Shown here one piece after another: positions 1 to 64,000 of a stretch of 64,000 bases of DNA. This DNA comes from Sandaracinaceae bacterium (GTDB lineage: Bacteria > Myxococcota_A > Polyangia > Polyangiales > Sandaracinaceae): the NCBI GenBank assembly GCA_019694315.1, contig JAIBCE010000005.1, positions 3,487 to 67,486 of the forward strand. The letters run 5' to 3'. Positions within the stretch are counted from its first letter, which is position 1. Every line of letters starts with the position of its first letter. Both the position numbers and the translations under genes were made by a program. A model generated the notes under the pieces. It was not told the DNA's origin and did not search any database. It saw nothing but the letters and a program-made list of their open reading frames with translations.

Positions 1-342
1 GACGGTCCGCTCGACCAGCGTCGCTGGCTCGGCAACCTCGTCATCCAGTTCACCGCCCCGATCGACGACCTCGAGTACCACGCGCTCTACTACGACGTGA
101 CGGACGGCGCGCGGAACTTCATCGACGACATGGCGATCAACGTGCACGACCGCACCCAGCGGACGTTCGTCCAGCGCATCACCCTTCCCCGCCCGCGCTT
201 TCGCCCCAATCGCCAGCTCGAGATGGTCGTGACCGTCCGTCGAGCCGAGGTGGGCCGCACGCGGTTCAACGTGCTGGGCGAAGAGGCGCAGCGCAGCGGC
301 GTCGTGACGTTCTCGGAAGAGGACACCCACGCGCGCGACTGA
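1..342 (+). CDS. 3' end of a hypothetical protein (partial, runs off the window start)
   Basis: Frame 1 is open from nt 1 to the stop at 340-342 and sits directly upstream of holA. No recognisable motif. Confidence 0.35.
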   Translation, partial: DGPLDQRRWLGNLVIQFTAPIDDLEYHALYYDVTDGARNFIDDMAINVHDRTQRTFVQRITLPRPRFRPNRQLEMVVTVRRAEVGRTRFNVLGEEAQRSGVVTFSEEDTHARD

Positions 343-370
343 GCCCGCTCCACCGTACGCGACACGAGAC

Positions 371-1399
371 GTGACCGAAGAGCTCGACATCCAGACCTTC
401 CTCGCCGAGGCACGGCAAGGGAGGTGGCGCCCCGTGAACGTCCTCGTCGGCGCCGAGACGCTGCTCATCGAGCGCGCCGCGCGCTACCTGAAGAAGGCGT
501 GCGTGGGCGACGACGGCGTGCGCGGCTTCAACGACGACCTCTTCCATGGGCAGGGCCTGGTGGGCGCCAAGGTGGTCGCCGCCGCGCGCACGCTGCCGAT
601 GATGGCCAAGACCCGCTACGTGCTGGTACGCGATCTCGAGGCGGTGGCCGCCTCCGAGCTGGACGTGCTCGCGGAGTACCTCGCCAAGCCCTCGCCGAGC
701 ACCTGCCTCGTGCTCACGGGCGACAAGCTGCTCGGCACGACCAAGCTGGCGAAAGCCGCGAAATCCCTTGCCAACAAAGGCGATGGCGCGTTCCTCGCGG
801 TCGAGCCCCTCAAGGGCGCCCTGCTCGAGCGCTTCGTGCTGGGCGAGGTGAAGCGGCGCCGCTGCACCATCGACGCCGACGCCCAGGCGCTGCTCGTGGA
901 CGCCGTGGGCAACGATCTCGCCGCGATGGAGGACGCCATCGAGCGCCTCTCTCTGTTCGTGTCGCAGGGTGACAAGCCTGGACAGATCACGCGGCACGCC
1001 GTCGAGGAGGTCGTGCAGCGGGTGCGCGTGGACACGATCTGGAAGCTCGTCGACGCGATCGCGCTCAAGCGCCAGAAGCTGGCGATGGAGGCGGTGGGGT
1101 CCCTGCTCGCCGACCGCGAGCAGCCCCTCGGCATCCTCGGACAGATCGCGCGGCAGCTTCGCATCGTGTCGCGCATGAAGGACGCGCTCGACGAGGGGCT
1201 CCGCCCTGACGACGCGGTCAAGCGCGCCGGCGCACCGCCGTTCAAGGCGCGCGATCTGTCGGAGTCGGCGCGCAAGTTCTCGCGACCCGATCTGCGACGC
1301 GCGTTCCGCGTGCTGGCCGAGACCGATCAGGCGCTCAAGGGCAGCAAGCGCGATCCCGAGACACTGCTCGAGGAGAGCGTCCTCGCGCTCACCCGCTGA
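371..1399 (+). CDS. holA: DNA polymerase III delta subunit-like
   Basis: 342 aa with a GTG start. Length and overall sequence pattern (N-terminal VLVGAETLLIERA..., helical C-terminal half) resemble HolA. Assigned by recollection of the family, not by search. Confidence 0.6.
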   Translation: MTEELDIQTFLAEARQGRWRPVNVLVGAETLLIERAARYLKKACVGDDGVRGFNDDLFHGQGLVGAKVVAAARTLPMMAKTRYVLVRDLEAVAASELDVLAEYLAKPSPSTCLVLTGDKLLGTTKLAKAAKSLANKGDGAFLAVEPLKGALLERFVLGEVKRRRCTIDADAQALLVDAVGNDLAAMEDAIERLSLFVSQGDKPGQITRHAVEEVVQRVRVDTIWKLVDAIALKRQKLAMEAVGSLLADREQPLGILGQIARQLRIVSRMKDALDEGLRPDDAVKRAGAPPFKARDLSESARKFSRPDLRRAFRVLAETDQALKGSKRDPETLLEESVLALTR

Positions 1400-1406
1400 C
1401 GCTCTC

Positions 1407-2189
1407 TCACCCGGCGCGGTGCAGCCAGACCCACGCGGCGACCGAGAGCACGGCGAGCGCGATCGAGACGAGGCCCCGCCCTCGCGTCGGGATGCGATCG
1501 CTCGCGCTGCGCGCACGCAGCGCAGGGGCCACCACCGCACCGAGCGTCGTCACCCCCAGCGTCATGCCGAGGACACCTGCGAGGAGCGCGGCGGTCTCGG
1601 CAGAGGCCCCGTGACGTGCGGTCCGCGCCGCCACGCCGTCCAGCAGCGGCGCGATCGCGAGCAGTCCGATCGCGCCCAGGGTCACGAGGCCGAGCAGCAT
1701 CGCTCGCACCGCGCGTGGCCACGCCGGCTCGACGATGCGGGCCGAGGGCGGCAACGGGTGCGCCTGCGCGGGACGACGCGCCGCGTGCGTGGACGCGAGC
1801 CACGCGACCGACGCCAGATACGCGGCGACCGCGAGGACGACGAGGGAGACATGCAGGGGTCCGAGGACCTCGCGCTCCGCGAGATCGGGCCGCTCGAGCG
1901 CGGCCACGAGCGCCAGCGGCGCCGCAGCGAAGAGCAGCGCCTCGGCACCGCGCCGCATCGCCCAGCGTGTCCGGCCGCGCGCGAGCGCATCGATCCACAC
2001 GCCGACGACCACACAGGCGGGGAACGCCACCGCGCTCGTGATCCCCGCCACGCCGCCGAGCCCGAGCTCCACCATCGGCAAGATCACGAGCACCCAGAGC
2101 CACGCAGAACATCCGAGCAGCACCAAACGAGCACGTCGCGCGATGGCGTCGACGTCCTGATTGGGGGCCGTGGAGACCTCGGAGTTCAC
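1407..2189 (-). CDS. polytopic membrane protein, unknown function
   Basis: 260 aa with several long hydrophobic A/L/V/G-rich segments. Convergent with holA. Confidence 0.5.
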   Translation of the reverse strand: MNSEVSTAPNQDVDAIARRARLVLLGCSAWLWVLVILPMVELGLGGVAGITSAVAFPACVVVGVWIDALARGRTRWAMRRGAEALLFAAAPLALVAALERPDLAEREVLGPLHVSLVVLAVAAYLASVAWLASTHAARRPAQAHPLPPSARIVEPAWPRAVRAMLLGLVTLGAIGLLAIAPLLDGVAARTARHGASAETAALLAGVLGMTLGVTTLGAVVAPALRARSASDRIPTRGRGLVSIALAVLSVAAWVWLHRAG

Positions 2190-2261
2190 GGCCCGACTCT
2201 ACACGCCGTGTGGGAGCAACGAGAGTCCCCCTTCCGGTCCGTCTCCAGTATCATCGGCCGC

Positions 2262-5300
<3,039 letters not shown>

Positions 5301-5598
5301 GCGCTTCGGATGGGGCGTTTCTCCCCGGAACCTCCCGCGGCCGTGACGTGAGTGTCCTCACGGATCGTGCGGACCGTGACGTTGGTCGCTCGGCCTCGCG
5401 TCACGGTCCTGACGACCGCGGCGCGACCGCCTCCGACGGAAACGAAGCGTTCGTCGATCGCGCCTCCCCGGCCCACCAGACACGCGGTACCGTGGGGCCG
5501 CGGGCTCACGGTGATGCGTGAGCCCTTTGTGCATCGAACTTGCAGTCGGCGCGCGCAGCGCCGTGGGTCGGCCACCGCGCCTCGGGAGTGCTCGTCTC

Positions 5599-7521
5599 AT
5601 GAACATCTCGCCTCGTCGTTTCGCGAGCTCCGGTCTGGCCACCGGCGCCGCGACAGCCCTGGTCTCGTCCCTCTGCATCACCCTCTCCGGCTGCGCGGCG
5701 GACTCCGTCGCGCGCTCGGAACAGCCCATCGTCGGGGGAACCCGCGGCGGCAACCCTTCGGTCCTCTGGCTCTACGACACGTCGCTCGGTGCGATGTGCA
5801 CGGCGTCGCTCATCGCGCCGCGCGTGATCCTCACCGCCAAGCACTGCGTGCAGCACTCCGGGGCCACGGGGCCGGCGCCTGCGAGCAACTTCATCATCGG
5901 CACGGGTGACAACGTCGGTCGCGGCTCGAGCTACCGAGCGGTCAGCGTGTACACCACGCCCGGCACCTGGACCGAGGGCGGTCGCACGGGCCTCTCGGGC
6001 GCGCTCGTCGGGGTCGACGTCGCGCTCATCGTGCTCGCCAGCGAGGTGACGGGGCTCGAGCCGATCCCGCTCATGCGCACGAGCCCGCGCGGGCTGGCCG
6101 GGCAGACGTTCACCGCGACCGGCTTCGGGCAGATCCCGAGCGGCAGCGCGGGCGTGAAGTACACGACCACAGGCACGATCCAGAGCACCGACTCGAGCCT
6201 GATCTACGTGGGCGCTGTCACCTGCCAGGGCGACTCGGGCGGTCCGATGATCACGGAGGCCGGAGAGATCGCGGGCGTGGTGTCGTTCGGCACTGGCTCC
6301 TGCGGCTCGGGCTACGGCGCCTACAACCAGATCTATCCCTTCTTCGACATGATCGACATGGCGCTCGAAGAGGGCGGCACCTGCATCGCGAGCGGGGCCG
6401 AGGTCTGCGACGGCCGCGACAACGACTGCAACGGCGAGGTCGACGAGACGTGCACGCCGCTCGGTGAGGCCTGCAGCACCGACGACGAGTGCGTCGGAAA
6501 CCAGTGCCGCGACACCATCGCTGGCCGGCTCTGCGCTCACACCTGCGACGCGCGCAACCCCACCGTCGGCTGCGAAGAGGGCTTCTACTGCGCGGGCCTT
6601 CCCGGCGAGTGCGCCGGCTCGTGCGTCCCGGTGGTCGGGACGATGGGCAACGCCGCGATCGGCGCAGACTGCACGGACAACCTCCAGTGCGCGTCGCTCT
6701 TCTGCACCGATCCGGGCGATGGCCGCGCGCGCTGCCTCCAGCCGTGCCAAGCCGACACTGCCGCGTGTCTCGTGGGCGAGGTCTGCGCGAACGTCCATGG
6801 CGCCTGCGGGGCGTGCATCGACGCCTCGCTCGTCGCGGGCTCGCACAACCTCGGTGAGCCGTGCACCGACGGCTCGATGTGCTCGACGGGCACCTGCTTC
6901 GAGGACGTGTTCCCAGGTCGTCCGTCGCGCTCCTACTGCACGCGGACGTGCGCGAGCGACGAGGACTGCGGCGACCGCTTCCACTGTCGCACGACGGACA
7001 TGGGCGACCTCTGCGTGGCCGGCCCGCGCGGGGGCCTCGGCGATCCTTGCGCCGAGAACACGGACTGCATCGACGGCAGCTTCTGCGCGGCGCGCGGTGA
7101 GCAGCGCTGGTGCGCCGCGTTCTGCAGCGACGCCGAGCCCTGCCAGGACGGCTTCGAGTGCGTCGAGGCGAGCGCGGGTGTCTTCATCTGCGCGCCGGAC
7201 GCAGGCATCGCGGGCGACGACTGCACCGTGGCCGAGGACTGCCTCTCGGGCGTGTGTGCGGCGGGCGCGAGCTCGGACGCGCCTGGCGCCTGCACGCGCG
7301 TCTGTGGACCGGACGCGCCCTGCCCCTCGGGCCTCGAGTGCCGCCGCACCGCCGACGGAATCACCGCCGTCTGCGTGTGGCCGCCCCCCAGGCCCGTGGC
7401 GCCGCCTTCGGGTGGCTGCACGGTCGCGCGCACCGCGCGCTCGAGCGATGCGCTCGCGGTGCTCGGTCTGACGGCGCTCCTCGGCCTCGTGGCGCGTCGC
7501 GCGCGCCGAGGTGCCAAGTGA
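5599..7521 (+). CDS. secreted trypsin-like (S1) serine protease with Cys-rich repeats and MYXO-CTERM-like tail
   Basis: ATG at 5599. Lipoprotein-type signal (...ITLSGC). IVGG, TAKHC and GDSGGP motifs. One CDGRDNDCNGEVDE motif, five ~50-aa six-Cys repeats, and a C-terminal GGC + hydrophobic stretch + RRARR. Confidence 0.85.
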   Translation: MNISPRRFASSGLATGAATALVSSLCITLSGCAADSVARSEQPIVGGTRGGNPSVLWLYDTSLGAMCTASLIAPRVILTAKHCVQHSGATGPAPASNFIIGTGDNVGRGSSYRAVSVYTTPGTWTEGGRTGLSGALVGVDVALIVLASEVTGLEPIPLMRTSPRGLAGQTFTATGFGQIPSGSAGVKYTTTGTIQSTDSSLIYVGAVTCQGDSGGPMITEAGEIAGVVSFGTGSCGSGYGAYNQIYPFFDMIDMALEEGGTCIASGAEVCDGRDNDCNGEVDETCTPLGEACSTDDECVGNQCRDTIAGRLCAHTCDARNPTVGCEEGFYCAGLPGECAGSCVPVVGTMGNAAIGADCTDNLQCASLFCTDPGDGRARCLQPCQADTAACLVGEVCANVHGACGACIDASLVAGSHNLGEPCTDGSMCSTGTCFEDVFPGRPSRSYCTRTCASDEDCGDRFHCRTTDMGDLCVAGPRGGLGDPCAENTDCIDGSFCAARGEQRWCAAFCSDAEPCQDGFECVEASAGVFICAPDAGIAGDDCTVAEDCLSGVCAAGASSDAPGACTRVCGPDAPCPSGLECRRTADGITAVCVWPPPRPVAPPSGGCTVARTARSSDALAVLGLTALLGLVARRARRGAK

Positions 7522-9350
7522 GCGCCTCGTCCCGCGCGCTCGCAGGCCTCGCCGCGCTCGGCCTGACCTCGGCCCTCACCGCGTGCGCAGCGCAGCCCAT
7601 CGATGTCGCCCGCGAGGCGATCGTCGGTGGCACGCGCGAGAGCGGCTACCCCGCGGTCTTCTTCATGTACCGGACCGACGGAGCGGCGTGCACCGCGTCG
7701 CTCATCTCGCCGCGGGTCGTGCTCACGGCACGCCACTGCGTCGTCAACGGCAGCGGCACGGCGGCGGCGTCGCCCGGGATCTTCCGGCTGTACGTGGGCA
7801 GCGATCCGCGCTCGTTCACGGCGGAGTATCGCGTCTCGCGCGTCGAGATCATCCCGGGCTCCACGGCGGACATCGGGAGCGGACGCGCCGAGGATCTAGG
7901 CCTCCTCATCCTCAGCAGCCCTGCGCGGGAGACACCCTACGACATCGCGCGAGACACCACGCCCGGCTCGATCGTCGGCGCCACGAGCACGGCGGTGGGC
8001 TTCGGAGAGATTCCTTCGGGCAGCTCCGGCGTGAAGTACCGCGTCAGCACGAGCGTGAACGAGGCCTACTCGGGCCTGCTCTTCGTGGATCCCACGGTGT
8101 GCTCCGGCGACTCGGGCGGGCCTCTCATCGGACCCGACGGGCTCATCTATGGCGTCGCGTCGTTCATCTACAGCCCGGACATGATGAGCGAGCCTCGCTG
8201 CGGCACGGCGCCCGGCGTCTACAACCAGATCTGGGCCCAGGTCGCGTGGATCAACAGCGTGATCGAGTCCGTGGGCGACGGCTGCTTCCCGGAGACCGAG
8301 GTCTGCGACGGAATCGACAACGACTGCAACGAGATGGTCGACGAGGTGTGCTCGCCGCTCGGTGCGCCGTGCACCGACGGGAGCGAGTGCTCGGGCGGCC
8401 TCTGCGCCGGCACGCCGGCGGGCTCGGTCTGCTCGCAGACCTGCGATCCCATGCGGCCCACGCTCGGCTGTCCGCCGAGCTTCTACTGCGCTTCCGAGCC
8501 AGGCTTCTGCGACGGCTTCTGCGTGCCGGGCGCGCTCGGCGTGGCGCCTCTCGACACGGCCTGCACGGCCGACACCGACTGCGAGAGCGGCCTCTGCCGC
8601 GATCCGGGCGATGGTCGCCGTCGCTGCCTCGACCCCTGCCGAGGCGATCGCGGTGACTGCCTCGACGGCGAGGTGTGCGTGGCCGCCGAGGGCGCGTGCT
8701 CGGTCTGCATCGACGCCAGCGAATTCGGGAGCCCCCACGGCCTCGGAGAGGTCTGCAACGACAACAGCCAGTGCCGCTCGGGCCTCTGCGTGATGCGTGC
8801 GGGCGTGGGCGAGTGCACGAGCCCGTGCACGACGATCGACGAGTGCCCCGAGGGCTTCTCGTGCGTCGAGGGTGGCTGCCAGCTCGAGCGCGAGCAGCCC
8901 GTCGGCGGTCCGTGTCTCTCGAGCGTGGACTGTGCGCTCGGCGCCGTCTGCGCGGCTCAGGGCGATCGGCGCTGGTGCACCTCGACGTGCACGGCGGACG
9001 CCCCATGCCCCACGGGATTCCAGTGCCTCGACGCGGGCGGCTCGATGATCTGCGCGCCGATCGGCGGGCTCGTCGGCGAGGGATGCTCGAGCGACGGCGA
9101 GTGCTCGACGGGCATGTGCCGCGACGGCGCGTGCACGCTCCCCTGCTCCGCCGATAACCGCTGCGGTCCCGGCTTCCTCTGCGAGGCGCTCGGCGACGGC
9201 TCGCGCGCGTGCTTCGCGCCCAACGCACCGACGCCCCCGTCGCGCTCTCCTGGCTGCAGCGCGCAGTCGTCGTCGGGCGCCCCGGGGCCACTCATGTCGC
9301 TCGCCCTCGCCGCAGCGATCGGCCTGACCCTCTCGCGCCGCCGGCGCTGA
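7518..9350 (+). CDS. secreted trypsin-like (S1) serine protease paralog with Cys-rich repeats and MYXO-CTERM-like tail
   Basis: The GTG at 7518 overlaps the upstream stop (GTGA). IVGG, TARHC and GDSGGP motifs. CDGIDNDCNEMVDE motif, repeated six-Cys modules, and a C-terminal PGCSAQSS...LALAAAIGLTLSRRRR. Confidence 0.85.
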   Translation: MSASSRALAGLAALGLTSALTACAAQPIDVAREAIVGGTRESGYPAVFFMYRTDGAACTASLISPRVVLTARHCVVNGSGTAAASPGIFRLYVGSDPRSFTAEYRVSRVEIIPGSTADIGSGRAEDLGLLILSSPARETPYDIARDTTPGSIVGATSTAVGFGEIPSGSSGVKYRVSTSVNEAYSGLLFVDPTVCSGDSGGPLIGPDGLIYGVASFIYSPDMMSEPRCGTAPGVYNQIWAQVAWINSVIESVGDGCFPETEVCDGIDNDCNEMVDEVCSPLGAPCTDGSECSGGLCAGTPAGSVCSQTCDPMRPTLGCPPSFYCASEPGFCDGFCVPGALGVAPLDTACTADTDCESGLCRDPGDGRRRCLDPCRGDRGDCLDGEVCVAAEGACSVCIDASEFGSPHGLGEVCNDNSQCRSGLCVMRAGVGECTSPCTTIDECPEGFSCVEGGCQLEREQPVGGPCLSSVDCALGAVCAAQGDRRWCTSTCTADAPCPTGFQCLDAGGSMICAPIGGLVGEGCSSDGECSTGMCRDGACTLPCSADNRCGPGFLCEALGDGSRACFAPNAPTPPSRSPGCSAQSSSGAPGPLMSLALAAAIGLTLSRRRR

Positions 9351-9367
9351 GCGAATCGGGCGATCCG

Positions 9368-9415
9368 CCCCTCTGCCCGGGCGAAGCTCTGGGCTGGGCC
9401 ACTCTGGGCAGAGGG
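9368..9415. terminator. hairpin between convergent genes (possible bidirectional terminator)
   Basis: CCCTCTGCCC (9368-9377) pairs with GGGCAGAGGG (9406-9415), a 10-bp stem around a 28-nt loop. It lies between the ends of the protease gene and the SORL gene. Confidence 0.35.
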
Positions 9416-9434
9416 ACTCGCTCGTGCCCCCCGG

Positions 9435-9893
9435 TCAGCGGGGCTCGAGCGGGAGCTGCCACACGAACACCCCGTCGCGCGAGCACCGGAGGCGCACCCG
9501 GAGCACGTCGACCCGGCGGAGCACGACGGGGACGCGGACCACCGGAAAAGGGACGTCGGGGGACAGGTCGCACGCGAAGAGCCGTTCGGCGCCGTAGAGA
9601 GCCTCGATCCACGCGATGTGGTGATCGTGTCGCTGCTCGTGGAGGGGCTCGCCGATCCGCACGACCAGGTCGAACGAACGGCCGAGGCGCGGGCGCGCAG
9701 GCAGCGCGACGGCGGGCAGGTGCATGCGGTCGGCGCCCGTGACGTCGTTGGCGAGGGGCCGGCCCGGATCGTCGGCGCCTTGCCGACAGAGCTCCTGCGC
9801 AAGGGCGGGCTCGGTCCACGTCGCCGAGAGCCCCAGGGCCGAGAGCGCGCCCGCGCTGGAGACGAACCTGCGGCGGGCGATGCGCTCGCTCAT
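9435..9893 (-). CDS. Tat-signal SORL (superoxide-reductase-like / desulfoferrodoxin-fold) domain protein
   Basis: ATG at 9893. Twin-arginine motif RRRFVSSAG. HEQRHDHHIAWIEAL resembles the H..H.I.WIE ferrous-site segment of the neelaredoxin/desulfoferrodoxin family. Confidence 0.5.
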   Translation of the reverse strand: MSERIARRRFVSSAGALSALGLSATWTEPALAQELCRQGADDPGRPLANDVTGADRMHLPAVALPARPRLGRSFDLVVRIGEPLHEQRHDHHIAWIEALYGAERLFACDLSPDVPFPVVRVPVVLRRVDVLRVRLRCSRDGVFVWQLPLEPR

Positions 9894-10126
9894 CGTCCGC
9901 AACGCTAGCACGCGCCCGCTGGCCTACGGCGAGGCGACCGTGGCCACCGAAGGCGGGGAGGGAAGGACGCTGACGCCGGGCCGTAGACTCTTCGGAACCA
10001 GGCTCACGCGCGGCGGAGAAACGTCGGAACTTCTCCGGAGCGCGGGTGTCCAAGGCCTCACGCGGTCGCGTGTCCATCTCGTGACCGGCCCGATGTCGCG
10101 GGCTTGTCGAGCCATTCTTCGGCCGA

Positions 10127-10166
10127 CACACGAGAAGCTCTGGGCTGGCCACACGAGAAGCTCTGG
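10127..10166 (+). promoter_or_regulatory. 16-nt direct repeat x2 immediately upstream of the 10176 start
   Basis: ACACGAGAAGCTCTGG occurs at 10127-10142 and 10151-10166 (24-nt period). A related copy, GAAGCTCTGGGCTGGGCCAC, lies at 9383-9402 inside the hairpin loop. Confidence 0.3.
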
Positions 10167-10175
10167 AGGACGTCG

Positions 10176-10742
10176 ATGGAGATCAAGCTGAACCTCGGGA
10201 TCTTGGTGTTGCTCGGCGCTGTCTGGGCATCGCTCACGGTCACCGAGGAATCAGCGGCCCTCGACCCGAGCCTCGAGTCCACCCACGAGCTCTCCGCCCT
10301 CGAGGATCGGTGGGCGACCCACCGCGACGATCCGGCGCTGGCCGAGGAGCTCGCCGACGCCTACCTCCGCCTCGATCGTCCCGAGCTCGCCGTGGCTGCG
10401 CTCATGACCGCCGACGACGACGTCCTGTCCGATCCCGCCGTGGCCCACCGCCTCGCCCGCGGCTACGAGCGCACTGGCCGCCTCGAGGACGCGCTCTCGA
10501 CCTCCTCGCTCGCCCTGGCCCGCTGCGGTCGCGCGCTCGGTGTGGCGGGCTCGTCCGAGGCCACGCCGGTGCCCGAGCACGGCTGCTCGGAGCGCACCTA
10601 CGCCGCCCTCGACGTGCACCACGCGGCGCTCGCCCGCATGCACGCCTGGGGTGTGACCGATCCGCGCACCGATGCCCGCGCCGACCGCGCCTACGGCATG
10701 GCCGTGCGCGCCGCTCGCCTCGTCAGCGCCTCCGCCAACTGA
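10176..10742 (+). CDS. secreted hypothetical protein (helical, TPR-like)
   Basis: ATG at 10176. N-terminal signal-like LGILVLLGAVWASL. The rest is helical and acidic, with no catalytic motif. Confidence 0.45.
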   Translation: MEIKLNLGILVLLGAVWASLTVTEESAALDPSLESTHELSALEDRWATHRDDPALAEELADAYLRLDRPELAVAALMTADDDVLSDPAVAHRLARGYERTGRLEDALSTSSLALARCGRALGVAGSSEATPVPEHGCSERTYAALDVHHAALARMHAWGVTDPRTDARADRAYGMAVRAARLVSASAN

Positions 10743-10792
10743 CCGGGGCGCCAACGGACCGGGGTCACTCCACGCCTCGTAACCCCCCGGGA

Positions 10793-11779
10793 TCATTCGG
10801 CTCCGGCGGGCACTTTGACGCGACCCCCCGTCCGGGCGGGTCGAGCGCCATCCTGGCGCTCCTGGGACCGCACCACGAGGGCCACACCCGCCGCGACCAG
10901 GACCGCCGCCACGCCGAGCCGCGCCGTCGGCACCTCGCCCAGCACCCACCACGCAAGCAGCGACGCGACGATCGGCTGCACGAAGATGTACGTGGCCACC
11001 AGCGACGGCGTCGCGAAGCGCAGCGCCCAGGCGTTGGCGAGGTACGTGAACACAGTCGCGACCAGCACCACATAGAGCACGAGCGCCCACGCGCGCGGAC
11101 CGAGCGCGGGCGCGTCCTCGAGGAGCGCAGGGCCACCGAGCGGCAGCGCGAGGAGCGCGCCCCACGTGAAGCCCCACGCCACGACCGGCAGGCTCCCGTG
11201 GCGCGTCGCGTAGCGCCGGATGAGCACGAGGTAGATCGCGTACACGAACGAGTTCGCGGTCACGAGCAGGTCACCCCACCACGCCAGGTCGCCGGCGCTC
11301 GTCGCGAGCGCATCGGGCAGGACGAGCGCCACCACCCCCGAGATCGCGATGCCGATGCCCGCGAGCACACCGCCACGCGCGGGCTCACCCACTCCGAGCC
11401 GCGGCGCGAGCGTGAAGAGCCCGAGGCCCACGAGCGCCGTGAAGACCGGGATCGTCGCCACGAGCAGCGTGGCGTGGGTGGCGGTGGTGAAGCGCAGCCC
11501 CGTGAGGAACAACCCCTGGTTGCCGAAGATCCCGAGCGTCGCGCACGCCGCGATCCCCGCGCGATCACGCCACGTCATCGGCTCGGCCCGCGTGGGTCGA
11601 GCGCGATCGAGCGCGACCAGCACGAGGCCCGCGCCGGCCAACCGCACGAGCGCGAGGGCGAGCGGATCGAGCTCGCGCACGAGGATGCGACCGGCCACCG
11701 AGAGCGACGCGAACGCGAGCTGCACCGCGAGGAGCGCCGCGTGGATCCGCGAGGCCGGCGGCCGCGCGCTCTCGCTCAC
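10793..11779 (-). CDS. EamA/DMT family transporter
   Basis: 328 aa from the GTG at 11779. About 10 hydrophobic segments in two halves typical of EamA repeats. The track ORF (10793..13597) runs on far upstream through other genes and was trimmed. Confidence 0.75.
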   Translation of the reverse strand: MSESARPPASRIHAALLAVQLAFASLSVAGRILVRELDPLALALVRLAGAGLVLVALDRARPTRAEPMTWRDRAGIAACATLGIFGNQGLFLTGLRFTTATHATLLVATIPVFTALVGLGLFTLAPRLGVGEPARGGVLAGIGIAISGVVALVLPDALATSAGDLAWWGDLLVTANSFVYAIYLVLIRRYATRHGSLPVVAWGFTWGALLALPLGGPALLEDAPALGPRAWALVLYVVLVATVFTYLANAWALRFATPSLVATYIFVQPIVASLLAWWVLGEVPTARLGVAAVLVAAGVALVVRSQERQDGARPARTGGRVKVPAGAE

Positions 11780-12444
11780 GTGCTCGACCTGCGAAGCCGC
11801 ACCGTGCGACGCGACGCGCGCTTGAACGGCAGCTCGTAGCGCACGTCGGCCTCGAGCACGTGGCCCTCGGGTGGCGCTTCCTGCGCGAGGAGCACCAGCG
11901 TGGAGGGCGCGAGCGCCAAGCCCACCTCGGCCCACACGCGCGGCTCGAACGTGGCGCGCGCACACGACACCGAGGGGCTCGCCATCGACGCCGCGACGGC
12001 AGGAGGAAGGGAGGGACGCCTCGGCTCGACCCGCCCCTCGTGCGCACGAACGCGCGGTGCGAGATCGAGCGAGCCCATCACCGTGCGCAGGAACGCCACG
12101 CGCTTTCCCTTCGGCTCGAGCAGCGCGACCGCGAGGTCCTCGCGCAGGATCGCGAGCGCGAGCGCGGGCCCGCCTGCGCCCGAGCCGACGTCGAGGAGCG
12201 CCTCGCCTTCGTGCACGAGCTCGCGGCGCGCGAGCACGAGCGCGTCGGCGACGAGGATCTCCGCGATCTCGCGCGGACCGTCGGCGGCGGTGAGATCGAG
12301 GTGCTGGTTCCACTCGCTCGCCAGCCTGCAGAAGGTGGCGACACGCTCGCGCAGCCGCGACCACACGACCTCGTCGGGCACAGGCCGCCCCAGCGCCTCG
12401 GCGAGGGCTTCGATCGCTTGCTCGTACGGGTCGCTCACGCTCAC
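11776..12444 (-). CDS. rsmG: 16S rRNA (guanine527-N7)-methyltransferase
   Basis: 222 aa. SAM-binding LLDVGSGAGGPALALA. Length and pattern match GidB/RsmG. 4-nt overlap with the downstream EamA start. Confidence 0.7.
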   Translation of the reverse strand: MSVSDPYEQAIEALAEALGRPVPDEVVWSRLRERVATFCRLASEWNQHLDLTAADGPREIAEILVADALVLARRELVHEGEALLDVGSGAGGPALALAILREDLAVALLEPKGKRVAFLRTVMGSLDLAPRVRAHEGRVEPRRPSLPPAVAASMASPSVSCARATFEPRVWAEVGLALAPSTLVLLAQEAPPEGHVLEADVRYELPFKRASRRTVRLRRSST

Positions 12445-12555
12445 GGCGCGCGAACTCTGACGTCGCTCGGCGACGCGGACAACCGATGATCCGCGCTGGC
12501 CTCCTCGACCTTTGGGCCACGATCACACCCTGCACTTCTCGGGGTGGGCCGACGA

Positions 12556-13725
12556 TCACCACGCCACGCGCACCACCCGTGGCCAGTAGCGCTCGGGCGA
12601 GCGCGCGCGTCGCTCGGCGCCGTCGCTCGCGGTCGTGCCGATCGCGTAGCTCACGACGATCTCGTCCGGACGCGTCGGATCGAAGAGCTCGAGGTGCACG
12701 ATCGGGCCCGCGCAGTAGGCGTCGGGATCGTCGGCGGGCAGCTCGCAGGGAACGAGCGTCGTGGGCGGCGACCACGGCCCCTCGGGTCGCTCGGCTCGCG
12801 TGAGCTCGATCGTGCTCCCGAAGCCGACGGCGTAGAGGTGCACGAGGCCTCCGCGCGGATCGGCCACGACGGGCCCTCGATGCGGGCCCGAGCCGAAGAC
12901 CACGACGGGCGTGCCCACGCCCCACCCGCCCTCGCCGAAGATCTCCCACGCGCTCGGCTCGCGCTCGCGACCGAGCGGCGCTCGACCGACGTGGCAGTCC
13001 TCGAGCAGATCGTGCGGCACGCCGGGACAGCCGTACGCATACACGTGATCGCCCCAGACGAGCGCAGCGTCGCCGAGATCGTCGTCCTCGCCGAAGAGCC
13101 ACGGCAGCGGCGAGCCGAGGCGCACCGCGCCCACCGACGAGAGCCCCACGCCAGCGCCACGCACGCCGAACGCGGCGGCCGGATCGAAGACCCACCCGCG
13201 CACGAGCACCGCGGGCCCGCTCGGCAGCGCGAGCGACTGCGCGAGCGCGAGGTAGTCGTAGGCCTCGCTCGGATCCACCTCGAGCGGCGCCGCGTCGCCC
13301 AGCTCCTCGCACGAGGGCGCCACGTCGACGAACGCGAGCGAAACGCCGTCGTCGCCGGGCATCACCCACGCGCACCGATCCCCGATCGGCACGGGCACCG
13401 GCGCCTCGTGCACACCGTCGATGAGCCCGCCACCATGACCGAAGAGGGGCAGGCATCGATCGCTCGTGAACGGGCGCTCGTACACGCTCGCGCCCTCGGG
13501 GCAGGCCCAGGTCTCGCCTACACACGCCGCGTTCACGATCCGCAGCGGATCGCACGGCGCGTCGCGCGTCACGCACGTGGGCGCCGCGAGACCACACGGC
13601 GGCGGCGGCGCGCCTCGCTCGTGCGCCCCGTAGCAGCCCGAGACCCCGAGCCAGAGGATGCTCGCGAGGAGCGGCGCGCGCGCGGGCCGCGCGGTGCTCG
13701 GTCCCTCAGGTTCGTTGATCGTCAT
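12556..13725 (-). CDS. lipoprotein, unknown function
   Basis: ATG at 13725. Lipobox LWLGVSGC. Cys-rich N-terminus followed by a beta-rich body. No family recognised. Confidence 0.5.
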   Translation of the reverse strand: MTINEPEGPSTARPARAPLLASILWLGVSGCYGAHERGAPPPPCGLAAPTCVTRDAPCDPLRIVNAACVGETWACPEGASVYERPFTSDRCLPLFGHGGGLIDGVHEAPVPVPIGDRCAWVMPGDDGVSLAFVDVAPSCEELGDAAPLEVDPSEAYDYLALAQSLALPSGPAVLVRGWVFDPAAAFGVRGAGVGLSSVGAVRLGSPLPWLFGEDDDLGDAALVWGDHVYAYGCPGVPHDLLEDCHVGRAPLGREREPSAWEIFGEGGWGVGTPVVVFGSGPHRGPVVADPRGGLVHLYAVGFGSTIELTRAERPEGPWSPPTTLVPCELPADDPDAYCAGPIVHLELFDPTRPDEIVVSYAIGTTASDGAERRARSPERYWPRVVRVAW

Positions 13726-13906
13726 TCGCGCTCGCTCCACTCGACGCAGCACGGAACGCACTGCGTGCTGCCGAACGAAAGAGCAGCCCGCGTGCCACGG
13801 AAGCCACCCCTCACGCAGCGACATCTCCGGATCCACGCGCAGCGTTTCTCGCATCTTCGCACCCTGCGCGCGTCGACGAGGCGCGGGGCGTGCCTTCGGC
13901 GCGGAT

Positions 13907-13947
13907 CACTGTGAGGTTGGTTCGGCACGGAGCACTGTGAGGTTGGT
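13907..13947. promoter_or_regulatory. 15-nt direct repeat x2 in a divergent intergenic region
   Basis: CACTGTGAGGTTGGT occurs at 13907-13921 and 13933-13947 (26-nt period). It is conspicuously AT-richer than the surroundings and lies between the divergent 13725 (-) and 13964/14063 (+) starts. Confidence 0.3.
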
Positions 13948-14062
13948 GCTACACCTCCGCGCCGTGAGCGAGACGAAGCAGCACCACGCGGCCGCGGAGC
14001 GTGACGCCGAGGCGGATCCGGATCGCGAGCGCGCGAGCCTGCCGACCGGCACCTACACCGGC

Positions 14063-15439
14063 ATGGACGTCGCCGACCTCGCGACCATCGATCTCGAGGA
14101 GCGCGGCCACGGCGATGCGCGCGTCGCCGCCACGCTGCGGCTCATCGACGAGGCCTCGCGACCGCGCCCCTTGCCCGAGGTGCTCGCCGCCATCTGCGCG
14201 GAGATCTCCGCGATCCTCCACGCCGACGTCGTGAGCCTCTATCTCCGCGAGCGCGGCGAGGACGGCCGCGAGGATCTCCGCATGGCCGCCAACGTCGGCT
14301 TCCCCGCAGGAGCGGTGAGCCACGTGCGCCTCCGTGTGGGCGAGGGCATCACGGGCTTCGTGGCGGAGTCGCTCCGGCCCGCGTCGGTCGTGCTCGCGCC
14401 CGAGCACAATCGCTACAAGCACTTCCCCGAGCTGCGTGAAGAGCGCTTCCCGATCTTCCTCGCGGTGCCGCTGCTCGTGGGCCATCGCGCCGAGGGCGTG
14501 GTCGTGCTCCAGCGTGCGCGCGATGCGTTCGGCGACGACGAGATCCTCCTCGCCACCGCGCTCACGACGACCTTCGTGCTCGCGATCGAGCGCGCCGAGG
14601 ATCACCGCACCGACGTGACCCCCGCCGAGGAGCCGCAGGCCGCGCGCCTCGAGGGCGTTCCGCTCGCGCCGGGCCGCGCGATGGGCCGCGTCGAGACGCT
14701 GCCCACCTTCGAAGGCCTCGCGGCGATCGAGCGCGCGAACGAGGGCAACGTCGCCGACGACACCAGCCCCGACGCGATCACGCGTCGACGCGAGCGCATC
14801 ACGCTGGCGCTCGACGGGCTCGTCAAGGACCTCGCCTCGGTGCGCAAGCGCCTCGGCCCGCAGCTCCCCACCGAGGCCGCGGCCGGGCTCGAGACGCTCG
14901 CGCTGCTCGAGACGGACGGACGCCTCCGCGAGGCGCTCCTCGACGAGGGCGCCAAGCAGAACGTGGCCCTCGGCATCCGGAAGGTCGCGCGCGACTACGT
15001 GCAGGCGGTCTACAAGGCCAAGCGCTCGATGCCGCCCACGGCCACGAGCGCCGCCGACACACGGGCGTGGCTCGTCGAGCGCAGCGCGGAGATCGAGGAG
15101 CTCTGTCTCGTGCTCGCCGCGCGCCTCGTGGGCGATCGCGCCCCAACGGGCGGCTCGGTGCTGCTCGTGCCCGATCGGCTCACGGCGATGATGGCGCTCG
15201 CCGCCGCAGGCCAGCGCACGGCCGCGATCGCGATCTGCCATGAGGTCGATCTCGTGCGCGCAGGCCTCGGCGTCGCCGTCGCGCGCGCCGCGCAGATCCC
15301 CACGGTGGGCGACGTGGGCGGCCTCTTCGCGTGGGCGCGTCGCGGCGACACGGTGCTCGTGGACGGCGACGCGGGCGTGGTGCGCGTGCACCCCTCGCCT
15401 GCGCAGATCGCCCAATTCCGCTCGGGATCGCGGGCATGA
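14063..15439 (+). CDS. GAF domain protein resembling the N-terminal two-thirds of PtsP (EI-Ntr), without the PEP-binding barrel
   Basis: ATG at 14063 (alternative in-frame GTG at 13964). GAF-like region (LPEVLAAICAEISAILHADVVSLYL...GEGITGFV...). Helical linker, then a mobile-domain-like C-terminus (LLVPDRLTAMMALAAAG...IPTVGDV...VLVDGDAGVVRVHP) with no obvious GG.TSH phospho-His motif. Confidence 0.5.
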   Translation: MDVADLATIDLEERGHGDARVAATLRLIDEASRPRPLPEVLAAICAEISAILHADVVSLYLRERGEDGREDLRMAANVGFPAGAVSHVRLRVGEGITGFVAESLRPASVVLAPEHNRYKHFPELREERFPIFLAVPLLVGHRAEGVVVLQRARDAFGDDEILLATALTTTFVLAIERAEDHRTDVTPAEEPQAARLEGVPLAPGRAMGRVETLPTFEGLAAIERANEGNVADDTSPDAITRRRERITLALDGLVKDLASVRKRLGPQLPTEAAAGLETLALLETDGRLREALLDEGAKQNVALGIRKVARDYVQAVYKAKRSMPPTATSAADTRAWLVERSAEIEELCLVLAARLVGDRAPTGGSVLLVPDRLTAMMALAAAGQRTAAIAICHEVDLVRAGLGVAVARAAQIPTVGDVGGLFAWARRGDTVLVDGDAGVVRVHPSPAQIAQFRSGSRA

Positions 15440-16506
15440 GCTACGGCCTCGTCCTCGTCCTCGCGCTGGCGCTCTTCGTGGTCGCGTCGATCGCGCACTA
15501 CGTGTTCTGGACGCGCCGTCTCGAGCGTCCGATGACCTACGCGCTGAGCGAGCGCCTCGAGACGCCCGACGGCGCCGCGATCGAGCTCCATCGCCTGCCG
15601 GGCGATGCGCCGACGAGCCCCATCCCCGTGCTGCTCGTGCACGGCGTGGGAATCGATCACCGCAACAACGACATGCTCCCCGAGGTCTCGCTCGCGCGTC
15701 ACCTGCGCGCGAGCGGCCGCGACGTGTGGCTCCTGCGCCTGCGGAGCGGCGGGATGTCGCGTGTGTTCAAGGACAAGAGGAAGGTGCGCTTCGCGCGCAT
15801 GGCCGAGCACGATCTGCCGCTCGGCGTGCGCGAGGTGCTCACGCGCACGGGCCAGCCGCACCTCGACTACGTGGGCTTCTCGATGGGCGGCATGCTCGCG
15901 TACGCCGCGATCGGCGCGCATCGCATCGATCCCGCGCTCCTTCGTCGCGTGGTGATCATCGGCTCGCCCGCGCGCGTGGGGCACTACGTGCCGTTCCGAC
16001 ATCTGCTCACGCGCCTGCCCGAGCCGCTCGTGCCCACGCTGCCGCTGCGTCTCGGCTCGCGCATGGTCGCGTTCGCGTCGGAGTGGATGACGACGCCCGT
16101 GCATCACCTCGTCTACAACCCGCGCAACGTGGAGCGCGGCCTCGCGGGCCCCGCGATGATGACGGTGGAGGACATCCCCGGTCCTCTCAACGTCGACTTC
16201 CTGAGCTTCATCCGCCGCGGCATCGTGCACTTCGAGGATCGCGACGTGATCGAAGGTCTCCGTCACGTGTCGATCCCGGTGCTCTTCTTCGCGGGCGAGC
16301 GTGACCGTCTCGCGCCGCCCGAGGCCGTGCGTGTGGCCTTCGACGCGTGGGGCGCCGACGCCGGCGAGGTCGACAAGCGCTTCGTGCTCCTCTCGGTGAA
16401 GGAGGGCGCGAGCGCCGACTACGGCCACGGCGATCTCGCGATCGGCCGCGCTGCCAAGCGCGACATCTTCGAGCCCATCGAGCGCTTCCTCACGCCCGCG
16501 GCGTAG
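15436..16506 (+). CDS. alpha/beta hydrolase with N-terminal membrane anchor
   Basis: The ATG at 15436 overlaps the upstream stop (ATGA). N-terminal TM (LVLVLALALFVVASIA). HG oxyanion region LLVHGVG. Nucleophile elbow GFSMGG. Confidence 0.7.
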   Translation: MSYGLVLVLALALFVVASIAHYVFWTRRLERPMTYALSERLETPDGAAIELHRLPGDAPTSPIPVLLVHGVGIDHRNNDMLPEVSLARHLRASGRDVWLLRLRSGGMSRVFKDKRKVRFARMAEHDLPLGVREVLTRTGQPHLDYVGFSMGGMLAYAAIGAHRIDPALLRRVVIIGSPARVGHYVPFRHLLTRLPEPLVPTLPLRLGSRMVAFASEWMTTPVHHLVYNPRNVERGLAGPAMMTVEDIPGPLNVDFLSFIRRGIVHFEDRDVIEGLRHVSIPVLFFAGERDRLAPPEAVRVAFDAWGADAGEVDKRFVLLSVKEGASADYGHGDLAIGRAAKRDIFEPIERFLTPAA

Positions 16507-16576
16507 CCGCACGCGCACGTCGCCTCCTGCGAGGTGACAGACAACCTCGCCCGCTCACTGTTACCCTCGCGGCGTC

Positions 16577-19500
16577 TTGGGGACGTCGTCGACCAACTTC
16601 GGCTTCCTGGTGGAGCACCACCCGCGCCTCGTGATGTTGGGGTCACAGGCCGAGCTGCTGTTCCACGTCGACCCGCCCGCCTCGATCACGAAGGTCCGCC
16701 TCCTCGCCGAGGACCTCGCGCAGCTCGCTGCCGCGCGCGCCGGCCTCTTCGTCGATCGCCGCGAAGCCCAGGTGGATCTGCTTCGGCGCCTCCGCGACAA
16801 AGGCCTCGTCACCGCGGACGTCCACGACGCCTTCCACGCGATCCGGAAGGCCGGCAACGCCGCCGCGCACGACAACGCCGGCACGAGCGGTGAGGCCCTC
16901 TCGCAGCTCCGCCTCGCGTTCGTGGTGTCGGTCTGGTTCCACCGCACGTTCTCGAAAGATCGGCTCACCTTCAAGCAGCCCGCGTTCGTCGTGCCGCGCC
17001 CGCCCGAGGACGCCGCCGCGCGTCTGCGCGCCGAGCTCTCCGCGCTGAAGAACGCGCTCGCCGTCGCGAACGCCACCGTCACCGCCACCAAGCAGACGGC
17101 CGAGCAGGCCAAGGCCGCGCGCGAGGCCCTCGAGGAGCAGCTCCGCGCGGAGCTCGACGACGCGAAGAAGAAGGCGCTCGAGGCCGACGAAGCGCGCCTC
17201 GCGGCGGAGGCCAAGGCCCAGCTCGAAGAGTCCGAGCGCCTCGCGGCGATGGCCCTCCTCGACGAGGTCGCCGCGCGCGAGGCCGCGCTCGCTGCGGATC
17301 TCGCGAAGCTCCAGGTCGCGAGCCTCGCGGCGCCCGAGCTCACCGCCGCCTTCGTCACCGCGGCCAACGACGTCACGGCCACCCTCGATCTCGACGAGGC
17401 CACCACACGCCGCCTCGTCGACGAGAAGCTCCGCGAGGCAGGCTGGGAGGTCGACAGCCAGACGCTTCGTCACGCCCTCGGCGCTCGCCCGCAGAAGGGC
17501 CGATACCTCGCGATCGCCGAGTGGCCCACGGAGAGCGGCCCTGCCGACTACGTGCTCTTCGCGGGCCTCGTGCCCCTGGCCATCGTCGAGGCCAAGCGCA
17601 GCAAGAAGAACGTGCCCGCCGTGCTCCAGCAGGCCGCGCGCTACGCGAAGGATCTGCTCGAGCTCGAGGGCCTGGACATCCCTCGCGCGGCCGACGGCGA
17701 GCCGGGCTTCCCCGAGGCCAGCCCGCCGCAGACCTCGGCGAAGAAGGCCAAGGCCGAGCACGGTCGCTTCCTCGTCCCGTTCCTCTTCGCGACGAACGGC
17801 CGGGCCTATCTGGCGCAGATCAAGGAGGCGAGCGGCATCTGGTTCCGCGACGCGCGCCGGCCCGAGAACCTCGCGCGCGCGCTCGATGGCTGGCACTCGC
17901 CGCAAGGGCTCCTCGGACTCCTGGGCCAGGACATCGCCGCCGCGAACGAGAAGCTCGAGCGCGAAGAGACTGACTATCTCGGCCTCAGGCCCTATCAGGT
18001 GCGGGCCATTCGCGCGGCCGAAGCTGCCATTGCCGAGGGCGCGCAGACAGCGCTCCTCGCGATGGCCACCGGCACGGGCAAGACGCGCACGTGCATCGGG
18101 CTCTGCTATCGCCTGCTCAAGACGGGCCGCTTCCGCCGCATCCTCTTCCTCGCGGACCGCACGGCCCTCACCACGCAGACGGAGGACGCCTTCCAGGAGG
18201 CGCGCCTCGAGCAACTGACCACCTTCGCGCAGAGCTACCAGGTCAAAGGGCCCAAGACACCCGAGGTCTCCGTCGGCGACACGAAGCTGCACATCGCCAC
18301 GGTGCAGAGCCTCGTCCGCGGGCTCTTGTACGGGCCCGACGACACGCCACCTCCGCCCGTCGACACCTACGACTGCATCGTCGTCGACGAGTGCCACCGC
18401 GGCTACACGCTCGATCGCGAGCTGTCCGAGGGGGAGCTGCTCTTCCGCGACGAGTCGGACTACCTCTCGAAGTACCGGCGGGTGCTCGAGCACTTCGACG
18501 CCGTGAAGATCGCGCTCACGGCCACGCCGGCCCTCCACACGCGGCAGATCTTCGGCGACCCGGTCTACACGTACTCGTACCGAGAGGCGGTGATCGACGG
18601 CTTCCTCGTCGATCACAGCCCGCCCACGCGCATCGTCACCGCGCTCGCGGAGGACGGCATCACGTTCAAGACGGGCGAGAAGGTCCCCGTCTACCAGCCG
18701 CGCACGCAGACGCAGCAGCTCGCGCTCCTGCCGGACGAGATCCAGCTCGAGATCGATCAGTTCCACCGCAAGGTGATCACGCGCCCGTTCAACGAGGCCG
18801 TGGCGCACGAGCTCGCCAAGCACATCGACCCGAGCCTGCCGGGCAAGACGCTCGTCTTCTGCGTGAACGATCTCCACGCGGACATGGTCGTGGACTGTCT
18901 CAAGCAGGCGTTCGTCGCGCGGTACGGCAGTGTGGAAGACGGCGCCGTCGAGAAGATCACGGGCTCGGTCGACCGCCCGCTCGAGGCCATCCGTCGCTAC
19001 CGCACGGACCGCCGGCCCTGCGTGGCCGTCACGGTGGATCTGCTGACGACCGGCGTGGACGTGCCCGAGATCGACAAGCTGGTGTTCCTGCGCCGGGTGC
19101 GGAGCCGCATCCTCTACGAGCAGATGCTCGGGCGCGCGACGCGCCTCTGTCCGGACCTGCACGGCGCGGGTCGGCCCAAGGAGGTCTTCCAGATCTTCGA
19201 CGCGGTCGATCTCTACGCGGCCCTCGCGAACGCGACGGATATGAAGCCGGTGGTCGTGGATCCGTCGCTGCGCTTCAAGGACCTGGTCGAGGATCTGAAG
19301 AGGCTGAAGGACGCCGCTCACATCGAGCACGTGCTCGGCGAGCTGGTGACGAAGCTCGCCCGCAAGGTGCGTCGTCTCGATGCGCGCATCGCCGAGCGTC
19401 TCGCGGACGAGCTCGGCCAGAGCCCCGAGGACCTGGTCCGCACGCTGCGGAGCGCGAGCCCCACCGACGCCCGAAAGCTCTGGCTGGATCACCACCCACA

Positions 19501-20128
19501 CCTCGCGGATCTGCTCGACGCGCGCCCCGCCGGCGACGGCATCGACGGTCTCTACGTCTCGCACCACGCCGACGAGGTGCGCCGCGTGGAGCAGGGCTAC
19601 GGGCCGGGGCGTCAGCGTCCGGAGGACTACCTGGATGGCTTCGCGAAGTACGTGCGCGAGCACCTGAACGACCTGCCCGCCCTGGTGGTGGTGACGCAGC
19701 GCCCCAAGGACCTGACGCGCGCGCAGCTGAAGGAGCTGCGATTGGCGCTCGACAAGGCCGGCTATCCCGAGTCCCACCTCCGCGCGGCCTGGGCGCAGCG
19801 CACGAACCAGGACATCGCCGCAAGCATCCTCGGCCACATCCGCCAGGCCGCCCTCGGCGACCCGCTCATCGACTACGACGAGCGCGTGAACCGAGCCCTC
19901 AAGAAGATCCTCGCCTCCCGCCCCTGGGACCCCACCCAGAAGAAGTGGCTCGAGCGCCTCGCCAAGCAGCTCCAGAAGGAGATCGTGGTCGACCGCGAGT
20001 CCCTCGACGCCGAAGGCAGCCTGTTCGCGGCGGAGGGCGGGTCGAAGAGGCTCGAGAAGGTGTTCGAGGGCCGGCTCGGAGAGGTTCTGTCGAATCTCAG
20101 CGAAGCCGCCTGGAGGGAGGGAGCATGA
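16577..20128 (+). CDS. hsdR: type I restriction enzyme R subunit (DUF4145-like N-terminus, coiled coil, nuclease, SF2 helicase, EcoEI_R_C-like tail)
   Basis: TTG start as in the track. N-terminal SNFGFL... module, an A/E/K-rich coiled coil, and a PD-(D/E)xK-like segment (DYVLF...IVEAKRS). Helicase motif I MATGTGKT and motif II VVDECHRG. hsdM/hsdS lie downstream. Confidence 0.85.
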   Translation: MGTSSTNFGFLVEHHPRLVMLGSQAELLFHVDPPASITKVRLLAEDLAQLAAARAGLFVDRREAQVDLLRRLRDKGLVTADVHDAFHAIRKAGNAAAHDNAGTSGEALSQLRLAFVVSVWFHRTFSKDRLTFKQPAFVVPRPPEDAAARLRAELSALKNALAVANATVTATKQTAEQAKAAREALEEQLRAELDDAKKKALEADEARLAAEAKAQLEESERLAAMALLDEVAAREAALAADLAKLQVASLAAPELTAAFVTAANDVTATLDLDEATTRRLVDEKLREAGWEVDSQTLRHALGARPQKGRYLAIAEWPTESGPADYVLFAGLVPLAIVEAKRSKKNVPAVLQQAARYAKDLLELEGLDIPRAADGEPGFPEASPPQTSAKKAKAEHGRFLVPFLFATNGRAYLAQIKEASGIWFRDARRPENLARALDGWHSPQGLLGLLGQDIAAANEKLEREETDYLGLRPYQVRAIRAAEAAIAEGAQTALLAMATGTGKTRTCIGLCYRLLKTGRFRRILFLADRTALTTQTEDAFQEARLEQLTTFAQSYQVKGPKTPEVSVGDTKLHIATVQSLVRGLLYGPDDTPPPPVDTYDCIVVDECHRGYTLDRELSEGELLFRDESDYLSKYRRVLEHFDAVKIALTATPALHTRQIFGDPVYTYSYREAVIDGFLVDHSPPTRIVTALAEDGITFKTGEKVPVYQPRTQTQQLALLPDEIQLEIDQFHRKVITRPFNEAVAHELAKHIDPSLPGKTLVFCVNDLHADMVVDCLKQAFVARYGSVEDGAVEKITGSVDRPLEAIRRYRTDRRPCVAVTVDLLTTGVDVPEIDKLVFLRRVRSRILYEQMLGRATRLCPDLHGAGRPKEVFQIFDAVDLYAALANATDMKPVVVDPSLRFKDLVEDLKRLKDAAHIEHVLGELVTKLARKVRRLDARIAERLADELGQSPEDLVRTLRSASPTDARKLWLDHHPHLADLLDARPAGDGIDGLYVSHHADEVRRVEQGYGPGRQRPEDYLDGFAKYVREHLNDLPALVVVTQRPKDLTRAQLKELRLALDKAGYPESHLRAAWAQRTNQDIAASILGHIRQAALGDPLIDYDERVNRALKKILASRPWDPTQKKWLERLAKQLQKEIVVDRESLDAEGSLFAAEGGSKRLEKVFEGRLGEVLSNLSEAAWREGA
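19861..20070 (+). repeat. direct repeat copy 1 (hsdR 3' end)
   Basis: 210 nt, nearly identical (about 7 mismatches by eye) to 21872-22081. Confidence 0.9.
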
Positions 20129-20150
20129 GCAGGGACGAGGTCGGGGCACG

Positions 20151-21176
20151 ATGACGACACCCACAACGTGGATGGTTCGGGCGGGTCGAGGCGGAGATCA
20201 GGTCGACGCCTTCCTGGCAGATGGCGTCGTCGGCATCGGGTACGGCGCGTCCGAGTTCAAGGGGCTGCCGCCGACACTCACGCGCGAGGCGATCGTGGCC
20301 GGAATGAAGGCTGCAAATCCCCACTGGTCCACGGCCAAGCTCGCCGTGATCTCGGGGCAACTCGTGCGCTTCGTGACGGAGATCAAGGCCGGGGACCGCA
20401 TCGTCACGGGCGACCCCGAGACGCGCACGTACTTCGTCGGTCGTGCCAGCGGGGAGCTCCGCTGGGAGGGTGGCAAGCCGCTGCCGATTCGGCGAGGCGT
20501 GAAGTGGACCGGGCGCGTGGCACGCGACGCCCTCAGCGTCTCCACGCTCAACACACTCGGCGCGATTCAGACCCTCTTCCGCATCTCCGACGAGGTCGCG
20601 GACGAGCTGGTCAAGTTCGAGCGCCCCATCACCGAAGAAGCTCCGCCACCTGCGCCCAAGGCTGAGCAGACGGCTCCCGCCGATGTCGTCCCGGCCGACC
20701 TGCTCGGCGCGCCGGAGCGGGCCAAGAGCTTCATCGACGACATGATCAACCGACTGGACTGGGACGAGCTCCAGGACCTCGTCGCAGGCGTGCTCCGGGC
20801 GATGGGCTACAAGACACGCGTGTCCACGCCCGGTCCGGATCGGGGAGTCGACATCTTCGCGTCACCCGACGGCCTCGGTCTGCAGGAGCCGCGCATCTTC
20901 GTCGAGGTGAAGCACCGCCAGGCCGCGATGGGAGCCCCCGACCTCCGCACGTTCCTTGGCGGTCGCAAGGCCGGCGACAAGTGTCTCTACGTGAGCACGG
21001 GCGGCTTCAAGAAGGACGCGCACTACGAGGCCGACCGATCGACGATTCCGATCACGCTGGTGACTCTTCCCGTGCTGCGAGACCTCCTCCTGGAGCACTA
21101 CGAGCGATTGGACGAGGAGACGAGAGCGCTCGTTCCTCTTCGGCGTGTTTACCTACCCTTCGATCCCAACGACTGA
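20151..21176 (+). CDS. Mrr-like restriction endonuclease (PD-(D/E)xK C-terminal domain, PUA/EVE-like N-terminal domain tentative)
   Basis: ATG at 20151. C-terminal Mrr_cat-like pattern: LQDLVAGVLRAMGY, GVDIFAS, IFVEVKH, YVSTGGF. The N-terminal WMVRAGRGG...GIGYG...AGDRIV pattern is common in restriction-endonuclease-annotated proteins. Confidence 0.7.
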   Translation: MTTPTTWMVRAGRGGDQVDAFLADGVVGIGYGASEFKGLPPTLTREAIVAGMKAANPHWSTAKLAVISGQLVRFVTEIKAGDRIVTGDPETRTYFVGRASGELRWEGGKPLPIRRGVKWTGRVARDALSVSTLNTLGAIQTLFRISDEVADELVKFERPITEEAPPPAPKAEQTAPADVVPADLLGAPERAKSFIDDMINRLDWDELQDLVAGVLRAMGYKTRVSTPGPDRGVDIFASPDGLGLQEPRIFVEVKHRQAAMGAPDLRTFLGGRKAGDKCLYVSTGGFKKDAHYEADRSTIPITLVTLPVLRDLLLEHYERLDEETRALVPLRRVYLPFDPND

Positions 21177-21198
21177 ACCACGCACAGGAGATCCACCG

Positions 21199-21840
21199 AT
21201 GTCAGGGGGCACGAACAAGGCGACTGCGAAGAAGCCCCGCGCACGCAAGCGCGGCAAGGGCATCTTCTGCCTCGAAGGGGATTGGTGGAACGACCTCAAC
21301 CAATCCGGCAGCGTGAAGCCCATGCTGGACCTGATCTCCGCCGGGGCAGACATCGCGGTTCCGTCGGTCCACCGCGACGTCGCGACGCGCGATGAGCTCG
21401 AGTTCTACCTGCGGAAGTGGGTCCAGGGTCGCTACAAGACGTATCCCCTCCTGTGTCTCGCGTTCCACGGCAGCGAAGGCGCGCTTCACCTCAGCGACGG
21501 GCGAAAGGCTGAGTCGACCGTCACGCTCGACGAGCTCGCCGAGCTCCTCGACGGGAAGTGCCACGGCCGCATCATCCACTTCGACGGTTGCTCCACGGTG
21601 GTCGGCGACGTTCGCCACCTCAAACGCTTCCTGCGCCAGACGGGCGCCCTGGCGGTCACCGGATTCACGAACGACGTGCCCTGGCTCGACGCCGCGGCCT
21701 TCGACATCCTGCTCTTTGCGACCTTCCAGCAGCAGGCCCTCACGCGCGGAGGGATGAAGGCAGTGAAGCGTCGCGTGTTCACGGAGCTCCGCGGCATGGC
21801 CAGAGAGCTCGGCTTCCGGATGGAGATCCGGCCCGAATGA
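21199..21840 (+). CDS. small (213 aa) protein with minimal CHAT/caspase-like His-Cys signature (tentative)
   Basis: ATG at 21199 with AGGAG 9 nt upstream. LLCLAFHGSEG (His90-Gly) and RIIHFDGCST (Cys131) lie 41 residues apart after hydrophobic strands. The following GALAVTGFTNDVPWLDAAAFDILLF resembles the CHAT C-terminal motif. Confidence 0.45.
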   Translation: MSGGTNKATAKKPRARKRGKGIFCLEGDWWNDLNQSGSVKPMLDLISAGADIAVPSVHRDVATRDELEFYLRKWVQGRYKTYPLLCLAFHGSEGALHLSDGRKAESTVTLDELAELLDGKCHGRIIHFDGCSTVVGDVRHLKRFLRQTGALAVTGFTNDVPWLDAAAFDILLFATFQQQALTRGGMKAVKRRVFTELRGMARELGFRMEIRPE

Positions 21841-22151
21841 ACCGCACGAGCAAACTGGCCGCCCTGGGGCACCCGCTCATCGACTACGACGAGCGCGTGA
21901 ACCGAGCCCTCGGGAAGATCCTCGCCTCCCGCCCCTGGGACCCCACCCAGAAGAAGTGGCTCGAGCGCCTCGCCAAGCAGCTCCAGAAGGAGATCGTGGT
22001 CGACCGCGAGTCCCTGGACGCCGAGGGGAGCCTGTTCGCGGCGGAGGGCGGGTCGAAGAGACTCGAGAAGGTGTCCGAGGGTCGACTTGACGAGGTACTG
22101 TCCGACCTCACCGGCAATGTCTGGCGGGCGGCGGAAGGAGCAGAAGCATGA
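21837..22151 (+). pseudogene. duplicated HsdR C-terminal (EcoEI_R_C-like) fragment; intact 104-aa ORF that could still be expressed
   Basis: The ATG at 21837 overlaps the upstream stop (ATGA). The translation (PLIDYDERVNRALGKILASRPWDPTQKKWLERLAKQLQKEIVVDRESLDAEGSLFAAEGGSKRLEKV...) is almost identical to the last ~90 aa of HsdR. Confidence 0.65.
21872..22081 (+). repeat. direct repeat copy 2 (hsdR 3' end)
   Basis: 210 nt, nearly identical to 19861-20070, offset 2011 nt. Confidence 0.9.
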
Positions 22152-22280
22152 TGCTTCACCGCGCGCTCACCGTGCAAAGGACAGGCCGATGACCAAGACA
22201 CAGAGCCACGTTGCCCTCGGCCACATTCTCGTCGTCGCCCCCCAGAGGGTCTCAGCCCCAGCGACGAGTACCTCGAGGCC

Positions 22281-23099
22281 ATGGCCTACGACCTCGTTGG
22301 CGCGGAACGCCCAAACGCGCTCGCGGAGCTCTTGAGGCACGCCGAGGGCTACTATCCGGTACTGCGGGAACTCCGCCGTATCGCGGCCCCGGGCAAACCA
22401 ATGTTCAAGGGAATCGACGTCGCGAGTGCCCGGGCGATCATTGTCGACGTCTTGCGCGCGCTCCTGGCGCGAGACGTGAGGGCCGTCGCCCCCAGCGCGC
22501 AGGTGCTCCTGTCCACGGATCCTCTCCTTGAGCAACTGAGCTGTGTTGATGGCACCTTCATTGCTGGAACGGCCTACGGCGCCCACCCTCTCAACCCCAC
22601 GACCTTCATTCCGCTGTCGGCCTTCCACACCTACCTTCTCGCGGAGAAGCGTGGCGAGTTCATGGCAATAGTGTCGGCTCTCGGGGCATCTGAACTGGCC
22701 CTCTCGGATGCCCAGTCGTCGAGGGAGCGATCCGGCGCGGACGCAGGCCTCCGCGAGCTGACGGGCCAAGCTCAGCTCGGTGTCAAGGCCGGACAGGGTT
22801 CGGGCAGCGCCGCAGCGTTTGACCTCTCCGCGCACTTCGGCCCTCCGCGGGGACCCATCGGGGTGCCGGACGGCATGCGTTGGGTTCGGCGGGAACCGAT
22901 GTGGCAGCGCATGATCGACGAGAGGCTCCAGCGAAACATCTTGTCTCTCGAGGTGGAGTTCACGTACGCGTCGGACTTCTCAATCAACGCTTCGCTCGCC
23001 GCGGTGCTCGAAGAAGTCGGCATCGGACTCGGGGGCACGTTCGAAGCAAGCGAAACGCTTCGCCAGACCTACCGCGTCGTCTTCCACGAGCGCACGTGA
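22281..23099 (+). CDS. hypothetical protein, 272 aa, no family recognised
   Basis: ATG at 22281 with GAGG 3 nt upstream. The frame shows coding-like third-position GC bias, but with more A/T-ending codons than the flanking core genes. Helical N-terminal half, Gly/Ser-rich linker, beta-like C-terminal half (SLEVEFTYASDFSINASL...). Confidence 0.6.
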   Translation: MAYDLVGAERPNALAELLRHAEGYYPVLRELRRIAAPGKPMFKGIDVASARAIIVDVLRALLARDVRAVAPSAQVLLSTDPLLEQLSCVDGTFIAGTAYGAHPLNPTTFIPLSAFHTYLLAEKRGEFMAIVSALGASELALSDAQSSRERSGADAGLRELTGQAQLGVKAGQGSGSAAAFDLSAHFGPPRGPIGVPDGMRWVRREPMWQRMIDERLQRNILSLEVEFTYASDFSINASLAAVLEEVGIGLGGTFEASETLRQTYRVVFHERT

Positions 23100-23218
23100 G
23101 CATCGCGAGCTCTCGGCACGAGACGCGCTTCGTGCGATCGTCTCGGCCTCGCATCACCAGACGCCAGCACACCGTTTGTGATCGTCGGTGCTCGTGTGAC
23201 GCGCCCCCGCCAGAGGCA

Positions 23219-23239
23219 GCCCGTCCAAGCCGGACGGGC
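23219..23239 (+). terminator. stem-loop downstream of the 272-aa gene
   Basis: GCCCGTCC-AAGCC-GGACGGGC: 8-bp GC stem with a 5-nt loop, 120 nt after the stop. No U tract. Confidence 0.35.
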
Positions 23240-23582
23240 GGACGACCGGGATCGACCGCCACGCCGTTGGGCTCGCGAAGGGGTCGCGACGCGCGACGGC
23301 GCAGGCGATCGACACCGTGATGACGGCGACCTACTTCGAGGTGGGGCCGTCGGATCGTCGAGGATGGGCAGCGGGGGGCCGAACGTGCGGGCTACGGGAC
23401 GCTGCTCCTCGGTCTGCGAGCGGGGAACCCACCGGGTCTGGGACTTCGTCGTTTCGTCGTTGCCCGCGAGGTAGCTCGCCGTGCGATCGTCGGGGGACCG
23501 AGTGAGCACGCAATTCCACACCATCGGTCGCAGTCTCGTGTTGCTCGAGATCGGCACGCCGCTTCGCGCGCTCGATCAAGGC

Positions 23583-24365
23583 ATGAGCAAGCCCATCCTC
23601 TTCGAGCTCGAGGGACCGGACGGGCCTGCGCATTGGGTCGTCAAGCCTCGGAGTCTCGATCGGCGTGGCGGTGACGGTCTCGTGTGCGAGGTCGCCGCTG
23701 CGGACATCGCCGTCGCCTTGGGTCTCCGGGTTCCAGCGATGGGGATGCTGGAGTTCCCGAGCGTGCCGCTCGAGGTCGAGACCTCCGAGCTCGGCCATCG
23801 GGTCGCGGAGGTCTACCGACGAGACGCGGGCGGGACAGCGTTCTGCTCGCGCTTCATCGAGGGCGGCGTCCACGCGGTGAGAGGGATGTTCGACGACCTC
23901 CGCTCTGTGCCGCTCGAGATGCAGGAGGATGCCGTCCGACTCTTCGCCCTCGACGTGTTGCTCCGACACTACGATCGAAGACCCGGCAATCCGAACCTGC
24001 TCGTCCACGAGGATCGCCTCGTGGTCATCGACCACGGGCACGCGTTCCACGGCATCGAGCAGGTGACGGAAGAGGGGCTCTCGAAGTTCGCTGACACCGA
24101 CCAAGACCAGGCCGCGCTCGCCGACCACGTCTGCGCGTCGGTGGCGGCCCGCGATCGCTACGAACACGTGTTCGACGACGTCCTCGCCCGTGTTCGTGCC
24201 CTCGACGACACGACGCTCGACCGCCTCGCGTCGGCCTGGCCGGACGCGTTGGATCGCTCGCCTGACGGCACCCCCTCGGGTATGCGATCGTCCGTCGTCG
24301 CTGCCCTGCGAGCCAGGCGCGACGCGTTCCCGTCCCTCTTGAGGTCTGTCCGTGCCGCCCTCTAA
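23583..24365 (+). CDS. HipA-like / PI3-4-kinase-fold protein kinase
   Basis: ATG at 23583. Catalytic-loop-like LLRHYDRRPGNPNLLV and metal-binding-like VVIDHGHAF, as in the HipA_C family. Confidence 0.55.
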   Translation: MSKPILFELEGPDGPAHWVVKPRSLDRRGGDGLVCEVAAADIAVALGLRVPAMGMLEFPSVPLEVETSELGHRVAEVYRRDAGGTAFCSRFIEGGVHAVRGMFDDLRSVPLEMQEDAVRLFALDVLLRHYDRRPGNPNLLVHEDRLVVIDHGHAFHGIEQVTEEGLSKFADTDQDQAALADHVCASVAARDRYEHVFDDVLARVRALDDTTLDRLASAWPDALDRSPDGTPSGMRSSVVAALRARRDAFPSLLRSVRAAL

Positions 24366-25179
24366 AGCCGAATACCGGATCTTCTCCGCGAGCGCCGACC
24401 CCCTCGGGGAGGAGCGCTACCCGCTGGCGTTGGTCCACTGGGACGGGACGGAGCTCCGGTATGCGGCGCGTGATCGTGTGCCCAGCGCTCTGGAGAAGGA
24501 GGAGCGTGCGCTCGCTCGTGTTCTTCGCGCGATGCGTCGCCGTGTACGCGAGCTCCCGGCGACGCAGCTCGACATGGGCCTCGACACGATCTTCGACGTC
24601 CGCGCCGGTGATGGCGGGGCGACGGCGTGGTCGACGAAGCGGATCGCGATGACGCGTGACGCTGCGGATCACTTCTCGCGGCTCGTCTCGGACCTGCACC
24701 TCGCACAGCTCCGCGACGCGGCTTCGTCCATCGGGCGCGCCGAGGTGGTCGACGCGGTGCACACCCTCGGGACGCTGTTGGCGAAGACGCACCGGAACGT
24801 TCACCCCGATCACACGGTGCACGAGTTCGATCAGCTGCGATCGCCCATGTCCTGGCTCAACGGCTCCTGGGTGCACACGGTGCCCCTCGTCGTGTCGTCG
24901 ACCGTGGGCGCTCACGAGGCGGTCAGGAAGGTGGCGGCGACTCTCGAGCTCGCCGTGCCCCGCAAGCATCGCCTCGTCGTCGCGTACCCGACGCCGGCGG
25001 ACGACTCGGTCGGACGCGAGCTGCTGCGCGGCGTGGCTCATCTCGCGACGAACAATCCGCCGGAGGACGGCGACACGGCTCGCGTTCGGGGGGTCGCGCT
25101 TCCGCTCACGGCGGACGACGAGATCGACACGTCCGCGCTGCAGACGCTCGTGCTCGCCGAGCTTCGCACCGCGCCCTGA
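24352..25179 (+). CDS. DUF3037-like protein (tentative), partner of the HipA-like kinase
   Basis: The GTG at 24352 overlaps the kinase gene by 14 nt. The N-terminal YRIFSASADPLGEERYPLALVHWDG resembles the DUF3037 N-terminal pattern. Assigned from memory of the family and its known pairing with HipA-like kinases. Confidence 0.4.
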   Translation: MPPSKAEYRIFSASADPLGEERYPLALVHWDGTELRYAARDRVPSALEKEERALARVLRAMRRRVRELPATQLDMGLDTIFDVRAGDGGATAWSTKRIAMTRDAADHFSRLVSDLHLAQLRDAASSIGRAEVVDAVHTLGTLLAKTHRNVHPDHTVHEFDQLRSPMSWLNGSWVHTVPLVVSSTVGAHEAVRKVAATLELAVPRKHRLVVAYPTPADDSVGRELLRGVAHLATNNPPEDGDTARVRGVALPLTADDEIDTSALQTLVLAELRTAP

Positions 25180-25249
25180 TTCGTCGCCGTCCGCGGGTCG
25201 ATCTTCGCGCCGCGAAGCGTGGGGTTCGTGCGATCGTCCGGGCCGTCCG

Positions 25250-26698
25250 ATGACCACCACCAACGACATCGTTCAGAAGCTCTGGTCGCTCTGTCACGTC
25301 CTTCGGGACGATGGGATCACGTACCACCAGTACGTGACGGAGCTGACGTGGCTGCTCTTCCTCAAGATGGCCAAGGAGACGAACCGGGAGGAGCAGCTGC
25401 CCAAGGGGTATCGGTGGGATGACCTGACGCAGCTCGATGGGGTGCCGCTCCTCACGTTCTACCGGCAGCTCCTCCTGCACCTCGGCACGGCGTCGGGGCC
25501 GAAGGGGCCGTCGAAGCGGGTGCAGGCGATCTTCTCGAACGCGGCGACCTCCATGAAGGAGCCGCGGAACCTCAAGAAGCTCGTCACCGACATCGACGCC
25601 CTCGACTGGTACTCCGCCAAGAGCGAGGGCCTGGGCGACCTCTACGAAGGCCTGCTCGAGAAGAACGCGAGCGAGAAGAAGTCCGGCGCGGGGCAGTACT
25701 TCACGCCGCGGCCACTCATCGACGCGATGGTCGAGGTCGTCCAGCCGCAGCCCAAGGAGCGCGTCGAGGACCCGGCCGCGGGCACCGCGGGCTTCCTCAT
25801 CGCCGCGGACCGCTACATCAAGGCGCACTCGAACGACCTCTTCGATCTCGACGAGGCCACGGCGCGCTTCCAGCGGCAGAAAGCGTTCTACGGCGTCGAG
25901 CTCGTGCCCGACACGCACCGCCTCGCGCTCATGAACCTGCTCCTCCACGGCATCGACAGCGACCTCGAGCTCGGCGACGCGCTCTCGAACCTCGGCAAGG
26001 ACCTGCCCAAGGCGAACGTCATCCTCACGAACCCGCCCTTCGGCACCAAGAAGGGCGGAGGCCTGCCCACGCGCGATGACTTCACCTTCCCCACGAGCAA
26101 CAAGCAGCTCGCCTTCCTCCAGCACATCTACCGCGGCCTCGAGCCCGGCGGCCGCGCGGCGGTGGTGCTGCCCGACAACGTGCTCTTCGAGGAGAACGTT
26201 GGGACGAAGATCCGCGAGGACCTGATGGAGAAGTGCGATCTCCACACCATCCTCCGCCTGCCCACCGGCATCTTCTACGCGCAGGGCGTGAAGACGAACG
26301 TGCTCTTCTTCACGCGCGGCGAGCACGGCAAGGATCGCGGCCAGACCAAGGCCGTGTGGGTCTACGACATGCGCGCGAACATGCCGAGCTTCGGCAAGCG
26401 CACACCGCTGGGCCCCGAGCACTTCGAGCCGTTCATCAAGGCCTTCGGCAAGAACCCGTACGGCCAGAGCAAGCGCAAGGACGAGGGCGAGGAGGGCCGC
26501 TTCCGGAAGTTCACGCGCGACGAGATCAGGAAGCGCGGCGACAACCTCGACATCAGCTGGCTCAAAGACGAGAACGCGACCTCGCACGACGACCTCGGCG
26601 AGCCCGAGGAGATCGCCACCGAGATCATGACGAAGCTCCAGCTCGCCATGGACGAGATCGAGTCCCTCCAACGAGTGCTACGGGGGGAGGAGTCGTGA
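25250..26698 (+). CDS. hsdM: type I R-M N6-adenine DNA methyltransferase subunit
   Basis: ATG at 25250. HsdM_N-like IVQKLWSLCHVLRDDGI. SAM motif DPAAGTAGFL. Catalytic NPPFG. Confidence 0.9.
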   Translation: MTTTNDIVQKLWSLCHVLRDDGITYHQYVTELTWLLFLKMAKETNREEQLPKGYRWDDLTQLDGVPLLTFYRQLLLHLGTASGPKGPSKRVQAIFSNAATSMKEPRNLKKLVTDIDALDWYSAKSEGLGDLYEGLLEKNASEKKSGAGQYFTPRPLIDAMVEVVQPQPKERVEDPAAGTAGFLIAADRYIKAHSNDLFDLDEATARFQRQKAFYGVELVPDTHRLALMNLLLHGIDSDLELGDALSNLGKDLPKANVILTNPPFGTKKGGGLPTRDDFTFPTSNKQLAFLQHIYRGLEPGGRAAVVLPDNVLFEENVGTKIREDLMEKCDLHTILRLPTGIFYAQGVKTNVLFFTRGEHGKDRGQTKAVWVYDMRANMPSFGKRTPLGPEHFEPFIKAFGKNPYGQSKRKDEGEEGRFRKFTRDEIRKRGDNLDISWLKDENATSHDDLGEPEEIATEIMTKLQLAMDEIESLQRVLRGEES

Positions 26699-28387
26699 GC
26701 GACAGCTTCGAACTGCAGCACCACCCACTGAACATCGACTCCCCCCCAGAGGGGTGGCACGTGATGGCCATTCGCGCGGTGCTCACCGAGGCCCAACCCG
26801 GCTACGCGTCGGGGGGAGCATGGCCGAGACTCGTCAGGCCTCATTCACTTGCGTCCGATGAACGTGACCACGGACGGGGAGATCGATCTAACGGACGTTC
26901 GAAGCGTTGAGGCCACTGGGGACCAGCGCCGGATCGGACCTGGGGAGATCCTCTTCAACAACACCAACAGCCCTGCCCTCGTCGGCAAGACGGCGCTTGT
27001 TCGGAGCGGCCCCCTCCGGGCGTTCTCGAATCACATGACCCGGCTGGTTACGAGTCCGGACGTCGCGCCGGGCTTCTTGGCCTATCAGCTTCAGCACTTG
27101 TTCAAGTCGGGCTACTTTCGGCAGTTGTGCAAGAAGCACGTGAATCAGGCGAGCATCGCTACCACCACCCTCTTGGACTCCGTCCCCGTTCTGGTCCCCG
27201 ACAGGCCGGAACAGGATCGCATCGTCGCCAAGCTCGACGCGCTGCGGGCACGCAGTCGTGGCGCGAGGGAGGCGCTCGACGCGGTGCCCGCGCTGCTCGA
27301 CCGGCTGCGTCAGTCCATCCTCGCCGCCGCGTTCCGAGGCGACCTCACGGCCGACTGGCGCGAAGCGAACCCCGACGTCGAGCCCGCGTCCGAGCTCCTG
27401 AAGCGCATCCGCATCGAGCGCCGCAAGCGCTGGGAGGAGGCCGAGCTCGCGAAGATGGTCGCCAAGGGCAAGCCCCCCAAGGACGACCGCTGGAAGTCGA
27501 AGTACGTCGAGCCCGAGCCCGTCGACGAGAGCGACCTGCCGGAGTTGCCCGAGGGCTGGTGCTGGGCGAGCGTCGAGGGAGTGTGTGACCTGCAGCTTGG
27601 GCAGCAGCGTTCCCCAGAGCACGCTGCAGCCGAAGTGACTCTTCCCTACGTGCGCGCCGCGAACATCACCTGGACCGGGCTGGACCTCTCCGACGTGAAG
27701 GAGATGGGCTTCCCGGATCCCGAACGCTATCGTCTACGCGTCGGCGATGTCCTGCTCAGTGAGGCGTCCGGGAGCGCTACGGAAGTAGGAAAGCCAGCGA
27801 TCTGGCGCGGCGAGATCCCCAATTGCTGCTACCAGAAGACGCTTCTGCGTGCTCGACCGTTCGAATCCACGATGGGGAGTGAATGGCTCCATCTGTGTTT
27901 CCTCGCTGACGCCATCCTCGGGCGATTTGCAGCGATGGCTCCAGGAGTCGGCATCCTGCATCTCACAGCTGACCGAATGAGCTCGTGGCCAGTTCCGATG
28001 GCGCCGGTCGACGAGCAGACACGCCTCGTCGAAAGCGTCCGAAGCGCTTTGGCTACTGTGGCCGCGTTGGAAGAGACCGCCGCCAACCTCGGGGCGTCGA
28101 CCGCGGCTCTTGACGCGTCGGCGCTCGCGAAGGCCTTCCGCGGCGAGCTGCTGAGTCCGCTATCGCGCGAAGAGGAGGCGTACTCGCTCGGGGGCGCGGA
28201 CGAGGCCGAGGTCCTTGCGTTCGTCCGTCGCGTCATCGAGGAGGACGGTGACATCGAAAGTGGGCTCGTCCACAGTCTCCACATGGTCGGGGCTGCTGGA
28301 GCGGATAAGGTCGAGGCCGAGCGGCGTCGGTTCTTCAAGGAGCGGGGGATGCGGGTTCCGCGGATGAAGGGCGGCGCACAGGAGTGA
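26695..28387 (+). pseudogene. hsdS: type I R-M specificity subunit, reading frame broken at a G6 tract (26811-26816)
   Basis: The GTG at 26695 overlaps the hsdM stop (GTGA). The N-terminal 39 codons (..PPEGWHVMAIRAVLTEAQPGYASG) continue in the -1 frame as EHGRDSSGLIHLRPMNVTTDGEIDL... if one G is removed. The rest is a typical two-TRD HsdS with a central coiled coil. Confidence 0.8.
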
Positions 28388-28414
28388 GATGCGGTGAGTC
28401 GAGGAGAATGGTGC

Positions 28415-29212
28415 TCACGAGCCCCGCTCCCCTCGCCAGCCGCATTGATCGCGCACCCCGCACCGGGTGCACCGGGGTTTCTCCTCCAGGCAGATGCCCT
28501 TCGCGAGCCCGAACTCCTCCGTCTCGACCTGACCGTACGCGACGAGCACCCGGTCCACGCGCCGCATGCTTGCGCCCGCCTCCGACGCCATGCGTTGTCC
28601 GATCTGGATGGCGCGGAAGTACCGGTTCGTGTCGTCCACGAGGCGCAGACGATGGAAGATCCGCATGATCACGCGGTCTGGTTTCAGCACGTTGAGACCC
28701 AGGTCCGTCATGAAGTGGTAGACCGTGATGCCGCCGAGGTACTCGAACTCCGCTTCGAGGTCCTCCTTGAGCACGAGCAGGTCCGAAAGCGCGCCGTCGC
28801 CGATGCGGTCGCGAAGGTATGCGGAGAACGACCCGCACCTCGTGACGATCGCGGCCACTGTCTTTGCGTTCGCGATGCAGGCCTCGACTTTCCGGCGATG
28901 CCCGATCATCGCCGAGTCGTCGACGATGCGGTCGACGTCTCCAGGTCCATACTCGCGGGCAACTCTCCAATCCCCCAGGTGTTTCAGGATGGTTTCTCGT
29001 TTTGCGGTGACCGTCGCGGCCTTGAAGCCGGAGTAGAAGACGACCATCACCAGCTTCTGGAACAACGCATCGTCCGAGTCGTCGAGCCCTGCCCGCCCAA
29101 CCTCTCGCTCGATAGTCGCCTCGATGTCGGGCTGGGACGTTCGGCACTCCTCGATCAGACTGCGCTCGATCGCACGAAAGATGTCGCCCACGTTCGTGTC
29201 CCTGGCCGTCAT
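28415..29212 (-). CDS. Tag-like (3-methyladenine DNA glycosylase I family) HhH glycosylase with C-terminal C-x6-C-x2-C-x5-C motif
   Basis: 265 aa. LFQKLVMVVFYSGFKAATVTAKRETI...IGHRRKVEACIANAK and YLGGITVYHFMTDLGL align by eye with E. coli Tag segments. The C-terminal CLEEKPRCTRCGVRDQC matches EndoIII/MutY Fe-S cluster spacing. Confidence 0.6.
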   Translation of the reverse strand: MTARDTNVGDIFRAIERSLIEECRTSQPDIEATIEREVGRAGLDDSDDALFQKLVMVVFYSGFKAATVTAKRETILKHLGDWRVAREYGPGDVDRIVDDSAMIGHRRKVEACIANAKTVAAIVTRCGSFSAYLRDRIGDGALSDLLVLKEDLEAEFEYLGGITVYHFMTDLGLNVLKPDRVIMRIFHRLRLVDDTNRYFRAIQIGQRMASEAGASMRRVDRVLVAYGQVETEEFGLAKGICLEEKPRCTRCGVRDQCGWRGERGS

Positions 29213-29428
29213 AGGTCGACTCTACGCGCGATCACCGTTTCGGCGCGACCTGAACGTGCGCCTCTGACCTCTGCCGCCGGCGTGCGGCGGATGCGATCGC
29301 CTCGGCGTGCATCGTCGCGGTGGCCGGGCCCTCACCCTAGCCCTCTCCCGCCTGCGGGAGAGAGGACTCTGCGGCGCGGCCACCGACGTCACGGTCTCTC
29401 TCCAAGCAGGATGATCTCCGAAGAGCGG

Positions 29429-29570
29429 GCAGCTGGCTGCTCTGCTGGTGGTCGTCGGACCGCTGGTGGGGCAACTGGCTGCTCTGCAGGGGGTCGCTCG
29501 ACCGTGACCTGGGGTAGCTGGCTGCTCGGGTGTGACGACGCGACACATGTGGCGGGCAGCTGGGCGATCT
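29429..29570. repeat. degenerate ~42-43 nt periodic repeat (3-4 copies) in a divergent promoter region
   Basis: GCAGCTGGCTGCTCTGCT (29429), GCAACTGGCTGCTCTGCA (29471), GTAGCTGGCTGCTCGGG (29514) and GGCAGCTGGGCG (29556). Confidence 0.5.
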
Positions 29571-29587
29571 CGAAGGAGCTCGTCGAG

Positions 29588-30193
29588 ATGCGCGAGCTCC
29601 CGGTCACCGACCTCACCTCGCTCGTGAACGGCAAGCGCGTGGACGCGACCGTGCTCGCGGGCCTGCGCGGCAGCGTCGGGTTCCGCAACCAGGTCACCGA
29701 CGTCGTGCAGCTCACTGCCATCTTCCGTCGGCACTGGGAGAGCGTGCGCGCGACGACGCCGGTCACGATCGACGACCTCGAGCGCGCCGAGACGCTCGCG
29801 ACGAAGCTCACGCAGCTGCTCGGGATGCGCGAGCAAGGCAGCCTCGAGGCGTCGGGCGTCGGCGAGATGCGCCAGCGCGCGTTCTCGAAGTTCGTCCACA
29901 CCTACGATCAGCTGCGCCGCGCGATGACCTTCCTCCGCTGGGACGAGGGCGACGTCGACTCCGTGATCCCCTCGCTCTGGGCCGGTCGCGGTGGCCGCGG
30001 CAAGCGCACCGAGGTCGAGGTCGCCAAGGACGAGACCAAGAGTGGCGAGACCAAGAGTGGCGAGACCAAGAGTGGCGAGACCAAGAGTGGCGAGACCAAG
30101 AAGGCAGAGCCCAAGAGTGGCGAGCCCAAGAGTGACGAGCCGCCGATGGACGACCTCCGGGGTCTTCCGCCGCCGTTCATCGAGGGGGTCTGA
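29588..30193 (+). CDS. hypothetical protein with C-terminal ETKSG pentapeptide repeats
   Basis: ATG at 29588 with AAGGAG 9 nt upstream. 201 aa, with a K/E-rich repetitive tail. Confidence 0.55.
   Translation: MRELPVTDLTSLVNGKRVDATVLAGLRGSVGFRNQVTDVVQLTAIFRRHWESVRATTPVTIDDLERAETLATKLTQLLGMREQGSLEASGVGEMRQRAFSKFVHTYDQLRRAMTFLRWDEGDVDSVIPSLWAGRGGRGKRTEVEVAKDETKSGETKSGETKSGETKSGETKKAEPKSGEPKSDEPPMDDLRGLPPPFIEGV
30032..30091 (+). repeat. perfect 15-nt tandem repeat x4 (GAGACCAAGAGTGGC), followed by degenerate copies to ~30140
   Basis: Read directly from the sequence. In frame; encodes (ETKSG)4 and then ETKKAEPKSGEPKSDEP. Confidence 0.9.
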
Positions 30194-30776
30194 TCATGCA
30201 TCGCGACCCTCGATCCCTGAGTACAGCGCCCCGCGAGTTCGTGACCAGCTCCGGGCCGGCGGGGCGCTGGACTCGATTGGGAGGGGGCCCCGACGAATTC
30301 ACTTCGGCGGGGGAGGGTCTGGGACAGACCCTCGGCAAGAAACGGCGAAGTACCTTCCCCAGAAGGCCGGTCACAGACTTCTGGGAAACGGTACTGAGCA
30401 CGCACGAGAGGCTCGGACGTGGGCTCTGTCGGCGCAGGAGCCGGCGAGAGTGCGGACGAAGGACCCGAAGGAGGCGAAACGGTCGGCCGTGGTGACCCGT
30501 GAAGGGTCTCGACGCCGCGCAGACTCGAGCGAGGGCTCAGGTGCCCACCTCCTCACGCTCGTCCGTCGTCGGGGTGATCCCCCGACCCTCGCGCCACCCC
30601 CGTGCCGCGAGCGGAGAGGGGTCGAGAGCGTCGAGAGCCCCTCGCGAGAGGAGTGGGCGGGCGTGCGCGGGGCTCCCCTCGTGCCCGCCAGGGGAGACGG
30701 TCCGGCCGACCGCGAGGACCGTGTGCTCGGTGACGGTGCTCGGTGCCCCACGCGTCTCTGAGCATCGCGCCGCGAG

Positions 30777-31265
30777 TCAGCCGATCGACACGATCACCTC
30801 GTCGCCCTCGTCGCGCGCCTCGCGGTAGAAGTCGGTCAGCTCGGCGACGAGCTCCGCGAGGTGATGGTGCTCGTCCTCGAGCATGTCCTCGTCCCCGCCG
30901 AACCCCTCCTCGCGCAGGAGCTGCTCCACGGCAGGGTCGATGTCCGGCGGGCGTCGGCCGTAGGCGCCGTGCACCTCGAGCGTCGCGAGCAGCGGCAGGC
31001 GAGCGCGGATCGTCGCCTCGTCGAGAGAGACGAGCGCCTCGGCGATCGCCTCGATGCGCGCACGCGACAGACACCGCGAGGGGCCGAAAGCGCCGTGGGG
31101 CTCGCACGCCCGACCGCCGCGACCCGTGACCGCGTCGCCGATCCCGCCGGGCACGCCGCGTCCTCCGGTGAGCAACACCTCGAGCGCGTCCCATGCCTTG
31201 TCGAGGCGAAGCCTCCGCGTCGAGCCGCGCGCGGGCCGTGCGATCAGCGTGCACCGAATGCCCAT
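30777..31265 (-). CDS. YfbM/DUF1877 family protein
   Basis: ATG at 31265, 162 aa. The N-terminal MGIRCTL..., internal LDKAWDALEVLLTG and C-terminal ...EVIVSIG resemble E. coli YfbM (LDIDKRWDFLHFGLTG ... LTVIVG). Confidence 0.55.
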   Translation of the reverse strand: MGIRCTLIARPARGSTRRLRLDKAWDALEVLLTGGRGVPGGIGDAVTGRGGRACEPHGAFGPSRCLSRARIEAIAEALVSLDEATIRARLPLLATLEVHGAYGRRPPDIDPAVEQLLREEGFGGDEDMLEDEHHHLAELVAELTDFYREARDEGDEVIVSIG

Positions 31266-31311
31266 GGTGTCTCCCAGGACCGAAAAGAACCGATTCCAGA
31301 GCTGTCGTCGA

Positions 31312-32400
<1,089 letters not shown>

Positions 32401-32468
32401 GGCGGCGATGGTACCCACAAAGCGCTCCGCCTCGTCATGCCTCCGTGGCGCTTCGTGTCCGACTTCAG

Positions 32469-34495
32469 CTCGCGTCTGATCTGCCCCTCGAGCCGCGCTC
32501 GGATCCGCAGAGCGCGACGACCCCGTGCCTCACGGACGCACCGTCGAAGGCGCGAGCCAGTCCGTTCCTGCCCTCGGATCCGCAGAGCGCGACGACCCCG
32601 TGCCTCACGGACGCACCGTCGAAGGCGCGAGCCAGTCTCTCCCTGCTTCCGTCGAACAGGAACATGGAGGCACGCGCCGCGATGGAGGCTCGCGTGAGCC
32701 TCTGCATCCTCGCGTCTGATCCGAATCTCGGATCCGCAGAGCGCGACGACCCCGTGCCTCGCGGGACGCACCGTCGAAGGCGCGAGCCAGTCCGTTCCTG
32801 CTCCCATCGAACAGGAACCTGGAGGCACGCGCCGCGGCGGGGGCTCGCGTGAGCCTCGGCATCGTCGCGTCTGATCCGAATCTCGGATCCGCAGAGCGCG
32901 ACGACCCCGTGCCTCGCGGGACGCATCCTCAAAGGCGCGAGCCAGTCCGTTCTTGCTCCACATCGAACAGGAACATGGAGGTACGCGCCGCGACGGAGGC
33001 TCGCGTGAGCCTCGGCATGCTCGCGTCTGATCTGCTCCTCGATCGGCCCTCGGATCCGCAGAGCGCGACCACCCCGTGCCTCACGGACGCACCGTCGAGG
33101 GCGCGAGCCAGTCCGTTCCTGCTCCCATCGAACAGGAACCTGGAGGTACGCGCCGCGGCGGGGGCTCGCGTGAGCCTCGGCATGCTCGCGTCTGATCTGC
33201 TCCTCGATCCGCAGAGCGCGACCACCCCGTGCCTCACGGACGCACCGTCGGAGGCGCGAGCCAGTCCCTCCCTGCTTCCATCGAACAGGAACATGGAGGT
33301 ACGCACCGCGACGGGGCTCGCGTGAGCCTCTGCATCGTCGCGTCTGCTCGGACTCTCGATCCGCAGAGCGCGACGACCCCGTGCCTCACGGACGCACCGT
33401 CCAAGGCGCGAGCCAGTCCGCTCCTGCTCCCATCGAACAGGAACCTGGAGGTACGCGCCGCGACGGAGGCTCGCGTGAGCCTCGGCATGCTCGCGTCTGA
33501 TCTGCCCCCCGATCCGCCCTCGGATCCGCAGAGCGCGACCACCCCGTGCCTCACGGAGGCACCGTCGAGGGCGCGAGCCAGTCCCTCCCTGCTTCCATCG
33601 AACAGGAACCTGGAGGTACGCGCCGCGATGGAGGCTCGCGTGAGCCTCTGCATCCTCGCGTCTGATCTGCCCCCCGATCCGCCCTCGGATCCGCAGAGCG
33701 CGACGACCCCGTGCCTCACGGACGCACCGTCGGAGGCGCGAGCCAGTCCCTCCCTGCTTCCATCGAACAGGAACATGGAGGTACGCACCGCGACGGGGCT
33801 CGCGTGAGCCTCTGCATCGTCGCGTCTGCTCGGACTCTCGATCCGCAGAGCGCGACCACCCCGTGCCTCACGGACGCACCGTCGAGGGCGCGAGCCAGTC
33901 CGTTCTTGCTCCACATCGAACAGGAACCTGGAGGTACGCGCCGCGGCGGGGGCTCGCGTGAGCCTCGGCATCCTCGCGTCTGATCTGCCCCCCGATCCGC
34001 CCTCGGATCCGCAGAGCGCGACGACCCCGTGCCTCACGGACGCACCGTCGAGGGCGCGAGCCAGTCCGTTCTTGCTCCACATCGAACAGGAACATGGAGG
34101 CACGCGCCGCGATGGAGGCTCGCGTGAGCCTCGGCATGCTCGCGTCTGATCTGCTCCTCGATCGGCCCTCGGATCCGCAGAGCGCGACGACCCCGTGCCT
34201 CACGGACGCACCGTCGAGGGCGCGAGCCAGTCCGTTCTTGCTCCAGATCGAGCGACAAGATGGAGGTACGCGCCGCGGCGGGGGCTCGCGTGAGCCTCGG
34301 CATGCTCGCGTCTGATCTGCTCCTCGATCGGCCCTCGGATCCGCAGAGCGCGACGACCCCGTGCCTCACGGACGCACCGTCGAGGGCGCGAGCCAGTCCG
34401 TTCCTGCTTCCATCGAACAGGAACCTGGAGGCACGCGCCGCGACGGAGGCTCGCGTGAGCCTCGGCATCCTCGCGTCTGATCTGCCCCCCGGCAT
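32469..34495 (+). repeat. head-to-tail tandem array: 12 full units (152-167 nt) plus one 75-nt truncated unit of a hairpin-rich, apparently non-coding sequence
   Basis: The core GATCCGCAGAGCGCGAC starts at 32502, 32577, 32731, 32886, 33053, 33206, 33358, 33523, 33688, 33840, 34006, 34172 and 34338. Each full unit carries three or more conserved stem-loops. The strand is suggested by G-U-compatible substitutions only. Confidence 0.95.
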
Positions 34496-34544
34496 GGCCT
34501 CAGGTGTCGCTTGCCGCAGCCCAGCGCGCGGCGAAGATCCGCGC

Positions 34545-35117
34545 ATGGCCGACGCGCCCACCTACCGTGCCTTCGAGGATCGCGCCGCGCTCGATCGCTG
34601 GCTCGCGCGACACCACGCGAGCGAGACCGAGCTCTGGGTGCGCGTGTTCAAGAAGGGCGCGGGGACGCCCTCGGTCACGTGGGAAGACCTCGTCCTCGCG
34701 GGCCTCACGTGGGGCTGGATCGACAGCCAGAAGCGCTCGCTCGACGAGGTGTCGTTCCTCCAGCGCATGACGCCGCGACGGCCCAGATCGATCTGGTCGA
34801 AGAAGAACTGCGAGCACGCCGAGCGCCTGATCGCCGAGGGCCGGATGAAGCCGCCCGGCCTCGCGCACGTGGAGGCCGCGAAGAAGGACGGCCGCTGGGA
34901 GCAGGCCTACGCGGGCGCGAGCCAGATGGTGATCCCCGACGACTTCCTCGCGGCCCTCGCGAAGAGCCCGAAGGCGAAGGCCTTCTACGCGACCCTCGAT
35001 CGCACGAACCTCTACGCGATCTACCACCGGCTCCACACCGCGAAGAAGCCCGAGACCCGCGCGGCCCGCATCGAGCGCATCGTCGCCCAGCTCGCCCGCA
35101 GCGAGCGCTTCCACTGA
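34545..35117 (+). CDS. YdeI/OmpD-associated (DUF1801-like) family protein
   Basis: ATG at 34545, 190 aa. Pattern ...ELWVRVFKKGAGTPSVTWEDLVLAGLTWGWIDSQKRSLDE...FYATLDRTNLYAIYHRLHTAKKPETRAARIERIV is typical of this family. Confidence 0.6.
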   Translation: MADAPTYRAFEDRAALDRWLARHHASETELWVRVFKKGAGTPSVTWEDLVLAGLTWGWIDSQKRSLDEVSFLQRMTPRRPRSIWSKKNCEHAERLIAEGRMKPPGLAHVEAAKKDGRWEQAYAGASQMVIPDDFLAALAKSPKAKAFYATLDRTNLYAIYHRLHTAKKPETRAARIERIVAQLARSERFH

Positions 35118-35713
35118 CCCAGCTCGCTGGGGCGCAGAGACTCAGCATTTCCCGCGCCTCCGGCGCTCGAGGCGGGGGCCCGACCCCCGCACCCCCATCG
35201 CTCGTCGTCGCTTCGCTCCTCCAGCGCTCGCGCCTCAAGGGGGAGCTTCGCTCCCCCGCCGGCCGGCTCCCCCATCAGATCAGAGCGTCGTCTTGGATTG
35301 TTTCTCGCTCTCTCAGTTTCTGCGCGGCGCAGGCGCCGCGCGTCGGGGGCTTCACCCCCGAACCCCGTACGACCATTCGATCCCGAGAAACGATTGTTTC
35401 TCGGTCTCTCAGTGTTTCTCGCGCCTTCGGCGCGGCAGGGGGGAGCAACTCCCCCCAATCCCCCACTCGACGCTCCCCAAGCCTCGCTTTCTCGCGCGCT
35501 CCTGGGGTTGCTGCGCAACCCCGCCGCGTGGCGTCCCCAACGGCGATTTTTTCTCCATCTCTCAGAGACCGAGAGACAATCGACTCGAGAGCCGAAGGGC
35601 CGCGGGGGCGGGGGGTCCAGGGCGAGTTACGCAGGCCGAAGGCCGAGTATGTCTGAGCATCGGACCCCCTCCCCCGCGGCCCGATTCGAAGTCGGAGATT
35701 TCGTCTCCATCTC
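35118..35713. repeat. cluster of GC-hairpin intergenic repeat elements (dispersed family)
   Basis: Hairpins GGGGGAGC-TTC-GCTCCCCC, CCGAGAAAC-GATT-GTTTCTCGG, GGGGGGAG-CAA-CTCCCCCC and GGGGTTGC-TGC-GCAACCCC. Recurring GTTTCTCG.TCTCTCAG motif. 35350-35412 is repeated in inverted orientation at 42185-42247. Confidence 0.65.
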
Positions 35714-37651
35714 TCAGAACAGGATGTTGATCGGCTCGAGGTTCAGGCCTGCGGGGGTCGCGTAGCTGGTGAAGCTGCCGAGGCCGTACGCGATGATCCC
35801 GAAGCCATCCTCGGCCGTCATCGAGTGCGTGCCGCCAGCGAGCGGCACCACGCCCACCTCGCTCGGACCGATCGTCGTGAACGGCACCGACACCGGTGTT
35901 CCGTCGACGAGGACCGTGAGGCCCGGCGGGCGCGTGACCAGCACGAAATTCTGCCCGTTCGTGCCGGGGTTGTACGAGGTCGGCAGGATGAACGTGTAGT
36001 CCTGACGGAACTGCTCGGAGGGCACGAGCAGCGTCATGCCCGGATCGCCGCGTGCCGCCTCGGGCGTGGAGGCGAACTGCCCGCGGAGATACTGCGCGAC
36101 CATCACGCCGTGGCTGGCCGTGACGTGGAAGGGTCGCGACGCCTCGAACTCGATGTACTGGCCCGCGGCGAGCGTGCCGCTGCCGCCGGCCCCCTCGATC
36201 GTCACCTCGGTGTCGCTCACGCCCGCGATCACGCGAACCACGTTGTCCGCCATGATCGAGCCATCACCCATGGGCGCGCCCACGTACTCGCGGCCCAGCG
36301 TCTCGATCGGAGGCATCTGCTCCTCGATGTGATCGCAGGCCTGCGCGTAGTACGGGACATACGCGCACGTATGTCCGCCGAACACCGCGACCGCCTGGTC
36401 CGCGGTGATGCGCGTGCCGGTGAGGTCGTAGTCGGTCTCGTTGCAGCCGAAGCGCCCGCCGTCGCTCATGGTCACCTCGCGGTAGCCAGGACGACCCGAG
36501 GCACAGTCGGGAGGCACGTCGGCGAGCACGTGCGCGACCTCCCCCTGCTGGAGGGTGATCACGAACGAGCGTCCACGCGCGGTGCGCGGCACGCGGCCAT
36601 CGCTCGAGGCCGCGATGTTCGCGGTCGTCGAGATCTGCACGGTGGTGGTGCCCGGCGCGATGCCGACGATCGCGACGTAGCCAGGCTGCGCGAACGGATC
36701 CGACGTGCTGCCGCCGAACGGATCGGCCGACACGTCTGCGATCGAGAGAGGCACGTAGGCCGCCGCCACGTAGCGCCCCGTCAGCACGTGCGCCGGCAGG
36801 AGCAGCGAGGCGTCGTTGGTGTAGGAGAACGTGCCGCCGTTCTCGTACTCGAACGGGTTGAACTGGCTCACGATCACCGGCACGTCCGAGAGCAGGCGAT
36901 ACGCGCCGCTCTGGATGAAGCTCGACCAGCCCGCGCTGGGCACGCCGAACGACTGCCCGTCGACCCACGGCAGCACCACGTCGCGGATGCCCTGCGCATC
37001 GACGGTGCCGCTCCACGTCATGGTCGTGCCGCGCATCACGCGCACGTTCGCGGCCACCGCGTTCGGGTTGGCGATCACGACGCGGAAGTCGAACGTCGTG
37101 GGGCTCAGCTCCTGCGTGTTCGCGAGCGGCACGGGCCAGTACTCGCAGCCCACGTTCGAGCTCGTGCGCTCCGCGTCGGCGCACATGTCCGCGCAGTAGC
37201 CGTCGCCACCACACTCGACCGACCAGTCGCCACAGTCGCGCCCGTAGTTGTAGCCGCTGCCGTCGGCGTTGCAGACCTCCGACACGGTGCCGTTGCAGCG
37301 TCGCTCTCCCGGTCGACACGTGACGCAGCCGAGGCGCGTGTCGCACTGCTCGGGGCAGACGCTCTCGTTCGTGCGCGTCTGGCCGTCGGCGCCGCACACG
37401 TAGAGCGTCGTGCCGTAGCAGCCTTGTTGGCCCGGCGTGCAGCGGAACGTGAAGGGCGCATCCACGCCGATCGGCGTGCCAGTGTCGATGCCGGGCTCGC
37501 CGCCACCATCGGGTCGCGTCACGCGTCGCTCTCCGCAGCCGACACCCGCCATGAGCGTGAGCAGGGCGAGCGAGAGCGCGAGGACGTAGGCCGGGCTGGT
37601 CTCGAGACGTGCACCGCGGCCGAGAGACGAGGGGGAGAAGCGAGTCGCCAT
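35714..37651 (-). CDS. lipoprotein with Cys-rich N-terminus and IgGFc-binding-protein-N-terminal-like beta-helix domain (tentative)
   Basis: ATG at 37651. Lipobox LMAGVGC. 645 aa. Segments such as GCEYWPVPLAN...FRVVIANPN...ANVRV resemble PF17517-type proteins (assigned from memory). Confidence 0.45.
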   Translation of the reverse strand: MATRFSPSSLGRGARLETSPAYVLALSLALLTLMAGVGCGERRVTRPDGGGEPGIDTGTPIGVDAPFTFRCTPGQQGCYGTTLYVCGADGQTRTNESVCPEQCDTRLGCVTCRPGERRCNGTVSEVCNADGSGYNYGRDCGDWSVECGGDGYCADMCADAERTSSNVGCEYWPVPLANTQELSPTTFDFRVVIANPNAVAANVRVMRGTTMTWSGTVDAQGIRDVVLPWVDGQSFGVPSAGWSSFIQSGAYRLLSDVPVIVSQFNPFEYENGGTFSYTNDASLLLPAHVLTGRYVAAAYVPLSIADVSADPFGGSTSDPFAQPGYVAIVGIAPGTTTVQISTTANIAASSDGRVPRTARGRSFVITLQQGEVAHVLADVPPDCASGRPGYREVTMSDGGRFGCNETDYDLTGTRITADQAVAVFGGHTCAYVPYYAQACDHIEEQMPPIETLGREYVGAPMGDGSIMADNVVRVIAGVSDTEVTIEGAGGSGTLAAGQYIEFEASRPFHVTASHGVMVAQYLRGQFASTPEAARGDPGMTLLVPSEQFRQDYTFILPTSYNPGTNGQNFVLVTRPPGLTVLVDGTPVSVPFTTIGPSEVGVVPLAGGTHSMTAEDGFGIIAYGLGSFTSYATPAGLNLEPINILF

Positions 37652-37729
37652 GACGCCATCGTACGGCAAGGCTCGGGCGATCACGAAAGCTCGCGAGAGG
37701 CACGCGGTTTTCTCGTATCCTCTCGCGCC

Positions 37730-38386
37730 GTGAACGACGCCCGTCTCGCACGCCTCCACGCGATCGTCGCGACCGTGCCGCTGGCGGCCTGGGCGGTGTT
37801 CCACGTGTGGGAGCAGTGGGCGGCGTTCCGCGGGCGGCTCGCGTGGCTCGTCCGCATGCACAGCACCTCGTCGGGCCCCGCCGTGGCCGCCGAGCTGCTC
37901 GTGGGCGTCGCGCCGCTCCTCGCGCGGGCGGCGCTCCACGTCGGCGCGCTCGTGCGGCGCGAGCGCCTGCCGGGCATGGCCCGCGAGGGCGACACGGCGC
38001 TCGGCGTGGGGCTCGGCTTCCTCGCGCCGTGGGCGAGCAGCGTCGCGATCCTCTTCCTCCTCTGGCACGTCGCGTGGCTCTGGGGCGCGAAGGTGATGGG
38101 CGCCGACTCGGTCGAGCTCTACGACGCGATGCAGCGCACGCTGGGGCTGCCGTGGGCGCTCGTGCTCCACGCCGTGGGGCTCGGGGCGATCGCGTGGCAC
38201 CTCGCGGCGGCGCTGCCCGACGGGCTCGAGGCCGTGGGCCTCGTGACGGGACCGGAGTCGCGCAGCTCCGCGCGCACGGTGACGCTCGCGATCGGCCTCT
38301 GCCTCTTCGTGCTCACCGCGCAGCTCGTCGGCTGGCTGGGCACGGGCACAGGCACCTTCTGGCCCATCCAGGTCGTCGGGCAGTGA
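37730..38386 (+). CDS. membrane protein, succinate dehydrogenase/fumarate reductase cytochrome b-like (tentative)
   Basis: GTG at 37730. 218 aa with 4-5 TM segments carrying conserved-looking His residues. No adjacent sdhAB. Confidence 0.35.
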   Translation: MNDARLARLHAIVATVPLAAWAVFHVWEQWAAFRGRLAWLVRMHSTSSGPAVAAELLVGVAPLLARAALHVGALVRRERLPGMAREGDTALGVGLGFLAPWASSVAILFLLWHVAWLWGAKVMGADSVELYDAMQRTLGLPWALVLHAVGLGAIAWHLAAALPDGLEAVGLVTGPESRSSARTVTLAIGLCLFVLTAQLVGWLGTGTGTFWPIQVVGQ

Positions 38387-38550
38387 GCCCACGCCGCGCC
38401 GTCGCGCGCGTCGGCGAGGAGGCGCCCCGGTCACGGACCGAGAAACCCTCGAAATCCGGGGCAATTCCGTCGTTTTGACATCCAGGGGCGGCCCTCGTAG
38501 CTTTCCGCGCTTTTTCCGCCCCCAACGCCGCGTCTCGAGGACCTCGATCC

Positions 38551-39444
38551 ATGGCCAAAGCCGCCGCCGCCTCCGCCCCGCTCCCCGTCGTGGAGGAGCT
38601 GCACTTCAAGAGCGAGAGCGCCTACCTCTGTCTCCTGGTGAACCGACGCATCGGGCTCATCCGCGTGATCGACTTCCGCTCGGGGGCACTGCCCGCCAAG
38701 CGCCTGTTCATCCAGAACGTCGCGAAGCGCGAGAGCATCGAGAAGGTGATCCTCCTCGTCGAGAAGGACGAGGTCTCGAGCTGGACCCGCGTCGGCTTCG
38801 TGCGCGAGGGGACGATCCCTGGCTTCTACAAGCGCTCGGATGGCCACCTCGTCGGCTGCGTGATCGGCGATCGCACGGCCTCGATCGAGGTGAACGACGA
38901 GGGGCAGAAGCTCGCCGAGCGCACGGTGAACGCCGCGAAGAAGAACGCGCGCGAGGTGCCCGAGGTGCTCACGAACGTCACCGTCGAGATCGCCGACGAG
39001 CAGGACGCGCTCGAGGCGCGCGACGTCGCGTGGAAGAAGCCGGCCGGCACGCTCTCGGGCTTCGACGCCTTCGGCCGTGAGGCCGAGCGCTGCTTCTACG
39101 CCGCCACGGCGAAGAAGGGCCGCACGGTCTGGATCTCCGCGGAGTACCAGGACTGCTTCGGTCACGCGCTCGTCGAGACGCTGCGCTCGCCGGCCGACGA
39201 CCTCGACGTCATCGGGCTCACCGGCGGCTTGCGCACGATGTGCGACGACCTCAAGGAGCGCGGCATCGTGAGCGCGTTCACGTTCGCGCCGTCGGACGAC
39301 ATCGGCCTCGCCACCGCGTACGTGGCCGCGGGGTTCCGCAAGACCGGCGTGCTCGCGCGGGGCGCGCAGAACAACGGCGAGCGTCGCGACGCGATCCTCT
39401 GGACGCGCAAGCTCGCGAACCCCGGCGGCGAAGAGCAGGAGTGA
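38551..39444 (+). CDS. GNAT-like acetyltransferase fold protein (tentative, two halves)
   Basis: ATG at 38551, 297 aa. Segments ...KVILLVEKDEVSSWTRVGFVREGTIPGFY and ...ATAYVAAGFRKTGVL resemble GNAT beta4-alpha3 and C-terminal motifs. Confidence 0.45.
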   Translation: MAKAAAASAPLPVVEELHFKSESAYLCLLVNRRIGLIRVIDFRSGALPAKRLFIQNVAKRESIEKVILLVEKDEVSSWTRVGFVREGTIPGFYKRSDGHLVGCVIGDRTASIEVNDEGQKLAERTVNAAKKNAREVPEVLTNVTVEIADEQDALEARDVAWKKPAGTLSGFDAFGREAERCFYAATAKKGRTVWISAEYQDCFGHALVETLRSPADDLDVIGLTGGLRTMCDDLKERGIVSAFTFAPSDDIGLATAYVAAGFRKTGVLARGAQNNGERRDAILWTRKLANPGGEEQE

Positions 39445-39448
39445 TCGA

Positions 39449-40144
39449 TCAGGGCCGCGCGCGCTCGGCGGGACGACCGCGCCGCGCGCGCTCCCACGCG
39501 GCCCAGTGCGCGATCACCGCTTGGGCGAAGACCCAGTGAGGGCTCGGGTGCGCCCAGAGGCCGCGATCGAAGCGCGTGCCGGCGATCGAGGCGACGACCT
39601 CGCCCCGCGAACCGCGAAACGAGAGCTGGTAGGTCACGGCCTGGCCATCGCGTGAGGCCGCTTGCTCCGTGACGTCGAGCCGCTCCACGTCGGCGAAGCG
39701 CACCACCACGTCGCGTCGCACGAAGAGCGTCTCGAAGTGATCGTGGACGCCCTCCTTGCCGAGGTAGTTGCACGCAGGCCGCTGGGTGACGAGGGGCGTG
39801 AGCGCGAGCGCCGCGAGCACGCCGATCGTCGGGTACACGAGCACTGGGTCGGGCCTCACGTGCACGAGCGCGAGGAGCGCCAGCACCATGAGGCCGACGA
39901 GGAAGGCGACGAGCGCCGACGAGAGGATCACGAAGCCCACCACCCGCACCGTCATGGAGCGATCGCGAGGACGAAAGCCCGAGCGGCGCTGGTTCGACCA
40001 GGCCGAGATCACCTCGCCGATCGCGGGATCGGGCCGCACGACGTACACGGTGTCCGCGTCGCGTCGTCCCTCGTGATCCGGCCAGTGGGGCGCAGCGGCG
40101 TCACGGTACCCGGTGGCTCGATCGTGCACTTCGGTGGCCATCAT
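39449..40144 (-). CDS. membrane protein, unknown function
   Basis: 231 aa with two central TM segments (VVGFVILSSALVAFLVGLMVLALLALV and VYPTIGVLAALALTPLV). Confidence 0.45.
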   Translation of the reverse strand: MMATEVHDRATGYRDAAAPHWPDHEGRRDADTVYVVRPDPAIGEVISAWSNQRRSGFRPRDRSMTVRVVGFVILSSALVAFLVGLMVLALLALVHVRPDPVLVYPTIGVLAALALTPLVTQRPACNYLGKEGVHDHFETLFVRRDVVVRFADVERLDVTEQAASRDGQAVTYQLSFRGSRGEVVASIAGTRFDRGLWAHPSPHWVFAQAVIAHWAAWERARRGRPAERARP

Positions 40145-40195
40145 CGCGCTGCGCGACGATTCTCGGAAGCGCTCGGCGTCACGACGAGGCGTCGA

Positions 40196-40807
40196 TCACG
40201 GCAGGGCGTCGACCACGTGGAGGCGACGTGCGTCGCGGACGACCTCACCGTCGGCATCGAGCACGCTCACCACGAGATCGACGTCGGCGTCGGCCACGGC
40301 CGCCGGCGCCGTGATCGAGAGCACCACGATGTCGCCGCCGCGGAACCAGCCACCGCACGCGTGCGTGAGCCGGCGCTCGTTGAGCGCGATCTGCGTCGTC
40401 CCGAGGATCGTGCCGTCGGTCCGGCTCACGTCGTAGCGGAGCACGAGCATGTCGGGCGAGGTGGCGAGACCGAAGAGCGCCGTGGCCGGCAGGTGATAGC
40501 CACCCTGCGGACCGTGCACGAGCTCGATGTCGCCGCCGTCCGCGAGCTCGACGAAGCTGGCCTCTCCGGTGCCGAGGACGATCCACGGCGGCGCGCCGCC
40601 GCCCACGGTGCACGCTGCGTCCACGGGGATCACGGCGGCATCGGTGCCGCCCCCGCCGCCGCAGCCGTGGAGCACGGCGGCCGCCAGCCCCGCGCCGACG
40701 AGCGCGCCGACACGGCCCGAGCACGCGATGGTCGGGCCGAACCGCCGGGCAGGGCCTCGGTCGACATGCGCGGTGCTTCGGTCGACCCGCGAGAACCTTC
40801 GCATCAT
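40196..40807 (-). CDS. lipoprotein, unknown function
   Basis: ATG-ATG at 40807. Signal with lipobox AAAVLHGC, followed by a Gly-rich linker. Confidence 0.5.
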   Translation of the reverse strand: MMRRFSRVDRSTAHVDRGPARRFGPTIACSGRVGALVGAGLAAAVLHGCGGGGGTDAAVIPVDAACTVGGGAPPWIVLGTGEASFVELADGGDIELVHGPQGGYHLPATALFGLATSPDMLVLRYDVSRTDGTILGTTQIALNERRLTHACGGWFRGGDIVVLSITAPAAVADADVDLVVSVLDADGEVVRDARRLHVVDALP

Positions 40808-40856
40808 GACGCATTCTGTAGCAGGCTCTGGCCCCCCTTCGACACGAGACCCCCGC

Positions 40857-42116
40857 ATGCGCACCCACCGCTTGACCTCGCTCACCCTCTGCACCTCCGC
40901 CTCGCTCGCCCTCGCAGCGTGCGACTCGCCCCCGATCACGCTCGACAACGACGCGGCCATGCCCATGCCCGACGCCGCGATGATGGTGGACTGCACCGGC
41001 CGGCCGTCGGACGCGCCGAGCCCCCGCGGCGAGCTCGCGGGCGTGCTCGACGAGGCGCGCGGTCGCATCGTGGTCTACGGCGGCAACACGGCCGCGCCGG
41101 TGATGTGCATGCCCATGTACAACCTGGTCGACGAGATGTGGGCGCTCCACCTCGACTGCGCGAGCTGGGAGCGGCTCACGCCGGCGGGCGGACCGGGCGT
41201 GCGCGCCCGCGCCGCGATCACGACGGATACGAGCCGCGATCGGATGGTGCTCTTCGCGGGTCGGCTCCGAAACGACGCAGGCTTCGGCAGCTACGTGAAC
41301 TTCAACGACGTGTGGGCCTTCGATCTCGCGACCGACACGTGGAGCCAGATCGAGACGAACGGCGGGCCGCCCGCGGTGCGCTCGAGCTCGATCCTCGAGT
41401 ACGACGCCGCGCGCGATCGCCTGATCGTGTTCGGCGGCAACAGCTCCACGAGCGGCCTCACGCTGACCGGCATGGGCGACACGTGGGCGCTCGATCTCGC
41501 CACGGGCACGTGGAGCGAGCTCACCGGCGACGCCCCGCCCGCGCGGCTCTTCCACGCGAGCGCCATCGTGGGCGACCACCTCTACGTGTTCGGCGGGACG
41601 CCCAACTTCGATGGCCCGTTCATGAACGACACGTGGGCGCTCGATCTGACGACGGACACGTGGAGTGAGGTCGTGACGAGCGGCGATGTGCCGGCGACGC
41701 GCTTCGGCGCCGAGATGTTCCACGACGCGGCCGGCCACCGCCTGCTCGTGGCGTTCGGGCACGACGACACCTCGCTCGGCAATCGCAACGACGTCTATGC
41801 GCTCGACCTCGAGACGAGCACGTGGAGCGTCGTGCACCCGGGCGACACGTTCGGCGGCACGGCAGGCGGGATGTGCATGTTCCCCGCGGACTTCACGACG
41901 CCCGAGGAGGGCGCCCCCGAGCGCCGCTACTCGTTCGTCGCCACACAGGACGCCACGCACGCGTACGTGTTCGGAGGCAAGACCGACTGCGGCAACGTGA
42001 ACGACGTCGTCTCCCTCGACTTCGGCACGGACGAGTGGACCTCGCTCCGCCCCGCCACCGGCGGCGAGGCCTGCAACCGCAGCGGCCGCATCGGCTGCAC
42101 CACGCTCTGCTATTGA
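40857..42116 (+). CDS. Kelch-repeat lipoprotein
   Basis: ATG at 40857. Lipobox LALAAC. Six repeats of the ...R..H......D...VFGG.......NDVWA(L/F)DL.T.TWS.. type. Confidence 0.8.
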   Translation: MRTHRLTSLTLCTSASLALAACDSPPITLDNDAAMPMPDAAMMVDCTGRPSDAPSPRGELAGVLDEARGRIVVYGGNTAAPVMCMPMYNLVDEMWALHLDCASWERLTPAGGPGVRARAAITTDTSRDRMVLFAGRLRNDAGFGSYVNFNDVWAFDLATDTWSQIETNGGPPAVRSSSILEYDAARDRLIVFGGNSSTSGLTLTGMGDTWALDLATGTWSELTGDAPPARLFHASAIVGDHLYVFGGTPNFDGPFMNDTWALDLTTDTWSEVVTSGDVPATRFGAEMFHDAAGHRLLVAFGHDDTSLGNRNDVYALDLETSTWSVVHPGDTFGGTAGGMCMFPADFTTPEEGAPERRYSFVATQDATHAYVFGGKTDCGNVNDVVSLDFGTDEWTSLRPATGGEACNRSGRIGCTTLCY

Positions 42117-42290
42117 TCTACTACTTCCGAGAATCTTCGCGCGGCGCGAAGATTCGGAAGTTTGGGCTGCGGGCTTCGCCCGCGCTGGGAGACCGAGAAA
42201 CAACCGTTTCTCGGGATCGAATGGTCGTACGGGGTTCGGGGGTGAAGGTCCCGACCCCGCCGAAGGCGCGAGGACCGCGCGCGAATGGCA
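42117..42290. repeat. intergenic hairpin repeat element (same family as 35118-35713)
   Basis: 42185-42247 is the reverse complement of 35350-35412 (63 nt, ~2 mismatches). An additional palindrome is CCGAGAATCTTCGCGC/GCGCGAAGATTCGG at 42129-42160. Confidence 0.7.
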
Positions 42291-42344
42291 GTGCGCCGTC
42301 CGTGCTCCCCACGGCGGCGTGACCGCGATACTCTCCCGCCGCCC

Positions 42345-43934
42345 ATGGTCGCTCGCGTCACAGGTCGTCTCGCCGTTCCCGATCGCGACGTCTACGCGAA
42401 CCTCCTGCGCGACACGCGCGGCCTCCGGCGCGATCAGGCCTCGGCGCGCGACGCCTGGTACTCGGCCCTGCCGTGGGAGCGGAAGGAAGAGACGCTCTTC
42501 GAGCTCGAGGCGCTCCTCAAGGGGATCGCGTGCTTCGGCAACCCGCGGAACCACCCGGGCCAGCCCGACGCCAAGAGCGCGGTCGCGCAGGACTTCCACG
42601 AGCACCTGCGCATCCTCCGCGACGCAGCCTCGCGCGTCGTGCAGCTCACGCGTCAGCTGCTCGGCGACAAGGAGCGCGCGTACACGTTCACGCGCTACCT
42701 CGAGAGCGTGCTGCCCGAGGACTCCGCGCGCGGGCGGCTCATCCAGGAGCAGCTCACGCAGGACACGCCGGAGGAGGCGCTCCTCTTGCTGCGGAACGCG
42801 TTCGGACACTTCCTCGACCTGAGCGAGGGCCTCCTGCGCCTCGGTCGAATCTCGAACCGCATCTACAGCGCCTACCACGGCGTGCTCGTGCGCGAGGTCG
42901 GCCGCAACACCTTCTTCAATCCGCTGATGGCCCTCGAATTCCGGCAGGAATTCGACCGAATTCGCTCGGTGGAGGTGCTCGACGCGCTCCACTCGATCGA
43001 GAGCGAGAGCGCGCACCGCGTCTGCGCCCTCACCTTCCTCACGTTGTTCCGAGGCCTGCGCTACCTGTCGGTGATCGACCAGTACGCGGCGGAGCCGTCG
43101 GCCACGCGGCGCGCGTACGTGATCCTCGCGGCGATGCGCAGCGACGTCCGCACGCTCACGCGCTACCTCGCGCGGCGCGCGGCCGAGGCCATGGCCGAGG
43201 GCTTCGAGACCGAGCTCCTGTCGCTCACGGCGCCCGAGATCACGCGCGGCTTCCAGGGCCTGGCCGCCGAGGCGTATGGGCTGGTGCGCCTGCGCGGGAC
43301 GCTCGAGAACCTCGCGAACACGCTGCGCGTCGAGGTGCGCCGCACCTTCGATCACGAGCTCCCCTCGCTCGAGGCCAAGATCGGCGAGCGTGAGCTCGGG
43401 CCCCAGATGGTGATCGCCTCTGCGCAGACGCGCGCCTCGCTCCACCACGCGATCGTCACGCTGTGCGGCGAGCTCCGCCCCGGCGCCGACTTGCCAGAGC
43501 TCGAGAAGGATGCGAGCGCGCGACGCGCCACGAGCGAGCGCCTGCGCCGCGAGATCTGGATGTTCCAGCGGATCCTCAAGGCCTTCCTCGCGATGAGCGA
43601 GAGCTCGCGCGCCGATCCCGATCAGTGGGTGAGCCCCGCGAGCTTCCAGTTCGTGCGCGACTTCCTCGGGCACTTCCGCGCGATCGGCTACCAGCTCATC
43701 CGCAGCCACGACTACGAGCGCCTCGATCCGTTCCTCAAGGCGCTCGACGAGCTGCGCGACGTGGATCTCGTCGAGGGCGCACGCATCAAGAACGCCATCG
43801 AAGAAGGCGCGGCGTTCTCGGAGTTCCTCGGCGTGCTCTTCGAGCAGGTCTCGAACCGCGCCGAGCTCCAGGGCGTGCCCTTCGATCGTCAGGCCGCGGC
43901 CGAGATGCTCAAGATCTACCTCGGTCGCTCCTGA
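42345..43934 (+). CDS. hypothetical protein (all-helical, ~529 aa)
   Basis: ATG at 42345 within the track ORF 42285..43934. Good coding bias; no motif recognised. Confidence 0.55.
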   Translation: MVARVTGRLAVPDRDVYANLLRDTRGLRRDQASARDAWYSALPWERKEETLFELEALLKGIACFGNPRNHPGQPDAKSAVAQDFHEHLRILRDAASRVVQLTRQLLGDKERAYTFTRYLESVLPEDSARGRLIQEQLTQDTPEEALLLLRNAFGHFLDLSEGLLRLGRISNRIYSAYHGVLVREVGRNTFFNPLMALEFRQEFDRIRSVEVLDALHSIESESAHRVCALTFLTLFRGLRYLSVIDQYAAEPSATRRAYVILAAMRSDVRTLTRYLARRAAEAMAEGFETELLSLTAPEITRGFQGLAAEAYGLVRLRGTLENLANTLRVEVRRTFDHELPSLEAKIGERELGPQMVIASAQTRASLHHAIVTLCGELRPGADLPELEKDASARRATSERLRREIWMFQRILKAFLAMSESSRADPDQWVSPASFQFVRDFLGHFRAIGYQLIRSHDYERLDPFLKALDELRDVDLVEGARIKNAIEEGAAFSEFLGVLFEQVSNRAELQGVPFDRQAAAEMLKIYLGRS

Positions 43935-44247
43935 GTTTCCTGGGTCGAGGGACCTCTGGCCCCTCGAGCTCCCCGTCGCTCACTCCGGCGCTACGCGCCT
44001 CCGCATCGCTCCTGCTCCAGGGGTGAGCTGCGCTCACCCCGCCGCAGGGCGCCCCGGATCGATTCTTTCTCGGTCCCTGAGTCTTCTGGGTCGAGGGACC
44101 TCCTGCACCTCCTGCCCCTCGAGCTCCCCGTCGCTCACCTCGTCGCTTCGCTCCTCGCCATCGCTCCCGCTCCAGGGGTGAGCTGCGCTCACCCCGCCGC
44201 GTGGCGCCCCGACGACTCTCGCGGTCCTTGAGTCTCCGGGGTCGAGG
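43931..44247. repeat. ~146-150 nt tandem duplication (2 copies plus the start of a third) of a hairpin repeat element
   Basis: CTGAGT.T.C.GGGTCGAGG starts at 43931, 44077 and 44227. Each copy contains the hairpin GGGGTGAGC-TGC-GCTCACCCC. Confidence 0.75.
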
Positions 44248-44667
44248 TCACACGACGATGACGGGCAGCTCGGGGTCGAGCGCCGCGAGGTCGGCCGGAT
44301 CGCTCGTGACGACTGCGTGATCCCGCACGCGCGCGCAGAGGACCACCGCTGCGTCGACCACGTCGGAGGTCCCGCGCGCGGCGAGCAGCCGGCCGACGGC
44401 GCGCGCGACCACGTCGTCGAACGGCACGGGCTCGTGGTCGCACGCCGAGAGGAAACGCGAGAGGCGGGCCTGACGTGCCGGATCGCGGAAGACCTGCGCG
44501 AGCACGGTGGAGGGCAGGGCGAGCGACGCGCCGACGGCCAGCGCTTCGCGGAGCAGCGTCAGCACCACGCGATCGCCTCGCTCGATGGCGATCAATGCAC
44601 CGCTGTCGAGGGTGAGCCCCATCCTGCGCGCGGCGCGACCGCGTCCCTCGGCCTTGCGCCCCGTCAC
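44248..44667 (-). CDS. vapC: PIN-domain toxin (VapC-like)
   Basis: The GTG at 44667 overlaps the antitoxin stop (GTGA); an alternative ATG lies at 44622. LDSGALIA near the N-terminus and a conserved acidic TSD near the C-terminus. Confidence 0.65.
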   Translation of the reverse strand: MTGRKAEGRGRAARRMGLTLDSGALIAIERGDRVVLTLLREALAVGASLALPSTVLAQVFRDPARQARLSRFLSACDHEPVPFDDVVARAVGRLLAARGTSDVVDAAVVLCARVRDHAVVTSDPADLAALDPELPVIVV

Positions 44668-44921
44668 GCGCGCTTGCGTCCCGTCACTCCCGCAGCGGCG
44701 AGAGACCGACGCGCGCGAGCGCGCTCGAGGGTGCTCGGCGGTCCTCCCGTCTCGCGAAGGAGGTCGTCGAGCACGTCGCGCAGTCGCTCGCCACGAGCGT
44801 GCGCGGAGATGGCTTCCGCGGCGAATGCGCTCACGGAGCTCGCTTCACCGCGGCGCACGGCCGCCTTCGCGAGCGCCAGCGTCTCCGGGGGCAAGCTGAT
44901 CGCGATCTTCACGGCGGTCAT
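44664..44921 (-). CDS. vapB: type II antitoxin (RHH/VapB-like)
   Basis: ATG at 44921, 85 aa. The N-terminal MTAVKIAISLPPETLALAKAAV pattern fits a ribbon-helix-helix. Translationally coupled to the PIN gene. Confidence 0.55.
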   Translation of the reverse strand: MTAVKIAISLPPETLALAKAAVRRGEASSVSAFAAEAISAHARGERLRDVLDDLLRETGGPPSTLERARARRSLAAAGVTGRKRA

Positions 44922-45012
44922 ACCGGTGGAATACCGTGGCACGCAGGGCGACGCAAAGTCCCGCGCCGGGCGATCGAGAACCATCGCTCGACGCTCCTCG
45001 GAAGCGCCTCGA

Positions 45013-45864
<852 letters not shown>

Positions 45865-45975
45865 CGCCACGTTCTCACCCCGCGATCGCCCCCTCGCAAG
45901 CCGAGCGAGCCGCTCCGACGCGCGGCGCCAGTCCCATCGTGCACGGGGCCGGGCGCTCGTGCGACGATCCCGCCC

Positions 45976-48573
45976 ATGTCCGGTCGTGACGTCTTCGTCG
46001 GTCGACAGCGCGAGCTCGACGTGCTCACGCGCGCCGTGGAAGGCGGCGCGCGCCTGCTCACCGTCACGGGCCCCGGCGGCGTCGGCAAGTCACGCCTCGT
46101 GCGCGAAGGGCTCCTGGCCCTGCGCGACTCGCACGAGGACATGGTTCCGTCGGTGCTCTGCGAGCTGGGCGAGACCTCCACGCTCGAGGGCCTCGTCGAT
46201 CGCGTCGTCGACGCGCTCGGGGGCTCGGGCGCGCGACGCAAGGACCTCACGCGCCTCCTCGCGCAACGCGCTCCCGTGGTGCTGGTGCTCGATCCGTTCG
46301 ATCGCCTCGTGGTGCACGCGGCCGTGCTCTCGGAGTGGCTGCGCGCCGTGCCGGCCCTCGCGATCGTGGCGGTCAGCCGTCAGGTCCTGCGCCTGCCCGA
46401 AGAGGTCGTCCTCGACGTGCCCGCGATCACCGACGAGCCCACCGCGGTGCGCCTCTTCGAGGCGATCGCCGAGCGACATCGCCCCGGCTTCGCGCTGAGC
46501 GACGCCGATCGTCCGGCAGCGGCGGCGATCGTGCGCGAGCTCGATGGCCTTCCGCTCGCGATCGAGCTCGCGGCCTCACGCATGGCGGTGATGAGCCCGC
46601 AGGCGCTCTTGCACCGCCTGCGCAATCGCTTCGACGTGCTTCGTCGCGGCTCCGCGGAGGGCGCGCGCCACCACGCGCTCGAGGCGTCCATCGCGTGGAG
46701 CATGGAGCTGCTCGGTCCCGCCGCGCGCGACGCGCTCGCACAATGCACCGTGTTTCGTGGGGGATTCACGATCGAAGCGGCCGAGGCTGTGGTGCGCATC
46801 GACCCGGCCCCGGCCGCGCAGGCAGGCAGCGGCGACGTGCTCGATCTCCTCCAGAGCCTTCGCGAGCGCTCGCTCCTCACGGTGACGGAGCCCTCGACCG
46901 TGGGCGAGCTGCGCCTGCACCTCGGCCAGAGCGTGCGCGCGTTCGTCGAGCCCTCGCTCACCGAGCCGCAGCGCGACGCTGCCGAGGATCGACACGCGCG
47001 CCACTACGTGGAGCGCGCGGAGGGCTGGGCCAAGGAGGCCTCACAGCGCGACGGCTGGCGCGCGCGTGCGCGCATCGCCGCCGAGCGCGACAACCTCCTC
47101 GCGGTCGTCGAGCGGATCCTCGGCCGACCGAACGTGAGCTCGCGGAGCGCCGACCGTGCGCTGCGCGCGCTCGTGGCGCTCGGCCCCGTGCTCCTGCGCG
47201 AGGGATCGCTCGAGATCACGCGGAGTCACCTCGAGCGCGGCCTCTCCGTCGCGCAGGGATCGGGCGCCGATCCTCGACTCCAGGCGCGCGCGCTCCTCCT
47301 TCGCGCCGAGGTCAAGACACGCGTGGGCGATCTCGAGGGAGCCGATCGCGATCTCGCCGAGGCCATGGTGCTCGCGCACCACACCGGGCAGCTCGACGTC
47401 GAAGGACGAGCGCTCGTCTTGGCCGCGCGCCTCTCCACCACGCGGCGCGAGCCGTCGCGCGCCACCCTCGCGCTCGATCGCGCCGAGTCCATCGCGCGCG
47501 AGCAGCGCGACGAGACGCTCGCGCTCGCCTGCCTCGGTGCACGGGGCGCGCTCCTGCTCCACGCACGCGATCTCGCGGGCGCCGAGCTCCACTTCGAAGA
47601 AGGCCTCGCCCGCGCGAAGCGCGGAGCCGACGTGTCGGCGGAGATCGCGTTCGCCCGACGCCTGGCCTACCTCGATCTCGCCCACGAGCGCGCCGGCGCA
47701 GCCCGCGAGAGGCTCGAGCACGCGGCGCGCCTCGCCGCGCGAGAGCACGAGCCGCGGGCGGAGATCCTCGGCGCGGTGCCGCTCGCGATCGCGCTCGCGC
47801 TCGAGTCCGGCGCGGGTGATCGCTTCGCGGCGTCGATGACGTTGCTCGAGGAGGCGACACGACGGGCCGGCGAGAGCGGGTTGCCGACCTTCGAGCCCGT
47901 GGCGCGCGGCTTCCTGGGGCTCTTCCACGCGGCGCGAAGCGAGCGAGGCGAGGCGCGCCTGCTCCTGGGCGAGGTGACGAGCGAGGACGCGCCGCGCCGT
48001 GCCGCCGACGTGGACGTGGTGCTGCTGCTCGCGCTCGCGCGCATCGAGTCCCACGCCAACCGCAGAGAGGCCGCGAAGAAGCTCGTGACCCGCGCCCTCG
48101 CGCGCGCCGACGCGACGATCGACAGCGCGCTCGTGGCCTTCCTCGGCGACGATCCGCTGGCGCTCGACACCGCACATCGCTCTGCGCTCGTGTCGCTCCT
48201 GCTCCTCGTGCGCGCGAGCCCCACGCCGCTCGGCAGCGTGCCGCCTCCGGCCGAGAGTCGCCCCGTGCTCGCGCTCGGCCCGGGCGCGCTCTGGTTCCGC
48301 GTCGCCTCCGAGCCGCGCGTCGATCTCTCACGGCGCAAGCCGCTGCGCCTCATCCTCGATCGGCTCGCCGCGCCCTCCGACAAGACCCACCTCGCGTGGG
48401 ACGATCTCCTCGAGGCCGGCTGGCCCGGTGAGCGCATGCGCGCCGACGCGGGCGCGCACCGCGTGCGTGTCGCCGTCTCGACGCTCCGCAAGATGGGCCT
48501 CCGCGACGTGCTGCGGACCGAAGAGAGCGGCTACCGCATCGATCCCGCGTTCGAGATCCAGCGCAGCGAGTGA
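45976..48573 (+). CDS. STAND-type ATPase / TPR regulator with C-terminal OmpR-type winged-helix domain
   Basis: ATG at 45976. P-loop GPGGVGKS, NB-ARC-like LDGLPLAIELAA, long helical repeats. C-terminal ...LSRRKPLRLILDRLA...VRVAVSTLRKMGL...GYRIDP. The track ORF (44317..) extends upstream through other genes and was trimmed. Confidence 0.7.
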   Translation: MSGRDVFVGRQRELDVLTRAVEGGARLLTVTGPGGVGKSRLVREGLLALRDSHEDMVPSVLCELGETSTLEGLVDRVVDALGGSGARRKDLTRLLAQRAPVVLVLDPFDRLVVHAAVLSEWLRAVPALAIVAVSRQVLRLPEEVVLDVPAITDEPTAVRLFEAIAERHRPGFALSDADRPAAAAIVRELDGLPLAIELAASRMAVMSPQALLHRLRNRFDVLRRGSAEGARHHALEASIAWSMELLGPAARDALAQCTVFRGGFTIEAAEAVVRIDPAPAAQAGSGDVLDLLQSLRERSLLTVTEPSTVGELRLHLGQSVRAFVEPSLTEPQRDAAEDRHARHYVERAEGWAKEASQRDGWRARARIAAERDNLLAVVERILGRPNVSSRSADRALRALVALGPVLLREGSLEITRSHLERGLSVAQGSGADPRLQARALLLRAEVKTRVGDLEGADRDLAEAMVLAHHTGQLDVEGRALVLAARLSTTRREPSRATLALDRAESIAREQRDETLALACLGARGALLLHARDLAGAELHFEEGLARAKRGADVSAEIAFARRLAYLDLAHERAGAARERLEHAARLAAREHEPRAEILGAVPLAIALALESGAGDRFAASMTLLEEATRRAGESGLPTFEPVARGFLGLFHAARSERGEARLLLGEVTSEDAPRRAADVDVVLLLALARIESHANRREAAKKLVTRALARADATIDSALVAFLGDDPLALDTAHRSALVSLLLLVRASPTPLGSVPPPAESRPVLALGPGALWFRVASEPRVDLSRRKPLRLILDRLAAPSDKTHLAWDDLLEAGWPGERMRADAGAHRVRVAVSTLRKMGLRDVLRTEESGYRIDPAFEIQRSE

Positions 48574-48626
48574 TCCGCCGTGACCGCTCCCCGCCGTGAC
48601 CGTCCCCCGCCGTGATCGTGGCGGGC

Positions 48627-49547
48627 TCAGCGCGCGCTCTTGAGCGCCGCCTTCGCGGCCACGGCCTCCTCGACCGTGCGCGCATGGGCGGCGCGATCTG
48701 CGGCCGTGAGGGCGCGGACGACGACGCTCGCCGCCGTGAGCCCGAAGGTGCCCGTGACGAACGACGCCGACCCATCGATGCGTGCGCGCTTGTCGCAGGT
48801 GTAGAGGCCATTGTCCTTGTTGGGACAGACGCACACGAAGCCGTCGGCGCTGTCGTACGAGAGCGGTGCGGGGGTGGCCTGCGGCTCGTCCGAAAAGACC
48901 GCGACGATGCCCGTGGGCGTGCCGCGATCGATCGCGATCCCGTACTGCTTGCGCAGGATGCCGCGCACGTCGCGCGCCAGGCCGCACCCTTCCGTGTCCG
49001 CGAGATCCGAGACGCGCACGCGTGTGGGATCGAGTCGTCCCGCGGCGCCCATCGAGCTCACCACGGGGATCTTCCGCGCGAGGCACTGCGAGAGCAGGTG
49101 CGCCTTGGCGCCGATGGAGTCGATCGCGTCGAGCACGAAGTCGATCTCGCCCGCGAGCAGCCTGTCCGCCCTGGACGCTTCGTAGAATTCGAGGACTGGC
49201 TCGATGCGCGCGGTCGGTGAGATCAAGCGGAGGCGCTCCGCCATGATCTCGGCCTTGGGTCGCCCGATGTTCCCCTTCATCGCGTGCAGCTGGCGGTTCG
49301 TGTTCGTCACGCACACGTCGTCGAAGTCCACGAGGACGAGGTGGCCGACGCCGCTGCGCGCGAGCGCCTCGGCGGCGAAGGAGCCCACGCCGCCCATCCC
49401 GAAGATCACGACCCGCGAGGACATGAGCCGATGCAGGCCCGGCTCGGTGACGAGTCGCGCCGCGCGATCGAAGCGGCGATGCGTCTTGGGCGTGGTCTCT
49501 TCGGGCGCGGCCGTCGCAGCGGCGGCATCGACGATCGGGAGCGGCAT
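48627..49547 (-). CDS. tcdA: tRNA threonylcarbamoyladenosine dehydratase (ThiF/E1-like)
   Basis: ATG at 49547. Rossmann motif VVIFGMGGVGSFAAEALARSGVGHLVLVDFD. About 306 aa, YgdL/TcdA-like. Confidence 0.7.
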   Translation of the reverse strand: MPLPIVDAAAATAAPEETTPKTHRRFDRAARLVTEPGLHRLMSSRVVIFGMGGVGSFAAEALARSGVGHLVLVDFDDVCVTNTNRQLHAMKGNIGRPKAEIMAERLRLISPTARIEPVLEFYEASRADRLLAGEIDFVLDAIDSIGAKAHLLSQCLARKIPVVSSMGAAGRLDPTRVRVSDLADTEGCGLARDVRGILRKQYGIAIDRGTPTGIVAVFSDEPQATPAPLSYDSADGFVCVCPNKDNGLYTCDKRARIDGSASFVTGTFGLTAASVVVRALTAADRAAHARTVEEAVAAKAALKSAR

Positions 49548-49609
49548 CCGCGAGTGATAGCAGAGTGCGCACGACCTTCCGTTCCGCTGGAGGGGACCGG
49601 CGCGACGCG

Positions 49610-50422
49610 TCAGCGCTCCGGCGCGAAGAGCCTCGCGGCGTTGTCCGAGAGGTGCGCTGCGAGCTCGCCGCCGCTCGTGCCGCGCACCTCCGCGAGCGCG
49701 TCCAGCACGGCCCGAAGCTCGGACGGCTCGCCGCTCCGCCGTGCGCTCCCGTGCACGTGGGTCCCCGGCGCGTCCGTCTCGAGCAAGACGCGATCGAGCG
49801 GCACCGCACGCGCCGCCTCCTTCGGCCTCCGTGCGCGAGGCCAGGTGATCGACGGCCCGATCCCGAAGAAGAAGCCGAGCCGCACGAAGCGCGGCACGAG
49901 CTCCGCCGGTCCGCCGAACGCATGCAGGATGGCTCCATGACGACGCGGCCCGAGGGACTCGAAGAGAGCGAGCGTGGCCCCGATCGCACCGTGCGCGTGG
50001 ACGATCAGCGGCAGCCCCAGGCGCTCGGCCACCTCCGCGTGCGCCCTCACGATGCGAGCCTGCTCCTCGAGGGAGACGCCCTCTCGCCGCGCCGTCTCGC
50101 CGTCGAGCCCGCACTCGCCGATCGCGACGGCGTCGAGCGAGCGCGCGCACCGCTCGAGCGCCGCGAGCGCCTCCTCCCGTGCCGCGAACGTGAGCTCCGC
50201 CAGGCACTGGGGGTGGACCCCTACCGCGAGCGACACGCGCGCCAGGTCGAGCGCCCGGAGCCTCGGGAGGCCATCCCACTGCGAGGGCGCCGTTCCCGGC
50301 ACGAGGATGCGCTCGACCCCCGCCGCGCGCGCGCGAGCCAGGGCTGCGGGCACATCGTCGCCCAGGGGGGACGCGTCGAGGTGACAGTGGGTATCGAACA
50401 GAGCGCTGGATGGCACTGGCAC
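49610..50422 (-). CDS. tatD: TatD family metal-dependent hydrolase
   Basis: FDTHCHLD at the N-terminus, ...IHAHGA..., LETDAP near the C-terminus. Confidence 0.8.
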   Translation of the reverse strand: MPVPSSALFDTHCHLDASPLGDDVPAALARARAAGVERILVPGTAPSQWDGLPRLRALDLARVSLAVGVHPQCLAELTFAAREEALAALERCARSLDAVAIGECGLDGETARREGVSLEEQARIVRAHAEVAERLGLPLIVHAHGAIGATLALFESLGPRRHGAILHAFGGPAELVPRFVRLGFFFGIGPSITWPRARRPKEAARAVPLDRVLLETDAPGTHVHGSARRSGEPSELRAVLDALAEVRGTSGGELAAHLSDNAARLFAPER

Positions 50423-50554
50423 CCGACCTCGACGGATCCTGCCGACGGATCATCTCGACTGATTGTCTCGACTGGCCCTCTCGACTGGCCCTCTCGACTG
50501 GCCCTCTCGACGCCTGTCTCGAGCTGGCTGAGATCGCGACCGAGGCTCGCGGGC

Positions 50555-52204
<1,650 letters not shown>

Positions 52205-52399
52205 CGTGACGTCTCCTCGTGGCGCATCGCGCGGGGCGAGCGCGTCGTCCGCGAAGCTCTCGATCTGCTCGTCGATCTCCACGGGGCGCGAACCATAGCG
52301 CAACCGCGCACGCCCTCACGTGCGTGAGAGAGCGTTCACCCTTCCGTCGGCGATCCCGCGCCTCAGGCGCGTGCCGCTCGTGGTGCGTTCACCTCTCGC

Positions 52400-55300
52400 T
52401 CACGGCGTCAGGGCGACGAGCTGATCGACGCCGCCGGCGCTCGTCAGCAGCAGCCCGCCCAGGCTCGTCGTGCCGCCCAGCGTTCCGGCGAGTGCGCTGG
52501 CCCCGTCCGCGCGCAGGGCGCTCGAGAAGCTCAGCACATCGACGCTGACCGGGCCGAGCGACGTCAGGGAGATCAGGCCGCCGGTGTCCGCAGTCATCCA
52601 GACCACGTTCGGTGTGTAGAACGCGTCGGGACCCACGGGCCTCCCTCCGAACGACAGCGAGCCGCGCGCGCTGAAGATCGTGTGGATACGGCCCATCCCG
52701 TCGACCTGGAAGCGCTGCACGCCACCCCACGTCTCGCCCGTGCCCGTGTGCCCGACCACCCAGCCGATCGCGCCACCCACATAGCCGACGCCCGCGAGGA
52801 AGCCACCATCGCCCCCGCTGGTCAGCGTCGTGCCGTTGACCGTCGTCGAGCTGAAGAACTCCCCCGCGAACACCCACTTGGAGGTGTCGCTGGCGTGGAC
52901 ATCCGTCACGCGCTCGTTCGACGCGGTGGCCACGGGGCAGGCGCTTCCGCAACCGATCCCGCTGCTGCAGCGCGCGGCCCAGCCATCGAGGCCACCGCCC
53001 GCGGGCATCATCGTCCCGCCGAGCATCCACGCGCCCGCGGAGTACTGCCCTCCGAGAAAGACGTCGTGATCGAATTCGCGCACGTCGAGGGCGTCCACCG
53101 CGATCGACGCGGGGCCCGAGATCGCGACGATCGAGACGGGGCTGCCGTCCGCGAGCGCCAGGCGCGCCACCCAGCCATCGTCACTGGCGGTGATCGACAT
53201 GCCCGGCGTGAGCTCCAGATCGCTCTGCGTGTATCCGCCCGCCACCACGTGGCCGTTGAAGACGTCGATGTCGAGCGCGCGGCCCTCGGCCGCCATCGCG
53301 GACGGAAGGACCCGTGACCAGAGCGCATGGCCATCCGCCGTGTCGAGCGCCGTGACGAAAGGACTCTGCGTCGCGAGCGCCGGACCGACGGTGCCACCCA
53401 CGAGCAGATCGCCCTCTCCGAAGCAGGTCCCCACCACCACCACGGTGCTCCCCGAGATCGCCAGTCGGTACGCGCTCACATCGCCCATCACGCTCGCCTC
53501 GATGGTGGTCGCCCACCGCACCGTCGAGAGCGACGCGTCGAACGACAACACGTCCACGCCGAGGCCGGGGGCCGTCACGTCCACACCGTCCACGTGGAGC
53601 GCACCGGCGAAGGTCGTGACCACATAGACGTTGCCTGCGCCATCCACGGCCACATCCAGCAGGCCGAGCGGAACCGAGTCGTCCGACGAGCCTCCCCACG
53701 TGAAGGCGCCCGTCACGGCCGGGCACGTCCCCATCCTCTCGCAGCCATCGCCCCCCGCGCCGAGATCGTGATTGCAGTCCACGAATCCCCCCGCGCAGAG
53801 GGGCGCGCTGCAGACTCCGAGGTTGCATGTGGCCATCGTGTGCGGCTCTTGGAGGCAGTCCCTCGTGCACGTGCCGCAGTGACTCGGATCGTTCGCGGGG
53901 ATCTCGCAGCCATCCAAGGGGTCGCCGTTGCAGTCCTGCGCACCTCCCAGACACGACGCGATCGCGCACGTGCCCGTGGCGCAGGTCCACGACGCACCAG
54001 GCCCCATGCACGGGTGGCCGCACGTGCCGCAGTCGAGGACCGTCCGACCGTCCGTCTCACACCCATCGTCAGGCAGCGAATTGCAGTCGAGCATGCCACC
54101 GCTGCAGCTCTCGACGACACACGCCCCCGCGCTGCACGACCAGCCCGCGGCGAATCCAGTGCACTCGCGCACGCACGAGCCGCAGTGAGAGACATCGCGC
54201 GACGTGTCGGTCTCGCAGCTGCCATCGTGGTCGCAGTCGGCGAGTGGCGCGACGCAGCCGTCCGCTCGCTCGCACCGCCGAGACACGGGATTGCAGTGCG
54301 CGTCCGCGCCGCACGTGTCCCCGCACGAGGCACAGTCGAGGTCGGTGCCGAGCATCGTCTCGCACCCGTCGTCCAGCGTCGTGTTGCAGCTCTCGTAGCC
54401 CTCGAGACACGCGACACCACACGATCCGTCGATGCAGAGAGGCACGGTCGCGGCGCCGCCCGCGGGGCAGACGCGCCCGCAGACGCCACAGCCCATCACG
54501 TCGCTCGAGAGATCCGTCTCACACCCGTTGGTCGTCAGGTGATCGCAGTCGGCCTGTGGGGCGGTGCAGCGCAGCACGCTCGTGGCCCGGCAGCTCCCCG
54601 CGATGCACGTGAGCGCACCACACACCGAGGCGGGCACCTCCTCGTCGATGCGCGCGTCGCAGTCCTCGTCGGTGCCATTGCAGGCCTCGATCTGGCTCGG
54701 GTGGCGGTCGACGTTCGCGTCGTCGCAGTCCCCTGCGCGCTCGGTGTACCCGACGGCGGCGCCACATCCCACCAGCGTCCCTCCCGTCGCGTTCCCCCAT
54801 CCGTCCGCGTCAGCATCCCGATAGAAGAGCGTGGAGAACACCCCCTCGTCCGTGGCGCGATCACAGTCGTTGTCACGACCATCACAGATCTCGCTGGCTC
54901 CACCGCCCGTCGCCGCATCCCGATCGTCGCAGTCGGCGCGGTCGGGGGCAGGGGCAGGCGTGCATCGGGCATCGGGTCGTCCGTCGAGATCGTCGTCCTC
55001 GGTGTCTCCAGGGCCGATCTCGAAGTCCGGGCGACCATTGCAGTCGTCGTCGAGGCCATTGCACTGCTCGCGCTGGCCGGGATGACGCGCCGCGTCCGCG
55101 TCGTCGCAGTCGGTGCCGAGGAGCGAGAATCCTGGCCCCGGCACCGCGCACGACTCCGTCGCGCGGCTCGGATCCCCGAATCCATCACCGTCCTCGTCCA
55201 GATACCAGCGGACGATCACGGGCGCGTCGGCGGGGTCGGCGACTCCATCACAGTCGTTGTCGATCCCATCGCACGCCTCGAAGAGCGTGGGGCTCCGCAT

Positions 55301-56083
55301 GGCGCTCGCGTCGTCGCAGTCGTCGCCGAGCGCGACGTAGCCGCCCGCGCCCGGACACGCCATGCGGGACGCGGCGGGATCACCGTGCCCGTCTCCGTCG
55401 AGATCGCGGAACACGAGCGCGAGCACGTCCTCGTCGATCGATCCGTCGCAGTCGTCGTCGAGCCCGTCGCAGACCTCGGTCCCCGCCGGGCTCGCGCCGC
55501 GCACCGCGTCGTTGCAGTCGTCGCCGCACGCGCTGCCGTTGCAGCAGGCGCTGTCGACGAAGCCATCGCCGTCGCCGTCTCGGCCCCCGAGCGTGCTGGG
55601 ATCACAGTCCTCGTCCGCGCCCTCGGCATCGCACAGCTCCGCTGCGCCAGGGTGAACGGAGATCTCGGCATCGTCGCAGTCATCGCCCAGAGGCACGCCG
55701 CGCGCGTCCACACAGCTCGACGCTCCGTGGCCATCGGCGTCCTCGTCGGGCACGCGGTGCACACAGGCGCGGAGCTCCTCCGAGCAGCCATCCGCCGTGC
55801 ACGCGAGGTGATCATCGCAGTCGAGGGCCTCGCCTGCGACGCATCGGCCGGAGGCGCAACGTGCCTGTCCATTGCATGCCAGTCCGTCCTCACAGTCGCC
55901 GTCTATCAGACACTCGGGGGCATCGAGACCGGGAGCGTCGGGGACGGCCGCGTCCGGAGGCTCGCCGCCCCCGCAGCCGCCGAGAACCCCCGCGGCGAGG
56001 GTCAGCGCGAGGAACCCGCGAAACGAGGACACCCGAGAAGGGCGGCCCCATCCCCTCAGCCAGCGCGACGGACTCCGGTTCAT
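52400..56083 (-). CDS. giant secreted Cys-rich protein: MopE-type metal-binding motif repeats, CG.CG..C repeats, beta-propeller-like C-terminus (tentative)
   Basis: ATG at 56083. Lipoprotein-like signal ...AAGVLGGC. About 7 copies of D.DGDG.....C.G.DCDD......PG..E.C(D/N)G.D(N/D)DCDG, multiple GCE(T)...CG.CG..C modules, and repetitive G/V/D-rich strands at the C-terminus. Confidence 0.75.
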   Translation of the reverse strand: MNRSPSRWLRGWGRPSRVSSFRGFLALTLAAGVLGGCGGGEPPDAAVPDAPGLDAPECLIDGDCEDGLACNGQARCASGRCVAGEALDCDDHLACTADGCSEELRACVHRVPDEDADGHGASSCVDARGVPLGDDCDDAEISVHPGAAELCDAEGADEDCDPSTLGGRDGDGDGFVDSACCNGSACGDDCNDAVRGASPAGTEVCDGLDDDCDGSIDEDVLALVFRDLDGDGHGDPAASRMACPGAGGYVALGDDCDDASAMRSPTLFEACDGIDNDCDGVADPADAPVIVRWYLDEDGDGFGDPSRATESCAVPGPGFSLLGTDCDDADAARHPGQREQCNGLDDDCNGRPDFEIGPGDTEDDDLDGRPDARCTPAPAPDRADCDDRDAATGGGASEICDGRDNDCDRATDEGVFSTLFYRDADADGWGNATGGTLVGCGAAVGYTERAGDCDDANVDRHPSQIEACNGTDEDCDARIDEEVPASVCGALTCIAGSCRATSVLRCTAPQADCDHLTTNGCETDLSSDVMGCGVCGRVCPAGGAATVPLCIDGSCGVACLEGYESCNTTLDDGCETMLGTDLDCASCGDTCGADAHCNPVSRRCERADGCVAPLADCDHDGSCETDTSRDVSHCGSCVRECTGFAAGWSCSAGACVVESCSGGMLDCNSLPDDGCETDGRTVLDCGTCGHPCMGPGASWTCATGTCAIASCLGGAQDCNGDPLDGCEIPANDPSHCGTCTRDCLQEPHTMATCNLGVCSAPLCAGGFVDCNHDLGAGGDGCERMGTCPAVTGAFTWGGSSDDSVPLGLLDVAVDGAGNVYVVTTFAGALHVDGVDVTAPGLGVDVLSFDASLSTVRWATTIEASVMGDVSAYRLAISGSTVVVVGTCFGEGDLLVGGTVGPALATQSPFVTALDTADGHALWSRVLPSAMAAEGRALDIDVFNGHVVAGGYTQSDLELTPGMSITASDDGWVARLALADGSPVSIVAISGPASIAVDALDVREFDHDVFLGGQYSAGAWMLGGTMMPAGGGLDGWAARCSSGIGCGSACPVATASNERVTDVHASDTSKWVFAGEFFSSTTVNGTTLTSGGDGGFLAGVGYVGGAIGWVVGHTGTGETWGGVQRFQVDGMGRIHTIFSARGSLSFGGRPVGPDAFYTPNVVWMTADTGGLISLTSLGPVSVDVLSFSSALRADGASALAGTLGGTTSLGGLLLTSAGGVDQLVALTP

Positions 56084-56120
56084 CCCGACCCTCACCCCGA
56101 CCCCGACTCTCGAGGTCGAA

Positions 56121-59100
56121 TCACATGATGCTCATCCCGCTACAGCGCACGTATGCGCCATTCGTGTAGGCTGGCGCCCAGCCCACGCCGAGGCCCGTCA
56201 GCACCGCCGGCGACGCCGGACAGCCCTGCGGTCCGAACGCCACACCTCCCGATCCCCCTCGCGCGGATGTCCACGACCCGACGAGGAAGCCCCAGGTGTA
56301 CGAGCCCGGGCTCGGCGACAGGACGGTGATCGGCGCGCAGTAGACCTGGAACTGGTCCATGTCATCCCCGACGCGCCCCGCGATCTGCGTCACGAACTGA
56401 TTGGCCGGGCAGTAGTCTACGTACGGAGTACCGCTCGAATCGCCCACTGGGGCTGCCGGAGATGCGCCTCCAGCGAAGACGACCGGATACGTGTACATCG
56501 CACCGCCGGAGTCGGTGGTGATCGCGATCGGCGCGCAGATCGGCTGGAGCTGATCGATGAGCGCGCCCGAGTGCCCCGCGATGCCCACCATCGCCTGTCC
56601 TGCCGGACAGTCGGTGTCGTAGAAGGGGCCTGTTCCGTTGGCGGCGCCGCTCGTGACCGAGCCCAACTGCAGCGCGATGCCTGTCCAGGTCAGCGTGGTC
56701 GAGGCAGAGCCACCAGGGCTGGCCGAGACGGTGAAGGTCGAGCTGGCAGGCCCGAGCGCGCTCGGATTCACCGACATGAACATCGTGCAGGAGGCCCCGG
56801 GCGCCAGCGTGCCGAAGCACGTGGCGGTCCCGAAACTCACGTCCCCACCGTGCGGCCCCGACGCACTGTAGGTCATCGACCCCGTGGGGATCGTACCGGG
56901 GTTCGAGATCGTGAGCGTCACCTGCCCGCTGTCCGAGCCCACCGCCACGGCCGGGTAGGCGATGGTCGTCGGCGAGACGGTGATGGCCAGTGAGCCCGTG
57001 CCGTTCATGACGGTGGCGACCGTGCCACCCGGCGCGCCACTCACCGTGAGCGTGGCAGAGCGGGCGCCAGCCGCATTGGGGCCGAAGTACACCGTGACCG
57101 TGCAATTGCCGGCCGCGGGCACCGAGGCGCCCGTGCAGGTGTTGCCCATGGTCTGGAAGTCGGCGGGATTCGCGCCCGTGATCGTCACCGACAGCGGCCC
57201 TGTCGCGATGGAGCCGCCGTTCGTGACCACGAAGCTCTGCGGCGCGCTGAGACCGCCGATGGTCATACCCCCGAAGTTGTGAGTGGGGGTGGGCGTCATC
57301 GAGATGGGCAGAGAGCCAGCGCCCGTGAGGGCCACGTCCACCGCGCCACCGGGCGCCCCCTGCACATGGAGCGTCGCCGCGCGCGCGCCGGCCATCGCGG
57401 GCTGGAACGTCACCTGGATCTGGCAATTGCCACCCACCGAGAGAGACGCCGCCGCACAGGTGTTCGTGCCGATCACGAAGTCGCCGGGGTTCGCGCCCGT
57501 CATGGTGACGGCGAGCGCGCCCGTGGCGATCGTGCCTGGATTCGAGATCGTGAAGGTCTGTGGCGCCGTGCTCAGTCCCACGGTCTGCGTCGGAAAGGCC
57601 GCCGACGCGGGGGACGAGGCGATCGGCAGAGAGCCCGTCCCGTTCAGTGTCGTGGTGGACGTGCCGCCCGGGACACCCGACACGCTCAGTGTCGCGGTCC
57701 GTGCGCCCGCCACGGTCGGGCTGAATCGCACCGAGACCGTGCAGGTCCCCGAGGGCGCGACCATCGAGCCCGCACAGGTGTTGGTGACGATCCCGAACTC
57801 ACTCGGGTTGGCCCCGCCCAGCATGACGCTCAGCGCGCCCGTCGTGAGGGTGCCCGGGTTCGACACCGTGAACGTCTGCGGTGCGCTGTTCGCGCCCAGC
57901 GTCACGCCGCCGAAGTTGTGAGTCGTCGGTGCCGTCGTGATGGGGGCGGAGCCCGTGGCCATGAGCGGCGCCGTCGTGGTGCCACCGAGCGTCGCGACCA
58001 CACGCAACGTCGCCGTGCGGGTCCCCGTGGCCCCCGGCGTCACACCCACGTTGACCGTACACATCGCGCCCGCCGCCAGCGTCGTGCCCGAGCACGGATC
58101 CGTGAGCGTGAAGTCGGCCGCGTTCGGGCCGACGATCGACACCGTGAGCGTGCCCGCACCCACCGTGCCTGGATTGCGGATCGCGAACGGCGCGGCAGCG
58201 ATCGGCTGACCGACGGTCGATGCGCCGTAGTCCCGACTCGTCGGTAGGGTGGAGATGAGACCCGTGCCCGTGAGCGTGGTGGCGGCCGTCGCGCCCGGCC
58301 TCGCGCTCGCCAGGAGCGTCGCGCCGCGTGGCCCGGTCGAGGTCGGCGAGAACGTGACGATCATCGAGCACGAGGCGGATGGAGCCAGCGTCCGCCCGAT
58401 ACAGTCGTCGGACGTGATGGCGAACTCCGCCGCGTCTGCGCCATCCACCCACGTGTCGATTCTCCCCGACACGGAGCCCCCGAGATTCCTGAGTGTGAAG
58501 AACCCGGGACCGCTGCTCGAAAGCGCTGCCACGCTCCCGAAGGGGTATGTCGCAGGGGCGAAGTCGAGCAGTGCGCAGGAGCCGGTGGTCTCGCAGCCAT
58601 CGCCGCCCATCACCCCGAGATCGCCATTGCAGTCGAGTCGACCCATCGCACAGACCGGTGCAGAGCACACGCCGAGCGAGCAACTCGGCGCCACCGTACC
58701 TGGCTCGCGGGTGCACACACGCCCACACACCCCACAATTCGACGGATCGCCGTCGATGTCGATCTCACAGCCGTTGCCTGCCGCTCCATCGCAGTCGTCG
58801 GAGCCGGCCAGGCAGCCCACGACCTGGCACGCGCTCGACGCGCACGCCCAGAGCGCCTGGTGCCCGGCGCACGCGGTCGCGCACCTGCCGCAGTGATCGA
58901 CGTCGTTCGAGGTGTCGACCTCGCAGCCCGTGGCGTCGAGTCCGTCGCAGTCGTCGGTGGTGCCGACGCAGCTCGCCACGCGGCAGCTTCCGCCCACGCA
59001 GCTCCAGTTGGCGCTGTGACCCGTGCATGGCGCGCCGCACGAACCGCACGACGCCACGGTGGTGTCGAGATCGGTCTCGCAGCTCCCGTTCGAGTCGCAG

Positions 59101-61130
59101 TCGGCCGTCGAGCCGGGACAGACCCTCGGTCGACAGCTCCGCGTCGCGTCGCACTCCTCGGTCACGGCGCAGGCGTCGCCGCAGCCCGAACAGCTCCCAT
59201 CCGTCCCGAGCTGCGCCTCGCAACCATCGTCGACCACGCCGTTGCAGTCGAGCCAGCCCGCGTCGCAGTCCGTCGCGGGATCGAAGCCGCAGGCCCCGCT
59301 CCGGCACGAGGAGGCCGTCACGTGGGCAAAGGCCGGACAGGCCTGCCCGCAGCGGCCGCAGCTCGTCACGTCGCTGCCACCGTCGGTCTCGCAGCCATCG
59401 CCTCCGCGTCCGAGATCACCGTTGCAGTCGAGGAAGAGGCCGTCGCAGACGAGCGCGGTGCAGCGCGACAAGGCGCACCCCGAGCTCGCGTGGCTCTCCA
59501 CGGCGCAGTGCCGGGTGCACGAGCCGCAGTGCTCCGGATCGCTGGTGATCGGCGTCTCACAGCCGTTGTCCGCCGCGTGATCGCAGTCCGCGAAGCCCGA
59601 GGGGCACTCGGCCGATCCGTGGCCGCACATGCCATAGGCACACGTGCGCGGCCCCATCGCATCAGGCATGCAGATGTCGAGGAGCGGGTCCTCGTCGACG
59701 CGACTGTCACAGTCGTCGTCGCGGGAATTGCAGCCCTCGACGGCGCCGGGAAAGCGTGTGTCCGACATGTCGTCGCAGTCGTCGTGGCTCGTCACGTAGC
59801 CCGCGACGGCGCCGCATCCGAGCGCCACACCGCTGCTCTCGCTGCCATGACCGTCGTGATCGTCGTCGCGGTAGAACAGGGTCATCCCGACGCCCTCGTC
59901 CACGCGCGTGTCACAGTCGTTGTCGCGGCCGTCGCAGATCTCCTCGCCACCTGCAGACGTGGTCGCGTCACGATCGTCGCAGTCGGGATCGACCGGCGCG
60001 GGCGAGCACCTCGCGTCCGCGTGTCCGTCGTGGTCGTCGTCCTCGAAGTCGCCCTCTCCGAGCGCGAAGTCCGCGAGGCCATTGCAGTCGTCGTCGATCG
60101 CGTTGCAGAGCTCGCGCATGCGGGGGTGTCGCGCGGGATCGGCATCGTCACAGTCTCGGCCCTGGAGCGAATAGCCATCTCCGGGCCGCGCACAGGCCTC
60201 CACCACCACGCTCGGATTGCCGAAGCCGTCTCCGTCGCTGTCCTCGTACCAAGAGGTGATCGTCGGCGCGTCCGCTGGATCCGGCGTTCCGTCGCAGTCG
60301 TTGTCCACGCCGTCGCAGGCCTCGAAGAGCAGCGGGCTGCGGTTCGCGTCGGTGTCGTCGCAGTCGTCGTCGAACACCGAGTATCCAGGCGTCACCGCAC
60401 ACGCGCGCAGCGGCGAGGTCGCGTCGCCGCGGCCATCACCGTCGAGATCGCGATAGACGAGCACCTGGACCTCCTCGTCCACGTTGCCGTCACAGTCGTC
60501 GTCGATCCCATTGCAGACCTCGGTGCCCGAGGGGCTCGCGCCCCGCACCGCGTCGTTGCAGTCGTCGCCGCACGTGGTGCCGTTGCAGCACGCCACGTCG
60601 ACGAAGCCGTCCCCGTCTCCGTCACGGCCGCCGAGCGTGCTCGGATCGCAGTCCTCGTCGACGTGCATCGCGTCGCAGAGCTCCGCAGCGCCCGGGAGCA
60701 CGGCCGGATTCATGTCATCACAGTCACCACCGAACGGCATGCCGCGCGCATCGAGACAGGCCACGTCGTAGACGCCGTCGCCGTCCGCGTCGGGGGGCCG
60801 GTTCACGCAGCGGCGCAGCTCCTCGGAGCAGAAGTCCGTCGTGCACGCGATGCTGTCGTCGCAGTCGATGCTCATGCCGGCGACACACCTGCCCTCGAGA
60901 CAGCGCGCCTCTCCGTTGCACGCCAGCCCGTCCTCGCAGTCGTCGTCCGTCGCACACATGGTCGCCGCGTCGAGGCCCGAGTCGAGCGCGCCCGCGCCCG
61001 CGTCCACCATCGGCGCCTCGCCGCAGCCCGCCACCCCGAGGGCCCCGAAGACAGCCCCGAGGACGGCGCGGCGCGCGCCCGCGATCCAGAGACCGCGAGC
61101 GCTCGCCTCCACCCACCGGCGGGGCGACAT
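56121..61130 (-). CDS. giant secreted Cys-rich protein paralog: MopE-type motifs, CG.CG..C repeats, ~9 choice-of-anchor-D/HYDIN-like Ig repeats, jacalin-like C-terminus (tentative)
   Basis: The ATG at 61130 shares one nt with the upstream stop. The N-terminal ~500 aa are paralogous to the two neighbours. Repeats of the type NFGGVTLGA.SAPQTFTVSNPGT..TGALSV...GANP.EF......C.G..V.P.G.CTV.V.F.P...G.R.ATL.V. C-terminal G..G..F...CP.G...VGI.G..G..IDQLQ..CAP repeats. Confidence 0.75.
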   Translation of the reverse strand: MSPRRWVEASARGLWIAGARRAVLGAVFGALGVAGCGEAPMVDAGAGALDSGLDAATMCATDDDCEDGLACNGEARCLEGRCVAGMSIDCDDSIACTTDFCSEELRRCVNRPPDADGDGVYDVACLDARGMPFGGDCDDMNPAVLPGAAELCDAMHVDEDCDPSTLGGRDGDGDGFVDVACCNGTTCGDDCNDAVRGASPSGTEVCNGIDDDCDGNVDEEVQVLVYRDLDGDGRGDATSPLRACAVTPGYSVFDDDCDDTDANRSPLLFEACDGVDNDCDGTPDPADAPTITSWYEDSDGDGFGNPSVVVEACARPGDGYSLQGRDCDDADPARHPRMRELCNAIDDDCNGLADFALGEGDFEDDDHDGHADARCSPAPVDPDCDDRDATTSAGGEEICDGRDNDCDTRVDEGVGMTLFYRDDDHDGHGSESSGVALGCGAVAGYVTSHDDCDDMSDTRFPGAVEGCNSRDDDCDSRVDEDPLLDICMPDAMGPRTCAYGMCGHGSAECPSGFADCDHAADNGCETPITSDPEHCGSCTRHCAVESHASSGCALSRCTALVCDGLFLDCNGDLGRGGDGCETDGGSDVTSCGRCGQACPAFAHVTASSCRSGACGFDPATDCDAGWLDCNGVVDDGCEAQLGTDGSCSGCGDACAVTEECDATRSCRPRVCPGSTADCDSNGSCETDLDTTVASCGSCGAPCTGHSANWSCVGGSCRVASCVGTTDDCDGLDATGCEVDTSNDVDHCGRCATACAGHQALWACASSACQVVGCLAGSDDCDGAAGNGCEIDIDGDPSNCGVCGRVCTREPGTVAPSCSLGVCSAPVCAMGRLDCNGDLGVMGGDGCETTGSCALLDFAPATYPFGSVAALSSSGPGFFTLRNLGGSVSGRIDTWVDGADAAEFAITSDDCIGRTLAPSASCSMIVTFSPTSTGPRGATLLASARPGATAATTLTGTGLISTLPTSRDYGASTVGQPIAAAPFAIRNPGTVGAGTLTVSIVGPNAADFTLTDPCSGTTLAAGAMCTVNVGVTPGATGTRTATLRVVATLGGTTTAPLMATGSAPITTAPTTHNFGGVTLGANSAPQTFTVSNPGTLTTGALSVMLGGANPSEFGIVTNTCAGSMVAPSGTCTVSVRFSPTVAGARTATLSVSGVPGGTSTTTLNGTGSLPIASSPASAAFPTQTVGLSTAPQTFTISNPGTIATGALAVTMTGANPGDFVIGTNTCAAASLSVGGNCQIQVTFQPAMAGARAATLHVQGAPGGAVDVALTGAGSLPISMTPTPTHNFGGMTIGGLSAPQSFVVTNGGSIATGPLSVTITGANPADFQTMGNTCTGASVPAAGNCTVTVYFGPNAAGARSATLTVSGAPGGTVATVMNGTGSLAITVSPTTIAYPAVAVGSDSGQVTLTISNPGTIPTGSMTYSASGPHGGDVSFGTATCFGTLAPGASCTMFMSVNPSALGPASSTFTVSASPGGSASTTLTWTGIALQLGSVTSGAANGTGPFYDTDCPAGQAMVGIAGHSGALIDQLQPICAPIAITTDSGGAMYTYPVVFAGGASPAAPVGDSSGTPYVDYCPANQFVTQIAGRVGDDMDQFQVYCAPITVLSPSPGSYTWGFLVGSWTSARGGSGGVAFGPQGCPASPAVLTGLGVGWAPAYTNGAYVRCSGMSIM

Positions 61131-62692
61131 CAGCAATCCCCCATGGTCTCGCAGCCGTTGGACGACAGACCATCACAGTCCGACAAGCCCATCACGCAAC
61201 CCACGGGGCGACACACACCACCGATGCATGCCTGGACCTGACCTCGGACCGGCAGGCACTCGTTGGAGGCGGGCGCCTCGTCGACCGCAGAGTCGCAGTC
61301 TTCGTCCACGAGACCGCCGACCGCGCCGCAGTGCTCGATGGCGCCGGGGTGACGCTCGACGTTGGTGTCGTCGCAGTCGCCACCTCGGGTCGTATAGCCC
61401 GAGGGCGGGACACAGCCCACCATCACGCCCCCGGACGTCCCGCCATATCCGTCGCCATCCATGTCGCGGAAATAGGCATAGCTCGCGACCATCTCGTCCA
61501 CGCTTCCATCGCAGTCGTTGTCGCGGCCGTCGCAGAGCTCGGCGCCTCCGGGCCCGCTGGCGGGGTCGAGATCGTCGCAGTCGGCCGGCACGGGCGTGGG
61601 CGTGCACCGCGAGTCGGCGACTCCGTCGTGATCGTCGTCCTCGAGATCGCCCGACGGCAACACGAAGTCCGCCACTCCGTTGCAGTCGTCGTCTCGACCG
61701 TTGCAGGCCTCGGCGCTCGCGGGGCTCACGGTCGCGCGTGTGTCGTCGCAGTCGGTCGCGTAGAGCGACCAGTGTCCGCTCGGGATGGAGCACGAGACGA
61801 TCGCGTTCGACGAGGTGCCGAATCCATCGCCGTCCTCGTCGGCGAACCAGGTCGCGGTGACCGTCGAGTCGGCAGGGTCGGGCGTCCCGTCGCAGTCGTT
61901 GTCGATCGTGTCGCAGATCTCCGGCAGATCCGGGCTGCGGAGCGCGTTCCCATCGTCGCAGTCGTCGCCGAGCGTCGAGAAGCCCGCGCGCGTGCCGCAC
62001 GCGCTCATCGCCATCGACGGATCGCCGTGGCCGTCGCCGTCCGCGTCGCGGTAGCCCATCACGAGCACGCCCTCGTCGACGCGCGTGTCGCAGTCGTCGT
62101 CGATGCCGTTGCAGCTCTCGGTGGCCATCGGGTTCGCGCCGCGCAGGGCGTCGTTGCAGTCGTCGCCGCAGGCCGTGCCGTTGCAGCAGCGCCCGTCCTG
62201 GAAAGAGTCGGCGTCCGCGTCGGGCCCGCGGGTGGCGGGGTCGCAGTCCTCGTCGACCGCCATGTCGTCGCAGATCTCCACCGCGCCCGGGTGCACCCCC
62301 GCCGCCGCGTCGTCGCAGTCGTCGCCGAAGGGCATGCCGCGCGCATCGACGCAGTGCACGTCGAAGATCCCGTCGCCATCCACGTCCGCGGGGTTGTTCA
62401 CGCAGCGCCGCAGCTCTTCGCTGCAGAAGTCGGTCGTGCAGTCGATGCTGTCGTCGCAGCGCAACGGCGTCCCCGCGACGCAGCGCGCCTCGACGCACGT
62501 CTCCTCGCCATCGCACGCGAGGCCGTTCGCGCAGTCGGCGTCCTCGCGGCACTCCGGCGCCGCATCGAGCGCGGGATCGAACGCATCCGGTGTGGCCGCG
62601 TCGTCGCCGCCACCACCACCGCCACATCCCATCGCACCCGCCCACAAGCCAAGAAGAAGAGAGACCCCGAGCCCCGACCGTCGGATTGTCAT
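61130..62692 (-). CDS. secreted Cys-rich protein paralog consisting almost only of MopE-type metal-binding motif repeats
   Basis: ATG at 62692. Signal ...GLWAGAMGC. 520 aa with the same repeat order as the N-termini of the two downstream genes. Confidence 0.75.
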   Translation of the reverse strand: MTIRRSGLGVSLLLGLWAGAMGCGGGGGGDDAATPDAFDPALDAAPECREDADCANGLACDGEETCVEARCVAGTPLRCDDSIDCTTDFCSEELRRCVNNPADVDGDGIFDVHCVDARGMPFGDDCDDAAAGVHPGAVEICDDMAVDEDCDPATRGPDADADSFQDGRCCNGTACGDDCNDALRGANPMATESCNGIDDDCDTRVDEGVLVMGYRDADGDGHGDPSMAMSACGTRAGFSTLGDDCDDGNALRSPDLPEICDTIDNDCDGTPDPADSTVTATWFADEDGDGFGTSSNAIVSCSIPSGHWSLYATDCDDTRATVSPASAEACNGRDDDCNGVADFVLPSGDLEDDDHDGVADSRCTPTPVPADCDDLDPASGPGGAELCDGRDNDCDGSVDEMVASYAYFRDMDGDGYGGTSGGVMVGCVPPSGYTTRGGDCDDTNVERHPGAIEHCGAVGGLVDEDCDSAVDEAPASNECLPVRGQVQACIGGVCRPVGCVMGLSDCDGLSSNGCETMGDC

Positions 62693-62752
62693 CCCGCGAT
62701 GCTAGCAAACTCCCCGCGGCCAGAGACAGATCGGTCGATCACCCGTGCGTCT

Positions 62753-63436
62753 TCACTGGAAGTTCTGCGCGGCGTACACGCCGCTCGGGCCCTCGTAGAA
62801 GCCGCATGCGACCATCGAGAACGACGTGCTCGACATGTTGAGGTAGTGGCCGTGCGCAGGCGGGCCGTAGAAGTCGCCCGGGCCCTCGTCCCACATCTGC
62901 TGCAGGCAGCCGCTCACGGTCGAGTCCACCGAGGGCCAGCCCGGGCACTCGTTCTGCGCGTAGCCACCGCTGCAGATGCGGCCGATGAAGCCCGCGTGCG
63001 CCATGCCCGGGTGCTCGCTGTCGTACTGCGCCATCTGGTTCGCGCAGGCCTCGCCGTCGCGCCAGCGCATGAGCGGCGGCAGATGCTGGCACTCGCAACG
63101 AAACTGGTTGATGCGGCGGACGCAGTCCTCGGCGGGATCGCCCGTCGAGGGCATCGGCGCGGGCATGCAGCCCGCGATGGGAAGATCGAGCGGCGTGCCC
63201 ATCGTGCAGTCGCCGAGGGGCGCGATGTACGCGTCGGGGCTCGTCGTCATCGCCGCATCCACCGCAGGCGGGCTCCACGCATCCACCGGCACGGCGGTGC
63301 CCGTGTCCACCGCGACGCCGGCCGCGTCGGGCGCCACGGCGCCGCTGTCGACGTGCTCCGAGGAGATCAGCGTTCCCTCGCACGCGGTGAGCGAGGAGAT
63401 CCCGAGGGCAGCGAGGGCGATCGCAGCGACGCGCAT
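62753..63436 (-). CDS. CAP/SCP (cysteine-rich secretory protein) domain lipoprotein
   Basis: ATG at 63436 (alternative GTG at 63451). Lipobox ISSLTAC. INQFRCE..., ...HGHYLNMSS..F..VACG pattern of the CAP superfamily. Confidence 0.55.
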   Translation of the reverse strand: MRVAAIALAALGISSLTACEGTLISSEHVDSGAVAPDAAGVAVDTGTAVPVDAWSPPAVDAAMTTSPDAYIAPLGDCTMGTPLDLPIAGCMPAPMPSTGDPAEDCVRRINQFRCECQHLPPLMRWRDGEACANQMAQYDSEHPGMAHAGFIGRICSGGYAQNECPGWPSVDSTVSGCLQQMWDEGPGDFYGPPAHGHYLNMSSTSFSMVACGFYEGPSGVYAAQNFQ

Positions 63437-63676
63437 CCGCCGATCATACACGAGCGGGCCCGGCCTCGACCCACCCCCCCACGGAGCGTGAGCGTCCCGT
63501 CGCTGGGGGGTTGACCCCGGCCATCGGCCCCAGGATTATTTCGCGCACGAAATATCCGCCCGCGAAGGGATCGTCTCGGGATCGATCCCGAGACCTCGCG
63601 AGCGAGGCGGTGCGCCGCGGCGCGCCGACCGACCCCGGCAAGCCAGAAACCAACGAAAACCGAACGAGGCGAGGCG

Positions 63677-64000
63677 ATGAGCGAGCTCAGGTACGACGGC
63701 AAGGTCGCGGTGATCACCGGTGCAGGCAACGGCCTCGGGCGCGCCCACGCGCTCGCGTTCGCCAAGCGCGGCGCGAAGGTGGTGGTGAACGATCTCGGCG
63801 GCAGCCACACCGGCGAGGGCAAGTCCTCGACGGCCGCGGACAAGGTGGTCGACGAGATCAAGGCGATGGGCGGCCAGGCCGTCGCCAACTACGACTCGGT
63901 CGAGAACGGCGAGGCCATCGTGAAGACCGCGATGGACGCGTTCGGGCGCATCGACGTGCTCGTGAACAACGCGGGCATCCTGCGCGACGTCTCGTTCGTG
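63677..64000 (+). CDS. short-chain dehydrogenase/reductase (MFE-2 / hydroxyacyl-CoA dehydrogenase-like), 5' part, runs off the window
   Basis: ATG at 63677. [33 protein letters not shown] and [11 protein letters not shown]. Confidence 0.75.

Follow-up and report, generated by a model that had tools for sequence, protein, structure and literature searches.

The 64-kb window analysed here (the whole stretch of DNA under study, taken from a MAG) carries a Type I restriction-modification (R-M) operon in which 5.1 kb of cargo splits hsdR from hsdM, with every cargo gene on the + strand, as hsdR and hsdM are. The genes of the locus are the following:

16577..20128, + strand: hsdR, Type I restriction subunit (NCBIfam, PADLOC and Pfam domains)
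20151..21176, + strand: cargo 1, 341-aa Mrr_cat (PD-(D/E)XK) nuclease (Pfam; PADLOC PDC-S02)
21199..21840, + strand: cargo 2, 213-aa (213/231-aa) DUF6642 protein (Pfam DUF6642, 3e-22)
22281..23099, + strand: cargo 3, 272-aa near-orphan protein (ORF with a coding-like GC pattern)
23481..24365, + strand: cargo 4a, HipA_2 family Ser/Thr kinase (HipA_2; PDC-M66A)
24352..25179, + strand: cargo 4b, 275-aa kinase partner (14-nt overlap with the kinase gene)
25250..26698, + strand: hsdM, Type I methyltransferase subunit (N6_Mtase, HsdM_N, MTase_I)
26695..28387, + strand: hsdS, specificity subunit with two target-recognition domains (TRDs; GTG start at 26695)
28415..29212, - strand: DNA glycosylase (Tag/HhH-like), convergent, abutting the operon end

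HsdR scored 1421 bits against NCBIfam NF008521 (cutoff 729) and matched PADLOC REase_I at 1.5e-240; it is composed of a DUF4145 N-terminal domain, a ResIII/SWI2_SNF2 helicase and an EcoEI_R_C tail. HsdM matched HsdM_N, N6_Mtase (3.8e-77) and PADLOC MTase_I (4e-220). These profile matches and the gene coordinates confirmed an initial annotation of this DNA, in which hsdR ended at 20128 and hsdM started at 25250. The hsdM and hsdS genes are adjacent, with the GTG start of hsdS overlapping the hsdM stop. As also claimed in that annotation, hsdS is frameshifted: one extra G (+1) lies at or close to the G6 run 26811-26816 of the MAG sequence, both TRDs are present despite the frameshift, and in-silico removal of one G gave an unbroken 563-aa HsdS. 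Being a one-base change within a MAG homopolymer, the frameshift may reflect a sequencing error or phase variation as well as a real mutation. The DNA glycosylase expected at the operon end was found there, with matches to Adenine_glyco (8e-15) and PADLOC OGG (4e-14) and a C-x6-C-x2-C-x5-C motif at its C-terminus. None of 80 related loci contained a homologue of this gene, making it one more variable gene at the edge of the operon.

Five unrelated ORFs on the strand of the R-M genes had been described between hsdR and hsdM; the common strand held, while the count rose to six cargo ORFs plus further remnants. The first of them, reported as Mrr-like, kept its assignment: the 341-aa protein bears an Mrr_cat domain (5.9e-22) and matched the PDC-S02 model PDLC04819 over its full length (4.1e-73, residues 1-336 of 341 covered), PDC-S02 being a PADLOC candidate system and not a validated one. 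Judging from its sequence, it is probably a Type IV-like, modification-dependent restriction enzyme. The second had been called CHAT-like, a label that no profile match supported: neither CHAT nor Peptidase_C14 matched the 213-aa protein even at E<=10, and DUF6642 alone was reported. Its HG and C motifs resemble the caspase/CHAT His-Cys dyad at motif level only; the motifs 'AxHGS' and 'xCS' are kept between the two members compared, and a single-sequence AF2 model was unusable (pLDDT 40). The 272-aa protein, left without assignment before, matched nothing in Pfam, NCBIfam or PADLOC. Its gene has a coding-like pattern (GC3 0.78 vs. GC2 0.49), and one remote relative lies between Type III mod and res on a Planktothrix plasmid, overlapping res by 4 nt; that relative could be an integral R-M accessory rather than an independent system. 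The HipA-like kinase with its partner was likewise recovered, as a kinase matching HipA_2 (1e-13) and PADLOC PDC-M66A (8.6e-18), whose true start is likely the GTG at 23502, followed by the overlapping gene for the 275-aa protein. PDB sequence searches with the 275-aa partner, the 272-aa protein, the DUF6642 protein, HipA_2 and Mrr returned nothing meaningful.

Codon usage had been judged by eye to be richer in A/T at third positions within the island. GC3 was 0.886 +/- 0.027 in 21 background genes, 0.93 in hsdR and 0.95 in hsdM. In line with the visual estimate, values about 2-4 SD below background were obtained for Mrr (0.83), the 272-aa gene (0.78), HipA_2 (0.82), hsdS (0.81) and the glycosylase (0.84), with the exception of DUF6642 (0.87) and the 275-aa partner (0.86), which lie within about 1 SD. 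The tRNA and domain scans also agreed with the reported lack of an integrase, transposase or tRNA at the edges: no tRNA was found in the window, no integrase or transposase domains in the genes flanking the island, and no att-like flanking repeats. An integrative-element origin was rejected because integrase, tRNA and att-like repeat are all missing. Further, an Rfam scan of 16000-35500 gave no match at E<=0.1, a promoter scan detected no sigma-70-like sites, and terminator-like sites were uninformative in this GC-rich DNA.

The hsdR/hsdM junction was compared across 74 loci that carry homologues of hsdR and hsdM in matching order. It measured less than 150 bp, that is, it was empty, in 25 loci; another 12 had 150-700 bp, and the remaining 37 had 0.7-5.2 kb. 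Gaps of at least 300 bp yielded 85 ORFs, nearly all of them singletons unrelated to one another. With 25/74 junctions empty and 37/74 carrying at least 0.7 kb of cargo that is mostly unique, the junction is a variable cargo slot and not a conserved block. Families found there in relatives comprised AAA_21/AAA_15 (OLD/PtuA/HEC/AriA-like), Fic, GmrSD, YhcG/DUF1016, DUF4268, Schlafen, CdiA_C, T5orf172 and HipA_C. By their profile matches, these are families typical of defence, and no integrase, transposase or housekeeping family was among those listed. The modules of the island are independent of one another, since relatives carry them one at a time and in different places: Mrr homologues are located elsewhere in L005, L080, L057, L025 and L037, at four different positions, and the kinase-partner pair recurs as a unit, being the sole cargo between hsdR and hsdM in L086 and found upstream of hsdR in L087 and, in L066, downstream of hsdS. 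An obligatory role of the cargo genes as R-M subunits was rejected because 25/74 loci carry no cargo at all. Neither a conserved block of native composition nor, among the families listed, housekeeping cargo was found across the 74 loci, and the nested defence island with defence-candidate ORFs proposed in the initial annotation is supported by the variable slot, the defence-type families and the low GC3.

The slot contains, in addition, remnants and repeats:

21857..22151 (295 nt), + strand: scar 1, copy of the last ~95 hsdR codons (EcoEI_R_C positions 75-160)
23131-23142, + strand: 12-mer CGTGCGATCGTC, copy 1, within a 20-nt leader-like stretch (23129..23148)
23285..23411, + strand: scar 2, 127-nt remnant of a DUF1016/YhcG PD-(D/E)XK nuclease gene (match to relative L004)
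23480-23491, + strand: 12-mer CGTGCGATCGTC, copy 2, upstream of HipA_2 (likely GTG start at 23502)
25227..25238, + strand: 12-mer CGTGCGATCGTC, copy 3, 23 nt upstream of the hsdM start codon

The hsdR tail fragment, already counted as a cargo ORF in the initial annotation, is 92.2% identical to the hsdR 3' end (21857-22113, 257 nt, vs. hsdR 19846-20102) and is the sole long direct repeat. Its first ~230 nt share 94% identity with 19846-20077, while the 3' ~60 nt share about 51% and include a stop codon of their own. The YhcG remnant is 84% identical to an intact gene directly upstream of hsdM in L004, a locus that bears a comparable scar in the form of an hsdM head copy. The 12-mer occurs three times in 64 kb vs. 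0.14 expected by chance, and the leader-like stretch around its first copy is 90% identical over 20 nt to the hsdM leader at 25225-25244. A doubled hsdM leader of this kind was absent from the slots of the other loci and belongs to this locus only.

A repeated hsdR tail could also have joined two strain variants into a chimera during assembly; the source is a MAG, and an independent contig, L003, stops within the repeat at 22031, as a branch in the assembly graph would have it do. However, the junction between DUF6642 and the hsdR tail (21840-21857) joins one unique sequence to another, not repeat to repeat, and a repeat-mediated chimera therefore cannot create it. The two tail copies are, moreover, 8% different with distinct 3' ends, and the similar hsdM head-copy scar sits in an independent relative (L004). 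We regard an assembly artefact as very improbable.

Alternatively, the R-M genes and their surroundings could be inactivated genes, with the cargo ORFs as functionless remnants. The hsdS frameshift and the three remnants (hsdR tail fragment, YhcG remnant and eroded hsdM leader copy) mean that decay may be under way in part of the locus, and the partner gene is kept without the kinase in relatives L004 and L005, with no kinase remnants found upstream of it in either. This is countered by the intact state of hsdR, hsdM and five full-length cargo ORFs, with a coding GC3>GC1>GC2 pattern, by the match of the Mrr protein to the PDC-S02 model from end to end, by the invariant catalytic motifs of the kinase and by the nature of the hsdS lesion, one base in a MAG homopolymer that sequencing error or phase variation could explain. 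A locus in general decay thus appears unlikely to us.

Instead, the scars point to stepwise stacking of cargo by hsd-anchored recombination. Cargo was probably gained in this way, homology to the conserved hsd genes serving as the anchor on one side and an illegitimate join closing the other, with the doubled hsdR tail, the YhcG remnant and the repeated hsdM leader copies as the residue. Under this model intermediate loci would be expected, and the order hsdR-kinase-partner-hsdM of L086 is one such arrangement. Homology-facilitated illegitimate recombination is known from naturally transforming Acinetobacter and pneumococcus. A one-sided anchor (here hsdR or hsdM) together with a non-homologous join would give gene-end duplications such as those at this locus and in L004; in contrast to the transformation work, we infer recombination here from scars only.

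The kinase and its partner were analyzed further at the level of motifs and fold. In an alignment with DUF3037-linked kinases, the VVK, DR..N.N and IDHG catalytic motifs were invariant. The 275-aa partner (AF2 model, pLDDT 93) has two predicted domains, a DUF3037-like N-terminal domain and a C-terminal domain with a restriction-endonuclease-like fold. In hhalign, the N-domain and DUF3037 aligned along their whole length (119 columns, E 1.2e-4, 55% probability). Foldseek returned best viral matches down to E 1e-9, including a DUF1828-domain phage protein and PD-(D/E)XK nucleases, while PDB fold matches were weak (TM about 0.3) and the canonical D...(D/E)xK motif is absent from the C-domain. The partner matched no model in Pfam (E<=10) or PADLOC (E<=1), DUF3037, DUF1829 and PDC-M66B included, and DUF3037 matched 0/54 members of its family; bona fide DUF3037 proteins do match the PDC-M66B model, whose length (281 positions) compares with the 275 aa of the partner. 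The family itself is separate and uncurated, with about 118 clusters at 50% identity, and a metagenome scan with the closer partner alignment found only two short loci, the more diverse alignment offering no usable conserved stretch. Taken from profile and fold comparison, these results suggest that the partner is a divergent DUF3037/DUF1829-like protein, in which case the pair would be a variant of the validated HipA-DUF3037 system (DS-6/PDC-M66).

HipA-DUF3037 is the two-gene system DS-6, renamed HipAD and represented in PADLOC as PDC-M66 (PMC13092281, PMC12548924); a literature search under the name HipAD returned unrelated papers only. There, deletion of the HipA kinase abolishes defence and deletion of DUF3037 is toxic (PMC12548924), and a DS-6A catalytic mutant loses defence (PMC13092281). 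The pair described here has the same layout, with a HipA-family kinase upstream, its motifs intact, and an overlapping two-domain partner of ~280 aa downstream, whose N-domain aligns with DUF3037 along its whole length in profile-profile comparison and whose closest viral structural neighbours include the DUF1828-domain protein. It differs in that the partner matches neither Pfam DUF3037/DUF1829 nor PDC-M66B and belongs to an uncurated family of its own. By analogy, we propose that the partner is an antitoxin or regulator. A toxin-antitoxin logic would be consistent with the 14-nt overlap, the kinase-less partners of relatives, the invariant motifs and the published HipA-DUF3037 work. The pair most likely acts like HipA-DUF3037 (DS-6/PDC-M66): the partner would restrain a toxic kinase, and infection would free the kinase and lead to cell arrest or death, that is, to abortive infection.

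The cargo might, on the other hand, consist of addiction or otherwise selfish modules or of R-M accessories, with the kinase pair as a plain locus-stabilising toxin-antitoxin and the 272-aa protein as an R-M accessory or regulator. The antitoxin-like partner outlasting the kinase in L004 and L005 would fit such a role, as would the 272-aa relative placed inside a tight mod-X-res operon with its 4-nt overlap with res, and the 12-mer, placed upstream of both HipA_2 and hsdM, might serve them as a common operator. However, HipA-DUF3037 pairs have been shown to defend against phage (PMC12548924, PMC13092281). Further, the cargo is no required subunit, since 25/74 homologous R-M loci work without any, and addiction and defence are not mutually exclusive. 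We therefore give this alternative a low probability and retain the reading of the cargo as immunity-type modules with a putative defence activity.

Several known systems resemble the locus. In E. coli K-12, the immigration control region has the order mrr-hsdRMS-mcrBC, with Type IV genes flanking the hsd operon. Both regions are variable loci of defence type in which a Type I R-M system stands beside an Mrr-type nuclease, probably modification-dependent here as well, with no obvious mobility genes, but the Mrr-like gene here is found between hsdR and hsdM. For embedded cargo, PrrC inside the EcoprrI hsd operon is the classic case. More broadly, cargo inside Type I R-M, BREX and DISARM systems is likely to consist of defence genes, and embedding is a published route to such genes under the name 'guilt by embedding' (Payne et al., bioRxiv 10.1101/2024.01.29.577857). 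Like that cargo, the genes studied here are co-oriented non-R-M genes between hsd genes, variable among homologues and unrelated to mobility or housekeeping, and two of them match PDC models derived by Payne et al. (PDC-S02 and PDC-M66A). Unlike those cases, this locus has one junction with a stack of at least four modules, recombination scars are visible, and the 272-aa protein, the 275-aa partner and the DUF6642 protein have no PADLOC model match. Recombination is unmentioned in the text of Payne et al. (10.1101/2024.01.29.577857).

Taken together, we consider it fairly probable that the locus is a Type I R-M cargo slot with stacked immunity-type modules, gained stepwise, in which the kinase pair is HipA-DUF3037-like. 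On this reading it is a chromosomal hsdR-hsdM-hsdS operon of a Sandaracinaceae-like myxobacterium with its hsdR/hsdM junction serving as the slot, and the stacked independent modules (an Mrr-type nuclease, the DUF6642 protein, the 272-aa near-orphan, and the HipA_2 kinase with its 275-aa partner), co-oriented with the operon, are probably co-transcribed with it. A wider proposal is more tentative and, in our estimate, rather doubtful: that the 272-aa and 275-aa families are new immunity components, the latter an unrecognised class of HipA_2 antitoxin or sensor, and that hsd-end duplications record a general route of stacking without mobile elements, by homology-anchored illegitimate recombination.

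The locus is a well-resolved new example of a published form of nesting, not a new principle; embedded genes are already established as likely defence genes, and the gain is therefore incremental. It offers a clean, comparatively resolved view of an R-M operon that became a multi-layer defence island with no integrases involved, and it provides three clonable candidates: the HipA_2 kinase with its partner, missed by current defence-finder models, the near-orphan 272-aa protein, whose family occurs inside two different R-M types, and the DUF6642 protein. Should the kinase pair act as DS-6/HipAD does, the known system would extend to a sequence-divergent partner family, and the PADLOC/DefenseFinder models could be updated.

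Because the window is about 70% G+C (composition of the 64 kb), its ORF lists are crowded with spurious frames, and genes were therefore called from third-position GC together with profile searches; our calls match those on the deposited record of the same region. Profile matches gave the gene identities and bore out the initial annotation, which had described hsdR and hsdM of a Type I restriction-modification (R-M) locus as split by unrelated cargo on the same strand. Every gene between the two lies on the + strand:

16577-20128, +, hsdR (NF008521, 1421 bits; EcoEI_R_C tail; PADLOC REase_I, 1.5e-240)
cargo, +, Mrr_cat nuclease, 341 aa (PADLOC candidate PDC-S02 matched end to end, 4e-73)
cargo, +, DUF6642 protein (DUF6642 profile, 3e-22)
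between hsdR and hsdM, +, copy of the hsdR 3' end
cargo, +, 272-aa protein (no match in Pfam, NCBIfam or PADLOC)
23481-24365, +, HipA_2 kinase (PDC-M66A, 8.6e-18)
24352-25179, +, 275-aa partner ORF (14-nt overlap with the kinase gene; no match in Pfam, NCBIfam or PADLOC)
25250-26698, +, hsdM (N6_Mtase, 3.8e-77; MTase_I, 4e-220)
26695-28387, +, hsdS (GTG start at 26695 overlapping the hsdM stop)
28415-29212, -, DNA glycosylase gene (Adenine_glyco, 8e-15; PADLOC OGG, 4e-14)

The frameshift reported in hsdS was located in or near a G6 run (26811-26816); with one G deleted, the frame runs on to give a 563-aa HsdS whose N-terminal TRD sequence is as expected, and a decaying locus is the less likely reading. 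The glycosylase gene, which had been said to abut the operon, is convergent and ends 28 nt past hsdS. It has no homologue in any of 80 related loci and is thus another variable gene at the operon edge. Its product ends in a C-x6-C-x2-C-x5-C motif, spaced as in the EndoIII/MutY-type iron-sulfur loop.

The locus is flanked by rsmG/GidB, DUF4185, GAF and hydrolase genes on one side and by GETHR-repeat protein, DUF1877 and glycosyltransferase genes on the other. As had been noted, the edges carry no mobility functions: profile searches detected no integrase or transposase domains in the flanking genes on either side, and a scan of the window found no tRNA. Downstream, a 229-aa ORF (29504-30193) contains seven copies of a 15-nt tandem repeat (30031-30139) encoding GETKS pentapeptides (Pfam GETHR). 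Between a glycosyltransferase gene (31312-32400, -) and an OmdA-domain gene (34128-35117, +) are about 2 kb of non-coding tandem repeats (32443-34524; about 12 units of ~155-166 nt, 63-93% identical), for which Rfam gave no match at E<=0.1.

Against a background GC3 of 0.886 +/- 0.027 (n=21 genes), hsdR and hsdM reached 0.93 and 0.95. The earlier impression, by eye, of A/T-richer third positions is borne out: GC3 is lower in the Mrr (0.83), 272-aa (0.78), HipA_2 (0.82), hsdS (0.81) and glycosylase (0.84) genes. DUF6642 (0.87) and the partner (0.86) lie within about 1 SD of background.

The hsdR/hsdM junction, hereafter the slot, was compared in 80 genomic loci fetched around HsdM homologues (61-91% identity), in which hsdR, hsdM, hsdS and the cargo proteins were located by tblastn. 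In the 74 loci with hsdR ahead of hsdM, the gap from hsdR stop to hsdM start was under 150 bp in 25, 150-700 bp in 12 and 0.7-5.2 kb in 37; that of the window (5.1 kb) is one of the three largest. Gaps of at least 300 bp held 85 ORFs, nearly all singletons in an all-against-all blastp. A family census of the 58 largest listed AAA_21/AAA_15 ATPases (PtuA, HEC-01/02, AriA, GajA-like), Fic with DUF4172, GmrSD, YhcG/DUF1016, DUF559, DUF4268, DUF4357, Schlafen AlbA_2, CdiA_C, T5orf172/DUF4041, HipA_C and PDDEXK_4, with one each of MerR, GGDEF and Sel1 proteins; the families listed included no integrase, transposase or housekeeping enzyme. This synteny comparison, with 25 of 74 sites empty and mostly singleton cargo, is the check for empty sites and turnover of modules that had been proposed, and it supports the earlier interpretation of the locus as a nested island of candidate defence genes.

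The cargo modules move independently of one another. Mrr homologues (27-52% identity, tblastn) occupy the slot in one relative (L005), immediately precede hsdM in L080, and lie past hsdS in L057 and L025 and ahead of hsdR in L037. Kinase and partner travel as a pair: the order is hsdR-kinase-partner-hsdM-hsdS in L086, where the slot is otherwise empty, and kinase-partner-hsdR in L087, while in L066 the pair (36% and 25% identity, respectively) lies ~3 kb downstream of hsdS; the two genes also adjoin on four short contigs (L088, L089, L090 and L003). Downstream of hsdS, L086 has a further small gene pair (9317-10788), possibly a second kinase-partner module: its 238-aa product gives a weak PI3_PI4-kinase-like match, and the 252-aa product of the overlapping gene has no matches.

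Slot content is different in L004, the closest relative (HsdR 85%, HsdM 91%), which carries a 189-aa ORF, a Sel1 protein, the partner gene, an antisense GGDEF gene, a 114-aa ORF, an hsdM 5' fragment and a DUF1016/YhcG nuclease. Its partner gene shares 86% nucleotide identity with that of the window, and the homology begins and ends at the gene ends. The L005 slot holds Mrr and an AAA_21 ATPase (HEC-02A) together with a partner homologue. No trace of the kinase was found in L004 or L005; a partner kept without its kinase is what a toxin-antitoxin relationship would predict, since loss of the toxin is harmless and loss of the antitoxin is not.

Several scars were found in the island. The hsdR tail copy starts 17 nt past the DUF6642 stop, and 21857-22113 is 92% identical to 19846-20102. 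Its first ~230 nt are 94% identical, while the last ~60 nt (~51%) diverge and have their own stop, so the two tails look like different hsdR alleles. A second scar (23285-23411) is what remains of a YhcG gene and matches an internal part of the intact YhcG/DUF1016 gene in L004 at 84% identity. The mirror image of the hsdR tail copy is seen in L004, where 168 nt of its own hsdM 5' end recur (97.6%) upstream of YhcG. Further hsd-end fragments occur in L033 and L049. In L033, a ~1 kb segment that lies 5 kb upstream of a junction otherwise empty is bordered by copies of the hsdR 3' end (last 63 nt; 4834-4896, 96.8%) and of the hsdM 5' end (first 34 nt; 5834-5867, 97%), and looks like a displaced former slot.

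A 12-mer containing a CGATCG palindrome, CGTGCGATCGTC, occurs three times in the window, always within the island (0.14 copies expected; no shuffle reached three):

23131-23142, +, 32 nt past the stop of the 272-aa gene
23480-23491, +, 22 nt ahead of the probable HipA_2 start (GTG 23502, agreeing with the starts called in L003 and L086)
25227-25238, +, 23 nt ahead of the hsdM start

Around the first copy, similarity to the hsdM leader extends over 20 nt (90%); duplication of this leader is not general among the other loci. The repeat may serve as a shared operator or leader, or else be a duplication scar.

With scars present and no integrase, att-like repeat or tRNA at the island, the simplest model would be repeated recombination between diverged hsd loci, each event combining one crossover in conserved hsdR or hsdM sequence with an illegitimate join on the other side. 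Such one-sided anchoring is termed homology-facilitated illegitimate recombination. The arrangement in L086 suggests hsdR-kinase-partner-hsdM as an earlier state of the slot. Under the recombination model, Mrr-DUF6642 would have come with a new hsdR 3' end, pushing out the resident tail. An assembly chimera, for which the MAG source of the window speaks, is less likely than a real stack of cargo in the slot.

A HipA-family kinase with a DUF3037 protein constitutes PADLOC candidate PDC-M66. In a retron-adjacent operon such a pair defends by itself; deletion of the kinase abolishes defence and deletion of DUF3037 is toxic (PMC12548924). DS-6, renamed HipAD, was validated by DefensePredictor and consists of a kinase (DS-6A), whose catalytic mutant loses defence, and a DUF3037 plus DUF1829 protein (DS-6B) (PMC13092281). 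The window kinase keeps the invariant VVK, DR..N.N and IDHG motifs common to kinases adjoining annotated DUF3037 genes. The partner matches neither Pfam DUF3037 nor PDC-M66B, whereas genuine DUF3037 proteins match the latter at positions 3-128 of 281. It belongs to a family of its own (118 clusters at 50% identity, mostly 260-290 aa; exhaustive profile search), and the search also returned 115-140-aa proteins matching the N-terminal domain only. Among 54 members tested against Pfam, none matched DUF3037 and none had a convincing match, the sole one being a marginal DUF6417 (E=0.01).

An AlphaFold2 model built from the family alignment is confident and has two domains (pLDDT 93.4, pTM 0.81). 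A profile-profile comparison with six aligned DUF3037 sequences covered the N-domain from end to end (119 columns, probability 55%, E 1.2e-4). Foldseek returned full-length viral matches (E 1e-9, 1e-6 and 5e-4, the last of these carrying a DUF1828-domain annotation), followed by MmcB-like and PD-(D/E)XK nucleases; PDB matches were weak (best E 3e-3, TM about 0.3) and comprised Can2/Card1, NucS/EndoMS and restriction endonucleases. The C-domain is ordered alpha-beta-beta-beta-alpha-beta, with a conserved SP(L/M)SW-x-N-x2-W-x-H in the place expected for a D...(D/E)xK triad. The remote homology is suggestive of a sequence-divergent counterpart of DS-6B that falls outside the family at the HMM level, and we read kinase and partner as a variant of the HipA-DUF3037 system.

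Relatives of the 272-aa protein are so few that it is almost an orphan: a word-indexed search of 5.8 billion sequences gave one remote match (26% identity), adjoining a Gp49/HTH toxin-antitoxin pair, and there are two remote plasmid matches. On Planktothrix agardhii plasmid p3 (L099), a remote 354-aa relative is flanked by a Type III methyltransferase (MTase_III, 1.9e-152) and a helicase-type, BPTD_3080-family restriction enzyme, whose gene it overlaps by 4 nt. The methyltransferase comes first in this tight three-gene operon (1816-8710), and a site-specific integrase is encoded directly upstream. The family is therefore caught inside two R-M types, Type I in the window and Type III on the plasmid, which fits 'guilt by embedding' and also fits an R-M accessory role; for the cargo as a whole, pure addiction or accessory roles are less likely than defence.

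We found no literature on DUF6642. One plasmid homologue lies ~1.3 kb from an 'abortive infection family protein', and AxHGS and xCS motifs, with GAxA(V/I)TGFTxDVxW after them, are common to two members and recall the CHAT His/Cys dyad. The earlier label 'CHAT-like' describes a resemblance at the motif level, with no profile match behind it.

Embedded genes are frequent in Type I R-M, BREX and DISARM systems, with 17,432 catalogued and 145 PDC systems derived from them; PrrC is cited as one that occurs almost only within Type I R-M, and even a single embedded instance has been argued to merit follow-up (Payne et al., 10.1101/2024.01.29.577857). Non-R-M cargo within Type I core genes is likewise what we describe here, and embedding at this locus is therefore not new in kind. 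The cargo genes, predicted from a MAG, are putative defence genes, and what the locus specifically adds is a stack of unusual depth whose scars can still be read, a HipA_2 pair with a partner missed by current models, and two uncurated or uncharacterised families.

Follow-up and report, generated by a model that had tools for sequence, protein, structure and literature searches.

Homology-facilitated illegitimate recombination (HFIR) is a process reportedly described by de Vries & Wackernagel in 2002 and by Prudhomme in 2002. C-terminal displacement that leaves orphaned 3′ fragments is known from rhs, CDI, and T6SS effector loci (Jackson 2009; Poole 2011; Koskiniemi 2014; as cited in Kirchberger 2017, PMC5361080). 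In a second described class, restriction(-modification) genes insert and a long stretch of the target is duplicated (Nobusato et al. 2000; Furuta et al. 2010, PMC2853133); restriction-related genes with direct repeats of 46–423 bp and no mobility genes have been documented for Types I–IV, among them a Burkholderia Type IV gene for which the repeat is 384/412 (PMC2853133). Defence genes are also found embedded in Type I restriction-modification (R-M) operons, as in PrrC-EcoprrI, the C. jejuni rlo genes, and TgvAB in V. cholerae VPI-2 (PMC11411939), and "guilt by embedding" yielded the PADLOC PDC candidates (Payne et al. 2024, bioRxiv 10.1101/2024.01.29.577857). The portions of the embedded-defence literature consulted cover what is embedded and not its route of arrival, and no mention of gene-end duplications flanking embedded genes was found in those portions.

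The window described here, a 64,000-nucleotide stretch of a Sandaracinaceae metagenome-assembled genome (MAG), has a two-gene cassette between two copies of the 3′ end of hsdR. Like the embedded-defence systems, it places a Type IV-like (Mrr-family) nuclease cassette between hsd genes in the same orientation. All window features given below are on the + strand.

The hsd operon, the embedded cassette, and the repeats

The cluster is a predicted Type I R-M system of the PRK11448/EcoEI_R_C type, with an HsdR that has helicase and EcoEI_R_C domains and with HsdM and HsdS in the same cluster. The restriction subunit gene, hsdR (16577..20128), encodes 1183 residues with DUF4145, HSDR_N, ResIII/helicase, and EcoEI_R_C domains (Pfam); it scores 1421 bits as an NCBIfam PRK11448 equivalog, matches PADLOC REase_I, and has a GC3 of 0.93. 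The genes for the methyltransferase subunit, hsdM (25250..26698; Pfam N6_Mtase and HsdM_N), and the specificity subunit, hsdS (26858..28387), are both called as genes in L024; hsdS has a weak Pfam Methylase_S match and is homologous to the hsdS regions of loci L001, L003, and L006. The interval between hsdR and hsdM contains, beyond the cassette and the second repeat copy, an orphan gene, orf272 (22281..23099; GC3 0.78), that has no Pfam, PADLOC, or NCBIfam match and only one remote homologue, with no close relatives. It is followed by the remnant of a YhcG/DUF1016 nuclease gene (23285..23411), 84% identical to positions 17517-17642 inside the YhcG gene of L001, and by another embedded pair (23481..25179) that comprises a HipA_2-like kinase (23481-24365; Pfam HipA_2) and a 275-residue partner (24352-25179) that is 86% identical to L001 15173-16002. 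No integrase, transposase, or tRNA is present in or near the cassette.

The first cassette gene (20151..21176) encodes a 341-residue Mrr-like protein (Pfam Mrr_cat, E 6e-22) that consists of an N-terminal domain without assignment, a Pro/Ala-rich linker, and the Mrr_cat domain, in which the D...EVK motif (GVDIF...FVEVKH), read from the sequence, is intact. Like the HipA_2-like kinase, which matches PDC-M66A, it corresponds to a PADLOC candidate, being a full-length match to PDC-S02 (E 4e-73, residues 1-336), and its product is a predicted Mrr-family/PDC-S02 nuclease. The second gene (21199..21840), preceded by an AGGAGA ribosome-binding site, encodes 213 residues that match Pfam DUF6642 (E 2e-22). 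In an alignment of 38 DUF6642 homologues, His90 is nearly invariant and Gly91 and Cys131 are invariant; in the AF2 model (pLDDT 91.3), the conserved His follows strand 84-88 and the conserved Cys follows strand 125-128. The top PDB matches of this model in Foldseek are SAVED-CHAT (8tl0), caspase-4, CED-3, and Craspase (E 2e-7 to 1e-5, TMq ~0.6). On the basis of the model, the DUF6642 protein has a caspase/CHAT fold in minimal form and, with its conserved His-Cys pair, is a putative clan CD protease. The label "CHAT-like" in the original prediction thus holds for the fold but not for the Pfam CHAT model (PF12770), which the protein does not match, DUF6642 being its sole Pfam match; one homologue, P0005, has CHAT among its precomputed Pfam domains, flagged as faint. 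A sequence-profile search of the PDB with this protein returned nothing relevant, no PADLOC model matches it, and no mention of it was found in the literature searched.

Only these two genes lie between the repeat copies, as had been predicted. Copy A (19846..20128; high-identity core 19860-20070) is the final 94 codons of the intact hsdR, and copy B (21857-22151) lies directly 5′ of orf272. On alignment, positions 19861-20070 and 21872-22081, offset by 2011 nt and earlier judged by eye to be about 97% identical, agree at 203 of 210 positions (96.7%), and the full ungapped homology extends over 287 nt at 89% (19846-20132 and 21857-22143). No other direct repeat of 60 nt or more lies within positions 14000-32000, and the longest exact runs in this one are 41, 102, and 32 nt. 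The 5′ edge is sharp (~19846-19860). At the other end, the copies are only 62% identical across the final 55 nt, and their homology ends at the stop codons (20126-20128 in A and 22149-22151 in B); copy B has a 6-nt addition, GAAGCA, ahead of its stop and terminates 4 codons later than copy A. Each hsdR tail runs directly on into downstream genes of its own. The 16 nt between the DUF6642 gene and copy B (21841..21856) have homology neither to hsdR nor to the sequence that follows DUF6642 in the related loci L013 and L014, and we infer that they mark an illegitimate join.

Related loci and the divergence of the two tails

Among 65 related loci of this hsdR family, hsdM begins no more than 50 nt after hsdR in 25, and the other 40 have defence or toxin-antitoxin inserts, for example Phd/PIN pairs, Fic, Abi_2, YhcG, and NACHT-like genes; the junction between hsdR and hsdM is a hotspot for the embedding of defence cassettes. 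The closest relative, L001, with an hsdR that is 85% identical, has a single tail and no Mrr or DUF6642 gene, and its genes downstream of hsdR differ from those of the window. This locus and the 25 with adjacent hsdR and hsdM supply the cassette-less relatives for which the original prediction called. The Mrr and DUF6642 pair was likewise sought in other contexts and occurs in other Type I loci, directly upstream of hsdM in L014 (Mrr-DUF6642-hsdM) and upstream of another insert in L013 (Mrr-DUF6642-NACHT-like-hsdM). Both lack a second tail, and their homology to the window, at 75–83% nucleotide identity, ends at the DUF6642 stop. These alignments indicate that the Mrr-DUF6642 cassette moves as a unit. 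Gene-end repeats flank other inserts: in L001, a 169-nt repeat of the hsdM 5′ end (98%) flanks YhcG, and in L007, a 74-nt repeat of the hsdM 3′ end (88%) flanks a two-gene insert (a 90-residue ORF and Uma2). The strict empty site that had been proposed as a check, hsdR followed directly by the sequence beyond 22151, was not found among the related loci, and neither parental arrangement was found at high identity. No hsdR with a B-type tip followed by orf272 was found there either, because orf272 and orf104 (the reading frame of copy B) have no close relatives.

The divergence between the copies is uneven, at 1.4% in 19860-20004, 7.6% in 20005-20070, and 38% in 20071-20125, with a maximum chi-square breakpoint at 20071 (0 of 5000 permutations). 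Both tips retain the HsdR pattern EGRL-EVLS-L----W. The HsdR-like tip of copy B was probably shaped within a functional hsdR gene, as opposed to arising from a local copy that decayed uniformly; tips that are divergent and yet HsdR-like probably derive, therefore, from two hsdR alleles, to which we attribute tails A and B on these sequence grounds. The HsdR tip is fast-evolving in general, and the divergence profile of A and B does not differ significantly from the rate profile of A against L001 (Fisher p = 0.21), which weakens the case for a specific crossover near 20071 but not the two-allele reading. Comparison of hsdR with that of L001 gave no visible recombination breakpoint.

Origin of the repeat-flanked structure

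The structure is best read as a recombination scar in a Type I R-M operon, produced from two related operons by one-ended homologous recombination and one illegitimate join, a reading to which we assign a probability of about 0.6. The recombining partners would be an hsdR-Mrr-DUF6642-(hsdM) operon, as in L014, and an hsdR-orf272-...-hsdM operon. At one end of the exchange, homologous recombination of the ordinary kind would have taken place within a conserved hsd gene, and at the other a single illegitimate join at 21841-21856 would have connected the base just past the DUF6642 stop to codon ~1090 of hsdR of the other allele. The outcome would be an intact hsdR with tail A and a tail of the second allele (copy B, orf104) displaced downstream as a 5′-truncated orphan. 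Such a process would be HFIR with the logic of rhs C-terminal displacement. The gene order is consistent with this, with hsdR (tail A), Mrr, and DUF6642 followed by a tail B that corresponds to EcoEI_R_C positions 75-160 only, and with conserved hsdR and hsdM on either side of the non-homologous junction. Of the two parental types, the one with Mrr-DUF6642-hsdM is represented by L014 and L013, at the identity given above, and the hsdR-orf272 type was not found. The more general prediction of a scar left by cassette insertion or exchange within the hsdR tail, with incoming DNA that carried its own hsdR end, is supported, each testable point being consistent with it: the cassette-less relatives with a single tail, the gene pair in other Type I loci, and the two divergent but HsdR-like tips.

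The resemblance to rhs-like displacement includes a conserved gene body that serves as homologous anchor, a new 3′ tip that comes with new downstream genes, an old 3′ end pushed downstream as a 5′-truncated orphan homologous to the main gene, and one junction without homology, with repeats that permit later deletion or swapping by homologous recombination. The window differs from those systems in that the displaced tip is a structural C-terminal domain of a restriction subunit instead of a polymorphic toxin domain, the cargo is a defence cassette and not an immunity gene, and there is one orphan instead of an array.

An unlikely alternative is insertion of Mrr-DUF6642 in situ into the hsdR tail with duplication of ~290 nt of resident target, so that both copies would come from one allele and have diverged since. 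The locus shares with the documented class the restriction-related genes between long direct repeats (tens to ~420 bp in that class; 287 nt with a 210-nt core here, above the >30 bp of Furuta et al. 2010), a 2-kb insert that contains only Mrr_cat and DUF6642 genes, below 20 kb and free of integrase, transposase, and other mobile-element genes, and repeats whose mutual similarity exceeds their similarity to the empty site, the 96.7% identity of copies A and B standing against ~90% for either copy with L001. Target duplication, however, predicts even divergence, whereas the tip differs by 38% and the core by 1–8%, and the very unlike tips, both resembling an HsdR C terminus, point to two alleles instead of one duplicated target, although the tip is also fast-evolving between orthologues. 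Homology also stops exactly at the stop codons, as expected from two gene-plus-neighbour modules, L013 and L014 have the cassette without a duplicated tail, and the target here, unlike those described, lies within an operon, at the coding 3′ end of a second restriction gene.

Similarly improbable is a Campbell-type integration, in which a 2011-bp circle of hsdR tail, Mrr, and DUF6642 entered through one RecA-mediated crossover with the hsdR tail already resident, and the repeats would permit excision and re-insertion of a RecA-dependent translocatable cassette. A single crossover would yield exactly the order tail, cargo, tail, the length of the unit equals the repeat spacing, and the mirror-image case at the hsdM 5′ end (L001) and the case at the hsdM 3′ end (L007) are accounted for equally well. 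There is no sign of a circular form, however, an earlier illegitimate event would still be required for the circle junction at 21841-21856, and L013 and L014 have the cassette without repeats. The sequences compared do not discriminate between this model and the two-operon reading. Insertion by an integrase at an att site in the 3′ end of a gene is disfavoured by the lack of an integrase or recombinase in the cassette or the 16.5–29 kb island, and a transposon with target-site duplication by the 287-nt repeat, the lack of terminal inverted repeats at the cassette ends among the reported pairs, and the lack of a transposase.

Fate of copy B and role of the cassette

In the preferred reading of recombination between two operons, copy B would be an ordinary scar of recombination, left as the cassette came over from another, related operon. 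As predicted, its reading frame, orf104 (21837..22151), is an intact ORF of 104 codons with an ATG that overlaps the DUF6642 stop (ATGA). It covers Pfam EcoEI_R_C positions 75-160 and NCBIfam PRK11448 positions 1033-1121, has a GC3 of 0.87, and is annotated as a gene by NCBI. When the differences are polarised with L001, the derived changes in copy B are Asp to His, Lys to Gly, and Phe to Ser, the last at a residue that is invariant across eight family members, and copy A has two synonymous changes only. This pattern suggests relaxed constraint on copy B, and the substitution of the family-invariant Phe, with the other derived changes, points to a relic instead of a working domain; copy B is most likely decaying. 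The ATGA start is for the most part incidental to the way the DUF6642 gene ends, in GAA-TGA; the GAA codon is ancestral, being found also in L013, and together with the TGA stop forms the ATG of orf104. By rough estimate, chance would place such an overlap in frame with the hsdR tail in a few percent of cases, leaving room for selection on putative orf104 expression.

Retention of copy B as a free-standing C-terminal domain of HsdR (EcoEI_R_C), made by translational coupling, that modulates assembly of the R-M complex or tethers the Mrr/caspase-like module would accord with the intact frame, the ATGA overlap with the upstream gene, the coding-like GC3, and the NCBI annotation, and PrrC-EcoprrI, discussed by Payne et al., is a precedent for an embedded effector controlled by the surrounding Type I enzyme. 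The GC3, however, is inherited from hsdR, the ATG arises from the ancestral terminal GAA codon and the TGA stop, and three amino acid changes include that of the family-invariant Phe; no stand-alone gene like orf104 follows DUF6642 in L013 or L014, and a word-indexed protein search with orf104 returned only a self match, with an exhaustive search yielding family matches of at most 55% identity. We consider such a function quite improbable.

That the duplication is an assembly artefact, a chimeric or falsely duplicated contig, is still less credible: the source is a MAG and repeats of ~290 nt can confuse short-read assemblers, but the copies differ at seven core positions and throughout their tips, with flanks unique to each, and the DUF6642-copy B and copy B-orf272 junctions recur in three Logan contigs that derive from two further sequencing runs and match the window at 100% identity, as the proposed comparison with independent assemblies had required. 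L026 (SRR26348422) spans 20928-22015 and ends where the 102-nt exact run ends; L027 and L108 (both SRR1027651) span 20889-21900 and 22031-25683, and L027 ends and L108 starts at the last and first unique 31-mers adjoining exact-repeat runs, the break points expected if both repeat copies are present in that sample. The hsdR-copy A-Mrr junction was not recovered among the independent contigs.

With its Mrr-type nuclease and caspase-like protein, the cassette probably gives the Type I system a second line of restriction or abortive defence that differs from the first, and the 210-nt near-identical repeats make the cassette precisely deletable by RecA with hsdR unharmed. In a broader and rather doubtful conjecture, gene-end repeats might serve as functional "handles" through which defence cassettes, by a general and enzyme-free route, are embedded in Type I R-M operons and moved between them. 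A bolder variant is that orf104 may be expressed and couple the Mrr/caspase-like module to the R-M complex. If the handle reading were true, a cassette would bring along a duplicate of the neighbouring hsd gene end and enter by recombination there, the hsd gene staying intact and an orphan being left, and RecA acting between the repeats could later excise or swap the cassette. The window (hsdR 3′ end), L001 (hsdM 5′ end), and L007 (hsdM 3′ end) would then be three snapshots of one process.

The repeat and the genes around it

The direct repeat noted around the Mrr and CHAT-like genes was borne out by alignment of the two copies: nucleotides 19861–20070 and 21872–22081, at an offset of 2011 nt, agree at 203 of 210 positions. 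The ungapped homology extends over 287 nt (89% identity); its coordinates are 19846–20132 for copy A, the 3′ end of the intact hsdR, and 21857–22143 for copy B, the displaced second copy. The 5′ edge of the repeat is sharp, with three mismatches in 19846–19859 and, after these, stretches of 41 and 102 nt that match exactly. At the 3′ end, identity decays and homology stops at both stop codons; copy B has six additional nucleotides (GAAGCA) before its stop and ends four codons later. A repeat scan of 14000–32000 identified no second direct repeat of 60 nt or more.

All mapped genes of the R-M island are on the + strand and have a coding-like GC3. The hsdR gene (16577–20128) encodes DUF4145, HSDR_N, ResIII/helicase and EcoEI_R_C domains and corresponds to the NCBIfam equivalog PRK11448. 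It is separated by about 5 kb of extra genes from hsdM (25250–26698), which is followed by hsdS (26858–28387). The cassette comprises the gene for an Mrr_cat protein (20151–21176), a full-length match to the PADLOC candidate family PDC-S02 (E 4e-73), and a gene assigned to Pfam DUF6642 (21199–21840). Copy B forms orf104 (21837–22151), which overlaps the DUF6642 gene through an ATGA and matches only positions 75–160 of EcoEI_R_C. Beyond it lie orf272 (22281–23099), which has no family match, and a YhcG remnant (23285–23411) that is 84% identical to the YhcG gene of the closest related locus, L001. The 127 nt of this YhcG/DUF1016 remnant are followed by ~75 nt that in another Type I locus, L013 (3125–3199), adjoin hsdM upstream. 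A HipA_2-like kinase (23481–24365; PADLOC candidate PDC-M66A) and a ~270-residue partner of no known family (24352–25179) are also embedded in the operon (23481–25179). L016 has a pair with this architecture at 5307–6975 (a 296-residue HipA_2 protein and a 265-residue protein), ~1 kb ahead of a DUF6642 gene that adjoins BREX genes, and the partner without the kinase is conserved in L001 (86% nucleotide identity), where it follows a Sel1-repeat protein. Outside the island, ~4 kb downstream and directly after a glycosyltransferase gene (31312–32529), is a large tandem array (32498–34491) with periods of ~75, 166 and 470 nt, including ~10 copies of the 166-nt unit that are 87–100% identical.

No tRNA, integrase or transposase gene was found near the cassette; a transposon target-site duplication and an integrase-mediated att duplication are both rejected for the absence of their defining genes and features. 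A scan for promoters and terminators was uninformative in DNA of 70% G+C, the composition of the window, and an Rfam search gave no match.

Two further sequencing runs yielded three Logan contigs that match the window at 100% identity and cross the junctions between DUF6642 and copy B and between copy B and orf272. L026 (SRR26348422) spans 20928–22015, and L027 and L108 (both SRR1027651) span 20889–21900 and 22031–25683, respectively. L027 stops at the last unique 31-mer ahead of an exact-repeat run, L108 starts at the first unique 31-mer past such a run, and L026 stops where the 102-nt exact run ends, which is the pattern given by a true repeat in a de Bruijn assembly. An exact-protein look-up of the Mrr-like protein returned no record, so that independent confirmation is confined to the copy B side and does not extend to the junction from hsdR through copy A to Mrr. 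An assembly artefact is very unlikely as the source of the repeat.

Two hsdR tails and the origin of the structure

The two copies diverge unevenly. In segments 19860–20004, 20005–20070 and 20071–20125, copies A and B differ by 1.4, 7.6 and 38%, and the corresponding differences between copy A and L001 are 9.0, 10.6 and 51%. A maximum chi-square test placed a break at 20071 that was reached by none of 5000 permutations. However, the HsdR tip, the last part of the C terminus, is generally fast-evolving and the A/B divergence does not differ significantly from the A/L001 rate profile (Fisher p = 0.21); therefore, no crossover is claimed at 20071. Both tips retain the family pattern EGRL-EVLS-L----W, with a mixture of synonymous and conservative changes. 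Neutral decay of a local copy would not produce a tip diverged by 38% beside neighboring sequence diverged by 1–3%, which argues that the tip of copy B most likely evolved within the working hsdR of another allele. Each tail is continuous with its own downstream genes, and L001, from which both tips are ~50% diverged, does not show which of them is native. A sliding identity profile against L001 gave no clear step indicative of a crossover in hsdR. Identity to L001 is higher beside the variable region (91% versus 83% for the hsdR 3′ end and 96% versus 87% for the hsdM 5′ end), but as a sign of recombination this is only suggestive because hsdM holds other stretches of 95% identity.

The simplest reading of these sequences is that the locus consists of two modules joined at one homology-free junction, 21841–21856. 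The first would comprise hsdR through tail A, Mrr and DUF6642, and the second tail B and orf272 through hsdM. Homology-facilitated illegitimate recombination, a one-ended homologous exchange in which the opposite end is joined illegitimately, would give exactly the observed product and would need no duplication of resident DNA. In one direction, an incoming hsdR 3′ part with Mrr-DUF6642 would be anchored in hsdR, and its far end would join the resident hsdR at codon ~1090. In the other, the incoming DNA would begin within the hsdR tail of a donor, bring in orf272 through hsdM and be anchored in hsdM, and its near end would join directly after the DUF6642 gene of a resident resembling L014, another Type I locus with this gene. 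We assign a probability of about 0.6 to a recombination scar of this kind in the Type I R-M operon. The two HsdR-like tips and the cassette-free L001 support the original prediction of a cassette insertion or exchange in the hsdR tail with an incoming hsdR end. The same logic is proposed, in PMC5361080, for the orphaned 3′ regions of rhs, CDI and T6SS loci.

The structure also resembles the class termed insertion with long target duplication, described for restriction genes of all types in PMC2853133. Strict duplication of one target is nevertheless unlikely, because the uneven A/B divergence fits it less well. Campbell-type insertion of a 2011-bp circle would yield the same product and is likewise judged improbable.

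The one-ended recombination reading leaves orf104 as the displaced tail. With L001 used to polarize the changes, the only ones in copy A are two synonymous substitutions, and copy B has three derived amino acid replacements (D→H, K→G and F→S), the last at a residue invariant in the family; from these small numbers, copy B is read as a young relic. The intact reading frame, the ATGA overlap with DUF6642 and the coding-like composition would suit a functional gene. However, the ATG is made up from the ancestral last codon GAA (also in L013) and the TGA stop, L013 and L014 have no counterpart, and a word-indexed protein search gave only the self match, so that retention of orf104 for a function appears highly improbable. 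An exhaustive search detected many short proteins ending in this domain (best identity 55%), which are not readable as free-standing domains since some gene calls in the library are cut short by the end of a contig.

The hsdR–hsdM junction in related loci

A scan for HsdR in species-representative genomes gave 12 loci. The closest, L001, is from another Sandaracinaceae MAG and has an hsdR that is 85% identical; with a single hsdR tail and neither Mrr nor DUF6642, it is a related locus that lacks the cassette. The genes between its hsdR and hsdM differ from those in the window and include a homologue of the 275-residue HipA_2 partner. In L003 and L006, hsdR is directly followed by hsdM. A strict empty site, with hsdR directly followed by orf272, was not found: protein searches with orf104 and orf272 matched only the window's own proteins, apart from one match of 26% identity to orf272. 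A metagenome scan with an alignment of HsdR tails added 80 loci. Among 65 loci containing both an hsdR tail and hsdM, the gap between them is at most 50 nt in 25, 50–300 nt in 8, 300–1000 nt in 16 and more than 1 kb in 16. Phd/YefM-PIN pairs recur among the inserts, which also include Fic, Abi_2, DUF4357, DUF488, NACHT-like, YhcG and Uma2 genes, and we conclude that the junction is a hotspot, in this hsdR family, for embedded defense and toxin-antitoxin cassettes. This agrees with how embedding in Type I R-M systems is described in PMC11411939 and Payne et al. 2024.

Gene-end duplication occurs in at least three of ~40 insert-bearing loci and is recurrent, not universal. In L001, 169 nt from the hsdM 5′ end are repeated (98% identity, spacing 1387) on either side of a YhcG/DUF1016 gene, and the copy lying upstream forms an in-frame fusion with the intact YhcG (17174–18622). 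In L007, the repeated sequence is 74 nt from the hsdM 3′ end (88%), and it encloses a gene for a 90-residue protein and one for Uma2, located between hsdM and hsdS. In these two loci and in the window, the clear cases, the intact end adjoins the body of its gene, with the orphan beyond the insert. L059 has a second copy of 119 nt from the hsdR body (672–790 and 4323–4441, 91% identity); this fragment is located in the hsdR–hsdM gap and overlaps the start of a 127-residue ORF. The fusion in L001 and the YhcG remnant in the window (23285–23490) are further scars, and the region is a mosaic.

Two other candidates were rejected. L045 is a decayed locus and not a duplication, and the apparent second tail of L082 is not a relic but a whole second HsdR-like gene. 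This gene (1397–3988, 863 residues, between hsdR and hsdM) has an N terminus that by eye resembles a RecG-type/AlbA_2-HATPase regulator domain, a middle part like a helicase and an EcoEI_R_C tail of its own, and may encode an alternative R subunit. L007, a cyanobacterial member of the R-M family, also contains REP-like repeats (6201–6378 and 10379–10678) and a gene resembling, by eye, a REP-associated tyrosine transposase (6299–6922), which adjoin a Phd/PIN pair.

The nuclease–DUF6642 pair and its embedding

DUF6642 has 38 detectable relatives, and its three closest contexts, the window, L014 and L013, are all Type I loci. The gene order is Mrr-DUF6642-hsdM in L014 (75% nucleotide identity to the window, 7 nt between DUF6642 and hsdM) and Mrr (partial)-DUF6642-NACHT-like gene-hsdM in L013 (83%). 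The pair is thus found in other contexts, where a search had been suggested; in both, homology to the window stops at the DUF6642 stop codon and the hsdR-tail fragment is absent. Nucleotides 1–21 of L014 resemble a SMART/template-switch oligonucleotide (TGGTATCAACGCAGAGTAC), which we take to be an adapter. If so, the contig derives from cDNA and Mrr-DUF6642-hsdM would have been transcribed as one RNA in that sample. Remoter DUF6642 genes have different neighbors and no Mrr; their locations include the vicinity of BREX (L016) and a region with Wadjet genes (L015). One is on a plasmid, ~1.3 kb from an Abi-family gene, and neighbors vary across the family (L015, L016, L017, L020, L023 and L111). 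Viral contigs gave one distant match only, and the literature searched contained no mention of DUF6642.

Family members have ~200 residues and a caspase fold; the motif GIFCLEGDWW and a His-Cys pair are conserved. The predicted structure of DUF6642 is confident (pLDDT 91.3) and in a structure search matched SAVED-CHAT, caspases, Craspase TPR-CHAT and DdvA; His90 is near-invariant, and Gly91 and Cys131 are invariant. The description of this protein as CHAT-like therefore holds at the level of fold, but the Pfam CHAT model misses the window protein. The Mrr-like protein retains the PD-(D/E)xK residues and belongs to PDC-S02, a candidate family derived from embedded genes; its relatives are in defense-type operons on plasmids, and its N-terminal domain has no Pfam match and no PDB sequence match. 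It is plausible that this putative protease-nuclease pair acts as a second layer on the Type I system, as TgvAB (PMC11411939) and BrxU (Payne et al. 2024) are described to do for other systems.

Taken alone, the repeat is an ordinary recombination scar of a type known from other loci; its setting is new. Defense systems are often embedded in R-M, BREX and similar operons, and embedding is now used for system discovery. The route has so far not been worked out, and the window and two similar loci of the same family keep a readable footprint of it, from which we infer that the cassette came with a replacement gene end and that the old end was displaced. One-ended recombination, as for rhs/T6SS toxin tips, is a testable model that would explain why the host operon stays intact despite the embedded genes and how these can be lost cleanly. 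The analysis also flags DUF6642 as a recurrent resident of defense islands, partnered here with an Mrr-type nuclease. The finding would gain significance if embedding generally proceeds by gene-end displacement, or if a function is shown for orf104 or for the Mrr-DUF6642 pair.

Follow-up and report, generated by a model that had tools for sequence, protein, structure and literature searches.

DUF6642 proteins as predicted sensor-less caspase-fold peptidases with recurrent embedding in type I restriction-modification operons

The window, by which we mean the whole 64,000-nucleotide stretch of Sandaracinaceae DNA that was analyzed (contig JAIBCE010000005.1), carries a type I restriction-modification (R-M) locus in which all genes lie on the + strand: hsdR is followed by the gene of an Mrr-like nuclease, the DUF6642 gene considered here, an hsdR remnant, a 272-aa ORF, a HipA_2-like gene, an overlapping 275-aa ORF, hsdM, and hsdS. 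The type I restriction subunit HsdR (16577..20128, 1183 aa) matches PDB entry 3h1t (E 5.6e-33), and the type I methyltransferase HsdM (25250..26698) belongs to the EcoKI family (PDB 2ar0, EcoKI M, E 1.3e-165). The specificity gene hsdS (26695..28387), whose product is 54% identical to a Methylase_S protein in another DUF6642 locus (L022), is split by a frameshift in a run of six G residues (26811-26816) and for this reason the R-M system may not be intact. The nuclease neighbor that the original prediction had placed inside the R-M locus is readily recognized: the 341-aa product of 20151..21176 matches Mrr_cat (E 5.9e-22) as well as the PADLOC model PDC-S02 (E 4e-73), and its gene is located between hsdR and hsdM. 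Gaps of 22 nt each separate hsdR from the nuclease gene and the nuclease gene from the DUF6642 gene (21199..21840), which is the third member of this tight run and is flanked on both sides by same-strand hsd genes of a single type I system, the arrangement from which "guilt by embedding" is argued.

The pair of nuclease and DUF6642 genes is bracketed by two direct repeats of 287 nt that are 89% identical to each other, as established by repeat search and alignment, and that delimit a unit of 2,011 bp: Copy A (19846..20132) is the 3' end of the intact hsdR, while copy B (21857..22143) is an orphan remnant of an hsdR 3' end and lies 17 nt past the DUF6642 stop codon. Flanking repeats of this kind bear the mark of recombination between two hsdR 3' ends that had diverged. 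In the interval between DUF6642 and hsdM (22281..25179), which we delimited by Pfam and PADLOC matches and by locus comparison, the 272-aa ORF (orf272) has no family match and is followed by the HipA_2-like kinase gene (23481-24365; PADLOC PDC-M66A) and the overlapping 275-aa ORF (orf275). Two related loci have a different content at this point. One of them (L093; proteins 78% and 76% identical) has the order Mrr-DUF6642-hsdM, in which DUF6642 and hsdM are 6 nt apart, and the interval is empty; the other (L092; 90% identical) has the order Mrr-DUF6642-NACHT-like ATPase-hsdM. The Mrr-like nuclease itself is 76% identical in L093 and 99% identical in L092 over the part that is present. These gene orders show Mrr and DUF6642 as a pair that is conserved in operons of this type, followed by a slot of variable content that reaches up to hsdM; they thus favor the HipA-containing module having arrived with its own hsdR remnant. 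When the nuclease, the HipA_2-like gene, orf272, and orf275 of the window were searched against all loci, the nuclease was found in L092 and L093 only, and the HipA_2-like gene and orf275 in one other Sandaracinaceae MAG only. A second, unrelated nuclease with HARE-HTH and Mrr_cat domains lies upstream of DUF6642 on a Planctomycetaceae contig (L014). The co-occurrence with Mrr-like genes that had been proposed as a check therefore holds for close relatives and for one independent case but not as a general partnership; the broader association is with type I R-M operons rather than with Mrr.

The DUF6642 ORF extends from an ATG at 21199 to a TGA at 21838-21840 and encodes 213 aa. Both the strong ribosome-binding site and the good coding bias claimed for it are borne out: a Shine-Dalgarno-like AGGAG (21186..21190), found by direct reading of the sequence, lies 8 nt 5' of the ATG, and the GC content at codon positions 1, 2, and 3 (0.65/0.45/0.87) resembles that of the adjoining genes. 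In comparison with two relatives (82% and 73% nucleotide identity) the ratios of synonymous-only to non-synonymous codon differences are 73:22 and 76:46, and an identical protein is recorded from a Sandaracinaceae MAG. Judged by these features of the sequence, the ORF is a real gene and is under purifying selection. A consensus scan, the consensus of which may not suit Myxococcota, yielded no sigma-70-type promoter between 16000 and 29000 and no terminator-like site on the + strand between the DUF6642 stop codon and orf272. The translation contains each of the motifs on which the original prediction was built, namely LLCLAFHGSEG with His90-Gly91 (21466..21471), RIIHFDGCST with Cys131 (21589..21591), and GALAVTGFTNDVPWLDAAAFDILLF, and Cys131 is located 41 residues past His90. 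The first 20 residues (21199..21258), which are modeled with low confidence, are highly basic, as had been noted, with eight Lys/Arg and no Asp/Glu. A basic tail is found throughout the family (31% Lys/Arg in the eight residues before strand 1 vs 14% in the whole proteins), the median length of the tail being only 7 aa.

Rather than an orphan oddity, the protein is a member of DUF6642 (PF20347), a large family already present in Pfam; the match has an E-value of 2.4e-22 and a score of 79.9 bits, for a cut-off of 27, and aligns residues 21-208 with positions 3-180 of the 182 profile positions. The same model is matched by all 150 of the representatives that we selected at no more than about 50% identity to one another. 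A profile search against 1.84 billion cluster representatives (clusters at 50% identity) retrieved 1,658 clusters at E<=1e-3 and 1,102 at E<=1e-10; among the best 150 of the 1,658, nearly all have a length of 185-210 aa, that is, the domain alone, and in the few longer relatives that were inspected for domain fusions Pfam shows DUF6642 and no second domain. A scan of one genome per species identified 306 carriers, the best 80 loci of which are mostly from Planctomycetota, Verrucomicrobiota, Acidobacteriota, Gemmatimonadota, Myxococcota, and Cloacimonadota. By tblastn, plasmids contributed a single match, a Brevibacterium record labeled "DUF6642 family protein", and the phage collection none. 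The protein likewise has no match in PHROGs or NCBIfam, no component model of PADLOC-DB v2.0.0 (which is older than type IV Thoeris) matches it at E<=1, and a metagenome scan gave no relative above 52% identity. While some relatives already bear the label "DUF6642 family protein" at NCBI, the literature searched yielded no paper on DUF6642 or PF20347, and we found no published annotation of its fold or function.

To our knowledge, strands 3 and 4 bear the catalytic dyad of all clan CD peptidases at their C-terminal ends. A confident AlphaFold2 model (pLDDT 91.3, pTM 0.87), for which 38 homologues were used, displays the canonical alternation of strands and helices and positions the two candidate residues accordingly: Strand 3 (residues 84-88) is followed by His90-Gly91 and strand 4 (residues 125-128) by Cys131, each of the two motifs standing behind a hydrophobic strand, as in clan CD. 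When the model was compared with the PDB by Foldseek, 199 matches were obtained at E<=1e-3, and the best 50 of these 199 are all caspase or CHAT structures, with TM-scores of up to 0.61. The best match is SAVED-CHAT (8tl0; E 2e-7, TM 0.60), and the best 50 further include caspase-4, CED-3, the TPR-CHAT protein of Craspase (8d9f), the CHAT domain of DdvA (8rot), and caspases-3, -6, -7, -8, and -9. The named matches among viral models (BFVD) are caspases, metacaspases, and clostripain. As modeled, the protein is thus shown to have a caspase-hemoglobinase (clan CD) fold, in agreement with the His-then-Cys order and the spacing of 41 residues from which this fold had been proposed; a confident non-protease fold, one of two outcomes named in advance as contrary to the proposal, was not seen. 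The other, a lack of conservation of the dyad, was not seen either: Across the 150 representatives His90 and Gly91 are each conserved in 147/149 and Cys131 in 149/150, so that the signature cannot be ascribed to chance. Conservation of the dyad at 98-99% in so diverse a family argues for catalysis, and we consider it highly probable that the protein is a clan CD cysteine peptidase, in which Cys131 is predicted to act as the nucleophile and His90 as the general base.

A third position of comparable conservation lies on strand 1 and the loop behind it (21259..21285, GIFCLEGDW in this protein), for which the family motif is GIFCLEGxW. In the 150 representatives Glu26 is found in 144/145, Trp29 in 138/145, and Cys24 in 132/143, so that Glu26 is the only residue to equal His90, Gly91, and Cys131; moreover, an acidic residue is common at position 28. 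In caspases, legumain, and paracaspases, determinants of the S1 pocket reside in the loop that succeeds strand 1. Since Glu26 is located in this very loop, it may select a basic P1 residue: Glu26 and the acidic residue 28 would line the S1 pocket, and the loop with Cys24, Glu26, and Trp29 provides candidate S1-pocket residues.

At the level of sequence, the relation of DUF6642 to the CHAT family is statistically weak. The Pfam check suggested with the original prediction gave neither of the families it named: The protein does not match CHAT (PF12770) even at E<=1, nor does it match Peptidase_C14 (PF00656), and DUF6642 was found instead. Among the 150 relatives, CHAT appears below threshold in 15 (best E 4.2e-4), the other commonest secondary matches are DUF4347 (8), Peptidase_C13 (5), and DUF6345 (4), and Peptidase_C14 is outside the top 25 secondary families. 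Searches of PDB sequences, with the single protein as well as with the family profile, returned noise only, and the best 120 matches listed for the 150-sequence profile in a word-indexed search are all DUF6642. We aligned the family profile by hhalign with a profile of 120 bona fide PF12770 proteins. The resulting match has modest statistics (P 1.4e-3, probability 17%) and stays in register over residues 66-196: FHG pairs with CHAT "ATHG", GC with "LSACeT", and "GA..V.G...V.W.D.AA" with "AGA...LW.VdD.AT". The last of these pairs is the segment past the cysteine for which a resemblance to CHAT had been claimed, and it lends the claim support no stronger than these statistics. The positions of the CHAT dyad are fixed by the Craspase chains, in which "ILCHG" and "ILGACET" contain the catalytic His585 and Cys627. 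From His to Cys the distance is 41 residues here, 42 in Craspase and caspase-3, and 45 in DdvA. An hhalign comparison with the single caspase-3 sequence aligned FHG with SHG at a negligible probability of 2.7%. Because the Pfam models of CHAT and Peptidase_C14 both fail, we rejected membership in CHAT, whose Pfam threshold is missed; DUF6642 is a minimal sister family of the CHAT domains without a sensor. Of the minimal CHAT/caspase-like signature originally described, the CHAT-like fold is upheld and the CHAT membership is not.

The same mixture of likeness and difference is apparent when the protein is set beside known systems. Caspase-like executioner proteases of bacterial immunity comprise Craspase, SAVED-CHAT with PCaspase, type IV Thoeris, and the proteases of gasdermin activation, and all characterized examples that we know of are large or tied to a dedicated sensor. 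With the CHAT proteases (Craspase TPR-CHAT/Csx29, SAVED-CHAT, DdvA), which provide the best structural matches (8tl0, 8d9f, 8rot), DUF6642 shares the His-Gly...Cys order with a spacing of 41-45 residues and, putatively, in register in the hhalign comparison (probability 17%), the elements "HG-x-G-l-L-D-g...lt..el" and, past the cysteine, "GA..v.g...V.W.d.aA". It differs from them in comprising about 190 aa, whereas a CHAT domain has roughly 290 aa within proteins of 650-1000 aa, in having no TPR, SAVED, or transmembrane sensor module, in its own conserved strand-1 motif GIFCLEGxW, and in being unlinked to CRISPR or cyclic-oligonucleotide (cOA) signaling. The type IV Thoeris caspase and the type III-B PCaspase (C14) resemble DUF6642 in the caspase fold, in a catalytic cysteine near residue 130 (C129 in PsCaspase; bioRxiv 10.1101/2024.10.24.620036), and in a defense-island context. 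The two characterized bacterial executioner caspases are Arg-specific (bioRxiv 10.1101/2024.10.24.620036), a basic P1 being shown for them and predicted for DUF6642. They carry, however, a C-terminal ligand-binding domain or require an activating cleavage, and they are paired with a TIR or SAVED-CHAT partner, whereas DUF6642 has no extra domain, no TIR neighbor, and no match to PF00656.

A second group of relevant systems is defined by location. New defense genes have been predicted successfully from their embedding in operons of type I R-M, BREX, and DISARM systems (bioRxiv 10.1101/2024.01.29.577857). A pair of type IV nucleases inside a type I system has proved functional (PMC11411939), and PrrC, the classic embedded effector, is silenced by the R-M complex until an anti-restriction factor triggers it (PMC2610378). 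DUF6642 is comparable to these R-M-embedded genes (PrrC, TgvAB, HEC/PDC) in its position between hsd genes on the same strand. The likeness extends to the neighbors, which match PDC-S02 (Mrr) and PDC-M66A (HipA_2-like) in the window and, in locus L153, contain DUF3644, the domain of HEC-08 (bioRxiv 10.1101/2024.01.29.577857); with TgvAB the locus has in common a nuclease of modification-dependent type within a type I system (PMC11411939). Unlike DUF6642, the known R-M-embedded effectors are nucleases, RNases, or ATPases, and in the literature searched we found no description of a caspase-like protease as an R-M-embedded gene.

Association with type I R-M genes occurs in at least six lineages of the family, including the present clade, whose DUF6642 proteins are 36-50% identical to one another, and each of these lineages has nearer relatives (60-75% identity) whose loci contain no hsd gene by tblastn. 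In one (L060) the order is hsdM-DUF6642-hsdS, the stop and start codons overlap, and the next genes are those of DUF4268, an OLD-like ATPase, and a Peptidase_M78/DUF4411 pair; in another (L122) it is hsdM-hsdS-DUF6642 with a gap of 15 nt, a short duplicate contig of which (L119) carries no hsd genes. Further arrangements are hsdM-hsdS'-DUF6642-Nmad3 (L103), hsdM-hsdS-DUF3644-104-aa ORF-DUF6642-OLD-like ATPase (L153), hsdM-hsdS-hsdR-104-aa ORF-DUF6642 (L159), and an HsdS gene close to DUF6642 on the opposite strand (L022). In total about 9 of ~165 loci are R-M-linked, compared with ~0.5 by chance, a figure that is a rough estimate without a computed control, as is the estimate of well under 1% for a random gene to lie no more than 5 kb from a type I locus. 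A caspase core without a sensor, part of the architecture first noted as unusual, is seen to recur in restriction operons. Other homologues adjoin BREX brxL/pglZ, Wadjet jetD, a HEPN protein, OLD-like ATPases, or an Abi gene.

On these grounds we lean, somewhat more than evenly, toward DUF6642 being a sensor-less clan CD cysteine endopeptidase, with activity predicted, that is embedded in R-M systems as a defense accessory. For a defense-related role as such the balance is close to even, if slightly on the negative side, and any particular trigger is considerably less certain. Such a protein would serve the R-M/Mrr module by cleaving host or phage proteins once restriction is challenged. Because it has no sensor domain, control of its activity would probably fall to oligomerization, a partner protein, or the basic N-terminal tail of the protein itself.

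The main rival in our ranking is a cellular protease that is embedded in R-M loci by accident. According to this explanation, DUF6642 would be a genuine clan CD protease with a non-defense task, for example the processing or turnover of host substrates, and its placement next to hsd genes would be incidental hitch-hiking. Much of the genomic context can be read in this way: Most homologues are outside recognizable defense contexts, many neighbors are metabolic or otherwise of housekeeping type, and DUF6642 is often flanked by divergent and convergent genes. We conducted two Pfam censuses of adjacent genes, of 42 and then of 148 genes, and the 148 genes represent 135 Pfam families, among which a DEAD-box helicase, in syntenic loci of Phycisphaerales, is the most frequent. 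All-against-all clustering of the flanking ORFs of 90 loci revealed no universal neighbor and synteny at the level of clades only, for instance with the DEAD-box helicase in Phycisphaerales, with PIN-PhoH and AP_endonuc_2 in Prosthecobacter, and with Peptidase_S51 in Cloacimonadota. The near-absence of the family from plasmids and its absence from phages also suit a cellular task. Hitch-hiking accounts poorly, however, for embedding in or adjacency to type I R-M genes in at least six distant lineages, often with overlapping or nearly abutting stop and start codons, for two independent adjacencies to Mrr-like genes, and for 9 R-M-linked loci of ~165 where a rough estimate gives ~0.5 by chance. 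We regard this explanation as unlikely, though it deserves serious consideration.

A lower probability attaches to a regulatory role in which the protease would trim or degrade HsdR and/or the Mrr-like nuclease and thereby avert self-restriction upon entry into a new host or a lapse of modification. There is precedent for proteolytic control in the EcoKI family, to which the hsdM of the window belongs: Restriction alleviation is there achieved by ClpXP proteolysis of HsdR. DUF6642 further shares a transcription unit with hsdR, hsdM, and hsdS in several lineages, and the locus shows signs of recombinational shuffling. Against this, most family members have no R-M neighbor on which to act, and the data link neither HsdR nor Mrr to the protease as a substrate; on balance we find the regulatory role improbable. 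That the caspase fold serves no peptidase function at all and forms a scaffold, a pseudo-enzyme, or a hydrolase or transferase of a non-peptide substrate is most improbable, given that the dyad is kept at 98-99% across a very diverse family and that the characterized clan CD enzymes with such a dyad are, as far as we know, peptidases or transamidases, even if certain caspase-fold domains do act as scaffolds and literature searches gave no activity for any DUF6642 protein.

Within the preferred reading of DUF6642 as an R-M-embedded defense accessory, one specific mechanism is conceivable, to which we assign a low probability. It would make the protein a caspase-like executioner for which the type I R-M complex and, in this locus, the Mrr nuclease as well serve as the sensor. 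Following a PrrC-like logic, the intact restriction complex would silence the protease, and an anti-restriction factor such as Ocr, ArdA, or a Stp-like protein would release it; once released, the protease would cleave host or phage proteins on the C-terminal side of basic residues, and the infection would be aborted.

DUF6642 was already known as a Pfam family; the predicted fold, the candidate catalytic residues, and the recurrent embedding in R-M operons are new as far as the literature searched shows. A domain of unknown function thereby gains a predicted fold and a catalytic hypothesis that is spelled out in His90, Cys131, and Glu26, and the catalogue of R-M-embedded defense genes gains a candidate that PADLOC v2 does not flag. 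The existence of more than 1,600 clusters of a nearly bare catalytic core, recurrently located in type I restriction operons, raises the question of how such a protease is kept off and, as a second question, whether restriction systems may act as infection sensors for proteolytic effectors. If the reading in which the R-M complex is the sensor were true, DUF6642 would be the smallest immune caspase known and, for a restriction system, the first "guard" that is a protease.

A 287-nt direct repeat at 19846-20132 and 21857-22143, with copies 89% identical, brackets the nuclease and DUF6642 genes in the window and marks a place where two type I loci that had diverged from each other recombined. 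The downstream copy (21857-22143) represents an orphaned, leftover hsdR 3' end, in whose translation the C-terminal peptide of HsdR can still be read. Beyond this remnant, the interval that separates DUF6642 from hsdM is a variable slot, which holds three ORFs in the window (22281-25179) and a NACHT-like ATPase in L092 (1086-2978), and is empty in L093 (1736-1743), the latter two loci being close relatives that carry the Mrr-DUF6642 pair. A 75-nt segment within the slot of the window (23416-23490) was also matched directly upstream of hsdM in L092.

The first of the three ORFs (22281-23099, 272 aa) is coding-like with a GC3 of 0.78; it matched nothing in Pfam, PADLOC, NCBIfam or PHROGs, and a homologue was found in none of the fetched loci. 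The other two form a pair, in which the gene of a HipA_2-like kinase (23481-24365, PADLOC PDC-M66A) overlaps a 275-aa ORF without a family match (24352-25179). This pair recurs with 45-46% identity in L005 (5307-6975), a locus from another Sandaracinaceae MAG, where it precedes the DUF6642 gene by approximately 1 kb and adjoins brxL/pglZ of a BREX system.

In four Verrucomicrobiia loci, the gene directly upstream of DUF6642 and on the same strand encodes a TPR protein of approximately 275 aa (L017 2832-3659, L021 6401-7249, L027 7169-7963, L032 6786-7607). These proteins are orthologous and 63-70% identical, and the arrangement of a TPR gene followed by a separate DUF6642 gene resembles the TPR-CHAT architecture in split form. 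Two unrelated loci, both embedded in R-M systems, each have a 104-aa ORF immediately upstream of DUF6642 (L153 5545-5859, L159 5595-5909); its N-terminus is extremely basic in L153.

Downstream of the slot, hsdS apparently starts at a GTG (26695) that overlaps the hsdM stop (region 26695-26910), and its frame appears to shift inside a run of six G (26811-26816), which could be explained by misassembly, by decay of hsdS into a pseudogene or by phase variation at this tract. The translation of the ORF at 28394-30193 shows a tandem (ETKSG)n peptide repeat followed by a K/E/P-rich tail (approximately 30000-30130); long minus-strand ORFs overlap the repeat region, so that either strand may be the coding one.

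The top structural match of the modeled DUF6642 protein among the BFVD viral models was A0A8S5MXG5 (Myoviridae sp.; E 9e-10, TM 0.65), an uncharacterised phage protein of 320 aa, and a relative of this fold may therefore be encoded by a phage. Many CHAT-annotated proteins are just 135-200 aa long (P0302, P0319 and P0316 among others) and some of these are encoded on contigs as long as 765 kb and 5 Mb, which suggests that minimal or split CHAT proteins other than DUF6642 may exist.

Follow-up and report, generated by a model that had tools for sequence, protein, structure and literature searches.

Between two divergent genes of a Sandaracinaceae bacterium lies a 2 kb head-to-tail array of palindromic units, which raises the question of what kind of element it is: a series of structured RNA modules, a set of protein-binding sites, a mobile element that has inserted beside itself, or repeat DNA that multiplies and persists as such. 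The original prediction, made from the letters of the surrounding 64,000 nt (hereafter the window), left the choice between the first two.

Layout of the array and anatomy of its unit

The array (32469..34495, + strand) consists of the tail and linker of a leading partial unit, one internally deleted unit and then 12 full units. As originally described, it is a tandem, head-to-tail array that occupies the whole gap between a glycosyltransferase gene (Glyco_trans_1_3; 31312..32400, - strand, ATG at 32400, 69 nt from the array) and the gene of a YdeI/OmdA-like protein (34545..35117, + strand, ATG at 34545, approximately 50 nt from the array), both of which read away from it. The 13 claimed copies of the core GATCCGCAGAGCGCGAC are all present (32502-34338), every one exact and on the + strand, at the claimed spacings of 75, 154, 155, 167, 153, 152, 165, 165, 152, 166, 166 and 166 nt; shuffled sequences contain 0.22 copies on average, and 0 of 100 shuffles reach 13. 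The rest of the 64 kb window is free of further copies and contains intergenic repeats of other, unrelated families.

The leading partial unit (32469..32501, + strand) comprises the tail CTCGCGTCTG and a two-subrepeat linker and matches unit positions 133-166, so that the array starts and ends with the same tail-plus-linker segment. Unit 1 (32502..32576, + strand) is reduced to 75 nt by an internal deletion (TRF period 75, 100% matches), which is a recent event given that the first 70 nt of units 1 and 2 are identical. Units 2-12 (32577..34337, + strand; starts at 32577, 32731, 32886, 33053, 33206, 33358, 33523, 33688, 33840, 34006 and 34172) are 152-167 nt long, share 80-99% pairwise identity and form a mosaic of a few variant cassettes. 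In the final unit, unit 13 (34338..34495, + strand), the linker passes into unique DNA approximately 50 nt ahead of the ydeI-like ATG. Over the array as a whole, TRF reports a period of 166 (9.9 copies, 87% matches) and one of 470 (4.0 copies, 90%). A higher-order period of 482 nt, or three units, had been proposed. In its favour, a 151-nt block (33224-33374) reappears without change 482 nt further on, and unit 6 matches unit 9 at 99% identity. The units next to these two, however, are just 87% and 95% alike, and shifting the array against itself by 482 nt gives an identity of 0.40, compared with 0.43 for a shift of 166 nt, which leaves a regular period unsupported. The strong over-representation of GATC seen by eye shrinks to a density only 1.5-fold that of the rest of the window (15.3 versus 10.0 per kb).

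The unit is a quasi-palindromic core of approximately 140 nt, built of mutually complementary GC-rich blocks, followed by a pyrimidine-rich 12-nt subrepeat in one or two copies. In unit 11, taken as an example, the head block CAGAGCGCGA (34012..34021, + strand), almost invariant over 27 aligned units, is complementary to the tail block TCGCGTCTG (34140..34148, + strand) of its own or the preceding unit, and the two form inverted repeats. The small hairpin CCGTG-CCT-CACGG (34027..34039, + strand, again in unit 11) is intact or wobble-paired in 26 of 27 units. It is followed by the block GGCGCGAGCCAG (34053..34064, + strand), which is the longest invariant run and is unchanged in 27/27 aligned units from five loci, and by a variable apical hairpin, GTTCYTG-loop-CAGGAAC (34068..34093, + strand), which mismatches weaken in several units (CTCCCTG and CTTTCAG variants). 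The palindrome GAGGCTC-GCGT-GAGCCTC (34115..34132, + strand) is present in every window unit, and its 5' arm is replaced in 7 of the 27 family units. The linker (34149..34171, + strand) is pyrimidine-rich on the + strand and holds one or two 12-nt subrepeats GATCYGCYCCTC, which explains why units fall into two length classes, 152-155 nt and 165-167 nt. In place of the linker forms of 8, 13 and 19 nt first reported, the stretch that separates CGCGTCTG from CCGCAGAG measures 14-15 nt or 26 nt. The stem-loops listed by the original prediction are found in the window's units, and inverted repeats in the array exceed chance expectation, but the nested CGACG...CGTCG stem is not kept, its 5' arm carrying a G/C polymorphism without compensation.

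Further arrays at unrelated intergenic loci

A search for further copies, as originally recommended, returned four more arrays on metagenome contigs with 2 to 8.5 units each (L101, at least 5 units; L102, 2.5; L118, 2; L119, 8.5). Protein databases were queried with unit translations, given that spurious ORFs called across such arrays make copies findable; a translation of the unit in one frame returned P0001 alone. Units of the four arrays are 81-92% identical to those of the window, with a unit length of 160 nt at L118. Mean identity is 86-92% within arrays (three arrays with at least 4 units) and 79-88% between arrays. Three of the five loci come from one metagenome (JGI 3300040800) and need not share one genome.

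All five arrays are intergenic, and the genes flanking the other four are unrelated to one another and to the window's neighbours: an unknown 179-aa ORF; a NuoF-like gene and a 113-aa ORF; a 186-aa ORF and a Fer2_4/FAD oxidoreductase; and an IS21 IstB gene, the IS21-family element sitting mid-unit in the L102 array. Among the three arrays with both flanks complete, two separate a divergent gene pair, lying upstream of each gene. From this comparison of sequences, the array is one locus of a small repeat family at unrelated intergenic sites in Sandaracinus-like myxobacteria.

Scanning a genome collection with the bare 17-mer core gave at least 99 single chance matches, and among the matches listed none is unit-like beyond approximately 20 nt. 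Two-block pattern scans of a metagenome contig collection that does not include the JGI contigs, and of viral sequences, returned no match, and neither did a search of plasmids and phages (blastn, distant mode). For the glycosyltransferase, 16 orthologue loci with DNA (L103-L117 and L120) were compared. They represent five types (98, 98, 96, 95 and 90% amino acid identity), all without the array, and the neighbours of these orthologues differ, none of them occurring in the window. Judged from these array-less loci, the array is a recent arrival at the window locus. Because all five types lack it, there is no orthologous array for comparison.

An assembly 99.3-99.7% identical to the window (L001) has 2.5 units where the window has 13, and its middle unit is an exact recombinant of units 2 and 12; the difference in unit number may reflect short-read assembly collapse rather than real copy-number variation. 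Identical polymorphisms, transversions included, segregate within several arrays.

Competing explanations for the repeat

The explanation that we favour, tentatively and just short of calling it probable, is that the array is one locus of a family of non-coding tandem DNA repeats, lineage-restricted and interspersed, in the Sandaracinaceae (Myxococcota), with a MIRU/minisatellite-like organization and a palindromic unit of MITE/ERIC size. Arrays of differing copy number occupy unrelated intergenic regions. Unequal recombination, slippage and gene conversion between units would let arrays grow, shrink and shuffle, and the family would spread and be maintained as DNA, in stretches that tolerate it between promoters or upstream of them. 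There it would probably alter promoter spacing and local DNA structure only incidentally, and its units would not be independent structured-RNA genes. The explanation is weakened by the fact that no dispersal mechanism is demonstrated, with array edges ragged and no target-site duplication or solitary copy seen. Variable columns are clustered (55 runs versus 73 +/- 6 expected, p = 0.001), and the longest invariant run, of 12 columns, is itself longer than chance (p = 0.007). Such blocky conservation despite 8-20% unit divergence suggests a sequence requirement or function that repeat DNA as an explanation leaves unnamed; the invariant blocks may be required for propagation or for the binding of a host factor.

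An unlikely alternative is that the units are tandem structured-RNA modules. The array would then be transcribed, most plausibly from the + strand, and each unit would fold as a multi-hairpin domain with the head/tail closing stem and two or three hairpins, with CU-rich linkers between domains. Such an RNA would be a leader acting in cis, titrate proteins or other RNAs as a sponge, or be processed into sRNAs one unit long. Every conserved block is able to pair with another, variable positions lie mainly in predicted loops, junctions and linkers, and several recurrent polymorphisms, read on the + strand, exchange pyrimidines facing G or purines facing U. In addition, all 26 units tested fold better than their shuffles (mean z about -2.5), every array has linkers whose + strand is rich in pyrimidines, and at L118, the sole orientation-informative locus, the + strand is co-directional with both flanking genes. 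A co-orientation of the array with the downstream gene at three of three loci was dropped as evidence, given that a divergent intergenic region produces it either way.

However, the folding z is equal on the two strands, and an nhmmer self-comparison gives reverse-strand self-matches, which fits palindromy at the DNA level. The proposal that variation preserves the structure of a plus-strand RNA finds no support: covariation measures for 16 units are reached by 175-241 of 500 shuffles, the RNAalifold covariation term is -0.38 for 16 units and -0.24 for 27 units, with 2 and 0 compensatory pairs, respectively, and a mutual-information scan of unit columns yields no convincing complementary covarying pair. 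The power of the covariation test is low because the stems are nearly invariant. The double change reported in copy 12 (TCTTG...CAAGA) is real, but it concerns a single unit. The consensus fold also shifts with sampling as the alignment grows from 16 to 27 units, the GAGGCTC/GAGCCTC hairpin is lost in the 7 units with a replaced 5' arm while the 3' arm is conserved, and 5 units have lost the A:U pair of the closing stem with no compensating change.

The original prediction knew of no matching family, and Rfam, tRNA and CRISPR searches bear this out; Rfam has nothing at gathering thresholds over the whole window and, for 33800-34560 with E relaxed to 10, gives only matches at chance level. A scan of 32300-34700, blind to myxobacterial and alternative-sigma promoters, detects neither promoters of the sigma-70 type nor sites resembling intrinsic terminators, and among sigma-54, CsrA-type GGA, parS, attC and DGR-like features, sought by eye, none fits the spacing or the conservation. 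At two divergent loci only approximately 50-130 nt remain beside each gene, and hence the promoters may lie outside the array, which would then be untranscribed. Nothing yet points firmly to structured RNA, and on sequence grounds it stays a candidate. Rather unlikely, too, is its more specific form, in which the arrays encode long repetitive non-coding RNAs of approximately 150-nt multi-hairpin modules and CU-rich linkers, at several loci per Sandaracinaceae genome, with copy number as a tunable dose. If true, this would add a hitherto unknown type of modular RNA to those of bacteria, one that might act as a scaffold, a sponge or a precursor of unit-length RNAs.

The blocky conservation could also be that of a multi-site protein-binding DNA array, a reading that we consider a little less likely still. 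The invariant palindromic blocks would then be putative operators for a nucleoid-associated, regulatory or recombination protein, and the 13 units would offer dozens of candidate sites between two divergent promoters, among them GAGGCTC-N4-GAGCCTC, GTGC-N9-GCAC, and the head and tail arms around a 14- or 26-nt spacer. Apart from the clustering of conserved columns, this is consistent with self-complementarity that is symmetric between the strands, with conservation that survives the loss of a pairing partner (GAGCCTC is kept where its complementary arm has been replaced) and with the position of two of the three fully flanked arrays upstream of both divergent genes. On the other hand, no candidate binding protein co-occurs with the arrays, since the neighbours differ at every locus, helical phase is not kept by units of 152-167 nt and a linker step of 12 nt, the IS21 insertion at L102 is tolerated, and no resemblance to a known operator, parS or iteron is established.

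Less probable again is a MITE-like non-autonomous element that inserts beside itself with a transposase encoded elsewhere. Its unit would end in imperfect inverted repeats (GATC..CAGAGCGCGAC and GTCGCGTCTGATC) with hairpins just inside them, and head-to-tail arrays would arise where the target is recreated at the element's end. The inverted head and tail blocks agree with this, as does the core of approximately 140 nt, a length also seen among palindromic MITE-like elements such as ERIC and Correia. The family also occurs in unrelated contexts, is absent at orthologous loci and, at L118, has CTGCCCC on both sides of the array. Yet no solitary copy is present in the window or in approximately 950 kb of other DNA, almost none of it from relevant genomes. 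Three of four left edges start with partial units of differing length, and the array edges fall at differing unit phases with no clear target-site duplication, in a sample of arrays only and of very few relevant genomes. Genes called in 22 kb around the array have no transposase among their recorded Pfam families, and the IS21 ends at L102 are unlike the unit ends.

That the array is the remnant of a repeat-protein gene, or that every unit carries a small ORF, is effectively refuted. Either idea could appeal to a minus-strand ATG (GCAT on the + strand) that is invariant in 27/27 units behind a purine-rich linker, to a third-position GC of 0.83 over the initial 19 codons of its frame and to the ORFs that gene callers placed across four arrays (P0001, P0002, P0123 and P0124). 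However, these ORFs have no Pfam domain on record, and the frame from the invariant ATG, the only one, meets in-frame stops within 45 codons in 9 of 27 units. A 1-nt indel, polymorphic within each of the five arrays, divides the downstream part between two frames, and GC at codon position 2 is 0.58, against 0.36-0.50 in real genes. Where a repeat-protein gene should keep one frame open and vary at third positions, variable sites number 10, 11 and 9 at codon positions 1, 2 and 3. The array is non-coding, as first proposed, because the units do not come in multiples of 3 nt, GC is level over the three codon positions (GC3 is 0.95 in the flanking genes) and variation is even across them.

Least probable of all is a short repeat spuriously expanded in assembly, for which the 2.5 units of L001 could be cited, but the window's 13 units differ by discrete variants common to independent arrays from other samples, the 8.5-unit L119 array was assembled independently of the window with both flanks present, and the L001 middle unit is exactly what repeat collapse or recombination between units 2 and 12 would give.

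Relation to known repeats and meaning for the Myxococcota

Elements of the ERIC, Correia, bcr1 and YPAL type are intergenic, confined to a lineage and typically solitary, in either orientation and often with target duplications. The Sandaracinaceae unit resembles them in its imperfect palindromic core of approximately 140 nt, its inverted-repeat ends and its intergenic occurrence in one lineage, but it is seen in head-to-tail arrays only, with ragged edges and no target duplication. In their organization, as non-coding head-to-tail repeats at scattered intergenic loci with copy numbers differing by locus, the arrays are closer to VNTRs such as the MIRUs of Mycobacterium tuberculosis, tandem repeats of 46-101 bp at 41 loci (PMC3914561). 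At 152-167 nt, however, the present units are two to three times longer, outside the MIRU size range, strongly self-complementary and equipped with a nested 12-nt subrepeat, and they come from another phylum and have no sequence relation to MIRUs. In addition, the five loci seen here are not placed in one genome, and the contrast of 13 with 2.5 units may be assembly collapse. Eukaryotic satellites resemble the array in their head-to-tail units of approximately 150-170 bp, in variants arranged as mosaics, in exchange from unit to unit and in a hint that several units were duplicated together, but extend over kilobases to megabases, whereas this array covers 2 kb in a bacterial intergenic region and has no regular higher-order repeat.

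Tandem repeats of known function fit less well. NsiR1 of heterocystous cyanobacteria also has about a dozen direct repeats in a single intergenic region (12 copies in Anabaena; PMC4030482). Each NsiR1 repeat has its own promoter and gives a 60-nt sRNA, at a conserved place near hetF, whereas the window array has no promoter- or terminator-like site in the sigma-70-like scan of 32300-34700 and its neighbours are not conserved. Type III toxin-antitoxin systems (ToxI, antiQ) likewise place tandem repeats immediately ahead of a co-directional protein gene; in the ToxI type, 2.8-5.5 repeats of 34-36 nt are followed by a terminator and a ToxN-family endoribonuclease (PMC5086642). Units of 152-167 nt, no terminator-like site in the scan of 32300-34700 and no ToxN/AbiQ-family toxin downstream speak against such a system, and the genes downstream of the arrays (YdeI/OmdA-like, NuoF-like and unknown) match no PADLOC defence-system model. 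A CRISPR array is rejected because whole units repeat with no unique spacers and no cas Pfam families are among the genes called around the array, and a retron msr/msd because no reverse transcriptase Pfam is on record in 22 kb around the array and Rfam gives no msr match.

If the repeat-DNA explanation is right, the array belongs to a previously undescribed repeat family in Myxococcota that joins MIRU organization to a long palindrome like those of ERIC elements and MITEs. Short-read MAGs collapse loci of this kind, the 2.5-unit version probably being an example, and gene callers place spurious ORFs in them, four database "proteins" being translations of the repeat. The loci may also be of use as strain-typing markers.

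Organization of the array and neighbouring repeats

The core GATCCGCAGAGCGCGAC occurs 13 times between 32502 and 34338, every copy exact and on the plus strand; in 100 dinucleotide-preserving shuffles its mean count is 0.22 and none reaches 13. Copy number and spacings agree with the original prediction, and the array (32469-34495) is a real feature. As was also predicted, it fills the gap between two divergent genes, a Glyco_trans_1_3 glycosyltransferase on the left (GT; 31312-32400, minus strand) and a YdeI/OmdA-like gene on the right (34545-35117, plus strand), leaving approximately 69 nt and 50 nt of unique DNA beside the start codons. No further copies of the unit were found elsewhere in the 64-kb window. 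Tandem Repeats Finder reports periods of 166 nt (9.9 copies, 87% matches) and 470 nt (4.0 copies, 90% matches). The linker between CGCGTCTG and CCGCAGAG measures 14-15 nt or 26 nt, not the 8, 13 or 19 nt first proposed, and contains a 12-nt subrepeat once or twice, which explains the two unit-length classes. Of the suggested 482-nt higher-order period there remains one near-identical pair (units 6 and 9, 99% identical), but the units beside them match at just 87% and 95%, and offset 482 shows no higher identity than offset 166. GATC is indeed denser in the array, but only 1.5-fold relative to the rest of the window, which is GATC-rich too, and the proposed nested CGACG/CGTCG stem is not kept up across units.

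In the near-identical assembly GCA_046351195.1, a 195-kb contig (L001) matches the window at 99.3-99.7% identity over 22 kb, and its array has only 2.5 units: unit 1, a hybrid unit and unit 13. The hybrid is an exact fusion of unit 2 (5' part) with unit 12 (3' part), and the copy-number gap reflects either true loss or gain of units via inter-unit recombination or a short-read collapse. That the array itself is an assembly artefact has only a small probability.

Several small repeat families are found in the intergenic DNA of this genome. An unrelated tandem repeat between convergent genes (43952-44247; 155 nt x 1.9, 85% matches) has a hairpin, GGGGTGAGC-TGC-GCTCACCCC, and partial intergenic copies at 35193-35272 and 35482-35542, immediately downstream of the ydeI-like gene. 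A 71-nt element (35342-35412) has an inverted copy 7 kb off (42185-42255, 94% identical), and the motif TCTC..TCTCTCAG occurs four times in 35280-35720. Elsewhere, a 15-nt repeat (30031-30139, 7.3 copies) is a short in-frame coding repeat of a called 229-aa gene with a faint GETHR match, and large families of direct repeats (81-300 nt) that have diverged to 60-78% identity, and in which GTCGTCGCAGTC-like motifs abound, span approximately 8 kb (54650-62525) and by eye look like putative parts of large repeat-protein genes. A defence-type cluster lies 4-9 kb from the array (approximately 23481-28387; L001 533-5439). It comprises a HipA_2-like protein that matches the PADLOC candidate PDC-M66A, together with the methyltransferase and specificity subunit of a type I restriction-modification system and an unknown 275-aa ORF.

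Related arrays and GT loci lacking the repeat

Because gene callers put spurious ORFs across such arrays, six-frame translations of the unit, and then a 289-aa minus-strand ORF of the window, were searched against protein databases. This returned four database proteins, each translated from a related array on a metagenome contig. Three of the contigs belong to JGI 3300040800: L101 (at least 5 units, preceded by a co-oriented, unknown 179-aa ORF), L118 (2 units, with a 113-aa ORF on one side and a NuoF-like gene on the other, all in the same direction) and L119 (8.5 units, between a divergent Fer2_4/FAD oxidoreductase and an unknown 186-aa ORF). The fourth, L102 (ENA ERZ27248705), has 2.5 units and adjoins, mid-unit, the end of an IS21-family element (IstB). 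Their units are 81-92% identical to unit 11 of the window, and no homologues of their flanking proteins are present within the window. The 179-aa ORF of L101 terminates within the first partial unit, and this public record is adapter-contaminated, with Illumina adapter at both contig ends (1-80 and 1466-1490). The IS21-family element of L102 (98-1080) has a repeat-rich terminal end closing in ...GATCA that adjoins the apical-loop region of a unit, and is read as an insertion that this array tolerates. Across 1.84 billion representative proteins a full HMMER search found 3 matches, metagenome and viral scans and plasmid and phage blastn gave none, and a genome-collection search with the 17-mer core gave chance matches only, among the matches listed. 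Members of the family are scarce in the public data reached.

At NCBI the flanking GT is named as originating from Sandaracinaceae or Sandaracinus sp. MAGs. GT orthologues are of five types (98, 98, 96, 95 and 90% amino acid identity). At all 16 loci with DNA, the upstream gene encodes either a short-chain dehydrogenase or a T2SS ATPase; the repeat is found at none of them and their neighbours are also absent from the window. The repeat is hence not ancestral to the GT surroundings. Compared over 31312-32417, the GT gene has 92-94% DNA identity to these relatives' copies, with both flanks entirely different, and it has apparently been relocated or duplicated in the window's lineage. Two of the loci (L103 and L104) hold an extra 200-nt partial copy of the GT 3' end 4 kb downstream. 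The locus of the 95% orthologue (L107) has only the GT and abhydrolase genes in common with the window, approximately 5.5 kb apart compared with approximately 15 kb in the window.

Coding capacity, conservation and folding of the unit

The original prediction of a non-coding array was right. Its units, at 152-167 nt, do not run in multiples of three, and codon-position GC is flat in all frames of all units, compared with 0.63/0.36/0.95 and 0.65/0.50/0.95 in the flanking genes. The most gene-like feature is a minus-strand ATG, invariant in 27/27 family units and preceded by a purine-rich linker, but reading from it meets in-frame stops in 9 of the 27, a 1-nt indel polymorphic in all five arrays divides the translations into two frames, and variable sites in the first 19 codons are spread evenly (10/11/9 at codon positions 1/2/3). 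Decayed coding sequence is accordingly given little weight, and the hypothetical proteins in public databases (P0001, P0002, P0123 and P0124), which translate the repeat in differing frames and strands, are probably gene-calling errors.

Aligning the 27 full units from five loci reveals invariant or nearly invariant blocks (CGCAGAGCGCGAC, GCCTCAC-GGA, GGCGCGAGCCAG, ATGGAGG-ACGCGCC, GCGTGAGCCTC-GCAT and TCGCGTCTG) interleaved with variable segments. Variable columns are clustered (55 runs vs 73 +/- 6 permuted, p = 0.001), invariant runs extend up to 12 columns (p = 0.007), and the blocks look to be under constraint. Mean identity is 92% (window), 88% (L101) and 86% (L119) within arrays and 79-88% between them, and many polymorphisms, transversions included, segregate within several arrays simultaneously. 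This indicates that not all units are recent copies; variant cassettes appear to be shuffled among units.

Folding is stronger in every unit than in its dinucleotide shuffles, to the same degree on both strands (mean z -2.48 plus, -2.57 minus), and nhmmer also picks up the reverse strand, so the unit is a true DNA-level quasi-palindrome. This symmetry argues against tandem structured RNA modules, which we consider unlikely. RNAalifold on 16 units gave a head/tail closing stem and three hairpins (one small, one long and GAGGCTC/GAGCCTC), with a covariation term of only -0.38 and two compensatory pairs, and each covariation measure was equalled or exceeded by 175-241 of 500 shuffles. With 27 units the consensus fold changes (ATGGAGG-ACGCG pairs with CGCGTGAGCCTC) and compensatory pairs fall to zero, so the structure-preserving variation claimed for a plus-strand RNA did not hold up. 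A fixed fold also sits poorly with the 5' arm of the GAGGCTC hairpin, swapped for CCACCGT-like sequence in 7/27 units while the 3' arm is conserved, and with a closing-stem A:U pair broken in five. Mutual information across all column pairs reflects just linkage inside multi-nucleotide variants and array-specific haplotypes. Variation mostly outside predicted stems, several Y-opposite-G and R-opposite-U toggles on the plus strand, pyrimidine-rich plus-strand linkers in all arrays, and the sense orientation of L118 to both neighbours would be compatible with RNA, although none is statistically compelling. The argument that arrays always point to their downstream gene carries no weight, because either orientation satisfies it in a divergent intergenic region. 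A scan of 32300-34700 for sigma-70-like promoters and intrinsic-terminator-like sites gave none. There is no tRNA, and Rfam gave no matches at gathering thresholds over the whole window and nothing beyond chance level at E up to 10 over 33800-34560, in agreement with the original prediction.

A dispersed family of tandem repeats

The array is best described as part of an interspersed family of tandem repeats that is non-coding and restricted to one lineage. Copy number differs between arrays, which occupy unrelated intergenic sites and are absent from related loci, and their mosaic units combine DNA self-complementarity with blocky conservation. An interspersed repeat family acting at the DNA level is our leading, if tentative, reading, in which arrays would grow and shrink through unequal recombination or slippage. 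The organization resembles, in minisatellite fashion, the MIRU of M. tuberculosis (46-101 bp repeats at 41 loci; PMC3914561). In size and palindromy the unit is like ERIC/MITE-type elements; self-targeting MITEs, a special case of the DNA-level reading, are unlikely. A protein-binding array, to which the conserved blocks would be relevant, is slightly more probable than that and still doubtful.

Known systems fit poorly. CRISPR does not match, the array being without unique spacers, nor does a retron, as no reverse transcriptase is among the Pfam families recorded for genes called in the array's surroundings. Type III toxin-antitoxin systems combine 34-36 nt repeats with a terminator and a ToxN toxin (PMC5086642), features that the array does not share. 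In NsiR1-type sRNA arrays every repeat has its own promoter and the neighbour is conserved (PMC4030482), and the array is unlikely to be of that type.

The new fact is that the array is a member of a small dispersed family. The family is undescribed and carries hints of constraint, and its sequence blocks may be required for propagation or for binding a factor.
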